In this document: piece after piece, positions 1 to 40,722 of the stretch
Numbering within the stretch: the stretch's first letter is position 1
Layout: each line of letters opens with the position of its first letter
Source: Candidatus Omnitrophota bacterium
GTDB lineage: Bacteria > Omnitrophota > Omnitrophia > Omnitrophales > JACQLI01
Assembly (NCBI GenBank): GCA_016204125.1
Contig: JACQLI010000023.1
Coordinates: 1 to 40,722, forward strand
Direction: 5' to 3'
Length of the DNA stretch: 40,722 bases
Notes under the pieces: generated by a model
The model's input: only the letters and a program-made list of their open reading frames with translations
Told to the model about the DNA's origin: nothing
Databases searched by the model: none
Position numbers and translations under genes: made by a program

Positions 1-68
1 CATAAGAGTTCACCCTCGTTTAGAAATTTGAAGACAAAATACGTCCGCGAAGAAATTAAGAGAACAGA

Positions 69-491
69 CTAAAGGCGCAGGTTTCTGTAAAGCAGGAAGA
101 TAGAGGGGTTTTGTGCCCGTGAATTTTCAAAAGGGGGAGAGAGTCCGTGGAACTCCGGAGAATTCCACTCAAACGAAGCGGTAGTTAAATCAGAGGTTGG
201 TTCCTTAAATAAATGCGGATTACTCCCGCTAGGGACTCTGAGGCTCACAAAAATATCGTAGGCGTCCTTTAAAGAAGTGCAGGGATAATGCGGTTTTTTG
301 ATCTTATAACTCTGCAGGGCAGAATTCCCTTTCGACAACAGCGTATCTGCATCTGACGGACAATGGTCCCATGCCGTTATTATCAGAATAAAAGTAAAGA
401 ATCCTGCGGCTGCAACCGCAATTGCCTTTTTTTCCATTAGAAATATTTTAATCCATTTCCTCGATACTTCTAGCCCTGATTTCTTCCTCAC
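69..491 (-). CDS. hypothetical protein, possible N-terminal membrane anchor
   Basis: 140-aa ORF co-directional with its neighbours. It has a hydrophobic segment AIAVAAAGFFTFILIITAW and no recognisable catalytic motif. The true start may be the internal Met (MEKKAIAV). Confidence 0.35.
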   Translation of the reverse strand: MRKKSGLEVSRKWIKIFLMEKKAIAVAAAGFFTFILIITAWDHCPSDADTLLSKGNSALQSYKIKKPHYPCTSLKDAYDIFVSLRVPSGSNPHLFKEPTSDLTTASFEWNSPEFHGLSPPFENSRAQNPSIFLLYRNLRL

Positions 492-523
492 TCAGGGGGA
501 CTTAAGAGCCAGTAACCACTGCT

Positions 524-1150
524 TCATGGTTTGCGTGCCTCAGCAATCATCATCCCCCAAATGAGGTTCGTTTTGAACCTTTGTTCTCTTACGACATGGA
601 ACTCAACATCCGTAAGGAAGGCACGCAATTCGCGCTGCGTATAGCACTGCTTATGGGTGGAATCGAAAATCTTTAGGCATAAATCGCAGAGACGGCAGAT
701 GAGGTAATCTCGACACCAGTCCAAAATAATGAGCTTCCCATCCGTTTTCAAAACCCTCTTCATTTCAACCAGAGATTGAGTTGGATCATCGAAAAAATGA
801 AAAGAATTGGCACAAACCACCAGATCAAAATGTTCTTCTGGAAAAGGAATTCGAAAAGCGCTTGCTTTAAAAAAAGTGACGTTCGGGTAAGTGGAGAGTT
901 TCGATCTTGCAACCGCAAGCATTTTCTCAGAAATATCAACGCCCGATATATTCTGGTTCGGATGATCCTTGACTAATAATTGCTCAAGCGTTCCTGTGCC
1001 GCAAGCTACATCTAAGATTCTTTCCGTACCTTTAACGTTCATCCATTTCTTAAGGAAACTCAGAGTAGATGAAACATAACGCCGCCAGCGTAAGTCATAC
1101 TGTTCTGCTAACTGGTCGTACTGTTCTCTAACTTTATTTTCCTTCCTCAT
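524..1150 (-). CDS. class I SAM-dependent methyltransferase
   Basis: SAM-binding motif I ILDVACGTGT, then GVDISEKML and DLVVCANSFHF, typical of Methyltransf_11-type enzymes. A 4-nt gap separates it from the upstream gene. Confidence 0.85.
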   Translation of the reverse strand: MRKENKVREQYDQLAEQYDLRWRRYVSSTLSFLKKWMNVKGTERILDVACGTGTLEQLLVKDHPNQNISGVDISEKMLAVARSKLSTYPNVTFFKASAFRIPFPEEHFDLVVCANSFHFFDDPTQSLVEMKRVLKTDGKLIILDWCRDYLICRLCDLCLKIFDSTHKQCYTQRELRAFLTDVEFHVVREQRFKTNLIWGMMIAEARKP

Positions 1151-1154
1151 CTGC

Positions 1155-1556
1155 TCAACTTGTCACCGGAATCATATTGTCGTTTTCATCATAGGTGTAA
1201 CGGGGATTGCCGTTGTCCTTATGGATGCGGATATCTGCGACTTTGAGATTACCTCCTTCATCTTGAATGTCAAAATCAAGATCAAGCAAATCTCCAGTCT
1301 TCACATCCTTCATGTCGGTGCAGGAATAATAATAGTCTCCTGTTTTTCCGACACGCTCATGCACTCTTACAAGCTCAAGTTGCCTCAAGTCGCCGCTTCG
1401 TTCATCCACGATGGCAAAAATGCCTTGAAGTTTTTCTTGATTTGCAATGTAATCACGAATCGTCTGACGCAAGGCCTCAGGTGCAGGCTCTGCGTAGACA
1501 AGAGAAATCCATGCGATCATGGCTAACATAAAGACACCCATCATCTTTTTCTTCAT
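1155..1556 (-). CDS. secreted protein of unknown function
   Basis: Signal-peptide-like N-terminus MKKKMMGVFMLAMIAWISLVYA. An AGGAG Shine-Dalgarno sits 6 nt upstream of the ATG at 1556. Confidence 0.6.
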   Translation of the reverse strand: MKKKMMGVFMLAMIAWISLVYAEPAPEALRQTIRDYIANQEKLQGIFAIVDERSGDLRQLELVRVHERVGKTGDYYYSCTDMKDVKTGDLLDLDFDIQDEGGNLKVADIRIHKDNGNPRYTYDENDNMIPVTS

Positions 1557-1587
1557 GGCACGCTCCTATGTTAAAAGTCCGACTCAA

Positions 1588-1623
1588 CCCGTGTCTCTGA
1601 CTTTCGGATGTTAGAGACACGGG
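1588..1623 (-). terminator. perfect 11-bp stem hairpin, possible terminator or processing/attenuation site at the end of the long gene array
   Basis: cccgtgtctct (1588-1598) pairs with agagacacggg (1613-1623) around a 14-nt loop. It lies in the only sizeable intergenic gap (1557-1639) of the 1-17 kb region. On the minus strand the stem is followed by TTGAGTCGGACTTTT, which is not a canonical U-tract. Confidence 0.35.
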
Positions 1624-1639
1624 CATGAAACCGGACGGA

Positions 1640-1888
1640 TTATTCTTCCTCCGCTGCGATTGCTTCAAGTTTGGCAGCAAGATCAGGGTGGGTCGATTTT
1701 AATATCGAAGCGGCTTCTCTGATCGTAGCGGCATGGCCCTCACCATGTTGGTGACTTCCTTCTACTGCTTCACCGCCATGTTCTTTCACCTCGGAACCGC
1801 CGTGCTCTCCTGCAAGAAGAACTGCAGGACTCCACAAGGTTGTACCTAACATTAATGCCAAACCAATCAACATGCTCTTCCGATTCAT
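1640..1888 (-). CDS. small secreted His/Gly/Glu-rich protein
   Basis: Signal peptide MNRKSMLIGLALMLGTTLWSPAVLLA. The mature part carries EHGG repeats and HQHGEGH. Its start overlaps the upstream stop by 4 nt. Confidence 0.55.
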   Translation of the reverse strand: MNRKSMLIGLALMLGTTLWSPAVLLAGEHGGSEVKEHGGEAVEGSHQHGEGHAATIREAASILKSTHPDLAAKLEAIAAEEE

Positions 1889-2871
1889 TTTTCTCCTCCT
1901 GTTGTTTTTAGGTTTTTAAATTGAAACGACGTTTTTACCCCATTCCATTCTTTTCCATCTACTTCAACGTACGGATAGAAAAAAATGTTGACGGGTGGTC
2001 CTGATTGCTTGGGGACAAGATTGATATCCCGTCCCACACTGATGAGAAACTTATTCGTGTCGTAATTTCCGAAATACACCTCCTTTCTTTCCGGATGTTT
2101 CCAAGCTTCGGAAGCATCCACTGGTTGCCAACCTTTTCCTTCTTCATAAAATTCCGCCCAACAGTGATATCCCGGAATCTCTCCCTCAGCTCCATCCGGA
2201 ACTGTGAGTCCGATTTTAAAACGTGCCGGAATCTCCGCCGCATGAGCCATAGAAATAAAAAGCGAATGAAAATCGGTGCAATTTCCTTTTCCAAGAAGAC
2301 AGGCTCTCGCCGTGTCACCGCGCCCCCATCCCGGAATTGTCTTATCATATTTCATCCAATTGATCACATTTTCATAAATGCCTCTTGCTTGCTCAAGTAA
2401 ATTGCGCTTTCCGTGGATCGCCTGTTGCGTTCTTTTCCTCACTTCGTCATTGACCACCATGAGATGATTCGGCTTCAGATACCGATTTACACCAGTTTCG
2501 TGGTTTGAACTGGCAAAATTTTTCTGAAGGGTTTGAGCATAATAAGTCACTTGGAAATTGAGACCTTGCGGAACACGATCTGAAACTTCAAAATAGGCCA
2601 TTTCATTTCCATAGACGGGATCCTTGGTGATTCGATATGGCAAGCCTGTTATGATCTCCCGTTTTTTTACAATTTGTCCTTCCCGAGAAGAAGCAAGCGG
2701 AATCCATACACTCAGTTTTTTTGCATCCTGAGGGATCGCGCCAATGTAAGTTTCATAACTCACCTTAAACTCCCGCTGCGATGGAAAAGGGTCGACTCCT
2801 TTATGCGACTCAAACAAATAAATAGATCCTAATAGGATGACTGCTCCAGAAAATAGAAATAATTTATTCAT
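1885..2871 (-). CDS. transglutaminase-like (Cys-His-Asp) domain protein, N-terminal signal/anchor
   Basis: GNCTDFHSLF (Cys), GYHCWAEFY (His) and WQPVDASE (Asp) appear in the order typical of the transglutaminase core. I moved the start to the ATG at 2871 (MNKLFLFSGAVILLGSIYLF), 4 nt after the upstream stop. The ORF-track start at 2949 would overlap the upstream gene by 74 nt. Confidence 0.8.
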   Translation of the reverse strand: MNKLFLFSGAVILLGSIYLFESHKGVDPFPSQREFKVSYETYIGAIPQDAKKLSVWIPLASSREGQIVKKREIITGLPYRITKDPVYGNEMAYFEVSDRVPQGLNFQVTYYAQTLQKNFASSNHETGVNRYLKPNHLMVVNDEVRKRTQQAIHGKRNLLEQARGIYENVINWMKYDKTIPGWGRGDTARACLLGKGNCTDFHSLFISMAHAAEIPARFKIGLTVPDGAEGEIPGYHCWAEFYEEGKGWQPVDASEAWKHPERKEVYFGNYDTNKFLISVGRDINLVPKQSGPPVNIFFYPYVEVDGKEWNGVKTSFQFKNLKTTGGEK

Positions 2872-2875
2872 GTTG

Positions 2876-3319
2876 TCACAATACAACCAACTGATAGCCT
2901 TGATCCGCCCATTTTGCAATACTCGGATGGCCTCGGTATTCAGCGACAAGGGAAGCTTTTCTTTCTTTAAGTTTGTCTTTCACCAGAAAAGCAGAAGCAC
3001 AGTAATCGCAGATAACTTCTGTGATGCCGGCTTTTCTGAGTTCTTCATACACCGGTTTCAGTTTATCCTGCGACTCAGGATCGAGCCATTCGCTCACCCA
3101 TTCGGTTCCGGCCCCGTCAAAGACAAGAACAACTTCATGCCCATGTTCTTTCAATTCTTTCGAATAAAGCAACGCGTGCACCGCTCGCGCCATGCCTTCG
3201 TGGCTTTCCTTCCCCGCCTGAAAAATAATCAGATACTTTCCACTTTCAGCGAAAGCATTTGGAAAATAACTGGTTGTCATGAGAGCCGCCAAAAGCACTG
3301 CCATTGTGAAACGCTTCAT
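2876..3319 (-). CDS. DsrE/DsrF-like family protein with signal peptide
   Basis: Signal peptide MKRFTMAVLLAALMTTSYFPNAFA. It has a KYLIIFQAGKESHEG...HEVVLVFDGAGTEWV beta-alpha pattern like the DsrE fold and a C-terminal CDYC. Confidence 0.5.
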   Translation of the reverse strand: MKRFTMAVLLAALMTTSYFPNAFAESGKYLIIFQAGKESHEGMARAVHALLYSKELKEHGHEVVLVFDGAGTEWVSEWLDPESQDKLKPVYEELRKAGITEVICDYCASAFLVKDKLKERKASLVAEYRGHPSIAKWADQGYQLVVL

Positions 3320-3322
3320 TTT

Positions 3323-4102
3323 TCACCTCCTCTTGTATGGAATATTAACGAAAGGTGTTTTAATCATCCCCAATAGCGATTGCCACTCTTTTTCCTGCAA
3401 GTAAGGAAGACCGTACACAAGCGTTCGAGTATCTTTCCTCTTGTGGAAAGACTTAACGATTCTGTCCCAAAAAGAAAAAATGCTTGAGTAATTAGAATCT
3501 GTTTCGCTTCGAATTTGCGAATGATGTACTCGGTGCATATTGGGCGTAACGATTATCGCGCGAAAAATTCGGTCGATCTTTTCAGGCAGTGCGACATTCG
3601 AATGATGAAAAATGATGATCGGCTGCAAACAGAGTTCATAAATCAAAAGTTGAATAAATTGCATTCCAATCAAAGGAATGACAATGAGACGGAGAAGTGA
3701 AGAGAATACAATTTCTCCGGTATGAAACCTGAGAGCACTCGTCGCATCAAGTTCCAGGTCTGAATGATGCATTCTGTGGAACCGCCAGAGAAATGGAATC
3801 TGGTGATTGGCCACGTGCCAAACATACATCCAAAGATCAAAGAGTACGAAGGCGAACGCGCCTTCTATCCAAGAGCTCAAGCTTAATTGGTGAAGAAGCC
3901 CCCATGACCGGCTTTCTGCAAAATGCATCACTTTTAACGTTACGGTAGAAAAAAGCAAGGAGATGATAAGACCATTTAAAACTCCGATTCCGAGATTAGG
4001 TAACGCGTGGCGGAATCGATCATCCCTGCCTTGGAAAAGAGGGAAAATCCCCTCCATCCAGAACACAAGTCCAAGGCTCGCGACTTCAACCCAAAATTTC
4101 AT
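3323..4102 (-). CDS. fatty acid hydroxylase / sterol desaturase family membrane di-iron enzyme
   Basis: Three His boxes, HVANH, HRMHH and HRVHH, sit in a polytopic hydrophobic protein. Confidence 0.85.
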   Translation of the reverse strand: MKFWVEVASLGLVFWMEGIFPLFQGRDDRFRHALPNLGIGVLNGLIISLLFSTVTLKVMHFAESRSWGLLHQLSLSSWIEGAFAFVLFDLWMYVWHVANHQIPFLWRFHRMHHSDLELDATSALRFHTGEIVFSSLLRLIVIPLIGMQFIQLLIYELCLQPIIIFHHSNVALPEKIDRIFRAIIVTPNMHRVHHSQIRSETDSNYSSIFSFWDRIVKSFHKRKDTRTLVYGLPYLQEKEWQSLLGMIKTPFVNIPYKRR

Positions 4103-4764
4103 CGAATCTCCGGATAGAGCTTTCCTTTCAAGCCTAAAATATTAAAGCCTGAGTAACATAAAGCAACAAGAAATATGTTAATCAGTTTTTGTCGGACGCA
4201 ACCATTTTGAGTAAACCGCCGCGCCGATGTCACAACTGGGTCTTGAATAATAACGGGACTTGTCAGCCAACGCAGCCGCTGATAAAAATCAATGTCTTCA
4301 AACGACACAGTCTCACTAAAACCATATAATTTTTCGAAAAGCTTTCTGGTAACGAAAAATCCCTGGTCTCCGTAAGAAAAGAAATGGAATCTCGTATAGG
4401 TCTCGTAGAAACGCAGAAGCCACTGGCGATTGTCGAATTTCATCCTAAAGCGGCCTGCGCTGGCGCCTTGACTGACGACTTCTTTGATCTGCTCTAAACC
4501 ATTCTTAGGTAAGCGAGTATCCGCATGCAGAAAAAGAAAAACATCGCCAGTTGCTATTCTAGTCCCTTCATTCATCTGGCGCGCCCTTCCTTTAGCCGAG
4601 GAAATGACGTTTGCCCACTTAGAAGCAAGCGAAACCGTTTTGTCGGTTGATCCTCCATCCACGACAATTATCTCGTCAGGTTGGTGATGAGAACAAAGAT
4701 CTTGTAAAGTATCACAAATGGTCGACTCCTCATTGTAGGTGGGAATAATAACAGATATCTTCAT
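4099..4764 (-). CDS. GT-A fold glycosyltransferase, TIGR04283-like (ArsS-associated transferase 2)
   Basis: ISVIIPTYNEE, EIIVVDGGSTDKT, GRARQMN, LFLHADTRLP, YGDQGFF, FEDIDF and TSARRF. I set the start at the ATG at 4764 (MKISVIIP). The longer ORF-track start would overlap arsS by 110 nt. Confidence 0.8.
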   Translation of the reverse strand: MKISVIIPTYNEESTICDTLQDLCSHHQPDEIIVVDGGSTDKTVSLASKWANVISSAKGRARQMNEGTRIATGDVFLFLHADTRLPKNGLEQIKEVVSQGASAGRFRMKFDNRQWLLRFYETYTRFHFFSYGDQGFFVTRKLFEKLYGFSETVSFEDIDFYQRLRWLTSPVIIQDPVVTSARRFTQNGCVRQKLINIFLVALCYSGFNILGLKGKLYPEIR

Positions 4765-4777
4765 GCCTTTTACCTTT

Positions 4778-5743
4778 TCACTTTTTACTTTCCAATGCTC
4801 CCTGGCAACTAGAACCGCATCCGGCCGTACACCCAAAACAATGCTCCCCGGTTGCGATTCTGAAATCCTCAAGCTGGGCGGGATCAAGGTTAAAAATAGT
4901 TAAAAGCCTGCCATTTTTCATCTGCATACCTTGAGCCTGATTGAAATCGCAATCATAAACTCTCCCGTCCCACGATACGCTCAAGGTGTTTTGGCACATA
5001 AGACCGTCCAAAGTGGCGGGATTGAAACTGTTCATCAAAAGTTGGGTATAAGTTTCGTACTGGTTAAAGGCCTTTAGATATTTTGTGTATCGGGTAATTG
5101 GCATATTGGTAATGGTATAAAGACGATTAAAAACAATCCCCCAATCCTCCTTGAGTCTTTCTTTGTAATCTTCTTCAAGCTGATCCTGAGCTGGAGGCAA
5201 ATGGGGACCAACCGGATTGTAAACTAGACTGAGGATAAGATTACTCCCTTCCTTCCCATAGCCAAGCTCATTTAATTTCAAAAGGGCTTTGATGGATTCA
5301 TCAAATACACCCTTGCCTCTTTGTTTGTCCACGTTTTCTTTTAAGTAGCAAGGTAAAGAAGCGACAATTTCAACCTGGTGATCCGCCAAAAATGTGTCCA
5401 AATCCTCCTGGCCTGGCACAAAGAGCACGGTTAAATTGCAACGGTCAATTACATGAATGCCGCGCTTCTTTGCTTCCGAAACCAAATACCTAAAATTGGG
5501 ATTTAGTTCTGGTGCACCGCCTGTGAGATCAAGTGTTTTGAATTGAGCTCGATCCATAAAATAGACAACGGCTTCTGCCGTTTCATGGTTCATATTTTCC
5601 CGTGTTTTGGTCGGCCCCGCTTCAACATGACAATGCACACAAGCGAGATTACAAAGTTTCCCAAGATTAACCTGAAGGATCTCTATCTTTTGTTTCCGAA
5701 GCCGGGCGCTAACTTCCCCAAGCTTCTCCTCGAAACGATTCAT
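4778..5743 (-). CDS. arsS: arsenosugar biosynthesis radical SAM protein ArsS (radical SAM / Cys-rich C-terminal domain, TIGR04167-like)
   Basis: CNLACVHC radical-SAM CxxxCxxC triad near the N-terminus and a Cys-rich C-terminal tail CFGCTAGCGSSCQGAL. It sits beside arsM and the two context-linked transferase families. Confidence 0.85.
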   Translation of the reverse strand: MNRFEEKLGEVSARLRKQKIEILQVNLGKLCNLACVHCHVEAGPTKTRENMNHETAEAVVYFMDRAQFKTLDLTGGAPELNPNFRYLVSEAKKRGIHVIDRCNLTVLFVPGQEDLDTFLADHQVEIVASLPCYLKENVDKQRGKGVFDESIKALLKLNELGYGKEGSNLILSLVYNPVGPHLPPAQDQLEEDYKERLKEDWGIVFNRLYTITNMPITRYTKYLKAFNQYETYTQLLMNSFNPATLDGLMCQNTLSVSWDGRVYDCDFNQAQGMQMKNGRLLTIFNLDPAQLEDFRIATGEHCFGCTAGCGSSCQGALESKK

Positions 5744-5746
5744 CTT

Positions 5747-6901
5747 TTAAGCTCCTATTCTCGATAATAAAATAAAACTTGCTGCTGAAAAAAATGCTGC
5801 TACCGGCAAAGTCAAAAACCATGCGCCCAAAATGGAAGAAATCACATTCCACCGCGCTTTTCCATTCACAAGACCGATTCCGAAAAGGGCTCCGCAAGAA
5901 ACATGGGTCGTTGATACCGGCATTCCCCACTGGGAAGCAAAAATAACCAAAATGGCAGTGACCAAATTGGCCGCCAGTCCCTGGCCATGATTCATGTAAG
6001 TGATCTTGTGAGAGACCGTTTCGGCCACTTTCCGTGCGCCCAGGATTCCGCCGACCGCCATCGCCAAAGCAACAAATCCGACATTCCAAGTTAAACCAAG
6101 CGCACTTGAAGCCACAAGAAGAGCAACGATCTTTGGCGTATCATTTAGTCCTCTGGCAAAACTAACAGCTCCCGCACTCAGGAAATGGAAGAAATCAAGA
6201 ACCGACTGAGCGTTCACGCCAAACATTTTCCCTTCATAAATCTCAATCGCTTTGGCTTTGCAGCTTTTCTCATTTCCAACAAATACCTCGGGCAACGTAA
6301 TTTCTGTGCTGGTAAACATTTGTCCATTTTCCAAACCCAAATCTGCCAGAGGAATAACTTTTTCACCAACGCAGAGACAACTCTTTCGCGTAATACCGAG
6401 TGTTTTTCTTGCCTTATGCATCACAAAATAAACCGCTGTGGTCAAAACAAGCGCCATAAAGGGACTTGCGATAAGAGGCATGAGAAAGTTTTTTCCCAAG
6501 GTAGTGAATCCAAGTTCCCCTCCAATTGCTATAAATCCGGCTCCGACCAAAGCTCCTGTAAGGCCGTGTGTGGTTGAAATCGGAATCCCAAAGCGTGCGG
6601 CTAAAAGGACGGTTAAACCCGCGCCTAAGGCGACTGCTGCGAGAAACGCCGGATTTCCAATCACAGCATCCGGAACAAGCCCTTTACCCGTAAACGTTCT
6701 CACCAGACGGGTGGCAAGAAAAAGTGCCGCAATTGATCCTGAAAGTGTCGTCGCCGTAGCCCAGCTCAAGGCCTTCCGGTAATCTGTCGTTCCACTTCCA
6801 AACAGCGTGGCTACGCCCTTGAAATTGTCATTCGCACCATTTGCATACGCTACCAGCAATACTGCGATTAATACTGTTAACATCCAAACCATTAGCAGCA
6901 A
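5747..6901 (-). CDS. PiT (PHO4) family inorganic anion transporter
   Basis: Two-fold repeat signatures GANDNFKGVATL and GLNDTPKIVALL in a protein with about 10 TM segments and a central hydrophilic loop. It overlaps the arsM stop by 10 nt and ends 3 nt before the arsS start. Confidence 0.85.
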   Translation of the reverse strand: MLLMVWMLTVLIAVLLVAYANGANDNFKGVATLFGSGTTDYRKALSWATATTLSGSIAALFLATRLVRTFTGKGLVPDAVIGNPAFLAAVALGAGLTVLLAARFGIPISTTHGLTGALVGAGFIAIGGELGFTTLGKNFLMPLIASPFMALVLTTAVYFVMHKARKTLGITRKSCLCVGEKVIPLADLGLENGQMFTSTEITLPEVFVGNEKSCKAKAIEIYEGKMFGVNAQSVLDFFHFLSAGAVSFARGLNDTPKIVALLVASSALGLTWNVGFVALAMAVGGILGARKVAETVSHKITYMNHGQGLAANLVTAILVIFASQWGMPVSTTHVSCGALFGIGLVNGKARWNVISSILGAWFLTLPVAAFFSAASFILLSRIGA

Positions 6902-8106
6902 CCTCCATCCAAACAGACAGATTTCGCTACAGTTGTTTTTCTGTACCGTTTCCCTTTGGTTTCGCGCGGATCACGTTCCGCTGTGCGGTGACAATCAAAA
7001 GGTTTGGCTTTGGCAAGCGGAACATCTTTCGACGGTGGCACCAAAATGAAATCGTTGTGATAGGGCGCCTTGGAATAGATCTGATAGGTCTTATCACAGA
7101 CCGCCGTTCTTGCACCGCGTTTCAGAACATGCCCATCATCATCCACAACCTGTTTCCATGGTCCCTTATAAATCACGGCTTGATTTCTTTCCCAGCAAGG
7201 GCCTTCCTTACCTTTATAGGCCGTAATCGTGACCGAGCGAAATTCGATTCCTTGAACAATGCGCCACGGTCTTTCATCAAACTTTTCAATTTTGAGTCCG
7301 TAAAAACCGGCTTCCTCAAAAGCCCTGACAAATTCTTTCTCCTGAAAGGCTCCCGAGATACATCCACTCCAAAGCTCTGGATCCTTCTGAAGTTTATGAG
7401 GGATGGACTCGTCCGAAACAATATCGGAAATTGCGACACGTCCGCCCTTTCTCAAAACTCGGTGAATTTCCCGGAACAAAGTTTTCTTGTCTTCAGATCG
7501 GACGAGATTCAAGACACAATTGGAAACAATCACATCAATGGATTCATCTTCAATGAGCGGCGATTGCTGCCGTATGTGTTCCACCGCATCCTCGAAATGA
7601 GTCAAATCGTCCACCGAATGAATCGGGTTGCCTTTGAACGTTGCCTCTAAGGCTTCAAGGTCTGTCCTTAAATCTTGAATGCGGCCTCTTCGGAACTCCA
7701 CATTGTGCCAGCCGATTCGGTCACCAACCTCCTTTTGATATTTTCTGGCGAGCGCTAACATGGGAGGGTTGAAATCAATGCCAATTACTTTCCCCTTCGG
7801 ACCCACGATTTGAGAGGCGATGTAACAGATTTTCCCTGCACCGGATCCCAGATCCAAAACCACATCGCCTTCTTTCAGATAGCGCGAAGGATCCCCGCAG
7901 CCATAATCCCTTTCGAGGATTTCCTTAGAGATAACCTTAAGATACTTGGGATCGTAGCTCGTGGGACAGCAAAGAGCTTCTTCTTTGGCCTTTGCCCCCC
8001 GCGCATACCGCTCCCGGACCGCTTGTTCGACGGGCAGCCTTCCGTTCAAGAACAGCTCTCGACCATTAGTGTGATGTTTTCCATTTCCATTATGTGAATA
8101 TTTCAT
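6892..8106 (-). CDS. arsM: arsenite S-adenosylmethionine methyltransferase ArsM with C-terminal extension
   Basis: SAM motif VLDLGSGAGK. The conserved As-binding cysteine contexts YGCGDP, SNCVLNL and WSGCISGA are present, plus LCCP near the N-terminus and GGCC at the C-terminus. I set the start at the ATG at 8106 (MKYSHNG), preceded by GGGAGGTAAGG. Confidence 0.85.
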   Translation of the reverse strand: MKYSHNGNGKHHTNGRELFLNGRLPVEQAVRERYARGAKAKEEALCCPTSYDPKYLKVISKEILERDYGCGDPSRYLKEGDVVLDLGSGAGKICYIASQIVGPKGKVIGIDFNPPMLALARKYQKEVGDRIGWHNVEFRRGRIQDLRTDLEALEATFKGNPIHSVDDLTHFEDAVEHIRQQSPLIEDESIDVIVSNCVLNLVRSEDKKTLFREIHRVLRKGGRVAISDIVSDESIPHKLQKDPELWSGCISGAFQEKEFVRAFEEAGFYGLKIEKFDERPWRIVQGIEFRSVTITAYKGKEGPCWERNQAVIYKGPWKQVVDDDGHVLKRGARTAVCDKTYQIYSKAPYHNDFILVPPSKDVPLAKAKPFDCHRTAERDPRETKGKRYRKTTVAKSVCLDGGCC

Positions 8107-8770
8107 GTTCCTTACCTCCCCTAAGATTTTTCGCCGATCCGACCGATCGGTGCCAGATGACCGAGCGGCCGTCCGCCGCTTGACCGACTGGTACTTCATC
8201 AAGATCATCAAGTTTCTGAAGCAAATAGTAAGACAAATTCTTTTCATTCAACTTGTTTAATGTCGATTCAAACACGTGCTGCGAACTCCACGGAATATTT
8301 TTGAAGATTGAGGGCTGTTCACAATTGGTTCCAATCAGATAGTAACCGCCGTCATAGGCAGGACCGATGACAACGTCATAAAACTCAAGGGCGTCAAATC
8401 CTTTCATGATCAAATCGGCCCTAAGGCCCAAAGTGTCGCTTCCAAGCGCCATTACTTTTTTGAACCCCTTTTCGAAAGCAAACTGAAATGCATTTTGAAG
8501 ACGCACTCCAAGACCAGAACCTCTTTGAACCACATATTCATAAGAGCCAGAAAGCCAGGAACGAAAGGCCTCTTCTTTCTCTGGAGGATCAAAAGCGACG
8601 ATTAGTTTTATGAAATCTTGGGGAAGAGAATTAAGAATTCCAAGGTTTGTCTCGGTAAGCTCACGATAGGCTTGCGCAGCGCGTTGGTCTCCGACGCTTT
8701 TTGCAAGCCGCGTTTTTACCTTGCCCGGCTCCGGATATTTCACGAAATACAAAATCAATTTATCTCCCAT
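8090..8770 (-). CDS. DUF2064 / TIGR04282-like (ArsS-associated transferase 1)
   Basis: KYPEPGKVKTRLA, ALGSDTLGL and GPAYDGGYYLIG, the nucleotidyl/glycosyl-transferase-like hallmarks of DUF2064. Confidence 0.8.
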   Translation of the reverse strand: MGDKLILYFVKYPEPGKVKTRLAKSVGDQRAAQAYRELTETNLGILNSLPQDFIKLIVAFDPPEKEEAFRSWLSGSYEYVVQRGSGLGVRLQNAFQFAFEKGFKKVMALGSDTLGLRADLIMKGFDALEFYDVVIGPAYDGGYYLIGTNCEQPSIFKNIPWSSQHVFESTLNKLNEKNLSYYLLQKLDDLDEVPVGQAADGRSVIWHRSVGSAKNLRGGKEHEIFT

Positions 8771-9479
8771 GAGAACTCACCAGATATTTTTCTCTTAAAT
8801 TCTCCGGATTCTCCTTTAAGAGCTTATAGCCAAAAAGGATCCGAGCGTTTCTAAGGATTTGGCGAAGAACGCCGTGTTCCATGTACCGTCTTGAGGAGAC
8901 AGCTACCGGCTCCTCGATCATAGTGATGCGGCCTTTCTTCCTCATGCAATCCGAAAAAATCAAATCCTCAAGCAAGGGAACTTCCGGAAATCCATTGAGT
9001 GATTCGAAGACTTCCCGCTTCACAAAAATTGCATTCGTTCCCACAAGACAATGCATCAGGCCAAGGTAAATGGTATTTAGGAGAAACTCGTAGACACCAA
9101 GTAGGAAACTCGTAGGCTCGTATTTTTTCCTGAATCCCCCTCCGATGTACCTTTGCTCAATCTTCTCCTGTACAAGTCCAATCGCCCTGTCTGGAAGACG
9201 CACATCTGCATGAGTAAAAAGGAAGACATCTGATTGGGCTTCGAAGGCTCCCGCATTCATCTGAAGTGCGCGATCCGGATACGCTGTCTGAAACAGGCAG
9301 ACACTTGGATACTCACGCCGGATGATTTCATCGGTGCCGTCCCGGGAATTCCCGTCCACAGCAATCACCTCATCCGCTCCGAGCGAAAGGAGGTGTGTCA
9401 GCGTCCGAGCAATAAGGGTTCTTTCGTTCGCAACCGGAACAATAATGGAAACTGTTGGTTTTTTGTCCATAACTCCCAT
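8760..9479 (-). CDS. GT-A fold glycosyltransferase, second TIGR04283-like paralog
   Basis: VSIIVPVANE, EVIAVDGNSRDGT, RALQMN, LFTHADVRLP, LEDLIF and VSSRRY. These are collinear with the 4099..4764 protein. An alternative ATG lies at 9470. Confidence 0.75.
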   Translation of the reverse strand: MGVMDKKPTVSIIVPVANERTLIARTLTHLLSLGADEVIAVDGNSRDGTDEIIRREYPSVCLFQTAYPDRALQMNAGAFEAQSDVFLFTHADVRLPDRAIGLVQEKIEQRYIGGGFRKKYEPTSFLLGVYEFLLNTIYLGLMHCLVGTNAIFVKREVFESLNGFPEVPLLEDLIFSDCMRKKGRITMIEEPVAVSSRRYMEHGVLRQILRNARILFGYKLLKENPENLREKYLVSSHGR

Positions 9480-10819
9480 CCCAAAAAGAAATAAAAGATG
9501 CCATATTCAACCAAGCGAGACAAATCGAAGAAGTGAGGTTTCCCCTGATAGGTGAAATAGAAGTCTAGGTAATAAAGAAAAATCAAGCCCGAAAGCAGGA
9601 TCAGAGAACGCAGAGGTATGAAGAAAAGAAACGGAAAGATCCATGTGAGGTACCACGGATTTCCTGTTGGAGCGAGGAGAAAAAGGAACGTCAAAACCAC
9701 AAGCGAGGCCTGGCAGAAGGAAAGGAGATCCTCTTTTCTCTTAAGCCAATGAAGGACGAGAACAATAGCTGTGGAGAAAATTCCTCCAGCGATTATCCGA
9801 CTCATTGCATGAGTCCACTCATTATTCACCGGTAGCATTGAAACGCTGCCGTGAATCAAGCTAAACAGGCCGTCGTTGACCCTCCAAGAGGTTGCAAAGA
9901 TTCCCAAACCTTCAAAAAGAGAAACTCCCACACCGGAAAAAGGAAGGTAAAAGAGAACGAGTAAAACCAAAAAGAGTCCAACTCCCAGAAAGGTTTGGCG
10001 CCTTTGCTTTGGCAAAGTCCACGCGATAAGAAGCGGGAAAAGAACGACGGGAAACCATTTGGTTAAGGCGGCTAGACTAAGAAGTCCATAGGCGGATACG
10101 AGCCAGTCTCTCGTCAGGCAATAGATCATTCCCGTAAGAAAGAGAATAACAAACACATCAAGATGAAGGCTGTTTGAAAATTCTTTTAATACGAGAGGCG
10201 ACCAGGCATAAAGAAGACTCCATTCTTTGGAAATGTCAAAGCGCTTAAGAATAGCAACTGTCAGAGAGAGAATTCCAAGTTCAGCGACAAGAATCATCGC
10301 TTTCCAACCCCAGAGTTTCCAAGGCGTGATCCACTGAGACAGGGCAAAGAGAATCTGAGCGAAGGGAGGATAAATCGTTTTAATCCCCGGGTGATTGATT
10401 CTTTCAAAGACGGCTCCCATGTCGGGAGAGCTAATCTCTCCCCTTTCTTCTCCTGTCTGAAAAGCTTCCTTGGGCGAAAGCGCGTAGGGATTCTCTCCTC
10501 GGAGAAGCGTCTCGCCATCCCAAAGGTAGCGGTAAGGATCGGTTTCCTGAATCGGGTTGGATGGAAGATACGCAACACGGCAAAGAATGGCGATCACAAA
10601 AATCCACAGAGACAGAAAAGACTTTGAGTGAGTTTCTTTCGAATTCCTCCTTAACCACTCGAAGGTTGCAAAGTAAGCAATGAACGCCAAACCTTCAAGC
10701 ATAAGGAAAGATAGAATCGGCCGCTCCGCATGGCCCGCTCCGAAGACAAAAGAATGGCTAAGCCATGAAATCCCAATTTGCGTCAACAAAATGAACGCGC
10801 CCAAGACGATCAGAGTCAT
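9398..10819 (-). CDS. polytopic membrane protein, GT-C type (DUF2029/GT87-like) glycosyltransferase
   Basis: At least 10 hydrophobic segments. The first periplasmic loop carries ETDPYRYLWDGETLLRGENPY, resembling the acidic-loop motif of polyprenyl-phosphate-sugar dependent GT-C enzymes. Confidence 0.6.
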   Translation of the reverse strand: MTLIVLGAFILLTQIGISWLSHSFVFGAGHAERPILSFLMLEGLAFIAYFATFEWLRRNSKETHSKSFLSLWIFVIAILCRVAYLPSNPIQETDPYRYLWDGETLLRGENPYALSPKEAFQTGEERGEISSPDMGAVFERINHPGIKTIYPPFAQILFALSQWITPWKLWGWKAMILVAELGILSLTVAILKRFDISKEWSLLYAWSPLVLKEFSNSLHLDVFVILFLTGMIYCLTRDWLVSAYGLLSLAALTKWFPVVLFPLLIAWTLPKQRRQTFLGVGLFLVLLVLFYLPFSGVGVSLFEGLGIFATSWRVNDGLFSLIHGSVSMLPVNNEWTHAMSRIIAGGIFSTAIVLVLHWLKRKEDLLSFCQASLVVLTFLFLLAPTGNPWYLTWIFPFLFFIPLRSLILLSGLIFLYYLDFYFTYQGKPHFFDLSRLVEYGIFYFFLGWELWTKNQQFPLLFRLRTKEPLLLGR

Positions 10820-12090
10820 GGTCGAGTCCCCCGTTCACAAATTTGGGCAAACCTTTTCGCCGAAGGACGGATCTTTCGCTCCTGCGTTTCGTAATCCACC
10901 TCAATGAGCCCAAAGCGGGGTGAGAACCCTTCCGCCCATTCATAATTATCAAGCAGGGACCAGTAGAGGTAGCCAAAGACCGGGGCTCCTTCTTGGATCG
11001 CCTTCGCAAGTTCACCTAAATGGCTCTCGATAAATTCAAACCGCTCCTCGTCATGATCCGTGCAGACTCCGTTCTCGGTAACCAGGAGCGGAAGCTTATA
11101 TTGGGAGAATTCCTTGATGAGGCGGTAAAGGCCCTGCGGGTAGATTTCCCAGGAAAGAAAATTACGCCTGCCCACTTGCCGGTGGTGTTTCAAGGTACAG
11201 ATGTCGCCGAAGAGAGCGGGGATCCGAAAGCCCTCGTTATGAACAAAATCACGCGTGTAGTAATTCATGCCGATGAAATCAAGCGTGCGTGCCTTGGGGA
11301 GCTGAATCTTAAAAAGGCCGGGATAAAAAATGCGGCCGCGGATCAAGGCCCTGATGAAAAGATGATTGAACATCAGGTTCCGAATCCAAACGGAAATCCG
11401 GTCCTTCCAGGAACGGTCGGAACAGGGAGTAAAGATCAATACGTGTTTCGCAATCCCCACTTGGGCGGGTGAGCGCTTCAGCCGCTGGTTCACCTCTTTG
11501 ACGGCGTCGTAAGCCAGGACATGACCTTTGAGGAGATGGCCTAATGCTTGCAAGGTTTTTTCGTAGGATCTTTCAGCCGGAGGCCATTCCCCCATGAAGT
11601 AACTTTTAAAAACATAGGCGACAGGTTCATTTAAAGTGATCCAGTACCGGACACCTTCGCCGAGCGTTTCGACCGCTTTTCGGACATATCGTGCAAAAAG
11701 ATTCGGTGTCTTGTGTGAAAGCCATCCGCCCTGCTTGGCAAGCCAAAGAGGCAGGGTAAAATGATGCAGCGTGACGATGGGCTCTAACCGATTCAATTTG
11801 AGGGCCTCAATGACCTCGCGGTAATGCGAAAGCGCCTCCTCGTTGAATTGGCCTTCCTCGGGTTCGATCCGGCTCCATTCCAGGGAGAAGCGGTGGGCAT
11901 TATGGTGAAGAGATTTCGCCAAAGAGAAATCTTCCCGGAACCGATTCCAGTGGTCACAAGCCTTCCCGGAACGCTCTTTGACCTTCCCGTTTTGCTCCCA
12001 ATCCCACCAGTCACTGTTTATGTTATTTCCTTCCACTTGATGAGAGGAAGTCGCCGCCCCCCAAAGGAAATCTTTTGGGAATTCAAACAT
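10816..12090 (-). CDS. glycoside hydrolase family 1 (beta-glucosidase-like)
   Basis: FLWGAATSSHQVEGN, acid/base ITLNEP and nucleophile VTENG, with no signal peptide. I set the start at the ATG at 12090, preceded by GAGGTGAGGAAG. The ORF-track start at 12099 is a GTG. Confidence 0.9.
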   Translation of the reverse strand: MFEFPKDFLWGAATSSHQVEGNNINSDWWDWEQNGKVKERSGKACDHWNRFREDFSLAKSLHHNAHRFSLEWSRIEPEEGQFNEEALSHYREVIEALKLNRLEPIVTLHHFTLPLWLAKQGGWLSHKTPNLFARYVRKAVETLGEGVRYWITLNEPVAYVFKSYFMGEWPPAERSYEKTLQALGHLLKGHVLAYDAVKEVNQRLKRSPAQVGIAKHVLIFTPCSDRSWKDRISVWIRNLMFNHLFIRALIRGRIFYPGLFKIQLPKARTLDFIGMNYYTRDFVHNEGFRIPALFGDICTLKHHRQVGRRNFLSWEIYPQGLYRLIKEFSQYKLPLLVTENGVCTDHDEERFEFIESHLGELAKAIQEGAPVFGYLYWSLLDNYEWAEGFSPRFGLIEVDYETQERKIRPSAKRFAQICERGTRP

Positions 12091-12415
12091 CTTCCTCACC
12101 TCTCAACGCTTCAATAACGTCATCCGCACAATTTTCCCGCATAAGAAAATAGGTTTCGATAGCTTGAATCGCCATTTCAGCGTCATCTCCCTCTACCTCA
12201 ACGACCAGTTTTGATTTCCATGTCGCTCCTAAAAGGAGAAGCCCCAGAATGCTTTTCCCGTCCACCGAAAGCCTCCCCTTGCGGATCCGGATGTCAGAGC
12301 TAAATTGCTTAGCGAATAAGATAAAACGGGTTGCCGTGCGGGCATGAAGACCGAGCTGACACGGCATCGTTACTTCTGTCTTCCTGATCCTCGCGTCCTT
12401 GCTTTCGAGTTCCAT
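12083..12415 (-). CDS. ptsH: HPr-family phosphocarrier protein
   Basis: Active-site His context QLGLHARTA and regulatory Ser context DGKSILGLL. I set the start at the ATG at 12415, directly preceded by AGGAGGTGGGAG. Confidence 0.8.
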   Translation of the reverse strand: MELESKDARIRKTEVTMPCQLGLHARTATRFILFAKQFSSDIRIRKGRLSVDGKSILGLLLLGATWKSKLVVEVEGDDAEMAIQAIETYFLMRENCADDVIEALRGEEDV

Positions 12416-12430
12416 CTCCCACCTCCTCAT

Positions 12431-12601
12431 TTAAAAAGGAATCTTGATCTGCTTGCCGCAATGGGGGCAAACAATGACGCGATATTTTCCGGTCGAATCT
12501 TCAACAACCCTTTCCTCAAACACAGCCTTAGGCACCCGGCTTAATCCTGAACAGCCGCTCATGAGAGTCGCGACGACGAAGATAAGAACCATCCTTTTCA
12601 T
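12431..12601 (-). CDS. small lipoprotein with CPHC motif (56 aa, below the ORF-track cutoff)
   Basis: My translation is MKRMVLIFVVATLMSGCSGLSRVPKAVFEERVVEDSTGKYRVIVCPHCGKQIKIPF. It has a lipobox-like LMSGC. It fills the gap between the oxidoreductase stop (12604) and the HPr ORF exactly. Confidence 0.45.
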   Translation of the reverse strand: MKRMVLIFVVATLMSGCSGLSRVPKAVFEERVVEDSTGKYRVIVCPHCGKQIKIPF

Positions 12602-12603
12602 GG

Positions 12604-14046
12604 TTATGCCAACCGAATCAGCCTCTTCGCTAATTTAGGAAACCAACCGCTAAACAACTTTTCTCTGTAGTATTGATCACAAGAACGTTTCACTGCTTGC
12701 GAAAGTGTCGGATAAACATGGATCGTCTGGGAAATCTGGGTGATCGGAATTCTTGCTTTCATGGCGAGAGCAAATTCGTGGAGGAGTTCTCCCGCATTCG
12801 GACCCAGAAGATGGGCACCCAAGATTTGATTCTTCCTATCGCAAACCAGCTTAATGAGGCCGTGGCCTTCCCCTTCGATCACCGCTCGATCCACATCTTC
12901 AAATTGAAACTTGAATACCTGAATATTCTTTTCTCCGTATTCTTTTTTGGCTTCTGCCTCGGTCATTCCAACGCGGCCTAACTCAGGATCCGTATAAGTG
13001 ACCCACGGCACAACGCGATAATCGGTTTTTCGGTTCATAAAAGGGAAAAGCGCATTCGAGACGACAATCCCAGCTTGATATTCCGCTACATGCGTAAAGG
13101 GATAAAGTCCCGTGACATCACCCGCTGCGAAGATGTGTCTTAAGGAAGTTCGCATCGTAGTGTCCACTTTAATTCCTTTCTTATCGTGCTCAACACCGAT
13201 AAGCTGTAAATTAAGGCCTTCGATATTTGGAGCACGGCCGATGGCAATCATCACTTCATCGACTTCCAAATTCAAATTGCCATGGATCTCGCACTGAGCC
13301 GCTAACAATCTCTTCCCATTCCCATTTCCCTTGACTTCCTTAACTTCCATGCAGGTTACAATATCAATTCCTTCTTTCTTAAGAATCCCCTCTAAGGCAT
13401 CCGCAAGTTCCTTATCCTCACGCGGTAAAATCTGACCCATTTTTTCAATAACCGTAACCTTAGAACCTAACCGTGCGAATACTTGCGCAAACTCCATTCC
13501 AATCGGTCCTGCGCCAAGAATCGCAATCGACTTGGGTAAGTCCTTAAGTTGAAGAGCGGTAATATTGGTAAGGGCACCTGATTCTTTAAGACCAGGTATG
13601 GGTAGGATCACAGGTCTTGATCCCGTTGCTATCAAGAATTTTTTAGCTTGAACTCGTCTTCCCTGTTTTCCGTTCGTCTCGAAGGTATGAGGATCGATGA
13701 ACTTCCCTTCTCCAAAGATCACCTCAACACCCATCTTTCTGAATCTCTCGGGATCGTCATTCTTGCCAATGCGTTCTTGAACTGAACGCATCCGGTTCAT
13801 AACTTTTTTGAAATTTACCTGCGCTCCAGATTTCTCGATCCCGAATTCTTCAGAACGCTTGATGAGGGAAGCGACTTTCGCAGACTGAACGAGGGTTTTT
13901 GTCGGAACGCAGCCCCAGTGAAGGCAGTCTCCCCCGAGAGATTCTTTCTCCACTAGGGCAACCTTTGCTCCAAACTGAGCGGCTCCACTTGCGGTAACAA
14001 GCCCTGCAACACCGCCTCCTATAATCACCAGGTCAAACTGTGTCAT
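12604..14046 (-). CDS. class I FAD-dependent pyridine nucleotide-disulfide oxidoreductase (dihydrolipoyl dehydrogenase / mercuric reductase-like)
   Basis: FAD fold VIIGGGVAGL, redox-active disulfide GGDCLHWGCVPTK, NAD fold ILGAGPIGMEFA and a C-terminal interface motif HVYPTLSQ. Confidence 0.85.
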   Translation of the reverse strand: MTQFDLVIIGGGVAGLVTASGAAQFGAKVALVEKESLGGDCLHWGCVPTKTLVQSAKVASLIKRSEEFGIEKSGAQVNFKKVMNRMRSVQERIGKNDDPERFRKMGVEVIFGEGKFIDPHTFETNGKQGRRVQAKKFLIATGSRPVILPIPGLKESGALTNITALQLKDLPKSIAILGAGPIGMEFAQVFARLGSKVTVIEKMGQILPREDKELADALEGILKKEGIDIVTCMEVKEVKGNGNGKRLLAAQCEIHGNLNLEVDEVMIAIGRAPNIEGLNLQLIGVEHDKKGIKVDTTMRTSLRHIFAAGDVTGLYPFTHVAEYQAGIVVSNALFPFMNRKTDYRVVPWVTYTDPELGRVGMTEAEAKKEYGEKNIQVFKFQFEDVDRAVIEGEGHGLIKLVCDRKNQILGAHLLGPNAGELLHEFALAMKARIPITQISQTIHVYPTLSQAVKRSCDQYYREKLFSGWFPKLAKRLIRLA

Positions 14047-14716
14047 AGGAATTCCCTCCCTTGATTTTTTTGTAAATTGACGGCAGAAAGGAAATGAAAA
14101 TCAAAAGCACGCCGGCCAGAATCAAATTGAGAAAGGCCGCTCGACTGGCTCCTTGAACTCCTTCGAGAAGCGCATCTGCAAAATAGGTGTAGATAAAAGT
14201 CCCGGGTAGCATTCCAATTACTGACGCTAGGAGATAATCGCGATACCTGACGGCTGAGAAACCTGCACCAAAATTGAGACCGTTAAAGGGAACAATTGGA
14301 ATTAGGCGAAGACGGAAAATGGTTTTAAAGCCAGACCTTCCGATTTGCTCATCGAGCTCGGCAAGTTTTCCGCCCTTTAGGAAGCTCTTTACAAAATCAC
14401 GCCCCAAATAACGTGCTGCAAAGAAAGCGAGCGACGCTCCAAGGTTTGAAGCAATCACGTTATAAAGCGTTCCCCATGCCGTACCAAAAACGGCTCCCCC
14501 AGCAAGTGTTAGCAGCGAACCTGGTAAAGCGACAACACATCCAACAGAATAAATCGCAATAAAAATGAACGGTCCCCACCATTGGCCCCGTAGGGATTCA
14601 AGAAAACTGACGATCTGTTCCTTTGTAAAATACTGAGAAAGGGGTGTGTAGCGCACGACGAGACCAACGACAAGAATAACAGCTACTAAAATGATAAATC
14701 TCGTTATTTTGTTCAT
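14033..14716 (-). CDS. TVP38/TMEM64 (DedA superfamily) membrane protein
   Basis: LPGSLLTLAGGAVFG and RLIPIVPFNGLNFGAG motifs in a multi-TM protein. Its stop overlaps the oxidoreductase start by 14 nt. Confidence 0.8.
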   Translation of the reverse strand: MNKITRFIILVAVILVVGLVVRYTPLSQYFTKEQIVSFLESLRGQWWGPFIFIAIYSVGCVVALPGSLLTLAGGAVFGTAWGTLYNVIASNLGASLAFFAARYLGRDFVKSFLKGGKLAELDEQIGRSGFKTIFRLRLIPIVPFNGLNFGAGFSAVRYRDYLLASVIGMLPGTFIYTYFADALLEGVQGASRAAFLNLILAGVLLIFISFLPSIYKKIKGGNSYDTV

Positions 14717-14719
14717 TAC

Positions 14720-15013
14720 TCAGCGCTCCTTAACTTCGAGACCATTTGCCTTGAGAATTTCAAGTGCATGCGCACGACAATCCAAAAAATGGCGCAGCTG
14801 ATCCGGCTTTTCAGCTTCAACCATGTGAATCAAATCCTTTTCGCTTACATCAAGCAATGCGATGGTAGCAAGATATTCCCTATCCTTTTCTGATTTCATC
14901 TGCGTCATGAGTTCCTGCGTGGCAATTCCCTCCACAAATCGCAAACGAACCAATGCCGCAAGCTTCTTAAAAGGAATTCCGCAATAACAGGCCGAAACTT
15001 TGATTTTCTCCAC
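14720..15013 (-). CDS. hypothetical 97-aa protein
   Basis: ORF tightly packed in the array, 3 nt from the downstream gene. The N-terminal SACYCGIPFKKL is reminiscent of the first Cys pair of BFD-like domains, but no second Cys pair is present. Confidence 0.45.
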   Translation of the reverse strand: MEKIKVSACYCGIPFKKLAALVRLRFVEGIATQELMTQMKSEKDREYLATIALLDVSEKDLIHMVEAEKPDQLRHFLDCRAHALEILKANGLEVKER

Positions 15014-15029
15014 TGGAATGCTCCTTACA

Positions 15030-15272
15030 TCAAGTTCTTGAGGCGCTTCCTAAATTCTCTTTCATCAAGCGCGAGAACGCCTCAAGCAAACGTTCTGGAA
15101 TTTCTCCACAGCTGACATCAAATTGAGCATCTGTCTTTTTTCCGAGCTCGGTTATGAAATCGCGGCATGGTTTGCACTTCTTGACGTGAGACTGAAACTG
15201 TCTCTGGGCCTCACTAGAAGGTTTTGTCTCAGCAAATGTATAAATCAAATCTGCGGCTTCGTTACAGGTCAT
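15030..15272 (-). CDS. small soluble ZAS-like (HxxxCxxC) putative anti-sigma / redox-sensor protein
   Basis: HVKKCKPC motif and an upstream Cys (MTCNE) with no TM segment. It is collinear with the anti-sigma factor at 16961..17254, including EIPERL versus EIPPEL. Its start forms an ATGA overlap with the DUF547 gene stop. Confidence 0.55.
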   Translation of the reverse strand: MTCNEAADLIYTFAETKPSSEAQRQFQSHVKKCKPCRDFITELGKKTDAQFDVSCGEIPERLLEAFSRLMKENLGSASRT

Positions 15273-16372
15273 GTCTTGTTCTCCTTTTCATTGAGGCTCC
15301 AGTCATATTCGAGCCATTCGATTTTGGTTTTCTCAGAGATTTTTTCTTTAGCCTCTTTCGGCCCGTGGGTCTTCACAAAACTGAGAATCCCGTCCGCCCT
15401 TTCAAAATCCTTCCGGAACCATTTGAAGATGGGAGAAAGATAAAGTGTATCGGTCGCCTCATCGTAACGGGATTTCTTTGGATCTGACAGGAAATTCCGG
15501 ACCTGATCATTGAGTTGGGCATCGAGCTTACTTCCTTGGTAAGGTTCGCTTCGAATGACCGGACAACCCAAGGAGGCGCAAACAAGCGCAAAGTGGATCC
15601 TTGGCTCCTGAAATTCTTTTCGAAGGATTTGGTGTTCAATATGATTAAGGCTCAACGACTCGTCGAAAACTTTGAGGACTTTGCGGGCCCAAACATCCGG
15701 AATCTGCTGGATGCTATTTTCGGGATAGGCCAGCGCTTTCCATCCGAATCTTTTCTGCAAAGGATAATGATCGATCACTAACTTAACTGCGGCTGCATTG
15801 TAGGTGTTGATCCAGAAGGCAATCTTTTCATCTCGGCTCATTTCCTCATAGTTTTCTTTGGAAAGACTTTCGAGCGATTTCATATATTCATTCAAACCCT
15901 GTCTCTCGCGCTTTAATTTCAAATAGTCTACCCTGTCATTAACGGCATAACCTCGAAGGACTTTCGCATAGGCAGAATAATCAAAAGTAAACTCTGCGCT
16001 CGCAAATGCACTTTCGAAAAACGTCGAAGTACCTAGAAATAAAAAGAGAAAAAGAGGCATGCGATGAAGAAACATCGGACAATGTCCACCGCCCAAGAAC
16101 TGCCAGATCCTTGTATTCAAAACGAAATGACGGATCGCCGGCTTTCCTTGCTCCTCTTCTCTAAAAATGAGGCAGACCAGAAAACGCATCGAGATCTTCA
16201 ACGTTTCCCACAGGGCATAGAAAATGCCGGACAAAATTGCCAGCATTCCACCGAGGACAAGCAGAGGACTCAACCACCAACCAAAGAGGATATTTATCAA
16301 AGGGGACACGGCCAACATAAATCCCACCGTCATGCCTCCGATGCCCATCAATGCAAGTTCGCCGGGTTTCAT
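15269..16372 (-). CDS. DUF547 domain membrane protein
   Basis: WINTYNAAAVKLVI and IHFALVCASLGCP hallmarks of DUF547, with N-terminal hydrophobic helices. Its start forms an ATGA overlap with the upstream stop. Confidence 0.75.
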   Translation of the reverse strand: MKPGELALMGIGGMTVGFMLAVSPLINILFGWWLSPLLVLGGMLAILSGIFYALWETLKISMRFLVCLIFREEEQGKPAIRHFVLNTRIWQFLGGGHCPMFLHRMPLFLFLFLGTSTFFESAFASAEFTFDYSAYAKVLRGYAVNDRVDYLKLKRERQGLNEYMKSLESLSKENYEEMSRDEKIAFWINTYNAAAVKLVIDHYPLQKRFGWKALAYPENSIQQIPDVWARKVLKVFDESLSLNHIEHQILRKEFQEPRIHFALVCASLGCPVIRSEPYQGSKLDAQLNDQVRNFLSDPKKSRYDEATDTLYLSPIFKWFRKDFERADGILSFVKTHGPKEAKEKISEKTKIEWLEYDWSLNEKENKT

Positions 16373-16746
16373 GGTTCTATCCGCACGGTTTTAATACCTT
16401 CGAGCTCTTTGGCACGCGTTCTATGCCATTCCTCCAGGATTTTGAAATCGGCCAATAAAGCTTCTTCTTCAGAAATTAGATCATCGTACTCTTTAATACT
16501 CTCTTTGAGCTGAGGCGATGCAGAGGGTCTTGATCGCTTGGTAAAATTTTCCCTTTCCCTCTTATAGCCAGCAATATCCTCTCTTTGCCACTCGGCCAGC
16601 TCACGGTAGGACTCGGCCTGTTTAAGATGCTGCGCGGCTGTCTCAAGAACTTGGGGCCAACCTTGGTTTGGAAAGGCAAAACTGAGTAGTACCAGAAGAA
16701 TCACGAAGACAACCCCATCCGTTTTCATCTGATTCACCCTCTTCAT
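16369..16746 (-). CDS. secreted/anchored helical protein of unknown function
   Basis: Hydrophobic VVFVILLVLLSFAF followed by a charged helical region. I chose the start MKRV at 16746 because its ATG overlaps the TGA of the small upstream ORF. An alternative ATG lies at 16779. Confidence 0.5.
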   Translation of the reverse strand: MKRVNQMKTDGVVFVILLVLLSFAFPNQGWPQVLETAAQHLKQAESYRELAEWQREDIAGYKRERENFTKRSRPSASPQLKESIKEYDDLISEEEALLADFKILEEWHRTRAKELEGIKTVRIEP

Positions 16747-16862
16747 GGTTTCTTGTCGGAATTTGTCACCGGTCCACATCCGCAGGTGCCTCCGTGTTTA
16801 ACTCGCCAAATGAGCCATGCGGCTACGGCCCCGACAATCAACAAACCAAGTATCAGTTTCAT
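16743..16862 (-). CDS. 39-aa Cys-rich small membrane peptide (resembles FeoB-associated Cys-rich membrane proteins)
   Basis: My translation is MKLILGLLIVGAVAAWLIWRVKHGGTCGCGPVTNSDKKP, one TM helix then GGTCGCG. It lies 26 nt downstream of the repeated ECF-type promoter motif. Its stop overlaps the next start (ATGA). Confidence 0.4.
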   Translation of the reverse strand: MKLILGLLIVGAVAAWLIWRVKHGGTCGCGPVTNSDKKP

Positions 16863-16887
16863 GGTGATATTTCACTCCTTTCGCTAT

Positions 16888-16919
16888 TGATTAAGATGCG
16901 TGTGGAGGCAAAAGGATTC
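16888..16919 (-). promoter_or_regulatory. ECF-type promoter motif, copy 2 (in front of the 21-gene array)
   Basis: The minus strand reads GAATCCTTTTGC-N7-CGCATCTTAATCA. Both blocks and the spacing are identical to the copy upstream of the ECF sigma gene. Confidence 0.5.
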
Positions 16920-16960
16920 AGCGCCTAGGACTACGTTCAGACAGGAGGTGGGATAGTGGG

Positions 16961-17254
16961 TTACGAGGAACCGGCCAGGCGGAGCCACAACCGTTTCCAG
17001 AATCCAGGTGGCTGTAGGCCCGGCTTGGACTTAATAAAGCTACGTAACTTCTGCCTAAGCTCGGGAGGAATCTCTCTCGGATGGAGTTCTTTCGAGAGCT
17101 TGATTGTTTGCCTGTAGGTATTGATGAAGGCAAGACAGCCCGGGCAATCAGCCAAATGCTGTTCGAGCTGTTGCCTCAGCGCAGGCTCAAGCGAGCCGTC
17201 AATGTAGTCATAGAGGAGCTTGCCGACATCACGACACCTAAGCATCGTATTCAT
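16961..17254 (-). CDS. zinc-binding anti-sigma factor (ZAS, zf-HC2), soluble
   Basis: HLADCPGC (HxxxCxxC) plus an upstream Cys (LRCRD). It overlaps the ECF sigma stop by 4 nt. I see no TM segment. Confidence 0.75.
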   Translation of the reverse strand: MNTMLRCRDVGKLLYDYIDGSLEPALRQQLEQHLADCPGCLAFINTYRQTIKLSKELHPREIPPELRQKLRSFIKSKPGLQPPGFWKRLWLRLAGSS

Positions 17255-17877
17255 TTTGGGCTAACCATCTTGAAATTTGGAAAATGCGCTGTCATATAGT
17301 CTGCTAATTCCTTGCGCAAAAAAAGCCGTGCCCGATGGAGCCGGCTCTTCAAGGCCGCAATGGAGATTTCAAGGATCTGGCTCGTCTCCTCTGCTGAAAG
17401 CTCTTCGATGTCCCTTAGGATAAATACACTTCGATAATCCGGTGGGAGAGCCGTAAGGGCCTCATCGATCCGATGAAGAAGTTCCTTACGCATCAGTTCC
17501 TCATCAGGAAGTTTTGACCAGTCGACTACGGGCTCAGCAATCATTCCTTCCTCTGTCATCTTAGGCCCCAACTCCTCTTCAAGCGGTATCTCCTGAAATT
17601 TGGACCGCTTTCTAAGCTTCATGAGTGCGGTGTTCGTAGCAATCCGGTAAATCCAACTCGAAAGCTTGGCGTTTCCCCGAAACCCATCAATTTTCTGAAA
17701 AACGGTCAAGAAGACATCCTGGAGGATTTCCTCCGCATCTTGACGATTGCCTGTCATCCGAAGAGCCAGACCGAAGATCTTGGCCTCATACTGGGTCATC
17801 AGGGCTTCCAAGGCAGCTTCGTCCTTCGCCTTGAGCCGTCTAATAAAATTCAGATCGTCAGATGGGGATTTGGCCAT
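17251..17877 (-). CDS. ECF (sigma-70 group 4) RNA polymerase sigma factor
   Basis: Region 2, DAEEILQDVFLTVFQK...WIYRIATN, and region 4, LSAEETSQILEISIAALKSRLHRAR. Confidence 0.9.
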   Translation of the reverse strand: MAKSPSDDLNFIRRLKAKDEAALEALMTQYEAKIFGLALRMTGNRQDAEEILQDVFLTVFQKIDGFRGNAKLSSWIYRIATNTALMKLRKRSKFQEIPLEEELGPKMTEEGMIAEPVVDWSKLPDEELMRKELLHRIDEALTALPPDYRSVFILRDIEELSAEETSQILEISIAALKSRLHRARLFLRKELADYMTAHFPNFKMVSPK

Positions 17878-17934
17878 GTTTCGTATTCTAGCCCCGCATC
17901 CTCACCTGGACAAGAAGCCTTTTCCGGTTCTCAG

Positions 17935-17966
17935 TGATTAAGATGCGGAAGTTAGCAAAAGGATTC
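17935..17966 (-). promoter_or_regulatory. ECF-type promoter motif, copy 1 (likely autoregulatory, upstream of the sigma gene)
   Basis: The minus strand reads GAATCCTTTTGC-N7-CGCATCTTAATCA and ends 58 nt upstream of the sigma start codon. Confidence 0.5.
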
Positions 17967-17998
17967 GTATTTAAAAGAAGAAGCTTGAAGAGCGGTTG

Positions 17999-18826
17999 TT
18001 ACGGAACACTTCTCTGAAGATAATAACGAAGCCGCTCAAACGCTTTGTCTTGCTCCTTTTCGTTAAAAATCTCGTGAAAAAATCCAGGAAAGCTTTCGCG
18101 TTTCTTCTCAGGGGCGTGGAGATGATCAAAAAATTGCCGGGTCCCTTTCGGATCGACAACGAAATCGGTCCCTGCCATAAGAATGTACACAGGAAAGGAA
18201 ACCGTTGTCTCCTTCTCCTGAAAAAGAGTGGTATGTCTTAACATTTCACGAACAAGCCTCACAGTGATTCTTCTCTGGATTAATGGGTCCGCTTTGTACT
18301 TTTCCACCTCTTTGGGATCGTGTGTCAGATAAGGCGGATGCACGGGATTCTTGATAACCAGACGCGGCGCTAACCGATCCAGAACAGGGACAACAAACTT
18401 AATACCCCACTCGTTAGGAATTTTAAACAAAGGGGACGAGAGAATAAGCTTCGTCACCTTATCTTGATTCTTCTCGGCCCAACTTGTTGCAATGAGACCG
18501 CCCAGAGAATGACCGAAAAGTAGGATAGGGCTCGCAATTTTAAACTCTTTGTTTAAAAAAGAAAGAAAGCTTGAAACGTCAGCGAGATAATCCTCGAAAG
18601 ATGAAACGTAAACAGGGCGACCCCCTGAAAGACCGCATCCGCGGAGATCAAAAGTACCTAGAGAAACACCGGTATCCTCAAGCCTAGTGAAAAACTTAAG
18701 GTACCTGCCTGTGTGTTCTCCGTGACCATGAAGAAGGATCAGGCATTTTTCTTGAGATCCTTTCTGAAATCGAAAGAAGATCCGTTCCTTGTCCGAGGCC
18801 TCGAAAAATCCTTCCTGGATGGCCAT
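17999..18826 (-). CDS. alpha/beta hydrolase (lysophospholipase / monoacylglycerol lipase-like)
   Basis: LLHGHGEHTGRY and the nucleophile elbow GHSLGG. Confidence 0.85.
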   Translation of the reverse strand: MAIQEGFFEASDKERIFFRFQKGSQEKCLILLHGHGEHTGRYLKFFTRLEDTGVSLGTFDLRGCGLSGGRPVYVSSFEDYLADVSSFLSFLNKEFKIASPILLFGHSLGGLIATSWAEKNQDKVTKLILSSPLFKIPNEWGIKFVVPVLDRLAPRLVIKNPVHPPYLTHDPKEVEKYKADPLIQRRITVRLVREMLRHTTLFQEKETTVSFPVYILMAGTDFVVDPKGTRQFFDHLHAPEKKRESFPGFFHEIFNEKEQDKAFERLRYYLQRSVP

Positions 18827-18829
18827 GAG

Positions 18830-20650
18830 TTACTTAGGTTGGCTTTGATACAACGCTTCAATGATAGAAGCGTAACGCTCCATGACAACTCGGCGCTTCA
18901 CTTTGAGAGTGGGAGTCAGTTCACCTGCATCTTGCGTCAGTTCTTTCGGAAGGAGGTGAAAGTATTGGATCTGTTCGTAATGTGCGAATTCCTTTGTTCT
19001 TTCTCGAAGTCTTTGAGCGACGATCTCGTGAATCCGATTCTTTCGAAGTAAGTCTTCCCAAGATGAACTTTGAATTCCTTCTTCTTTAGACAAACGCTCC
19101 AGTTCATGCCTATTAGGAACGACCAGAGCTACAAGATAAGGTTTTCTGTCTCCAATGATAACGACTTGGCTAAAAAGAGAGTCGCCTAGAATCTCATTCT
19201 CGATATTTTGTGGTGAGATATTCTTACCGCCAGCTGTCACAATGATATCCTTTTTTCTCCCAGTAATTTTAAGGAATCCGTCCGAATCGATTTCTCCAAG
19301 ATCTCCTGTATAGAACCAGCCGTCACGGATGACTTCTCGTGTAGCCTCTTCGTTCTTAAAGTAACCCTTCATGATAAGAGGTCCTTTTGTCAAAACCTCC
19401 CCATCCTCAGCAATCCGAACTTCGACTCCTGGAAGCGGAGGCCCTACGGTTCCAAATTTAAAGTGATCAGGCCTATTTACAGAAATGACGGGTGAAGTTT
19501 CGGTCAGGCCGTAACCTTCCAGAATAAGGACATCAGCTGCATAGAAGAATTCACCCAGCTCTTTAGCCAAAGGCGCACCTCCCGAAATAAAAAAACGGAT
19601 TCGCCCCCCGAGACTACGCTTAAGTTTGTTGAAGACCAGGGCCTTTGCCAGCAAAAACTGAAGTTTCAGAAGCGGAGGCAACGGCTTTTTTGTAGCGCGC
19701 TTTTCTCCAGCTTTTCTTCCCACTTCGATGGACCAATGAAAGATCGCCTGTTTGAGAGGTGAACTCTTTTGAACCGTATCCACAATATGGGCGTGCATCT
19801 TCTCAAAAAAACGAGGCACGCTCGCTGCAACTGTCGGCCGAACAAGTAAAAGATCCTGTGCCACGGTCTGCATGTTCTCTGCATACGCAATCGATGCGCC
19901 TTGCTGGATCATAAAGTAATACCCCGCCATCCGTTCAAAAACGTGGCTCAAAGGTAGAAAAGAAAGTGTTCTCTCATTTTCTGGAAAAAGAAGGACTCCT
20001 GATGAGGCTTCGCAATTGGAAAGAAAATTGCCGTGGGTAAGCATCACCCCTTTGGGAGGCCCTGTTGTGCCAGACGTGTAGATGAGGGTAGCCAGATCAT
20101 CTCGTGTAACCTTCTGTACCAACTGATCGTACAGGTCCGAATTGTTAAGGTTGCCTAACCGCCCCTTCTCAAGGCAATCTGTAAAAGTCCACACATGGGG
20201 TGATTGGATCTCGCGAAGATCAAATCCGATAACGGTCTTGAGTTTCCCCTCTTGGACGAGAGGCTTGATTTTTTCAAACTGATCAACCGTGGAAACGAAA
20301 AGAACCGATACTTCGGCATGTTCTAAGACATAGTGACAGTCCTTGCGAGAACTGGTGGGGTAAATAGGAACTGAGGCAGCCCCCAGACTCAAAATTCCAA
20401 GATCGGCAAATGCCCATTCGGGACGATTTTCTGAAAGAATCCCCACTCGGTCGCCTCTTCGTACCCCCAGTTGGTAAAGGGCCAGGGTTACCCCCTGGAC
20501 TCGGTCTTGAAATTCCTTCCAAGTGAAGAATTGAAAGCGGCCTTCTTTCTTAAACCAAAGGGCGGGCTTATTAGGGGAACAATTTGCTCGCCAGATGAAC
20601 ATTTCGGCGAGACTTGAAGAAGATTTCGGTACTTGAGAAGCTTGCGTCAC
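18830..20650 (-). CDS. fadD: long-chain fatty acid-CoA ligase (AMP-forming)
   Basis: AMP-binding motif YTSGTTGPPKGV, plus GYGLTE and TGDLGEIDSDGFLKITGRKKD. The start codon is a GTG. Confidence 0.9.
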   Translation of the reverse strand: MTQASQVPKSSSSLAEMFIWRANCSPNKPALWFKKEGRFQFFTWKEFQDRVQGVTLALYQLGVRRGDRVGILSENRPEWAFADLGILSLGAASVPIYPTSSRKDCHYVLEHAEVSVLFVSTVDQFEKIKPLVQEGKLKTVIGFDLREIQSPHVWTFTDCLEKGRLGNLNNSDLYDQLVQKVTRDDLATLIYTSGTTGPPKGVMLTHGNFLSNCEASSGVLLFPENERTLSFLPLSHVFERMAGYYFMIQQGASIAYAENMQTVAQDLLLVRPTVAASVPRFFEKMHAHIVDTVQKSSPLKQAIFHWSIEVGRKAGEKRATKKPLPPLLKLQFLLAKALVFNKLKRSLGGRIRFFISGGAPLAKELGEFFYAADVLILEGYGLTETSPVISVNRPDHFKFGTVGPPLPGVEVRIAEDGEVLTKGPLIMKGYFKNEEATREVIRDGWFYTGDLGEIDSDGFLKITGRKKDIIVTAGGKNISPQNIENEILGDSLFSQVVIIGDRKPYLVALVVPNRHELERLSKEEGIQSSSWEDLLRKNRIHEIVAQRLRERTKEFAHYEQIQYFHLLPKELTQDAGELTPTLKVKRRVVMERYASIIEALYQSQPK

Positions 20651-21396
20651 CTGGCCTGTTCACGCGGCTGAAACCATCCCAACCACGCAGGCTTTTTGGG
20701 CTCTTGTTTTGGAGCTGGCTTAGGACTTTTTGGAGGAGCGGCTGTTGTCGGTTGGGGTATGAGTTTCGGCTTTTCTGTGGTCAATGGCTTAATTTCTTCT
20801 TTCTCTTCTTTTTTCTCTTTCTCCTCTTTCTTTTCTCCCTTTTCCTTTTTCTCTTTTTCCTCTTCTTCCTTGATTTTTTCTAATACGGACCGGTTTTGAC
20901 GAGCCTGCTCCTGAATCAGTCTGATTTTTTGGAGACGTACAATCTCTTCGGTGTTAGCAGTTCCTACTGTTATGGGTCGTGCCGCCTGTGCGCTGGATAG
21001 CTCGCTTAGAAGTCTTTGATGAACTCGCGCTTGTTCGGTAATCCTCTGTATTTCACGGAGCTGGGTCAACTGTTGAGTCTCAATCGATTGGTGGATCCGA
21101 ACAATATCTTGAAGATCCCGCTGAACTTCTGCAACAGCAGGATCAGGATAGGTTGGATTTACGCGCGCAGGGAGATCTTTAACAGGCCGGTAAATAGGCT
21201 GGACAATGGGCTGCATAGCTCCTGTGCCGGGCGCATCTTCCTGAACCGCCTGTTTAACCCATTGGATTTCTTCCTTTTTCTGTTCGGACTGCTCTTCTTT
21301 GTCGGAGGACTTCTTCTTGTCCTTTGCTGCAAATAGGACTTCGTTTCCCGTGATGTACATCAGAAGAAAAAGAAAAAAGAAAAATGAACGATTCAT
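20647..21396 (-). CDS. secreted low-complexity Glu/Lys-rich protein
   Basis: Signal-like MNRSFFFFLFLLMYITGNEVLFA, a Gln-rich helical middle, then the run KEEEEKEKKEKGEKKEEKEKKEEKEE. It lies between fadD and the hydratase gene. Confidence 0.55.
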   Translation of the reverse strand: MNRSFFFFLFLLMYITGNEVLFAAKDKKKSSDKEEQSEQKKEEIQWVKQAVQEDAPGTGAMQPIVQPIYRPVKDLPARVNPTYPDPAVAEVQRDLQDIVRIHQSIETQQLTQLREIQRITEQARVHQRLLSELSSAQAARPITVGTANTEEIVRLQKIRLIQEQARQNRSVLEKIKEEEEKEKKEKGEKKEEKEKKEEKEEIKPLTTEKPKLIPQPTTAAPPKSPKPAPKQEPKKPAWLGWFQPREQAR

Positions 21397-21415
21397 AACC
21401 TTCCTCCCAACCTTT

Positions 21416-22204
21416 CTATTTGTCTTTAAACTTAGGCTGCCGCTTTTCTATGAATGCACTAACGCCTTCGCGCATATCTGCTGTTTCCACAATCTTGCCG
21501 AAGAGTTTTGCTTCGTAATCAAGTCCCTCCTCCAGGGACTTTTTAAGCCCTTCCGCAATCGCTTCCTCGGCATATCCTAACGCGACTGCGCTTTTGGATG
21601 CAATCTTCTTCGCAAAACCCATTGCCTGTCGAAGAAGCTCGCCATCTGGCACCACTCTATCCACAAGTCCGATTCGAAAGGCTTCCTGAGCCGTAATCAT
21701 ATCTCCTGTAAGGATAAGCTCTCGAGCCTTGCTCGGCCCTACAAGACGCGCCAGACGCTGAGTTCCGCCAAAACCAGGGATAATGCCTAGACTGATCTCA
21801 GGTTGACCAAAACGTGCCCGATCCGATGCAATCCTCATATGACAGGCTAAAATGAGTTCATTTCCTCCTCCCACACAAACTGAATTGATTGCTGCAATCA
21901 CAGGTTTTTTCATCTTTTCAATCTGAGTAATAACAGACTGTCCCTTCTTGGCAACTTCTTCTCCTTCTTTAGCTGTTTTCAGAGCCACCATTTCCTTAAT
22001 ATCAGCCCCTGCCACAAAGGTATGGTTTTTCCCCTCTCCTGTTATGATAATGACTTTGACCCCAGCATTCTCGGCAAGTTCACGAAAAGTATCGGCAAGT
22101 TCCTGCATAGCCTTACCGTTTAGAGCGTTAACAGGAGGTCTATCAATCGTAACAAGAGCCACCTTCTCTTCAATCTTTGTTTTAATAAACTCTCTATCAC
22201 CCAT
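21416..22204 (-). CDS. enoyl-CoA hydratase/isomerase (crotonase) family
   Basis: FVAGADIKEM and CVGGGNELILACHMRIAS...FGQPEISLGIIPGFGGTQRL. I set the start at the ATG at 22204 (MGDREF). The ORF-track start at 22225 is a GTG. Confidence 0.9.
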   Translation of the reverse strand: MGDREFIKTKIEEKVALVTIDRPPVNALNGKAMQELADTFRELAENAGVKVIIITGEGKNHTFVAGADIKEMVALKTAKEGEEVAKKGQSVITQIEKMKKPVIAAINSVCVGGGNELILACHMRIASDRARFGQPEISLGIIPGFGGTQRLARLVGPSKARELILTGDMITAQEAFRIGLVDRVVPDGELLRQAMGFAKKIASKSAVALGYAEEAIAEGLKKSLEEGLDYEAKLFGKIVETADMREGVSAFIEKRQPKFKDK

Positions 22205-23408
22205 AGATATGAAATCCTCTTCCACTTTTCTTTCCTAAGAATTGAGCCCCGACCATTCGCTTCAGACGCGGGGCCGGCCAGAACCTATCACCGTGCTCTT
22301 TGTATAATTCTTCAAGTCGAGCCAAAACCACATCCAGCCCTATTTCGTCGGCATAGCGAAGTATACCACCTTTTTCTTGGGGAAACCCTGTTCCGGCAAT
22401 CATAGCAAGATCAATGTCGGATGCAGAAGCGACGTTTTCTTCGAGACAAAGGGCGGCTTCATTGACCATCGGATAGATGATTCTGTCGAGGCTAAACTTA
22501 CTTTTCTTTGACTTCTCATTTTGAACTTCTCGAATCCAGTCTGCCAGACGATCCTTTTTATCAGCGTCGTAAACATAGAAGCCCGACCCCGACTTCTTAC
22601 CCAAATAGCCTGACTGATAAAGCTTGCCCCATATTGGGGCGGGCTGCATCCGATTTCCATAGGATTGTAAAAGCACCTGAACAACGTCAAAACAGATATC
22701 GATTCCAAGCTGGTCCACCAAGGTCAACGGACCCATGGGAAGACCGAAATCAGTAGCTGCTTTATCGATTTCCTCCCGCGTGGCTCCACCTTCTTGAAGA
22801 CAATAGGCGGCCTCGTTGAGATAAGGCATAAGAAGCCTGTTCACCAGGAAACCCGCGCATTCATTGACTCGTACTGGGATTTTGCGAAGCGACTCGGCAA
22901 AAAGGACGGTATCATCAACTGTTTCCTGACTCGTAGCAAGCCCAGGGATTATTTCCACCAGTTTCATTACCGCGGCGGGAAAGAAAAAATGCATGCCCAC
23001 GACCTTCTGGGGCCTTTTCGTTACCGCGGCCATTTCCGAGATAGAAAGGGCTGAGGTATTGCTGGCAAGAATAGCCCCTTCTCCTATTACTTTTTCTAGC
23101 TCTTGGAATACTTTTTTCTTCAATTCCATTTTTTCAGGAACTGCTTCGATAATCATGTCCACATCCCGAAAAGATTCATAGTCAGTGGCAGGAATAACGA
23201 GCGCCAACTTGGCATCCATATCCGATTGTGTCATCTTCCCTTTTTCTACGCGTCTTTTGTAGATGGAGCGAATCCGCTCCATTCCCTTTTGGACAAGTTC
23301 CTGGTTGATATCCTTTAAAACAACGGGAAGACCTGCGTAGGTAATAACCTGGGCAATCTCAGAACCCATGGCTCCTGCTCCGACAACGCCAGCTTTGTAG
23401 ATGAACAT
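22197..23408 (-). CDS. 3-hydroxyacyl-CoA dehydrogenase, NAD-binding, with extended C-terminal domain
   Basis: Rossmann motif GVVGAGAMGSEIA, then SNTSALSISE and HFFFPA. Confidence 0.9.
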   Translation of the reverse strand: MFIYKAGVVGAGAMGSEIAQVITYAGLPVVLKDINQELVQKGMERIRSIYKRRVEKGKMTQSDMDAKLALVIPATDYESFRDVDMIIEAVPEKMELKKKVFQELEKVIGEGAILASNTSALSISEMAAVTKRPQKVVGMHFFFPAAVMKLVEIIPGLATSQETVDDTVLFAESLRKIPVRVNECAGFLVNRLLMPYLNEAAYCLQEGGATREEIDKAATDFGLPMGPLTLVDQLGIDICFDVVQVLLQSYGNRMQPAPIWGKLYQSGYLGKKSGSGFYVYDADKKDRLADWIREVQNEKSKKSKFSLDRIIYPMVNEAALCLEENVASASDIDLAMIAGTGFPQEKGGILRYADEIGLDVVLARLEELYKEHGDRFWPAPRLKRMVGAQFLGKKSGRGFHIYG

Positions 23409-23417
23409 TTGATGATC

Positions 23418-24602
23418 CTAGCGTTCTAAGATAATCGCACCGCCCTGACCGCCGCCGACACACATCGTGGCGAGACCAAGGTTGAGACTGCGACGCTTCA
23501 TTTCGTGAAGAAGGGTAACGACAATCCGTGTTCCTGTGGTGCCAACGGGATGCCCCAAGGCAATAGCGCCTCCATTGACATTGGTGATTTCGCGATTCAG
23601 TTTAAGAAGACGTTCAACGGCGATATATTGGGCGGCAAACGCCTCATTCAATTCAATGAGCTGAATATCCTTTAATGTAGTTCCAGCTCTTTTCAACGCG
23701 ATAGGAACTGCGCAGGCTGGCCCGACACCCATCCTTTCAGGCTCCACTCCAGCAAAGGCCCACCCGCGAATTTTGCAGAGGGGCTCGAGTCCGAGCGTTT
23801 TCGCCTTCTCTCCTTTCACGACAAATAAAGCTGCAGCACCATCTGAAATGGGGCAAGAGTTACCTGCCGTCACACTACCATTTTCTTTAAAGAGCGGCGG
23901 ATACTGAGAAAGTATTTGGGCGTTGATAGCGGGATTAGGGCCTTCATCCTGGACAAATGTCTCAGGCGGGAGTTCTTTGCCGTAGAAATTCTTAGGAATC
24001 ATAACCTTCACTATCTCATCCCGAAACTTACCTTCACGAGTTGCGCGGAAGGCTCTCTGGTGAGAGAGAATGGAAAATTCGTCCTGCTCTTTTCTTGAGA
24101 TGTTGAATTCCTCGACCAAATTTTCAGCTGTTCGACCCATGATTTGACCGCACACAGGGTCAGTGAGCCCTTCCCAAATGGTGTCGATAAGTTGCGCGTG
24201 CCGAAGCCTCTTACCGAACCGAGTATCGCGAGATACATACGGGTAGGAAGACATACACTCCGTTCCGCCAGCCAGAACAATTTCCGCTTCTCCGGCGATA
24301 ATCATATGAGCTGCACTGACAATCGCCTGAAGGCCAGAGGCACAGTTACGGGCGACGGTAAAAGCAGGAATTTCCTTCCTAAGACCAGCCTGTAAGGCTA
24401 TGACACGAGAAACATTGGCTGCATCACTTTGCTGACCCACGCAGCCAAAGACAACTTCGTCAATCAGTTTAGGGTCCAAACGTGTGCGTTCAAGCAACGC
24501 CTGGACTACAACGACACCCAGCTTCTGATTGGTGAAATCTTTAAGCGCTCCCCCCAGATTACCTTGGGGTGTTCTTACCCCTCCAACGATCACGAGATCC
24601 AT
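23418..24602 (-). CDS. acetyl-CoA C-acyltransferase (thiolase)
   Basis: Active-site contexts NCASGLQA, NVNGGAIALGHPVG and CVGGGQG. Confidence 0.92.
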   Translation of the reverse strand: MDLVIVGGVRTPQGNLGGALKDFTNQKLGVVVVQALLERTRLDPKLIDEVVFGCVGQQSDAANVSRVIALQAGLRKEIPAFTVARNCASGLQAIVSAAHMIIAGEAEIVLAGGTECMSSYPYVSRDTRFGKRLRHAQLIDTIWEGLTDPVCGQIMGRTAENLVEEFNISRKEQDEFSILSHQRAFRATREGKFRDEIVKVMIPKNFYGKELPPETFVQDEGPNPAINAQILSQYPPLFKENGSVTAGNSCPISDGAAALFVVKGEKAKTLGLEPLCKIRGWAFAGVEPERMGVGPACAVPIALKRAGTTLKDIQLIELNEAFAAQYIAVERLLKLNREITNVNGGAIALGHPVGTTGTRIVVTLLHEMKRRSLNLGLATMCVGGGQGGAIILER

Positions 24603-24608
24603 AGCTTG

Positions 24609-26639
24609 TTACTCCGAAAGAAGTTGTTTGATTTCGTCAATCTGCTCTAGTGTTTTTTCTTCGCCTGCGCGGATAAATTTATCAGGGTCATAAAATTCAG
24701 CCCAATTGGCGTCGTGGACAATCGGGTGAATCAATACATCCGCCTCCTGGCTTGCCACTTCTGCGATCTCATACTCCATGAATTGGATCGTATGCATGAT
24801 GACATTAAAGATATTACCCGAAAAATGCTGATTGAGCCTCTCCGATAAGGGTGTTAAGATTTTTCTCCATACGATATTATCCGACTTTTGGGTAAGGAAT
24901 TGTTTTCTTTTTTCGGCTCTTACGCGAGTTTTTTGAGCCCTATCTTCAGGCCCGAGCAGAACATTCACAGCGATAATCTTCTTCACACCCATCTTGGCAA
25001 GCACATCGACGGGAAGTGGATCAAGAATCCCTCCGTCGATCAGAAGCCCCCCTGCGTAATGAAGGGGTCGGAAAATCCCCGGTATGGAAATGCTAGCACG
25101 TACGGCATCCACAATTCTGCCGGTCTCAAAAACATGAGCTTGAGAGGTTGAGAGGTTTGTCGCAACAACTCTTACTGGAATCTGTAGATCTCGAAATGTC
25201 CGATCTCCCAGAAAGGATTCCATATAACGTGTCACTTGATGGCCGTGAAAAAAACCGTGATGAGCGAGCGAAAGATCCCGAAATCCAATCAGTTTAAAAA
25301 AAGCGTTCCTTCGATCCAGACTTTTCGCAATCTTCTCAAGATCATTAGCTCGATAACCTGAAGCCCAAAAAGCAGCCACAAGAGCACCCATGCTTGAGCC
25401 TGCAATCACATCTACAGATATGTTTTCTTTTTCCAAAACCCTCAGGACTCCAATATGAGCGAGTCCATACGCTGCCCCGCTTCCCAGAACAAGTCCTAAA
25501 AGCGTACCTGCGAGTTCCTTGCTGATAAAACGCATCGTAGAATGATACCGTTCAGGTTGTTTGCTTCGAACTGGTAACACACTAAAAATCTTGAGATTGA
25601 GAGTCTTTTCCTTCTCATCATAGAAGGTTGGAGACTGTTGATTATTTCTTTCTGGCAATATTACTTTGATCTCGCTTTTCGAAAAACCAAAGGTTTTTTC
25701 AAGCTCATGAATAATCGGCAGGGCCTTAGAAAGTGCCGTATCGCTGGGGTCGAGTAAGAGGTAAGCCAGGTCAGATTGTTTGAGAGCTTTAGAAGACCAA
25801 TCGCCCATCTCGCGTCCCAAGCGAATCAGGAGAAAATCGAAACGATAGGTAAGAAAAGTAAGAAGTGTGGAGAGCCTTTTCTCACCATCTCCGCCTTTCC
25901 CAGAATCAATGGGTAGATATTGGAACCCAGGCGGACAATCGAGCAAAAAAGGCTTAAGGTCAGATTCCCTGGTCACATCAACCTTGGTTAACGGAAAACG
26001 ATTCCTCGTCTTCTCAAGAAATTCCTGTGAAACAGAACTATCGGGTACGGGAAGAAAATCGATGATGATAACACGCGACTTCGTCTCCTGGACAAGGTCG
26101 GTTGCCAAATCTTCTAAAAACTGAAAACTGTCGGGTGAAGAGAGGGAACTGTAAAGACTGGCTACCTTGACTTCGAGTTTCTCTTTTCCGGGATCCTCGA
26201 TCTTGGTGAGGCGATGACCGAGTGTTCGACTGAGATGAATAGAAAGGGCTGGAATCTCTTCGAGGACTTTTAAGAAATTCTCTTTATCGAGCTTCAGCAA
26301 AATCCCATCCGAGCGGGCCTCTACAGAAGCGCTGTGGACATGACCGGTTAAAAGGGACGATTCCCCGAAATAGTCTCCTCGGTAAAGGAAGATGAGGGTT
26401 TTGTCTTCTTCTCCTCGAGCCTTTTGGAAGACACGAAATCTTCCCGAGACAATGACATAAAAAGCGTCTGCCGGCTTCCCCTCTTCGTAGACATAGTCTC
26501 CCCTTTTGTATTCCACGAGACGCATTCTCTTTTCTATAAGCCTTATTTCAGAAGGGGAAAGGGATGAAAAAAGAGGAATTTCCTGAAGGGAATAACCTCT
26601 ACTGACCTCTAATTTTCGACCAAAAGGAAAGAGGACCAT
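24609..26639 (-). CDS. cyclic-nucleotide-binding domain / patatin-like phospholipase fusion protein
   Basis: N-terminal cNMP-binding domain with FGESSLL...HSASVEA. C-terminal patatin domain with GSGAAYGLAHIG (oxyanion hole), GSSMGA (GxSxG) and LIDGG. A linker of about 200 aa between them has no motif I recognise. Confidence 0.85.
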   Translation of the reverse strand: MVLFPFGRKLEVSRGYSLQEIPLFSSLSPSEIRLIEKRMRLVEYKRGDYVYEEGKPADAFYVIVSGRFRVFQKARGEEDKTLIFLYRGDYFGESSLLTGHVHSASVEARSDGILLKLDKENFLKVLEEIPALSIHLSRTLGHRLTKIEDPGKEKLEVKVASLYSSLSSPDSFQFLEDLATDLVQETKSRVIIIDFLPVPDSSVSQEFLEKTRNRFPLTKVDVTRESDLKPFLLDCPPGFQYLPIDSGKGGDGEKRLSTLLTFLTYRFDFLLIRLGREMGDWSSKALKQSDLAYLLLDPSDTALSKALPIIHELEKTFGFSKSEIKVILPERNNQQSPTFYDEKEKTLNLKIFSVLPVRSKQPERYHSTMRFISKELAGTLLGLVLGSGAAYGLAHIGVLRVLEKENISVDVIAGSSMGALVAAFWASGYRANDLEKIAKSLDRRNAFFKLIGFRDLSLAHHGFFHGHQVTRYMESFLGDRTFRDLQIPVRVVATNLSTSQAHVFETGRIVDAVRASISIPGIFRPLHYAGGLLIDGGILDPLPVDVLAKMGVKKIIAVNVLLGPEDRAQKTRVRAEKRKQFLTQKSDNIVWRKILTPLSERLNQHFSGNIFNVIMHTIQFMEYEIAEVASQEADVLIHPIVHDANWAEFYDPDKFIRAGEEKTLEQIDEIKQLLSE

Positions 26640-26656
26640 TTGGGTCTATTTATCGG

Positions 26657-26687
26657 CAAAAGGGGGAGGCTTCCTAACGAAAAGCCT
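26657..26687 (-). terminator. weak intrinsic terminator candidate after glpK
   Basis: The minus strand reads AGGCTT-TTCGTTAGG-AAGCCT followed by CCCCCTTTTGCC. The stem is only 6 bp and the U-run is short. Confidence 0.25.
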
Positions 26688-28174
26688 TAAAGGAGCCGCT
26701 TGACCGCCGATTTCCAGGATTCTAGCTTTTCTAGGCGTTCACGGACTCTCATTTTGGGACCAAATTTCTTATAATGGCGAACCCTATCAATGACTTTAAC
26801 ATCTTTCCAAAAACCACACTGAACACCAGCCAACTTAGCAGCCCCCCAGGCTGTAGATTCTGTCATATCGGATCGCAAAACTGGAACGCCGAGAAGATCT
26901 GCCTGAAACTGCATCAAATAATTGTTGCGGGCAGCTCCCCCGTCGACTTTGAGGAATTTGGGGTTCCGGCGAGTCACTTCAACCATCGCCTGAAATACAT
27001 CGGTTACCTGATAAGCAATGGATTCAAGAGTAGCCCTGATGAGGTGTTCTCTTTTCGTCCCCCGTGTAAGACCCAAAATGGCACCTCGAACATTCGGTTT
27101 CCAGTACGGAGCACCCAGTCCTGTAAATGCGGGCACAACGATCACGCCTCCTGAATCTTTAATCGAGCGGGCGATCTTTTCCGTATCGCTTGCCTTCTGA
27201 ATCAACTTAAGCCCATCTCGAAGCCACTGAATCGCAGCACCCGTAATGAAAACTGAACCTTCAAGAGCGTAAACAGGCTTTCCTTCCTTATCACAAGCAA
27301 GAGTTCCAAGAAGTCCCTTTGACGGACGTTTGTAAGTCTTTCCCTGATTCATGACCAGAAAACAACCTGTGCCGTATGTATTCTTCATCTCTCCTGGGCC
27401 GTAACATCCTTGTCCATAAAGAGCGGCCTGTTGATCACCCACTAATGAGCAGATCGGAATTCCTGCATTGAGTGGCCCCAGCTTCGATGTCTTGCCGTAT
27501 GAAAAAGCAGAGGGGTGAACTTCGGGAAGAATGGTAGAGGGAATATGGAGCAATTTTAAGATGTCGCGGTCCCAAGCTTTTCTCTTGAGGTTTAAAAGAA
27601 GGGTTCGTGACGCATTGGTAGCATCTGTTGCGTGCACCTTTCCACCCGTTAAATTCCAAAGTAGCCAAGAGTCAATGGTTCCAAATAGGACATCACTCTT
27701 AGCGGCTCGCCTTCTGAGACCTGGAATAGTATCGAGGAGCCATTTGATCTTGGTACCCGAGAAATAAGGGTCCAACACAAGCCCTGTTCTGTCCTGGAAA
27801 TAGGGTTCCAGGCCTCTTTTCTTGAGGTTGCTGCAAAGTTCGGAAGTCCGTCGATCCTGCCAGACGATGGCCTTGGCAATAGGCCTTCCCGTTTTCCTTT
27901 CCCAAAGAACGGTTGTCTCTCTTTGGTTGGTAATCCCAATAGCAGCGATTTTTGAAGGAGAGATTCTCGCCTCAGAAAGGGCTTTTTGGATCACTCGCTC
28001 TGTCGAGTGAAGAATTTCCAAGGCATCGTGTTCGACCCAACCGGGATGAGGAAAGTGTTGACGAAATTCTTGATAGCCTCCCCCTTGAATACGACCATGA
28101 CGGTCATAAAGAAGCGCGCGCGTGCCTGTTGTTCCTTGATCGATCGCTAGAACAGAGCTTCGAGAGTCTAACAT
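26687..28174 (-). CDS. glpK: glycerol kinase
   Basis: AIDQGTTGTR, ITNQRETT, GDQQAAL and GGAARNN. Confidence 0.95.
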   Translation of the reverse strand: MLDSRSSVLAIDQGTTGTRALLYDRHGRIQGGGYQEFRQHFPHPGWVEHDALEILHSTERVIQKALSEARISPSKIAAIGITNQRETTVLWERKTGRPIAKAIVWQDRRTSELCSNLKKRGLEPYFQDRTGLVLDPYFSGTKIKWLLDTIPGLRRRAAKSDVLFGTIDSWLLWNLTGGKVHATDATNASRTLLLNLKRKAWDRDILKLLHIPSTILPEVHPSAFSYGKTSKLGPLNAGIPICSLVGDQQAALYGQGCYGPGEMKNTYGTGCFLVMNQGKTYKRPSKGLLGTLACDKEGKPVYALEGSVFITGAAIQWLRDGLKLIQKASDTEKIARSIKDSGGVIVVPAFTGLGAPYWKPNVRGAILGLTRGTKREHLIRATLESIAYQVTDVFQAMVEVTRRNPKFLKVDGGAARNNYLMQFQADLLGVPVLRSDMTESTAWGAAKLAGVQCGFWKDVKVIDRVRHYKKFGPKMRVRERLEKLESWKSAVKRLL

Positions 28175-28255
28175 TCGATTAAATGTTTATGAAATGTTTA
28201 AACGAATGCGAGCGAAAAGAGAGTTTGTTTCTTGTAGAGAAAGGAAGGAATGTTG

Positions 28256-28648
28256 CTATTCAAGCTCGGAGACTTGCTCGGGGTCTGTAAAATCGTTGAC
28301 CTTCGTCTCCAACCAATGATTGTATGCGTAATCCAAGACACGAAACTTGTCAACAGGGTCCATCATCATGAAACGGACTCCAAGATCGTACCCCTGATCC
28401 TGTCCTCTCAAGGTCTGGCTCCACACCACTTTACCTGTGGTACGAACAGGTTTGGGGTCATCGGGAATGTCCAGTTCAAGATCGAGTGTTGATCCTTCAG
28501 GAATCTGGGTGGGTGAGTTGATCTTAAGCCCTTCCCGAGAAAGATCTTTGCTTAGAGCTATCCCGCGACTTCCGTCTGTATTCGGCAGCTCATAACGGAC
28601 GCTCATGTAGGCGTCGAAGCGTTTGAATTTCCGCCTCTCCTTTTCCAT
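28256..28648 (-). CDS. PilZ domain protein
   Basis: RRKFKRF (RxxxR) and DLSREGL (DxSxxG) with the usual spacing. Confidence 0.75.
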   Translation of the reverse strand: MEKERRKFKRFDAYMSVRYELPNTDGSRGIALSKDLSREGLKINSPTQIPEGSTLDLELDIPDDPKPVRTTGKVVWSQTLRGQDQGYDLGVRFMMMDPVDKFRVLDYAYNHWLETKVNDFTDPEQVSELE

Positions 28649-28782
28649 AGTGAGTCTCCTTCTTCTTAATGCTTTCTTGCTTCCCTTTTTATATCATCGA
28701 CAGAAATGAGATAAACCACACCGTCATCTCTTAACTCTTTTATTAGCAAGGGGTTAGAACCACTTTCTAAACCGCTAAAGAA

Positions 28783-28811
28783 ACTATAACACACGCTTCG
28801 TGTATTTACAA
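28783..28811 (-). promoter_or_regulatory. sigma-70-like promoter candidate for the PilZ gene
   Basis: The minus strand reads TTGTAA, a 17-nt spacer, then TATAGT. The spacer contains the palindrome ACACG-CTT-CGTGT. Confidence 0.4.
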
Positions 28812-28838
28812 GAGTGGGGAGCACTTTTTTTAGAAAGT

Positions 28839-28899
28839 CTGGCTCACTATCGGCCTCTGCTGATAGCTGAAGTGCCTATCACCTTACTTGGACATGCAG
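28839..28899. repeat. half-copy of the intergenic palindromic repeat family (copy C)
   Basis: tctggctcactatcggcctctgctgatagctgaagtgcctatcaccttacttggacatgcag matches 32412-32470 at roughly 40 of 57 positions in my hand alignment. It contains CTATC-N10-GATAG-N9-CTATC. Confidence 0.6.
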
Positions 28900-28902
28900 T
28901 CG

Positions 28903-29400
28903 TCAGCGGTAGTTGATAAATTGAAGAGGAACGCTCGAAGGGTAATTCTTGAGATGCTGAATGACGTTTTGAAGATCGTCTTTGGAACGTGAACTGACGC
29001 GAACCTCATCACCTTGAATCGCGGCCTGTACCTTAAAACCTGTTTTTTTGATTTCTTTCACAATCTCCTTCGCTTTTTCGCCAGGGATCCCCACTGTGAG
29101 TTTGACTTCCTGACGTATCAATCCATCAAAGGCTTTGTCTTCACTCCCCCATTCCAGTGACTTAAGAGGAACCTTCCGCGATGCTAATCGAGTGGTTAAA
29201 ATATCACGCAAATTTTTAAGTTTCAGTTCGTCATCTGCAAGAAGTAAGATTTTCTTTTCGTCTCGATTCCAATCGATCGTGCTCTGGCTTCCTTTGAAAT
29301 CGAAACGACCGGCCAATTCCTTCTTTGCCTGATTGATCGCATTGTCTACTTCCTGAAGATCCACGCGGGAGACAATGTCAAAGGAAAATTCGTTGGCCAT
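28903..29400 (-). CDS. yajQ: YajQ family (UPF0234) nucleotide / cyclic-di-GMP-binding protein
   Basis: FSFDIVSRVDLQEVDNAINQAKKELAGRFDFKG is the hallmark N-terminus, and the length of about 165 aa fits. Confidence 0.9.
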   Translation of the reverse strand: MANEFSFDIVSRVDLQEVDNAINQAKKELAGRFDFKGSQSTIDWNRDEKKILLLADDELKLKNLRDILTTRLASRKVPLKSLEWGSEDKAFDGLIRQEVKLTVGIPGEKAKEIVKEIKKTGFKVQAAIQGDEVRVSSRSKDDLQNVIQHLKNYPSSVPLQFINYR

Positions 29401-29772
29401 TTAATGAAGGCTCTCCTCCTGCTGGGCTCTGGCTTCCACGTATCGACGAACGAGATCCTGATAACCAGGCTCCAAGTCAACAAATTCAAGGCCTGTATCA
29501 AAACATTCTTTCTTGCCTGCAGATTCGCGTGAAGGAACGCTCCAGATCACTTTAGCCGAGCATTCTATCCATGGAAGATTGGGGTTTAATTCGAGACGAA
29601 CGGACACGGTTGAAAAACGCTCAAGCGGTTGATCTATGATCACACAAAGTCCCCCCGCACCCACATTCTCTGTTTGGAGATGGAGAGTCTCTTCCTTTGG
29701 TCGATTTCCAAGAATCAATTCACAACGCAAATTAATCCGTGGAAATTTTCTCTTATTGAAGCCGTCCCACAT
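29401..29772 (-). CDS. PilZ domain protein
   Basis: KRKFPRI (RxxxR) and NVGAGGL (D/NxSxxG-like). Its stop directly abuts the yajQ start. Confidence 0.7.
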   Translation of the reverse strand: MWDGFNKRKFPRINLRCELILGNRPKEETLHLQTENVGAGGLCVIIDQPLERFSTVSVRLELNPNLPWIECSAKVIWSVPSRESAGKKECFDTGLEFVDLEPGYQDLVRRYVEARAQQEESLH

Positions 29773-29795
29773 CCTTGCCTCGAGGAAAGAATAAT

Positions 29796-30572
29796 TTATT
29801 GATAAAGAGCGCGGATAAAACTATCAGAAAAATTTGCTGCGATTGGCTTTTTGCGAAATTCTTCAAGTTGAGTCTGTGCTTCTCTGAAGGTCCCAAAACG
29901 GCCTAAAAAGACGGCGTAAAAGGTCTTTCCATTCGTTCGTTGAAGAGATTGGGCAAATGCTGAAAGTTTCTGATCTGCCATTTGACGGGCTAAGTTCTGA
30001 GCATCCTGTTCTCTCGCATAGGTACAAACCTGGATCACATAAGGCTTCTGTGTGGCAACAGGAGGAGATGGAGCTTTCTTTATAGGCGGCGCAGCTGGTT
30101 CAATTTTTACTTCTCTTTCTTTTGAAGACTTCACTGTCGCGGGCGTTATGGGTTTAGACAATTGCATGCTTTTGACTCGGTGCGCATTTAACGTATGAAT
30201 GGCCAGAAAAAGAAGACCAACGACTACAATACTAAGGGTCCAGCCTGTTGCAATCTTCGGAAGTAGAACTTTGACAAAATTCCAGCCTGCTTTGAGAAAG
30301 ATTTGCAGGTAATTACCCAAAACCAACAACACCTTTAAAGTCGCCTCGAGCATACTCCGCCAAGGAATGGAAACCCTTATTTTCTTGGGTGGCGCCTTAA
30401 CGAAGATATCTTTGGCCTGACGGGGGACATCGGTAAACTGAGATTCGATTTCCTCGTTTACGGTAGGTTGACTCACATGATGACGACCGTAAAGTTTCTG
30501 CTGAATTTCCTTTTCGCTCAGAGGGCGAAGCGTCTCCGTCCCTTTCCCTCTTCCGATACGAACTTTGATCAT
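29796..30572 (-). CDS. SPOR domain membrane protein
   Basis: A central TM segment and a C-terminal YVIQVCTYAREQDAQNLARQM...FYAVFLGRFGTFREAQ, the SPOR beta-alpha-beta-beta pattern. Confidence 0.7.
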   Translation of the reverse strand: MIKVRIGRGKGTETLRPLSEKEIQQKLYGRHHVSQPTVNEEIESQFTDVPRQAKDIFVKAPPKKIRVSIPWRSMLEATLKVLLVLGNYLQIFLKAGWNFVKVLLPKIATGWTLSIVVVGLLFLAIHTLNAHRVKSMQLSKPITPATVKSSKEREVKIEPAAPPIKKAPSPPVATQKPYVIQVCTYAREQDAQNLARQMADQKLSAFAQSLQRTNGKTFYAVFLGRFGTFREAQTQLEEFRKKPIAANFSDSFIRALYQ

Positions 30573-31060
30573 TGTCTTCCCTTACTAACCGTATTGTTTC
30601 CCTTAAGCGATAACGTAAATTTCAAAAGCTCAATGCGGCCCATGGGCACCTTCGCTCGAGAATGAAAACCCCGGCTTTCAAAAAACTTGAGGGCGCCTTC
30701 CATCTTTGAGGTTGTTTTAAAAACAAGCTCGCGGTATCCTGCCTCTTCGCAAAACTCAATCGCTCGCTTAAGAAGCTCAGAACCGATTTTTTTTTGCCTA
30801 TACTGTGGGGCAACGAAAATCCGGCGGATCAGGGCAACTCGTTCGTCTTCCCGCTTCACCCCAATCGTCCCCACAATCTTTTTCCCTTCTTCCGCAACGA
30901 AGAAGGCCTCATCAAGCTTTCCATATGATCCTTCGAGGTTATCCAAATCATCGAAGGAAAAGGCGGCTTTTTCATCCTTGAATTCGCCGTCCATAATCTG
31001 TGAGATCAACTTTTTGACCGCTTCTCCATCTTTCGGTTCAAAACGTCGAATTTCGACCAC
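30569..31060 (-). CDS. GNAT family N-acetyltransferase
   Basis: Acetyl-CoA binding motif VAPQYRQKKIGSELLKRAIEF. Confidence 0.85.
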   Translation of the reverse strand: MVEIRRFEPKDGEAVKKLISQIMDGEFKDEKAAFSFDDLDNLEGSYGKLDEAFFVAEEGKKIVGTIGVKREDERVALIRRIFVAPQYRQKKIGSELLKRAIEFCEEAGYRELVFKTTSKMEGALKFFESRGFHSRAKVPMGRIELLKFTLSLKGNNTVSKGRQ

Positions 31061-31068
31061 TTAGCGGC

Positions 31069-31377
31069 TCACTTCTTGGGTGTTGCTGGTGCTTGTTTCT
31101 TCTTCTCTGCGCCCGCAGCTGGGGCTGCTGGGGAAGGAGTGGCGGCTGGCGCAGCTGTTCCCGGGGCTGGTGCTGCCGCCCCTTCTGCTGTAGCTTTTTC
31201 AGCCTTCACCTTCTTCATTTTAATCTTAAGTGACTTGACCTTTGGGAGACCGAATACGGAGTTTCGATCGTTCCATTTTTCCGCTTCCTGCAAGCGATGG
31301 ATTCGTTCATGACGCTTCAGAACGTTCCGATGCTTGGTTCGCGTTGGGTCAAATCTGAGACTTGAATGTTGTGACAT
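31069..31377 (-). CDS. small basic protein with Ala/Pro-rich tail
   Basis: TKHRNVLKRHERIHRLQEAEKW...SVFGLPKVK resembles the small basic protein family I associate with Planctomycetota and Verrucomicrobiota. The tail is AAAPAPGTAAPAATPSPAAPAAG. Confidence 0.55.
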   Translation of the reverse strand: MSQHSSLRFDPTRTKHRNVLKRHERIHRLQEAEKWNDRNSVFGLPKVKSLKIKMKKVKAEKATAEGAAAPAPGTAAPAATPSPAAPAAGAEKKKQAPATPKK

Positions 31378-31384
31378 TTTGTCT

Positions 31385-32182
31385 TTAACTCCGATTTAAG
31401 AGTCGAATTCGCTCCCTCGCTTCTTCGACCTTTTCTCCCGTGCCTCCCGTTTCGAAAAAGGCCTGATAGTGCTGGAGGGCGAGGGCATGATTATACTCGT
31501 CATCGTAAATTTTTGCCAGTTGAAAGTGAGCCAAACTATACGTTGGATTGATGCTCAGGGCTTTTTGATAACTTTCGATGGCCATGCGTGACTCACCTTG
31601 AGAATGGTAGAATTCACCCAGGTTAAAATATGCAACAACGAGTTGGGGATTGAGTTCAACGGCCTTCTTAAAGTGATGGAGCGCAAGCTGGGAGGATCCC
31701 TTCTGAAGATAAGCATCCCCTAAGTTATTGTGAGTTAGTGCAAGATCAGGGTTGAGCTTTAAAGCAACTTGATACTCTTTAATCGCCTGATCATACTCTT
31801 TTCGGTGGTAGTAAAGATTGGCCAAATTGGTGTGAAAAGGGGCTTCTTGAGGGGCAAGACGAACGGCCTTTTTGTAGTATTTTTCGGCTTCTTCCAACTC
31901 CCCCTTTTCCTGCAGGATATTCCCAAGGTTATTGTAGGGTGTGGGGAGAGCTGGGTCTTTTTCGATAGCCCTTTTATAATGCTGGATAGCCTCTTCCACC
32001 TTCCCTAGATCCTCCAAGATGAGGGCCTCATTATGGAGAATAGTGGCCTCCTGCCAGGGTTCTAGGGGTGCATCCTCCGGCTTGGTGGAAGCGTAAGAAG
32101 GGTAGGGAGTTAAGGAAATTGCCCAGAGAAGAAAAACTAGGAGAAAAAAGGAGTGAGGCTTCCGAATTACAGGATCATTCAC
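31385..32182 (-). CDS. tetratricopeptide repeat protein with signal peptide
   Basis: Six or seven tandem 34-aa TPR units (recurring A..Y..AL.L.P....A..NLG pattern). The start codon is a GTG. Confidence 0.85.
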   Translation of the reverse strand: MNDPVIRKPHSFFLLVFLLWAISLTPYPSYASTKPEDAPLEPWQEATILHNEALILEDLGKVEEAIQHYKRAIEKDPALPTPYNNLGNILQEKGELEEAEKYYKKAVRLAPQEAPFHTNLANLYYHRKEYDQAIKEYQVALKLNPDLALTHNNLGDAYLQKGSSQLALHHFKKAVELNPQLVVAYFNLGEFYHSQGESRMAIESYQKALSINPTYSLAHFQLAKIYDDEYNHALALQHYQAFFETGGTGEKVEEARERIRLLNRS

Positions 32183-32227
32183 GAACCTTATGATACTGAT
32201 TTAGGGTGTCGTAGGCAACGATGTTCC

Positions 32228-32470
32228 CTTGATAGACGGCCGCATGACCAAGTAGGGTGATACATACACCGTTATCTCGTAGATAAGATAATGGCTGACC
32301 AACAAGTTCTGCTGATACGTGGGTAATCGTCACCCTAGTTGGACACGCAGCTTTGATAGACTGGATGACCAAGTGGTGTGATGCTGACACTGTTATCTGC
32401 AGCATAAAGTGATGGCCGGCTATCGGCTTCTGCAGATAACTGCTGTAGCTATCACGCCACTTAGACGTAG
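32228..32470. repeat. tandem pair (period 124 nt) of long imperfect palindromic repeats, copies A and B
   Basis: gataga recurs at 32231 and 32355. Copy B folds as a hairpin: 32373-32382 pairs with 32451-32460 (10 bp), about 6 bp follow, then gttatctgcag (32392-32402) pairs with ctgcagataac (32430-32440, 11 bp perfect). Copy A is a degenerate version whose outer stem is tagggtga / tcacccta. Confidence 0.7.
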
Positions 32471-33051
32471 GACCCTTTGATAGGACGAATGTAGGCGTCG
32501 TCGGGGGCAAAACCGTCTCGCCTGAGTCGAATGAGTTTTTCTTTTGCCTCACCCATATTTTCAAAACCATCGATGCAAACTTGGAAAAATTTTCCGTTCC
32601 CACCAGGAAGAATGAAGGCGTGATAACCGAGATTTGTAAGTTTGTCGGTCTCTTTCTCCGCACGAGACTTACTCGTATATGTAATCAACTGAATGGCATA
32701 CCTCCCGCTAGGTTCAACGGATGTTTCCCTAATTTCTGAAATAGAGGTTTCTTTTTGATGAGCTACTGCAGCTGTCGAGATGATATCGGGCTGGGCTTTT
32801 TGTGCAAGTTCTTTGGTGATCTCTTCTTCGCTTCTTTTCTTGGCCGCCTGTTCTTCTAAGGCAAATCGTTTACCCTTCTCAACGCCAAAGGAAAACACAA
32901 GCACATACAAAACGAGAGCCAGAATGGCCCCGACCGCTATGTGATCAAGACGTAGGGTAATGTGGAACCGATCCATCCAACTTATCTGGGAACTGGGGAA
33001 TTTTGATGCATCCACTACAGGTCCTGTGACTTCAAAAAGCTCACCCTGCAT
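32461..33051 (-). CDS. SPOR domain membrane protein
   Basis: TM helix IAVGAILALVLYVLVFSF and a C-terminal YAIQLITYTSKSRAEKETDKL...FFQVCIDGFENMGEAKE. Confidence 0.7.
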   Translation of the reverse strand: MQGELFEVTGPVVDASKFPSSQISWMDRFHITLRLDHIAVGAILALVLYVLVFSFGVEKGKRFALEEQAAKKRSEEEITKELAQKAQPDIISTAAVAHQKETSISEIRETSVEPSGRYAIQLITYTSKSRAEKETDKLTNLGYHAFILPGGNGKFFQVCIDGFENMGEAKEKLIRLRRDGFAPDDAYIRPIKGSYV

Positions 33052-33066
33052 ATCCCCTTCCTCCCT

Positions 33067-34326
33067 TTAGGTTCTGCCAAAAATTTGTTCGCAACTTTTT
33101 CTAAGTACTTGGGCGCTTGGCCTTACCCGACGGGATTGATTCGTGTAGTCCACCTCTACAATCCCGAAGCGAGGCTTGAAACCTTCTGCCCACTCGAAAT
33201 TATCGACCAAAGACCAATAAAGATAACCCAAAATTGGTATTCCTTCTTTTTTGGCCTTCTCAAGCTCGGCAAGATGGGCCTCAATATAGCGCTGGCGAAG
33301 GGAATCATCCTCTGAACAAACTCCATTTTCCGTAATGAGGATGGGTAGCTTCAGGTCACGGTAAGAAGTCACAATTTCATAGATACCCCTTGGGTATATC
33401 TCCCACCCTAAGTCGTTGATTTCCCCCACTTCTTTGCCGTGGTGACTCTTAGGACAGATGGCTCCGAATTGGTCAAGCCCCCAAAGTCCCTGGAACCTGA
33501 CAAAGTCTCTGCTGTAATAGTTGATTCCTAGGAAATCGAGACTCTTTCTTGCTGGCAACTTCTCGCAGAAAACCCCAGGAAAGAAGAGAAAACCCGAAAG
33601 AAGGGATCTCAAGATAAGCTGGTTAACGAACCAACTTCTGAAGAAGAGGCTGAGACGATCGAAGGGCGATTTTCGATTACAAGGAGTGAAGGCGATTGTG
33701 TGTTGAGCAATGGAGACTGAACAGTCGGCGCCTCGTGCATACTCATGCAAAATCTGATAAGCCAAAACGTGGGCCTTGAGAAGTTGACGGAGAGCGTTCA
33801 ATCCTTTATCGAGAGATTTTTCTCCAGGCGGCCAGATACCGACAATAAAACTTTGATAGATGTAAATCAGCGGCTCATTGAGAGTGATCCAGATGCGGAC
33901 ACGACGACCGAAACGCTCGGCGACTCGCGTGACGTAGAGTGCAAATCTTTCAGCCGCATTTTTCTGAAGCCAGCCTCCCCGTCTCGCAAACCAAATCGGA
34001 TTGGTAAAGTGATGGAGGGTTACGACGGGCTCGAGCCCCTGCGATTCCAAGCAATCAAAAACTTTCTCATAGTGACGAAAGCCTTCCTCGTTCCAATGCC
34101 CTTCTTCGGGTTCCAGACGACTCCATTCAATGGAAAAGCGGTGCGCGGTGTGTCCTAAGGATTTGGCGAGTTGGAAATCCTCTGCGAAGAGGCGATATTG
34201 ATCACAGGCGTTGAGGGAACACTCTTTGACTTTACCTAATTCTTCCCAGGCCCACCAGTCATTCCACCTGTTGTTACCTTCAACCTGATGAGCCGAAGTC
34301 ACCGCCCCCCAGATTGGCTTCAACAT
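33067..34326 (-). CDS. glycoside hydrolase family 1 (second paralog)
   Basis: IWGAVTSAHQVEGNN, ITLNEP and ITENG. I set the start at the ATG at 34326 (MLKPIWG), 4 nt after the lepB stop. Confidence 0.9.
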   Translation of the reverse strand: MLKPIWGAVTSAHQVEGNNRWNDWWAWEELGKVKECSLNACDQYRLFAEDFQLAKSLGHTAHRFSIEWSRLEPEEGHWNEEGFRHYEKVFDCLESQGLEPVVTLHHFTNPIWFARRGGWLQKNAAERFALYVTRVAERFGRRVRIWITLNEPLIYIYQSFIVGIWPPGEKSLDKGLNALRQLLKAHVLAYQILHEYARGADCSVSIAQHTIAFTPCNRKSPFDRLSLFFRSWFVNQLILRSLLSGFLFFPGVFCEKLPARKSLDFLGINYYSRDFVRFQGLWGLDQFGAICPKSHHGKEVGEINDLGWEIYPRGIYEIVTSYRDLKLPILITENGVCSEDDSLRQRYIEAHLAELEKAKKEGIPILGYLYWSLVDNFEWAEGFKPRFGIVEVDYTNQSRRVRPSAQVLRKSCEQIFGRT

Positions 34327-34330
34327 GGGG

Positions 34331-34987
34331 CTAGGAATCCTTGATGAGACGAAATCGTTGAGGGGGCCACCAGATGAGAACGGCCCTGCCAATCATATCT
34401 TTCTTGGACACAAATCCCCAGTTTCGACTGTCACTTGACTGGGCCGAATTATCTCCCAAGACGAAGTAATGATCTTTCGGAATAAGTATCTTCTGACCTG
34501 CCTTGCCGTAATCCCAATCCTCACGGTTGTAATAAAAATGTTCTGCAAGGACTGGTGGAGTTTCGAGCTTCTGGCCATTGATGAAGACTTCACCGCTTCG
34601 GATCTCTATCGTTTCACCGCCAAAAGCGATCAGTCGTTTCACAAAGTCTTTCTTTCTATCCATCGGGTATTTGAAAACTACAATGTCACCCCGTTGAGGC
34701 TCGTGGAACCGATAGGAAATTTTGTCTACAAAGATTCGATCTCCTTCCATCAAAACTGTACGCATGGAACCTGTGGGAATCTTGTAGGGGCCAAGAAGAA
34801 AGCTACGAATAGCGATAGCCAAGATGGCTGCAACGAAGAGCGGCTTGATCCAATTTTCCCATTTGTCGCGAGCCCAAATTTGTCGATTCAATCTAAAAAG
34901 TTGCCAGTCGGCCACAATCTTCTTGCGATAGAAAACGACGAGCGTAACCGCCAGTAAAACGAGAATGAGGGAGTTGGAAGAACTCAT
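34331..34987 (-). CDS. lepB: signal peptidase I
   Basis: Catalytic-Ser context GSMRTVL, Lys box VKRLIAFGGETIE, and GDNSAQSSDSRNWG. Confidence 0.9.
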   Translation of the reverse strand: MSSSNSLILVLLAVTLVVFYRKKIVADWQLFRLNRQIWARDKWENWIKPLFVAAILAIAIRSFLLGPYKIPTGSMRTVLMEGDRIFVDKISYRFHEPQRGDIVVFKYPMDRKKDFVKRLIAFGGETIEIRSGEVFINGQKLETPPVLAEHFYYNREDWDYGKAGQKILIPKDHYFVLGDNSAQSSDSRNWGFVSKKDMIGRAVLIWWPPQRFRLIKDS

Positions 34988-36774
34988 GACTTCTCTCCCA
35001 TTTTAAGAACAGACATGAAGGCCTCTTGCGGCAAATCCACTTTTCCAATCCTCTTCATCCTCTTCTTTCCTTCTTTTTGCTTTTCCCAAAGCTTTCTCTT
35101 CCTTGTGATGTCGCCCCCATAACACTTACCCGTCACATTTTTCTTTAAGGCGCTGATCGATTCTCTGGCGATGATTTTTGAACCGATGGCCGCTTGAATC
35201 ACGACTTCAAAAAGTTGTCTTGGAATAACCTCTTTGAGTCTTTCGGCTAACTCTTTCCCCTTATAGTACGCCCTATCCCGAATCACAATGCTACTTAATG
35301 CATCGACAGGTTCTCCATTAATCAATATATCAAGCTTCGCGAGTTCAGCGGGGAGGTAACCGATAAAATCGTAGTTGAGGGATCCATAACCCGAAGTCAT
35401 TGACTTAATCTTGTCATAGAAGTCGATTAAAACTTCGGCGAAGGGCAGTTCGTAACGAAGAAGCGCCCGAGTGGGGTCAAGATACTCTGTGCTCTTATAG
35501 ATTCCGCGGCGATCTTGGCAGAATTGCATCACAGGACCGAGGGCTTTAGCGGGGATAATCAGTTGGGCCTCAATGAAGGGTTCCTCAAATTCCTTTATCT
35601 CCTGAGGAGAAGGCATTTGAGTAGGGTTGTCAAGTTCCATGACTTTCCCGTCTGTCTTGGTAATTCGGTAAACAACGTTGGGTGCTGTGATTAAAAGTTC
35701 GAGACTAAATTCCCGTTCGAGTCTTTCACGAATGATATCCATATGAAGAAGGCCCAGAAACCCACAGCGGTAACCAAATCCGAGCGAGGCGGATGTCTCA
35801 GGTTCATAGTGAAAAGAGGCATCGTTTAAGCGAAGTTTGTCCATGGATTCTCTAAGAACAGAAAAATCCTTCTGGTTCACTGGATAAAAACCTGCGAAGA
35901 CCATAGGTTTCATCTCTTGGTAACCAGGAAGGGGTTCCTCGGTTGGTTGGCCTGCAAGCGTAACCGTATCACCAATTTTGACTCGATTTACATCCTTGAT
36001 GTTTGCCGCTACATAACCTACCTCCCCGACTCCTAAGGAGGCCACTTTGTGAGGATGAGGGTTGAAAATCCCAACCTCCTCAACCTCATGTTCCGTTTGC
36101 GCCCTCATCATTCGGATCTTATCCCCTGTTCGAAGAATCCCGTCAAACACGCGGAGGTAGGCAATCACCCCTTTGTAGGTGTCATATTTGGAATCAAAAA
36201 CGAGCGCCTTAAGGGGTTTCTTGGAATCGCCTTCGGGTGGAGGGATACGTTCAATCACGGCGTCCAGTACTGCTTCAATACCAACGCCTGTCTTCGCACT
36301 CGTTAAGACGGCCTCTTCCTTGCCGCAACCTGTGAGTTCTGAAATTTCATTCTTGGCTTTCTCGGGTTCAGCGTTGGAAAGATCGATTTTCGAAATGACA
36401 GGGATAACGGTAAGGTTTCTTTCCATGGAGAGGTAATAGTTGGTCATCGTCTGCGCTTGAACTCCCTGCGTTGCATCCACCAAAAGGATTACACCTTCGC
36501 AGGCAGCAAGGCTTTTCCTCACTTCATAAGTGAAATCAATATGTCCAGGTGTATCGATGAGGTTTAATTCGTAATCCTTATAGCGGATCCGAACGGCACG
36601 CGCCTTGATGGTGATTCCCCTTTCCCGCTCAAGCTCCATGTCATCGAGAAACTGCTCGTGGAATTCCCTTTGAGAGATCGCGTGGGTCAAAAGAAGGAAG
36701 CGGTCAGCGATGGTTGATTTCCCATGATCGATATGGGCAACGATTGAGAAATTTCTGATTTTATCGGGATGCAC
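34984..36774 (-). CDS. lepA: translation elongation factor 4
   Basis: NFSIVAHIDHGKST, LIDTPGH and the LepA-specific C-terminal region. It has the classic lepA-lepB order with a 4-nt overlap. Confidence 0.97.
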   Translation of the reverse strand: MHPDKIRNFSIVAHIDHGKSTIADRFLLLTHAISQREFHEQFLDDMELERERGITIKARAVRIRYKDYELNLIDTPGHIDFTYEVRKSLAACEGVILLVDATQGVQAQTMTNYYLSMERNLTVIPVISKIDLSNAEPEKAKNEISELTGCGKEEAVLTSAKTGVGIEAVLDAVIERIPPPEGDSKKPLKALVFDSKYDTYKGVIAYLRVFDGILRTGDKIRMMRAQTEHEVEEVGIFNPHPHKVASLGVGEVGYVAANIKDVNRVKIGDTVTLAGQPTEEPLPGYQEMKPMVFAGFYPVNQKDFSVLRESMDKLRLNDASFHYEPETSASLGFGYRCGFLGLLHMDIIRERLEREFSLELLITAPNVVYRITKTDGKVMELDNPTQMPSPQEIKEFEEPFIEAQLIIPAKALGPVMQFCQDRRGIYKSTEYLDPTRALLRYELPFAEVLIDFYDKIKSMTSGYGSLNYDFIGYLPAELAKLDILINGEPVDALSSIVIRDRAYYKGKELAERLKEVIPRQLFEVVIQAAIGSKIIARESISALKKNVTGKCYGGDITRKRKLWEKQKEGKKRMKRIGKVDLPQEAFMSVLKMGEKS

Positions 36775-36782
36775 AGAAAGAT

Positions 36783-37445
36783 TTAGCGAGACTTGCGGAG
36801 GTTCTCAATGGCTTTTGCGCGATCTCTTTGCCCAAAGATCGCCGTTCCTGCAACTAAAACATTGGCCCCGGCCTCAATAGCTCGGGGGGCGGTCTCGGGA
36901 TCGATTCCTCCATCTACAGAGATTTTGCCCTTGAAACGGGAGCGGAGATTCTTTACTTTCTCGAGCATCTCTGGCATGAATTTTTGCCCGCCAAAGCCTG
37001 GTTCGACGGTCATCACAAGCACAAGGTCGAGTCCATCAAGGAAAGGAAAAATCTTCTCGACGGGTGTTTTGGGACGGAGTGAAATTCCAACCTCTGCACC
37101 CAGACGTTTGATTTCTCCGAGGGTCTTTGCCACATCCTGACAAGCTTCCACATGAACAGTGATGGCATCGGCTCCTGCTTTTCGGAACGCTTCGAGATGG
37201 CGAATCGGTTCGTCAATCATCAAATGGACATCGAGCGGAAGCTTTGTGCATTTCCTGACCCAAGCCACTACCACCGGTCCAATGGTGAGATTAGGGACAA
37301 AGTGCCCATCCATGATATCAATGTGAAGAATGTCGCAACCGCCACGCTCCACTTCGCCAACTTCCTCTCTCACCCGTGAAAAATCACAGGAAAGGAGACT
37401 GGGCGCAACAAATACTTTACTACTTGTCTTTAAAGTTGGTTTCAT
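36783..37445 (-). CDS. rpe: ribulose-phosphate 3-epimerase
   Basis: APSLLSCDF, HIDIMDGHFVPN and VEPGFGGQKF. Confidence 0.93.
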   Translation of the reverse strand: MKPTLKTSSKVFVAPSLLSCDFSRVREEVGEVERGGCDILHIDIMDGHFVPNLTIGPVVVAWVRKCTKLPLDVHLMIDEPIRHLEAFRKAGADAITVHVEACQDVAKTLGEIKRLGAEVGISLRPKTPVEKIFPFLDGLDLVLVMTVEPGFGGQKFMPEMLEKVKNLRSRFKGKISVDGGIDPETAPRAIEAGANVLVAGTAIFGQRDRAKAIENLRKSR

Positions 37446-38731
37446 TGGATGATAAAACTTCTCTTAATCTTCTCCTGTTCCTTCTCTTTCAACGGACCCA
37501 CAAGAGCAAGGTTGGCACGGGCAGTCTTAAAAATATGTTGAGCTATCTTTTGAATATCTTGGGTGTTCACCTTTTCGATTTCCTGGGTGATTTTCTCGCG
37601 GGCAGGGATTTCCTCAAGATAAAGCACTTTCTCGCCTGCCCAGAGTAAATGATCCAAGGTATCCTCAAGTCCCATCAAAAATTGACCTGTAAAGTAATCC
37701 TTCGCACGTCTCAGCTCCTCCTTCGACACCGACCTGCGGGCTATTTTCTGGAGCTCTTGAAGAATCACTCGAATGGCCAAGCCCGCTTTACGGTTCTCAA
37801 CACCTGCAGAGATAGCAACCGATCCCGTATCTTGATAATGACCGACTCCTGATTTAATCTCATAGGCAAGACCTCTTTTTTCTCGGACCTCCTCAAAAAG
37901 CCGAGAGCTCATGTTGGCCCCCAAAATAATATTGAGAAGTCCTAGGGCAAACCGCCTTGGATCTTTTCTCGAGACACCGTGAAAACCGATCACCAAATGA
38001 GTCTGCTCCGTCTCCTTTTCTACGAAATGAAAACGAGGTTTTGTCTGCTGCGACTGGACTCCTTGGAATCGAGAAGGAATTCCTCCATTTTTGGCAGGAA
38101 AATTTTTTTCTGTCTCTCTGACGACCTCCTGATGTGAAAGAGGTCCAGAGACAGAGACCAAAATGTTCTTGGGTTGATAATACTTCTTCTTGAACCCAAC
38201 CATATCTTGACGCCTGATTGACGAGACAGACTCAAAACATCCCGCCACGGAACGTCCCAGAGGTTGTTCAGGCCAAAGGAGCTCCCCCATCAGCTCATGC
38301 ACGTATTGAGCAGGTTGATCCTTGTACATCTTGATTTCTTCCAAAATGACGGGGCGTTCTCTCTCAAGCTCTTTTTTGGAAAGAGCGGCATCCCTGACCA
38401 TATCAGAAAGAACGTCAAGGGCACGGGCAAAGTGTTCGGCGGGAAGCTTTGAAAAATAGCAAGTCGCTTCTTCGGCCGTGAAAGCATTCAACATCCCGCC
38501 CACACCCTCTACTTCTTTCTTGATCTGTTTTGAACTCCTTTTCCCCGTTCCTTTAAAAAGCATGTGCTCCAGGAAATGAGAAACCCCCGAAATTTTCTTG
38601 GGTTCATAGCGACCACCCACCTTGACCCAGATCGCAACTGCGGAAGATTCCCGGTCTGCCATTGGAATGGTAAGAATCTGAACGGCGTTCGAAAGTTGTG
38701 AAAGTTGGTATCTCTGCGGCGCTTTAAGCAT
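37442..38731 (-). CDS. M16 family (pitrilysin-like) zinc peptidase
   Basis: Inverted zinc motif HFLEHMLFKGT with the downstream Glu region. Confidence 0.88.
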   Translation of the reverse strand: MLKAPQRYQLSQLSNAVQILTIPMADRESSAVAIWVKVGGRYEPKKISGVSHFLEHMLFKGTGKRSSKQIKKEVEGVGGMLNAFTAEEATCYFSKLPAEHFARALDVLSDMVRDAALSKKELERERPVILEEIKMYKDQPAQYVHELMGELLWPEQPLGRSVAGCFESVSSIRRQDMVGFKKKYYQPKNILVSVSGPLSHQEVVRETEKNFPAKNGGIPSRFQGVQSQQTKPRFHFVEKETEQTHLVIGFHGVSRKDPRRFALGLLNIILGANMSSRLFEEVREKRGLAYEIKSGVGHYQDTGSVAISAGVENRKAGLAIRVILQELQKIARRSVSKEELRRAKDYFTGQFLMGLEDTLDHLLWAGEKVLYLEEIPAREKITQEIEKVNTQDIQKIAQHIFKTARANLALVGPLKEKEQEKIKRSFIIQ

Positions 38732-39143
38732 TTTTTCTCGTGTCGAGGTAACTTTGAAGAATCCTTTGGGCTGCCAAACGATCTCGAATCCCCCGCCTTT
38801 TCTTCCTGCTCAAATCAGCTTCCAGAAGGATGGCCTCCGCCTCGACTGTTGTGAAGCGTTCATCCCACAAAACCCATTCCATGGAAAGACTCTCTTTAAG
38901 CCAATCTACCATTGCTAGAACCTTTTTCGCTGCAAAGCCTCTTTCTCCGCTAAGTGTCTCAGGAAGTCCCACAACCACCTTCTCAGGCCCCAGTTCTTCC
39001 AAACATTCTTTCAATTGCCTCAGAAGGTCGTCTTTTGTTTTGAAGGTTAAAGTCGCGTACGCCTCGGCAATAGTTCCCGTCTCATCGCTTCTTGCAACGC
39101 CAACTCTTTTCTCTCCTAAATCAAGACCCACCAAGACCCCCAT
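38724..39143 (-). CDS. ruvX: Holliday junction resolvase-like RuvX (YqgF)
   Basis: GLDLGEKRVGVA N-terminus, DERFTT, and a length of about 139 aa. Confidence 0.85.
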   Translation of the reverse strand: MGVLVGLDLGEKRVGVARSDETGTIAEAYATLTFKTKDDLLRQLKECLEELGPEKVVVGLPETLSGERGFAAKKVLAMVDWLKESLSMEWVLWDERFTTVEAEAILLEADLSRKKRRGIRDRLAAQRILQSYLDTRKNA

Positions 39144-39147
39144 CCCA

Positions 39148-39960
39148 TTACTTCCTCTTCGAGTTACGCAGGGGGCTCAGGAGTGAATTCACATACGAAA
39201 CAACGGAGCCAAGTCTTCCTCCTGATTGACGAATCTTATCAACAATCGCGCTTCCGACAATCACCCCATCCGCCAAACGAGACATCGCCTTCACCTGTTT
39301 AGGTGAGGAAACCCCGAATCCAATCAAAACAGGCTTTCGGCCGAAACGTGCTAGAGCTCGAAGATTTTTTCGTAGGTCTTCGGGGACAAATCCTCGCGCA
39401 CCTGTCACGCCGCGAACCGATACATAATAGAGGAAACCCTGTGTCCTCGCAAAAATTTTTCGCGCTCGGTCAGGAGTAGTAGTGGGAGCAGCGAGAAAGA
39501 CAGGAGCAATTCCAGCCTTTTTGCAAGCCTTCCAGAGCGAAAGATCTTCCTCAGGAGGACAATCGGGCACAAGAAGACCGTCGAAACCTGCCTGCTTAAG
39601 CCGAGCTGGGAAAGTCTTGACCCCTGCATGATAGATTGGATTGAGGTAGGAAAAGAAAATGACAGGGACGTCAACCCCTTTGCGGCGCAAGTTTTTCACG
39701 ACCCGCAAGGCATCCTGGATCGTAACCCCCTTTTTCAAGGCAGCTTCAGAAGAAAACTGAATGGTAGGTCCATCTGCCAAAGGATCTGAAAAAGGAAAAC
39801 CAAGTTCAATGAGATCAACGCCTTGCTCGGCAAAGTCTTCGATGAGCTTTTCCGTTGCCCGAACACTGGGATAACCCAAGGTTAAGAAGGCGCAAAAGAT
39901 CTTTCGTTTGGCGCGTTTGGCTTGAGCAAGTTTTTTAACGAGTCGATTTTTTGATAACAT
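39148..39960 (-). CDS. trpA: tryptophan synthase alpha chain
   Basis: [22 protein letters not shown] and GFGVS. I set the start at the ATG at 39960, which has an AAGGA upstream. The ORF-track start at 39978 is a GTG. Confidence 0.92.
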
Positions 39961-40722
39961 CAATATCCTTGTCTCCACGGCCCGACAAGCAGACCGCTAC
40001 TGTTTCGCCAGAACGGGTTCGTCTCATCAGGCGCTTCAGGAAAGCGATGGCATGGGCAGGCTCTAAGGCAGGCATGATTCCTTCAAGCTCAGTGAGTAGT
40101 TTAAACCCCTCTAAAGCTTCTCGATCGGTAACGGTCTCATATTGGACGCGTCCTATCTCTTTAAGATAGGCGTGTTCAGGACCCACCGAAGGGTAATCCA
40201 GTCCTGCTGAAATCGAATGGGCAAGCTCGACTTGGCCATTCTCGTCTTGCAAAAGATAACTCTTCATTCCATGAAGAATGCCCACCGAACCACGCGTAAG
40301 CGACGCAGCGTGTTTGCCGCTTGTCAGACCCTTTCCAGCTGCCTCGACACCAAAAAGTCGCACCCGAGATTTTTCAATAAAAGGATGAAAAAAACCGATG
40401 GCATTACTTCCTCCGCCTACACAGGCAACAAGATAATTGGGTAACCGCCTTCCTTTCGAAGCCGATGGAAACTGCCTGAGAGTCTCCTTTCCAATCACCG
40501 ATTGGAAATCTCTCACCATCATGGGATAGGGATGAGGGCCCACCACACTTCCAAGAAGGTAATAGGTTGTTTCCACATTGGTAACCCAGTCTCGGATCGC
40601 TTCGTTCGTGGCATCTTTGAGAGTTCTCGAACCTGAACGAACGGGAACAACTTTCGCGCCAAGCAAGTTCATCTTGTAGACGTTGAGCGCCTGCCTTTTA
40701 ACATCCTCTTCCCCCATGTAGA
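39935..40722 (-). CDS. trpB: tryptophan synthase beta chain (partial, N-terminus beyond the window edge)
   Basis: [25 protein letters not shown] and [13 protein letters not shown]. The reading frame stays open to the window edge. Confidence 0.95.

Follow-up and report, generated by a model that had tools for sequence, protein, structure and literature searches.

In Streptomyces coelicolor (SigR-RsrA) and in mycobacteria (SigH-RshA), the ECF12-type thiol-stress switch combines an ECF sigma factor with a small ZAS anti-sigma factor, which is soluble and encoded next to it. The zinc ligands of RsrA are Cys11, His37, Cys41 and Cys44, of which the N-terminal Cys permits oxidative release of the sigma factor, whereas RsiW, the partner of Bacillus subtilis SigW, is an HHCC-type protein that sits in the membrane and is removed by proteolysis (PMC4960319). 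Hallmarks of ECF factors are the restriction to domains sigma-2 and sigma-4, a linker of <50 residues and an overlapping anti-sigma gene, and their generic promoter consensus consists of AAC and CGT (PMC8103513). Inferring the cognate promoter of a sigma factor from a conserved motif upstream of its own gene is standard practice (PMC7826278).

A comparable locus is present in the window, i.e. the whole analyzed stretch of 40,722 nucleotides from Candidatus Omnitrophota. The preliminary description of this DNA had reported an identical two-block motif upstream of both an ECF sigma gene and a small Cys-rich ORF, and had proposed that the sigma factor drives its own operon as well as an array of 21 genes. 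Around the motif copies the genes are directed along the minus strand throughout, and the following features were assigned:

17935..17966, minus strand: promoter copy 1 (P1), predicted to be autoregulatory (exact match, 36.2 bits, orthologous copies)
17958-17966, minus strand: -35 block of P1, GAATCCTTT
17939-17946, minus strand: -10 block of P1, GCATCTTA
about 17934-17935, minus strand: predicted transcription start of P1, from the GCATC-to-ATG distance in loci L193, L194 and L220
17251..17877, minus strand: ECF sigma factor, 208 aa (Pfam, NCBIfam and structure match)
16961..17254, minus strand: soluble ZAS anti-sigma factor, 97 aa (Pfam zf-HC2, E = 5.7e-12)
16888..16919, minus strand: promoter copy 2 (P2), predicted target promoter (exact match, 34.8 bits, 8-region alignment)
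16911-16919, minus strand: -35 block of P2
16892-16899, minus strand: -10 block of P2
about 16887-16888, minus strand: predicted transcription start of P2
16875-16880, minus strand: ribosome-binding site AAGGAG of P2, following the predicted start
16743..16862, minus strand: membrane-anchored Cys-rich peptide, 39 aa, MKLILGLLIVGAVAAWLIWRVKHGGTCGCGPVTNSDKKP, encoded by the first gene after P2 and ending in a C-terminal TCGCG
15030-15272, minus strand: second zf-HC2 protein, a CHCC ZAS paralog (C3, H29, C33, C36)
1640..16779, minus strand: twenty further tightly packed genes, possible targets of P2 (family matches)

The sigma factor contains the Pfam domains Sigma70_r2 (residues 26-93) and Sigma70_r4_2 (residues 135-187) and neither r3 nor r1. 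It reaches 105.8 bits against the sigma70-ECF model TIGR02937 (cut-off 42.9), and the start of the anti-sigma gene overlaps its stop by 4 nt. The structural ECF hallmarks listed in PMC8103513 are thus all found in the protein encoded at 17251-17877. Its closest solved structure is that of B. subtilis SigW (PDB 5wuq, E = 1.6e-30), which is also the closest characterised sigma factor, and the NCBIfam SigW models gave the best-scoring named matches. Nevertheless, it is not a SigW equivalog (NF007223, 143.2 vs 209; TIGR02948, 135 vs 243.1). As in the SigW-RsiW system, autoregulation and co-transcription with the anti-sigma gene are predicted here, on the basis of the motif and the gene overlap. 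The anti-sigma factors differ: the one encoded here is a soluble CHCC-type protein, unlike the membrane-bound HHCC protein RsiW. No hydrophobic stretch or membrane segment was found in its sequence, which carries the motif HLADCPGC. The zinc site is formed by C7, H33, C37 and C40, a 26/4/3 spacing identical to that of Cys11, His37, Cys41 and Cys44 in RsrA. Every orthologous locus for which genes were called shows the pairing of sigma and anti-sigma genes, and the N-terminal CHCC Cys is kept in L031, L196 and L194.

The resemblance to SigR-RsrA extends to the predicted autoregulatory promoter, the GAAT in the -35 block and the thioredoxin-type targets, which are found in relatives in the present case. 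On the other hand, the family cut-offs are missed by a wide margin (TIGR02947, 86.1 vs 251.55; TIGR03988, 38.4 vs 62.5), the regulon appears tiny with 2-3 promoters per genome, and the -10 block reads GCATC, whereas SigR combines a GGAAT -35 element with GTTG. Unlike in the SigR-RsrA setting, we know of no mycothiol system in the Omnitrophota host. Judged by these features, the system is one that works like a thiol-stress ECF switch of the SigR-RsrA type, but neither its scores nor its -10 element make it a member of that family. The generic ECF autoregulatory promoter was reportedly used by Staron in 2009 for group-wise motif prediction. The logic and outcome for this promoter (Casas-Pastor 2021, PMC7826278) are the same as those for the motif described below, as a conserved two-block motif located ahead of the sigma operon and of conserved neighboring genes travels with sigma orthology.

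Pattern searches in the window confirmed the repeated motif. The minus strand reads GAATCCTTTTGC-TAACTTC-CGCATCTTAATCA at 17966-17935 and GAATCCTTTTGC-CTCCACA-CGCATCTTAATCA at 16919-16888, both exactly as described before and with 0 mismatches. The spacers of the two copies are unrelated, and so are their flanks outside the 32 nt. Between copy 1 and the sigma ATG (17877) lie 57 nt, and 25 nt separate copy 2 from the ATG of the small ORF (16862); the previously given distances of 58 and 26 nt were each too large by one. No further match to GAATCCTTTTGC-N7-CGCATCTTAATCA was found in the window with up to 3 mismatches allowed, nor did any occur in dinucleotide-preserving shuffles (0/100). The earlier remark that there is no third copy proved true for the window and also for the whole assembly (1,110,657 bases in 86 contigs, 73% complete), in which a fuzzy scan revealed none. 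The assembly was additionally scanned with a two-block weight matrix, which was trained on 18 sites from other genomes only and has a maximum of 38.6 bits. Copies 1 and 2 scored 36.2 and 34.8 bits, respectively. The next-best sites reached 19.1 and 18.4 bits, and five shuffled genomes 18.5-22.5 bits. Weak extra sites on contigs C82 and C61 were regarded as noise because of their shuffle-level scores and the lack of a gene in the right orientation downstream. The genome scan that had been suggested as a check thus yielded two strong sites only, and by the fuzzy scan and the weight matrix a common dispersed repeat was rejected. All of the 25 positions formerly noted are identical, but the functional core appears to be narrower and comprises about GAATC(C/G)TTT and GCATCnnA. 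The base preceding GCATC is a C at 17947 and 16900 of the window and a T at L196:2944 and 3977 in the closest relative. This concerted difference between the window and L196 concerns a position of low information in the family matrix.

The conservation of the motif was analyzed in 18 orthologous sigma loci of Candidatus Omnitrophota, including the window, which were obtained by genome searches and contig look-ups and share 57-100% sigma identity. Many sigma orthologs at 57-90% identity are present in public data. The core motif was found in 15 of the 18 loci, down to a sigma identity of 57%, with unrelated spacers of a fixed length of 7-8. A copy is positioned ahead of sigma or its operon in 12 loci (the window, L196, L191, L193, L194, L195, L199, L202, L203, L220, L221 and L222) and is absent from there in the remaining six. 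Two of these operons, which end in the sigma and anti-sigma genes, have the motif before a different first gene, namely galT (L199) or a thioredoxin gene (L222). Most motif-bearing loci harbor one or two more copies 3' of the anti-sigma gene. These copies precede the small CGCG peptide gene in L196, L031, L203, L221 and L222, the gene of AhpC in L201, that of a membrane glycosyltransferase in L202 and DUF1059 genes in L194 and L220. The motif also precedes thioredoxin and VTT genes in L218 and DsbD genes in L203 and on contig C67 of genome G345. Altogether, the target genes in the relatives are coherent and encode thioredoxin, AhpC, DsbD, DUF1059, VTT, ArsM and ArsS.

An alignment of eight P2 regions showed a mean column identity of 43% and 19 invariant columns, 14 of which are located in the two blocks (GAA.CCTT and GCATC..AA) and most others in the ribosome-binding region. 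Within 97 kb of loci, matches of at least 20 bits numbered 29 on the sigma strand and 0 on the opposite strand, 11 of the 29 being from loci outside the matrix training set; given the relatedness of the compared loci, such counts overstate independence.

Genome-wide counts were made with the strict pattern GAATCNTTT-N11/12-GCATC, with the reversed pattern as control. Five genomes with a sigma ortholog (93-95% completeness) contain 2-3 strict matches each, whereas the control gave 0. Two strict matches always flank the sigma locus, although in G133 the second one is placed at the start of another contig. A third match is found ahead of a DsbD gene in G345; in G012 it is intragenic and was considered to be probably due to chance. 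Four genomes without the ortholog (96-97% completeness) contain 0, 0, 0 and 1 matches, while more distant ECF sigmas are present in them. In L032:3396-3419 (RIFCSPLOWO2_12_FULL_50_11) the sigma gene is broken by an N-run flanked by a short duplicated stretch. Such a scaffolding gap accounts for the split sigma match in G012; the gene is intact in L196.

No motif was detected in the loci L192 (G353), L204 and L219, whose sigma orthologs are 61-67% identical and retain region 4.2 unchanged, and the strict pattern is absent from the entire G353 genome. A co-variation comparison revealed region 4.2 to be invariant in motif-bearing and motif-less lineages alike. In 30 upstream regions of more distant orthologs from Acidobacteriota, Calditrichota and other groups (about 41-49% identity), the sequence is mostly a different one with a TATATT or TAGACT-like box near the start, and these orthologs are unusable for footprinting; for the Acidobacteriota orthologs at about 45% identity the region mostly looks housekeeping-like. 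Look-alikes of the motif occur some 100 nt ahead of the sigma match in L034 and L035, a Bryobacteraceae and a Calditrichota locus with ~45% sigma identity. They read GAATCC...GCATCTTGATCA and GTATCCTTT...CATC with spacers longer by 3 and 1 bases, respectively, and may be either chance occurrences or diverged versions of the motif. A scan of metagenome contigs, based on a two-sequence sigma alignment and poorly chosen peptide patterns, retrieved only distant relatives with up to 46% identity.

According to the weight matrix from other genomes, the core consensus is GAATC(C/G)TTT-N12/13-GCATCnnA, with poorly conserved bases between the blocks. If nGAATC is taken as the -35 hexamer, the distance to CATC is 16 nt, and this two-block geometry and spacing fit an ECF promoter. 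The SigW promoters of B. subtilis, TGAAAC-N16-CGTA, have the same 16-base spacing. The SigW -35 box ATTGAAACCTTT (PMC8103513) also resembles CGAATCCTTT of the motif, but the -10 letters differ from those of SigW too. The designation as an ECF-type motif in the preliminary description is borne out by the geometry and not by the textbook letters, since the motif has AAT in place of AAC (-35) and CAT in place of CGT (-10). Departures from these letters are also known for accepted ECF groups such as SigR (GGAAT/GTTG).

The position of the start codons provides an indication of the transcription starts. In three lineages the sigma ATG is located exactly 7 nt after GCATC (motif sites L193:1206-1240, L194:1444-1479 and L220:2967-3003), which points to leaderless messages with starts about 8 nt past the -10 block. 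Thus, the sigma genes of L193, L194 and L220 are probably leaderless. Application of this distance to the window predicts a 57-nt leader for P1 and a 25-nt leader with AAGGAG for P2. The sigma leaders in the window and L196, at about 50-57 nt, are unlike those of the three lineages. The motif is located only 10-13 nt before the ATG of DsbD-like genes at L203:1659-1697 and on C67 of G345 (L215:1487-1525, minus strand). This suggests that the messages of the DsbD-like targets in L203 and G345 are leaderless or nearly so.

Taken together, the exact duplication beyond chance, the footprinting with conservation in 15 of 18 loci, the strand bias of 29 to 0, the co-occurrence of motif and sigma ortholog and the -35/-10 geometry indicate that the two motif copies are very likely the cognate promoters of the adjacent ECF sigma factor (17251-17877), and the dual-promoter core of the earlier proposal is supported to this extent. 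In the circuit that we propose, the sigma factor would be bound by the soluble CHCC zinc anti-sigma factor in the resting state. Thiol-reactive stress, caused by oxidants, electrophiles or possibly arsenite, would break the zinc site and set the sigma factor free. Its sigma-4 domain would then read the -35 block GAATC(C/G)TTT and its sigma-2 domain the -10 block GCATCnnA, located about 11-13 bases downstream of the -35 block, and transcription would begin about 8 bases past GCATC. Copy 1 would direct expression of the operon of sigma and anti-sigma genes, resulting in positive feedback plus a fresh supply of the inhibitor. From copy 2, the gene of the small Cys-rich peptide would be expressed, together with at least the initial genes of the array with thiol-redox and arsenosugar-type functions.

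The proposed control of the whole 21-gene array was supported only in part, by the predicted promoter and the tight gene packing. We consider the chances evenly balanced that one P2 transcript spans the entire array. The weight matrix found no further motif copy inside the array and no convincing intrinsic terminator was detected there; no informative site came out of simple searches for terminators or sigma-70 promoters, whose counts were at or near those of shuffled sequence. The anti-sigma stop and copy 2 are only 41 bases apart, with no evident terminator in between, so that transcription from copy 1 could also continue into the array.

The array encodes DUF547, second zf-HC2, VTT/DedA, class I disulfide oxidoreductase, HPr, GH1, large membrane, PiT-family transporter, fatty-acid hydroxylase and DsrE proteins. 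It further includes two TIGR04283 glycosyltransferases (224.4 and 171.3 bits, the second being below the cut-off of 182), a TIGR04282 glycosyltransferase (187.1 bits, cut-off 134), an ArsM-like methyltransferase, which at 390.3 bits is below its cut-off of 500, and ArsS (TIGR04167, 451.3 bits, cut-off 300). The 39-aa Cys-rich peptide did not match any Pfam or NCBIfam family. In six lineages (the window, L196, L031, L203, L221 and L222), the gene that comes first behind the target promoter encodes a conserved small peptide of 34-43 aa, which consists of one transmembrane helix followed by the pattern W.I.R.K/H...C..CGCG. The ZAS paralog encoded at 15030-15272 has the CHCC spacing of 26/4/3, as do the anti-sigma factor and RsrA, and its gene is also present in L196. 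If it is driven by P2, this protein could act as an inducible second anti-sigma factor with delayed negative feedback.

Other explanations of the motif have to be weighed against its function as a cognate promoter. It could be a promoter that is read by another alternative sigma factor, e.g. the ECF protein of contig C8, with the adjacent sigma gene merely as a target. The host genome contains four sigma-70 family genes, two of them of ECF size with the second one on C8, and the three motif-less lineages retain the adjacent sigma ortholog. However, no motif is present upstream of the C8 sigma gene, and the counts of 0-1 matches in genomes that lack the ortholog despite having other ECF sigmas, as opposed to 2-3 always flanking matches in those with it, make recognition by a different sigma factor improbable. 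It is slightly less probable still that the motif is the operator of a MerR- or ArsR-type repressor or activator and not itself a promoter. The blocks are neither palindromic nor repeated, and their orientation is biased by 29 to 0. Moreover, the -35/-10 spacing fits, the start codon is fixed 7 nt past the second block in three lineages, and apart from the sigma/anti-sigma pair no regulator gene travels with the motif. These properties outweigh the occurrence of MerR genes near sigma in L201 and L220 and the conservation beyond the usual hexamers (TTT after GAATCC and an A three bases past GCATC), which would be compatible with an operator.

The two copies might also be left over, without a function of their own, from a recent gene conversion or local duplication, given that they agree even at the low-information positions 11-12, 20 and 30-32, i.e. 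beyond the apparent functional need. Yet neither the spacers nor the flanks are related, 15 lineages retain the core with spacers that have diverged, and the closest relative has both copies, which are not identical to each other at several positions of low information. We therefore attach next to no weight to a mere duplication, the least probable of these explanations, and retain the interpretation of both copies as cognate promoters of the adjacent sigma factor.

The RsrA-like CHCC spacing and the thiol-redox targets make thiol-reactive stress the most likely input of this circuit. Genes of the arsenosugar type are found repeatedly on the downstream side in the window, L199, L201, L202 and L221, and arsenite binds thiols. 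This renders arsenite a candidate and plausible inducer. A merR-merT-CopZ-like cassette adjoins the sigma gene on the same strand in L201 (1269-2917) and divergently in L220 (1326-2876), which may point to a broader connection with metals that bind thiols. A more far-reaching possibility, which we consider unlikely, is that the CHCC-ZAS/ECF pair senses arsenite or a thiol-binding metalloid directly and governs a regulon for organo-arsenicals and thiol repair independently of ArsR, with the ZAS paralog as an inducible brake. If true, a GAATCC/GCATC switch over ArsM, ArsS, the TIGR04282/04283 glycosyltransferases and the PiT importer would represent an undescribed control of arsenic biotransformation.

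The searchable literature contains no mention of Omnitrophota ECF factors, nor of arsM or arsS being under ECF control. The predicted circuit is of an ordinary kind, yet it is not known to have been described before for this uncultured phylum. To our knowledge, no regulation beyond ArsR repressors is known for genes of arsenosugar-type chemistry, and the predicted circuit would tie a thiol-sensing type of anti-sigma factor to such genes. The set of sigma factor, anti-sigma factor and promoter is compact and apparently highly specific (2-3 sites per genome) and could serve as an orthogonal expression switch. For the uncultured, host-associated Omnitrophota, the locus would provide the first well-supported sigma-promoter pair, with a usable consensus, predicted transcription starts and a very small regulon.

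Follow-up and report, generated by a model that had tools for sequence, protein, structure and literature searches.

Bacterial MITEs are defined by their small size, inverted repeats, a target duplication and an RNA hairpin (PMC3184786). MITEAba12, for example, is 113 bp long and has 16-bp terminal inverted repeats and 9-bp duplications (PMC6382973). The hairpins of ERIC/IRU, YPAL, Correia and RUP elements have been reported to change mRNA stability or processing (PMC2229807, PMC3184786). Here we describe two adjacent palindromic units (A and B) behind a SPOR-domain gene and a one-armed copy (copy C) behind a YajQ-family gene of an uncultivated Omnitrophota bacterium. All of them lie in the window (the whole 40,722-nt stretch of DNA that was analysed), in which all genes are on the minus strand. 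Judging from the sequence, we consider it likely that units A and B and copy C are members of a small non-autonomous transposable element and that the family was previously undescribed. The element would be an ordinary kind of genome parasite, namely a bacterial MITE that, like ERIC and Correia elements, is palindromic over its whole length.

Palindromic units between the SPOR and TPR genes

The gap between the SPOR and TPR genes covers 32183-32460 (278 nt). The features of this locus, in gene-sense order, are:

32461-33051, minus strand: SPOR-domain gene (Pfam PF05036), whose 3' end is the insertion site of the repeats
32473-32484, minus strand: direct-repeat copy 1, CCTATCAAAGGG; SPOR codons P-I-K-G, read as the ancestral target sequence
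32361-32472, minus strand: unit B, palindromic element of 112 nt, limits taken from the flanking direct repeats
32351-32360, minus strand: direct-repeat copy 2, TCTATCAAAG; between B and A
32237-32350, minus strand: unit A, palindromic element of 114 nt in the same orientation as B, limits taken from the flanking direct repeats
32226-32236, minus strand: direct-repeat copy 3, TCTATCAAGGG; after A
32190-32218, minus strand: promoter-like site TTGCCT-17-TATCAT between unit A and the TPR start, outside the repeat; a putative promoter
31385-32182, minus strand: TPR gene (Pfam scan), 265 aa
Element termini: CTGCRTGTCCAAG... and CTGCRTGTCCAAGT...

The preliminary description had reported the same 278-nt gap and, within it, two tandem units of about 124 nt marked by a gataga landmark at 32231 and 32355. 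The gap coordinates, both landmarks and their spacing of 124 nt were found as claimed, and the two palindromes do lie in tandem. The units, however, are 112 and 114 nt long, and 124 nt, which is no multiple of three, is the repeat-to-repeat period. The landmark itself is part of a 10-12-nt direct repeat at the flanks of the units, which the earlier reading had missed.

Each element is built of two imperfect inverted-repeat arms of ~45 nt around an asymmetric centre of ~20 nt, and because of this asymmetric centre the element has a polarity. In unit B the inner stem (GTTATCTGCAG/CTGCAGATAAC) has 11 perfect bp with 27 nt between its arms, an exact match to the earlier reading. The outer 10-bp stem (32373-32382 with 32451-32460), also described before, consists of nine Watson-Crick pairs and one T.G. 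The SPOR reading frame ends inside unit B, which supplies its final three codons (S-Y-V) and the stop codon TAA (32461-32472). Unit A has terminal arms of 22 nt with 82% complementarity. It had been called a decayed copy of B, a view that does not hold: A has arms of its own and is no nearer to B than to copy C. Alignments between A and B extend over 74 nt at 70% (spacing 121) and over 135 nt at 68%, and the overall identity is 65-70%. The five arms (two from each unit, reverse-complemented where needed, and the one of copy C) share one consensus, ...CTGCWGATAAC-(8-9 nt)-TATCAC-nnn-ACTTGGWCATGCRG. The outer ends of the units read CTGCRTGTCC.../...GGWCATGCRG. A further fragment had been proposed at 32190-32216. 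The five-arm profile finds none there at E<10, and the only similarity is a 10-nt inverted match at chance level.

Both units are predicted to fold into stable hairpins on either strand. In minus-sense RNA the folding energy is -48.5 kcal/mol (z -5.2) for unit B and -46.0 kcal/mol (z -4.2) for unit A. In plus-sense RNA it is -48.1 kcal/mol (z -3.7) for B and -39.4 kcal/mol (z -2.8) for A. Each z value is based on 200 dinucleotide shuffles, at most one of which folded as well as the unit. In the strand comparison, unit A folds 4.6 kcal/mol better in the minus sense and unit B slightly better in the plus sense. The earlier hint of an antisense-strand transcript, taken from one non-Watson-Crick pair in B, is not supported by the G-U counts of the two units: B has five such pairs in the plus sense versus one in the minus sense, and A has six in the minus sense versus four in the plus sense.

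A frame of 162 aa (32175-32663, minus strand) is open from inside the SPOR gene through both units to the TPR start. One Logan assembly has a 76-aa part of the open frame over the repeat annotated as a gene. This ORF has no homologue among 5.8 billion proteins (the search returned only the ORF itself) and no Pfam family, and it is most likely spurious.

Direct repeats and empty sites in relatives

A direct repeat of 10-12 nt, (C/T)CTATCAA(A)G(GG), flanks the two units on the outside and also separates them, with its copies lying precisely on the element boundaries. In gene sense the order is ...CGT CCT ATC AAA GGG, unit B, TCTATCAAAG, unit A, TCTATCAAGGG, AACATCG.... The copy next to the SPOR gene consists of the gene's own conserved codons R-P-I-K-G, and the direct-repeat alignment bears out the earlier remark that the similarity runs into the last SPOR codons. 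In an alignment of 16 SPOR homologues R-P-(L/I)-K-G is conserved; their C-terminus reads ...DA(Y/F)(I/V)R(P/S)(L/I/F), mostly followed by K-G, S-G or N and then by two to six variable residues. Since repeat copy 1 is conserved coding sequence in the SPOR homologues, it is older than the elements. Because this coding sequence reappears at the far boundary of each unit, the direct repeats look like a target-site duplication. The length of the duplicated target lies between 9 and 14 nt, an uncertainty due to the single-base indels by which the three copies differ. When the flanks are joined and the one-base-shorter downstream repeat copy is kept, the SPOR tail is open as ...PIKGTSLPTTP*. With the upstream repeat copy kept, the tail is ...PIKGNIVAYDTLNQYHKVRE*, and either may be ancestral.

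For the SPOR protein 98 homologues were found. Identity to the best full-length ones, one of which is named Candidatus Omnitrophica, is 55-58%, and the closest homologue (P0005) shows 67% identity over a partial match. Five syntenic loci (L013-L017) were compared with the window. They count as four or five loci (the SPOR protein of L015 is also that of L016), and the relatives are probably Omnitrophota. The order in all five is GH1 - SPOR - short gap (~100-140 nt, with a GGTATAAT box) - 96-106-aa protein - GNAT - SPOR - PilZ - YajQ - PilZ. All five run from the SPOR stop to the promoter box without repeats. The -10 hexamer of the promoter-like site at 32190-32218 aligns with this conserved GGTATAAT box. 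The arm profile and an inverted-repeat search found nothing comparable in ~50 kb of the relatives' DNA. The window contains two glycoside hydrolase family 1 genes (10816-12099 and 33067-34392, minus strand). The one adjoining the SPOR gene is syntenic with the relatives; the synteny ends near 21.4 kb, short of the second.

The TPR gene is missing in all five syntenic relatives, where the SPOR gene is followed directly by the gene for the small 96-106-aa protein. It therefore counts as an insertion of its own, on the downstream side of the promoter-like box. We considered whether this insertion was tied to the repeats and rejected the idea: the promoter-like box lies between them, with its -10 aligned to the conserved box of the relatives. 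In the window only 7 nt separate the TPR stop codon from the ATG of the next gene. This gene (31069-31377, minus strand) encodes a small, very basic protein of 102 aa (MSQHSSLRFDPTRTKHRN...), which has no Pfam family and keeps its position in all relatives. In the relatives it is preceded by a GGTATAATGC box (L013:10690-10740, L015:3615-3660, L017:945-990) and then by a hairpin-like leader, TTCCCTGCC...CTGCGGGCA. Both are conserved there, and the leader has been lost or replaced in the window. The leader could be a cis-regulatory RNA motif of the 102-aa protein gene.

The second locus is 3.4 kb away from the units and has the following features:

28903-29400, minus strand: YajQ-family gene
28832-28902, minus strand: copy C, 71 nt, one-armed (5' arm and asymmetric centre on the gene-sense strand)
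28256-28648, minus strand: PilZ gene

Copy C begins directly after the YajQ TGA stop and lies upstream of a conserved PilZ promoter-like box. It was detected by blastn of the gap against the window (match to unit B, 28834-28899, E 5e-6), and the arm profile matches it as well. The preliminary description had proposed a dispersed repeat family, and with copy C there is indeed at least one further copy elsewhere. Relative to L013, L014 and L015, copy C is a clean insertion of 71 nt. In L013 and L015 the YajQ stop is followed directly by (G/A)AAAAAG...CCCTTGTAAA...GTGTGTTATAGTTTCTT, and all four sequences conserve this box. In the window 71 additional nt (28832-28902) lie between the YajQ TGA and that run. 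Copy C folds no better than shuffles, and its flanks show no recognisable duplication. Its right flank, TCTAAAAAAAG, is vaguely like the TCTATCAAAG target. A box upstream of the PilZ gene, CTTGTAAA-(17 nt)-TATAGTTTCTT at 28775-28825 (minus strand), is near-identical in the window, L013, L014 and L015 and is probably the PilZ promoter.

On the window the arm profile finds exactly the five arms above noise, and no other palindrome of comparable length was found there. Extension of the contig by 2.4 kb and 0.25 kb with Logan assemblies yielded no further copy. The copies known are thus two and a half, at two loci, all within 3.6 kb, among ~43 kb of this organism. Three Logan assemblies (SRR12113383-SRR12113385) have an identical arrangement across the repeat, and no insertion polymorphism between close strains was seen. 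The relatives in which the sites are empty are only distantly related (full-length SPOR identity no higher than 58%), which points either to old insertions or to a poorly sampled lineage. A Logan contig of SRR12113385 (L019:2423-9953) is 99.76% identical to 33192-40722 of the window over 7.5 kb and other contigs from these runs are 100% identical, so at least two closely related strains coexist in the sample.

Database searches and alternative explanations

Rfam gave no match at the gathering threshold in the whole window. At the region itself, with E values up to 10 allowed, only noise with E>3 was returned, namely JPX_1 (a eukaryotic lncRNA) and MIR2629 (a microRNA precursor). This agrees with the earlier statement that the repeat matches no Rfam family, attC site or CRISPR repeat, the latter two being rejected here on anatomy. 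The tRNA/tmRNA and tandem-repeat finders reported nothing at the locus. Elsewhere in the window a CT-rich low-complexity tandem repeat (periods 9-21) is present at 20793-20871 inside an ORF without Pfam family (20647-21396). By blastn, no similar DNA was found in 5,426 complete E. coli genomes (word size 11), in 72,556 plasmids or in 50,697 phage records; the E. coli result means that the repeat is not ERIC, REP or BIME. Degenerate patterns built from the arm consensus were scanned against GTDB genomes, JGI metagenomes and IMG/VR, with one match (a Clostridia MAG), eight matches and none, respectively. The GTDB and JGI matches are single arms with chance-level scores and without a partner arm. 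Gene lists and Pfam scans of 30 further ORFs revealed no transposase or integrase in the window. Neither a terminator-like site nor a U-tract was found at the locus, and a reading of the hairpins as terminators was rejected for this reason.

Units A and B are adjacent, in the same orientation and have an identical 124-nt repeat-to-repeat period, and recombination between direct repeats gives exactly the order repeat-unit-repeat-unit-repeat. This is what would be left by a local duplication scar, in which unequal recombination between the flanking repeats doubled a single palindromic insertion (or a palindrome that had arisen on the spot, together with one flanking repeat) and the two copies then drifted apart with no ongoing mobility. 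Duplicates should be closest relatives, but A and B are the least alike pair. In the 65 columns common to all three copies they share 36 identities (55%), whereas each shares 42 (65%) with copy C, 3.4 kb off, and A-B was the closest pair in 122 of 5000 bootstraps (2.4%). Tandem duplication of one from the other is therefore unsupported, and by this alignment copy C is the one that stands nearer to the ancestor common to A and B. The flanking repeats are ~90% identical while the units are only 55-70% identical. Copy C is also a clean insertion at a second locus, so the sequence has moved at least once. A duplication scar is unlikely on these grounds. The sequence could have moved in another way, as a REPIN/REP-like or IS200/IS605-derived element carried as single-stranded DNA by RAYT or TnpA (Y1) and placed, without target duplication, next to a short target, e.g., 3' of TTGAT on the plus strand. 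On the plus strand TTGAT, a known target of ISDra2, stands in front of each unit and once more behind unit B. GTRG tetranucleotides are present in three of the five arms, tandem head-to-tail insertion beside a recurring target is natural for this mechanism, and long extragenic hairpin doublets in tandem resemble REPINs and BIMEs (PMC3184786). The repeated flank, however, is 10-12 nt rather than 4-5 nt and spans both sides of TTGAT, and such elements duplicate no target. Copy C has no TTGAT before or after it. The arms are not G+C-rich REP hairpins, and their internal 4-bp stems are at chance level. No Y1 transposase or RAYT gene was found in the window, nor was there a match to E. coli REP/BIME DNA. 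We give this mechanism a low probability.

The stability of the hairpins and their location, at both loci directly behind a stop codon and upstream of the next promoter-like box, would also suit a cis-acting or small-RNA element (a 3'-UTR stabiliser, terminator/attenuator or sRNA gene) that was selected and kept for function. Between A and B, 4 of 25 pairs have changed on both sides and are still paired, a comparison of two full sequences that has almost no power. Such an element is missing in every syntenic relative and so is no conserved part of the operon. It has no Rfam match, U-tract or terminator-like site, its G-U strand preference is contradictory between A and B, and copy C has lost one arm and folds no better than shuffles. 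Same-side arms of different copies are 71-72% alike versus 60-67% for the two arms of one copy. This pattern agrees with a common origin in a single element whose ends differed slightly and does not fit selection for pairing, and nothing in the arm-identity matrix suggests that the two arms of a unit evolve in concert. Maintenance as a functional RNA is in our estimate quite improbable. A further alternative is an integron attC site, or a site of another site-specific recombination system, through which the TPR gene arrived as a cassette; this neighbouring gene is itself missing in the relatives. The attC sites are imperfect palindromes of 57-141 nt behind cassette ORFs. The outer ends of both units lack RYYYAAC / GTTRRRY core sites, no ORF separates the two adjoining palindromes, and nothing comparable follows the TPR gene, which ends 7 nt from the next gene. 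A promoter-like box separates the repeats from the TPR gene, and no integrase was found in the window. We consider a cassette origin extremely improbable.

Putative insertion history and comparison with known systems

The properties of the repeats agree well with those of a MITE. The units are small (112 and 114 nt) and without coding capacity, the only ORF having no homologue. Terminal inverted repeats are present as the 22-nt arms of A and the 10-bp outer and 11-bp inner stems of B. A and B are flanked by an apparent target-site duplication, and empty sites exist in distant relatives, five at the SPOR site and three at the YajQ site. On the gene-sense strand the predicted RNA stem-loops have energies of -46 to -48.5 kcal/mol (z -4.2 to -5.2). 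Because the direct repeats copy coding sequence and empty sites exist at both loci, the MITE-like reading is much stronger than that of a structured RNA or a local duplication.

We propose the following course of events for a MITE-like element. A transposase encoded elsewhere in the genome would have placed the element in (G)TC(C)TATCAAAG(GG), where the SPOR gene ends, with a target duplication of ~10-12 bp. Later the same target copy would have received another, diverged member of the family, giving repeat-B-repeat-A-repeat (the order of the two events is our inference). A third insertion would have taken place directly behind the YajQ stop and would since have lost one arm. Units A and B are accordingly read as two putative independent insertions of diverged members into the same target, and copy C as an older, half-deleted insertion. 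The arrangement suggests a preference for a TCTATCAAAG-like target, and two insertions into the same 10 bp presuppose that this preference is strong.

At either locus the repeats follow a stop codon and precede the promoter-like box that belongs to the next gene, so the message of the upstream gene probably includes the hairpins at its 3' end. In such a place REP, ERIC and Correia elements influence how stable an mRNA is or how it is processed (PMC3184786). The hairpins could likewise slow 3' exonucleases or stop read-through, effects that have been reported for these elements. Their survival behind stop codons may also reflect that insertions there do little harm. There is an outside chance of something more unusual: a target-specific element that recognizes a ~10-bp TCTATCAAAG-like gene-end target or a resident hairpin, builds head-to-tail arrays and rewrites C-termini or stop codons by means of a transposase type not yet linked to MITEs, or else hairpins recruited by the host as transcript ends, in a lineage whose locus shows no terminator-like site. 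The finding bears on open mechanistic questions only if strong target specificity or a role at the RNA level is demonstrated.

If the MITE-like reading is correct, the repeats would form a new family of palindromic elements in the uncultivated Omnitrophota, where mobile elements have barely been catalogued. They would also offer a concrete case of an element that has taken the place of a gene's final codons and its stop. Annotators should mark the 278-nt gap as a repeat region and not as a gene. Such repeats can also break metagenomic assemblies.

Among known systems, MITEs such as MITEAba12 share the size (~110 nt), the lack of coding capacity, the terminal inverted repeats, duplications of ~10 bp, the location in or next to genes and the predicted RNA hairpin. 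The repeats differ from MITEs in that the whole element is palindromic, not the termini alone, and they have no sequence similarity to anything searched. They also resemble ERIC/IRU and YPAL of enterobacteria, Correia elements of Neisseria and RUP of pneumococcus, which are imperfect palindromes of 100-170 nt in transcribed intergenic DNA, often found right behind genes and co-transcribed with them. These families duplicate TA or a few bases, whereas the flanking repeat here is 10-12 nt; the host belongs to a different phylum, and blastn against 5,426 E. coli genomes revealed no related DNA. REPINs and BIMEs are likewise extragenic, hairpin-forming inverted doublets of ~100 nt that can occur in tandem clusters. 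REPINs, however, lack a target duplication and have G+C-rich REP hairpins with a conserved 5' tetranucleotide (GTAG-type head), in contrast to the 10-12-nt flanking repeat and the moderately A+T-rich arms without a stable internal REP hairpin in this family. Rickettsia palindromic elements (RPE) are palindromic repeats of ~100-150 nt that can enter coding sequence, as does unit B, which gives the SPOR gene three codons and a stop. RPEs are inserted in frame and translated throughout, whereas only the edge of the element is translated here and the 124-nt period is not a multiple of three.
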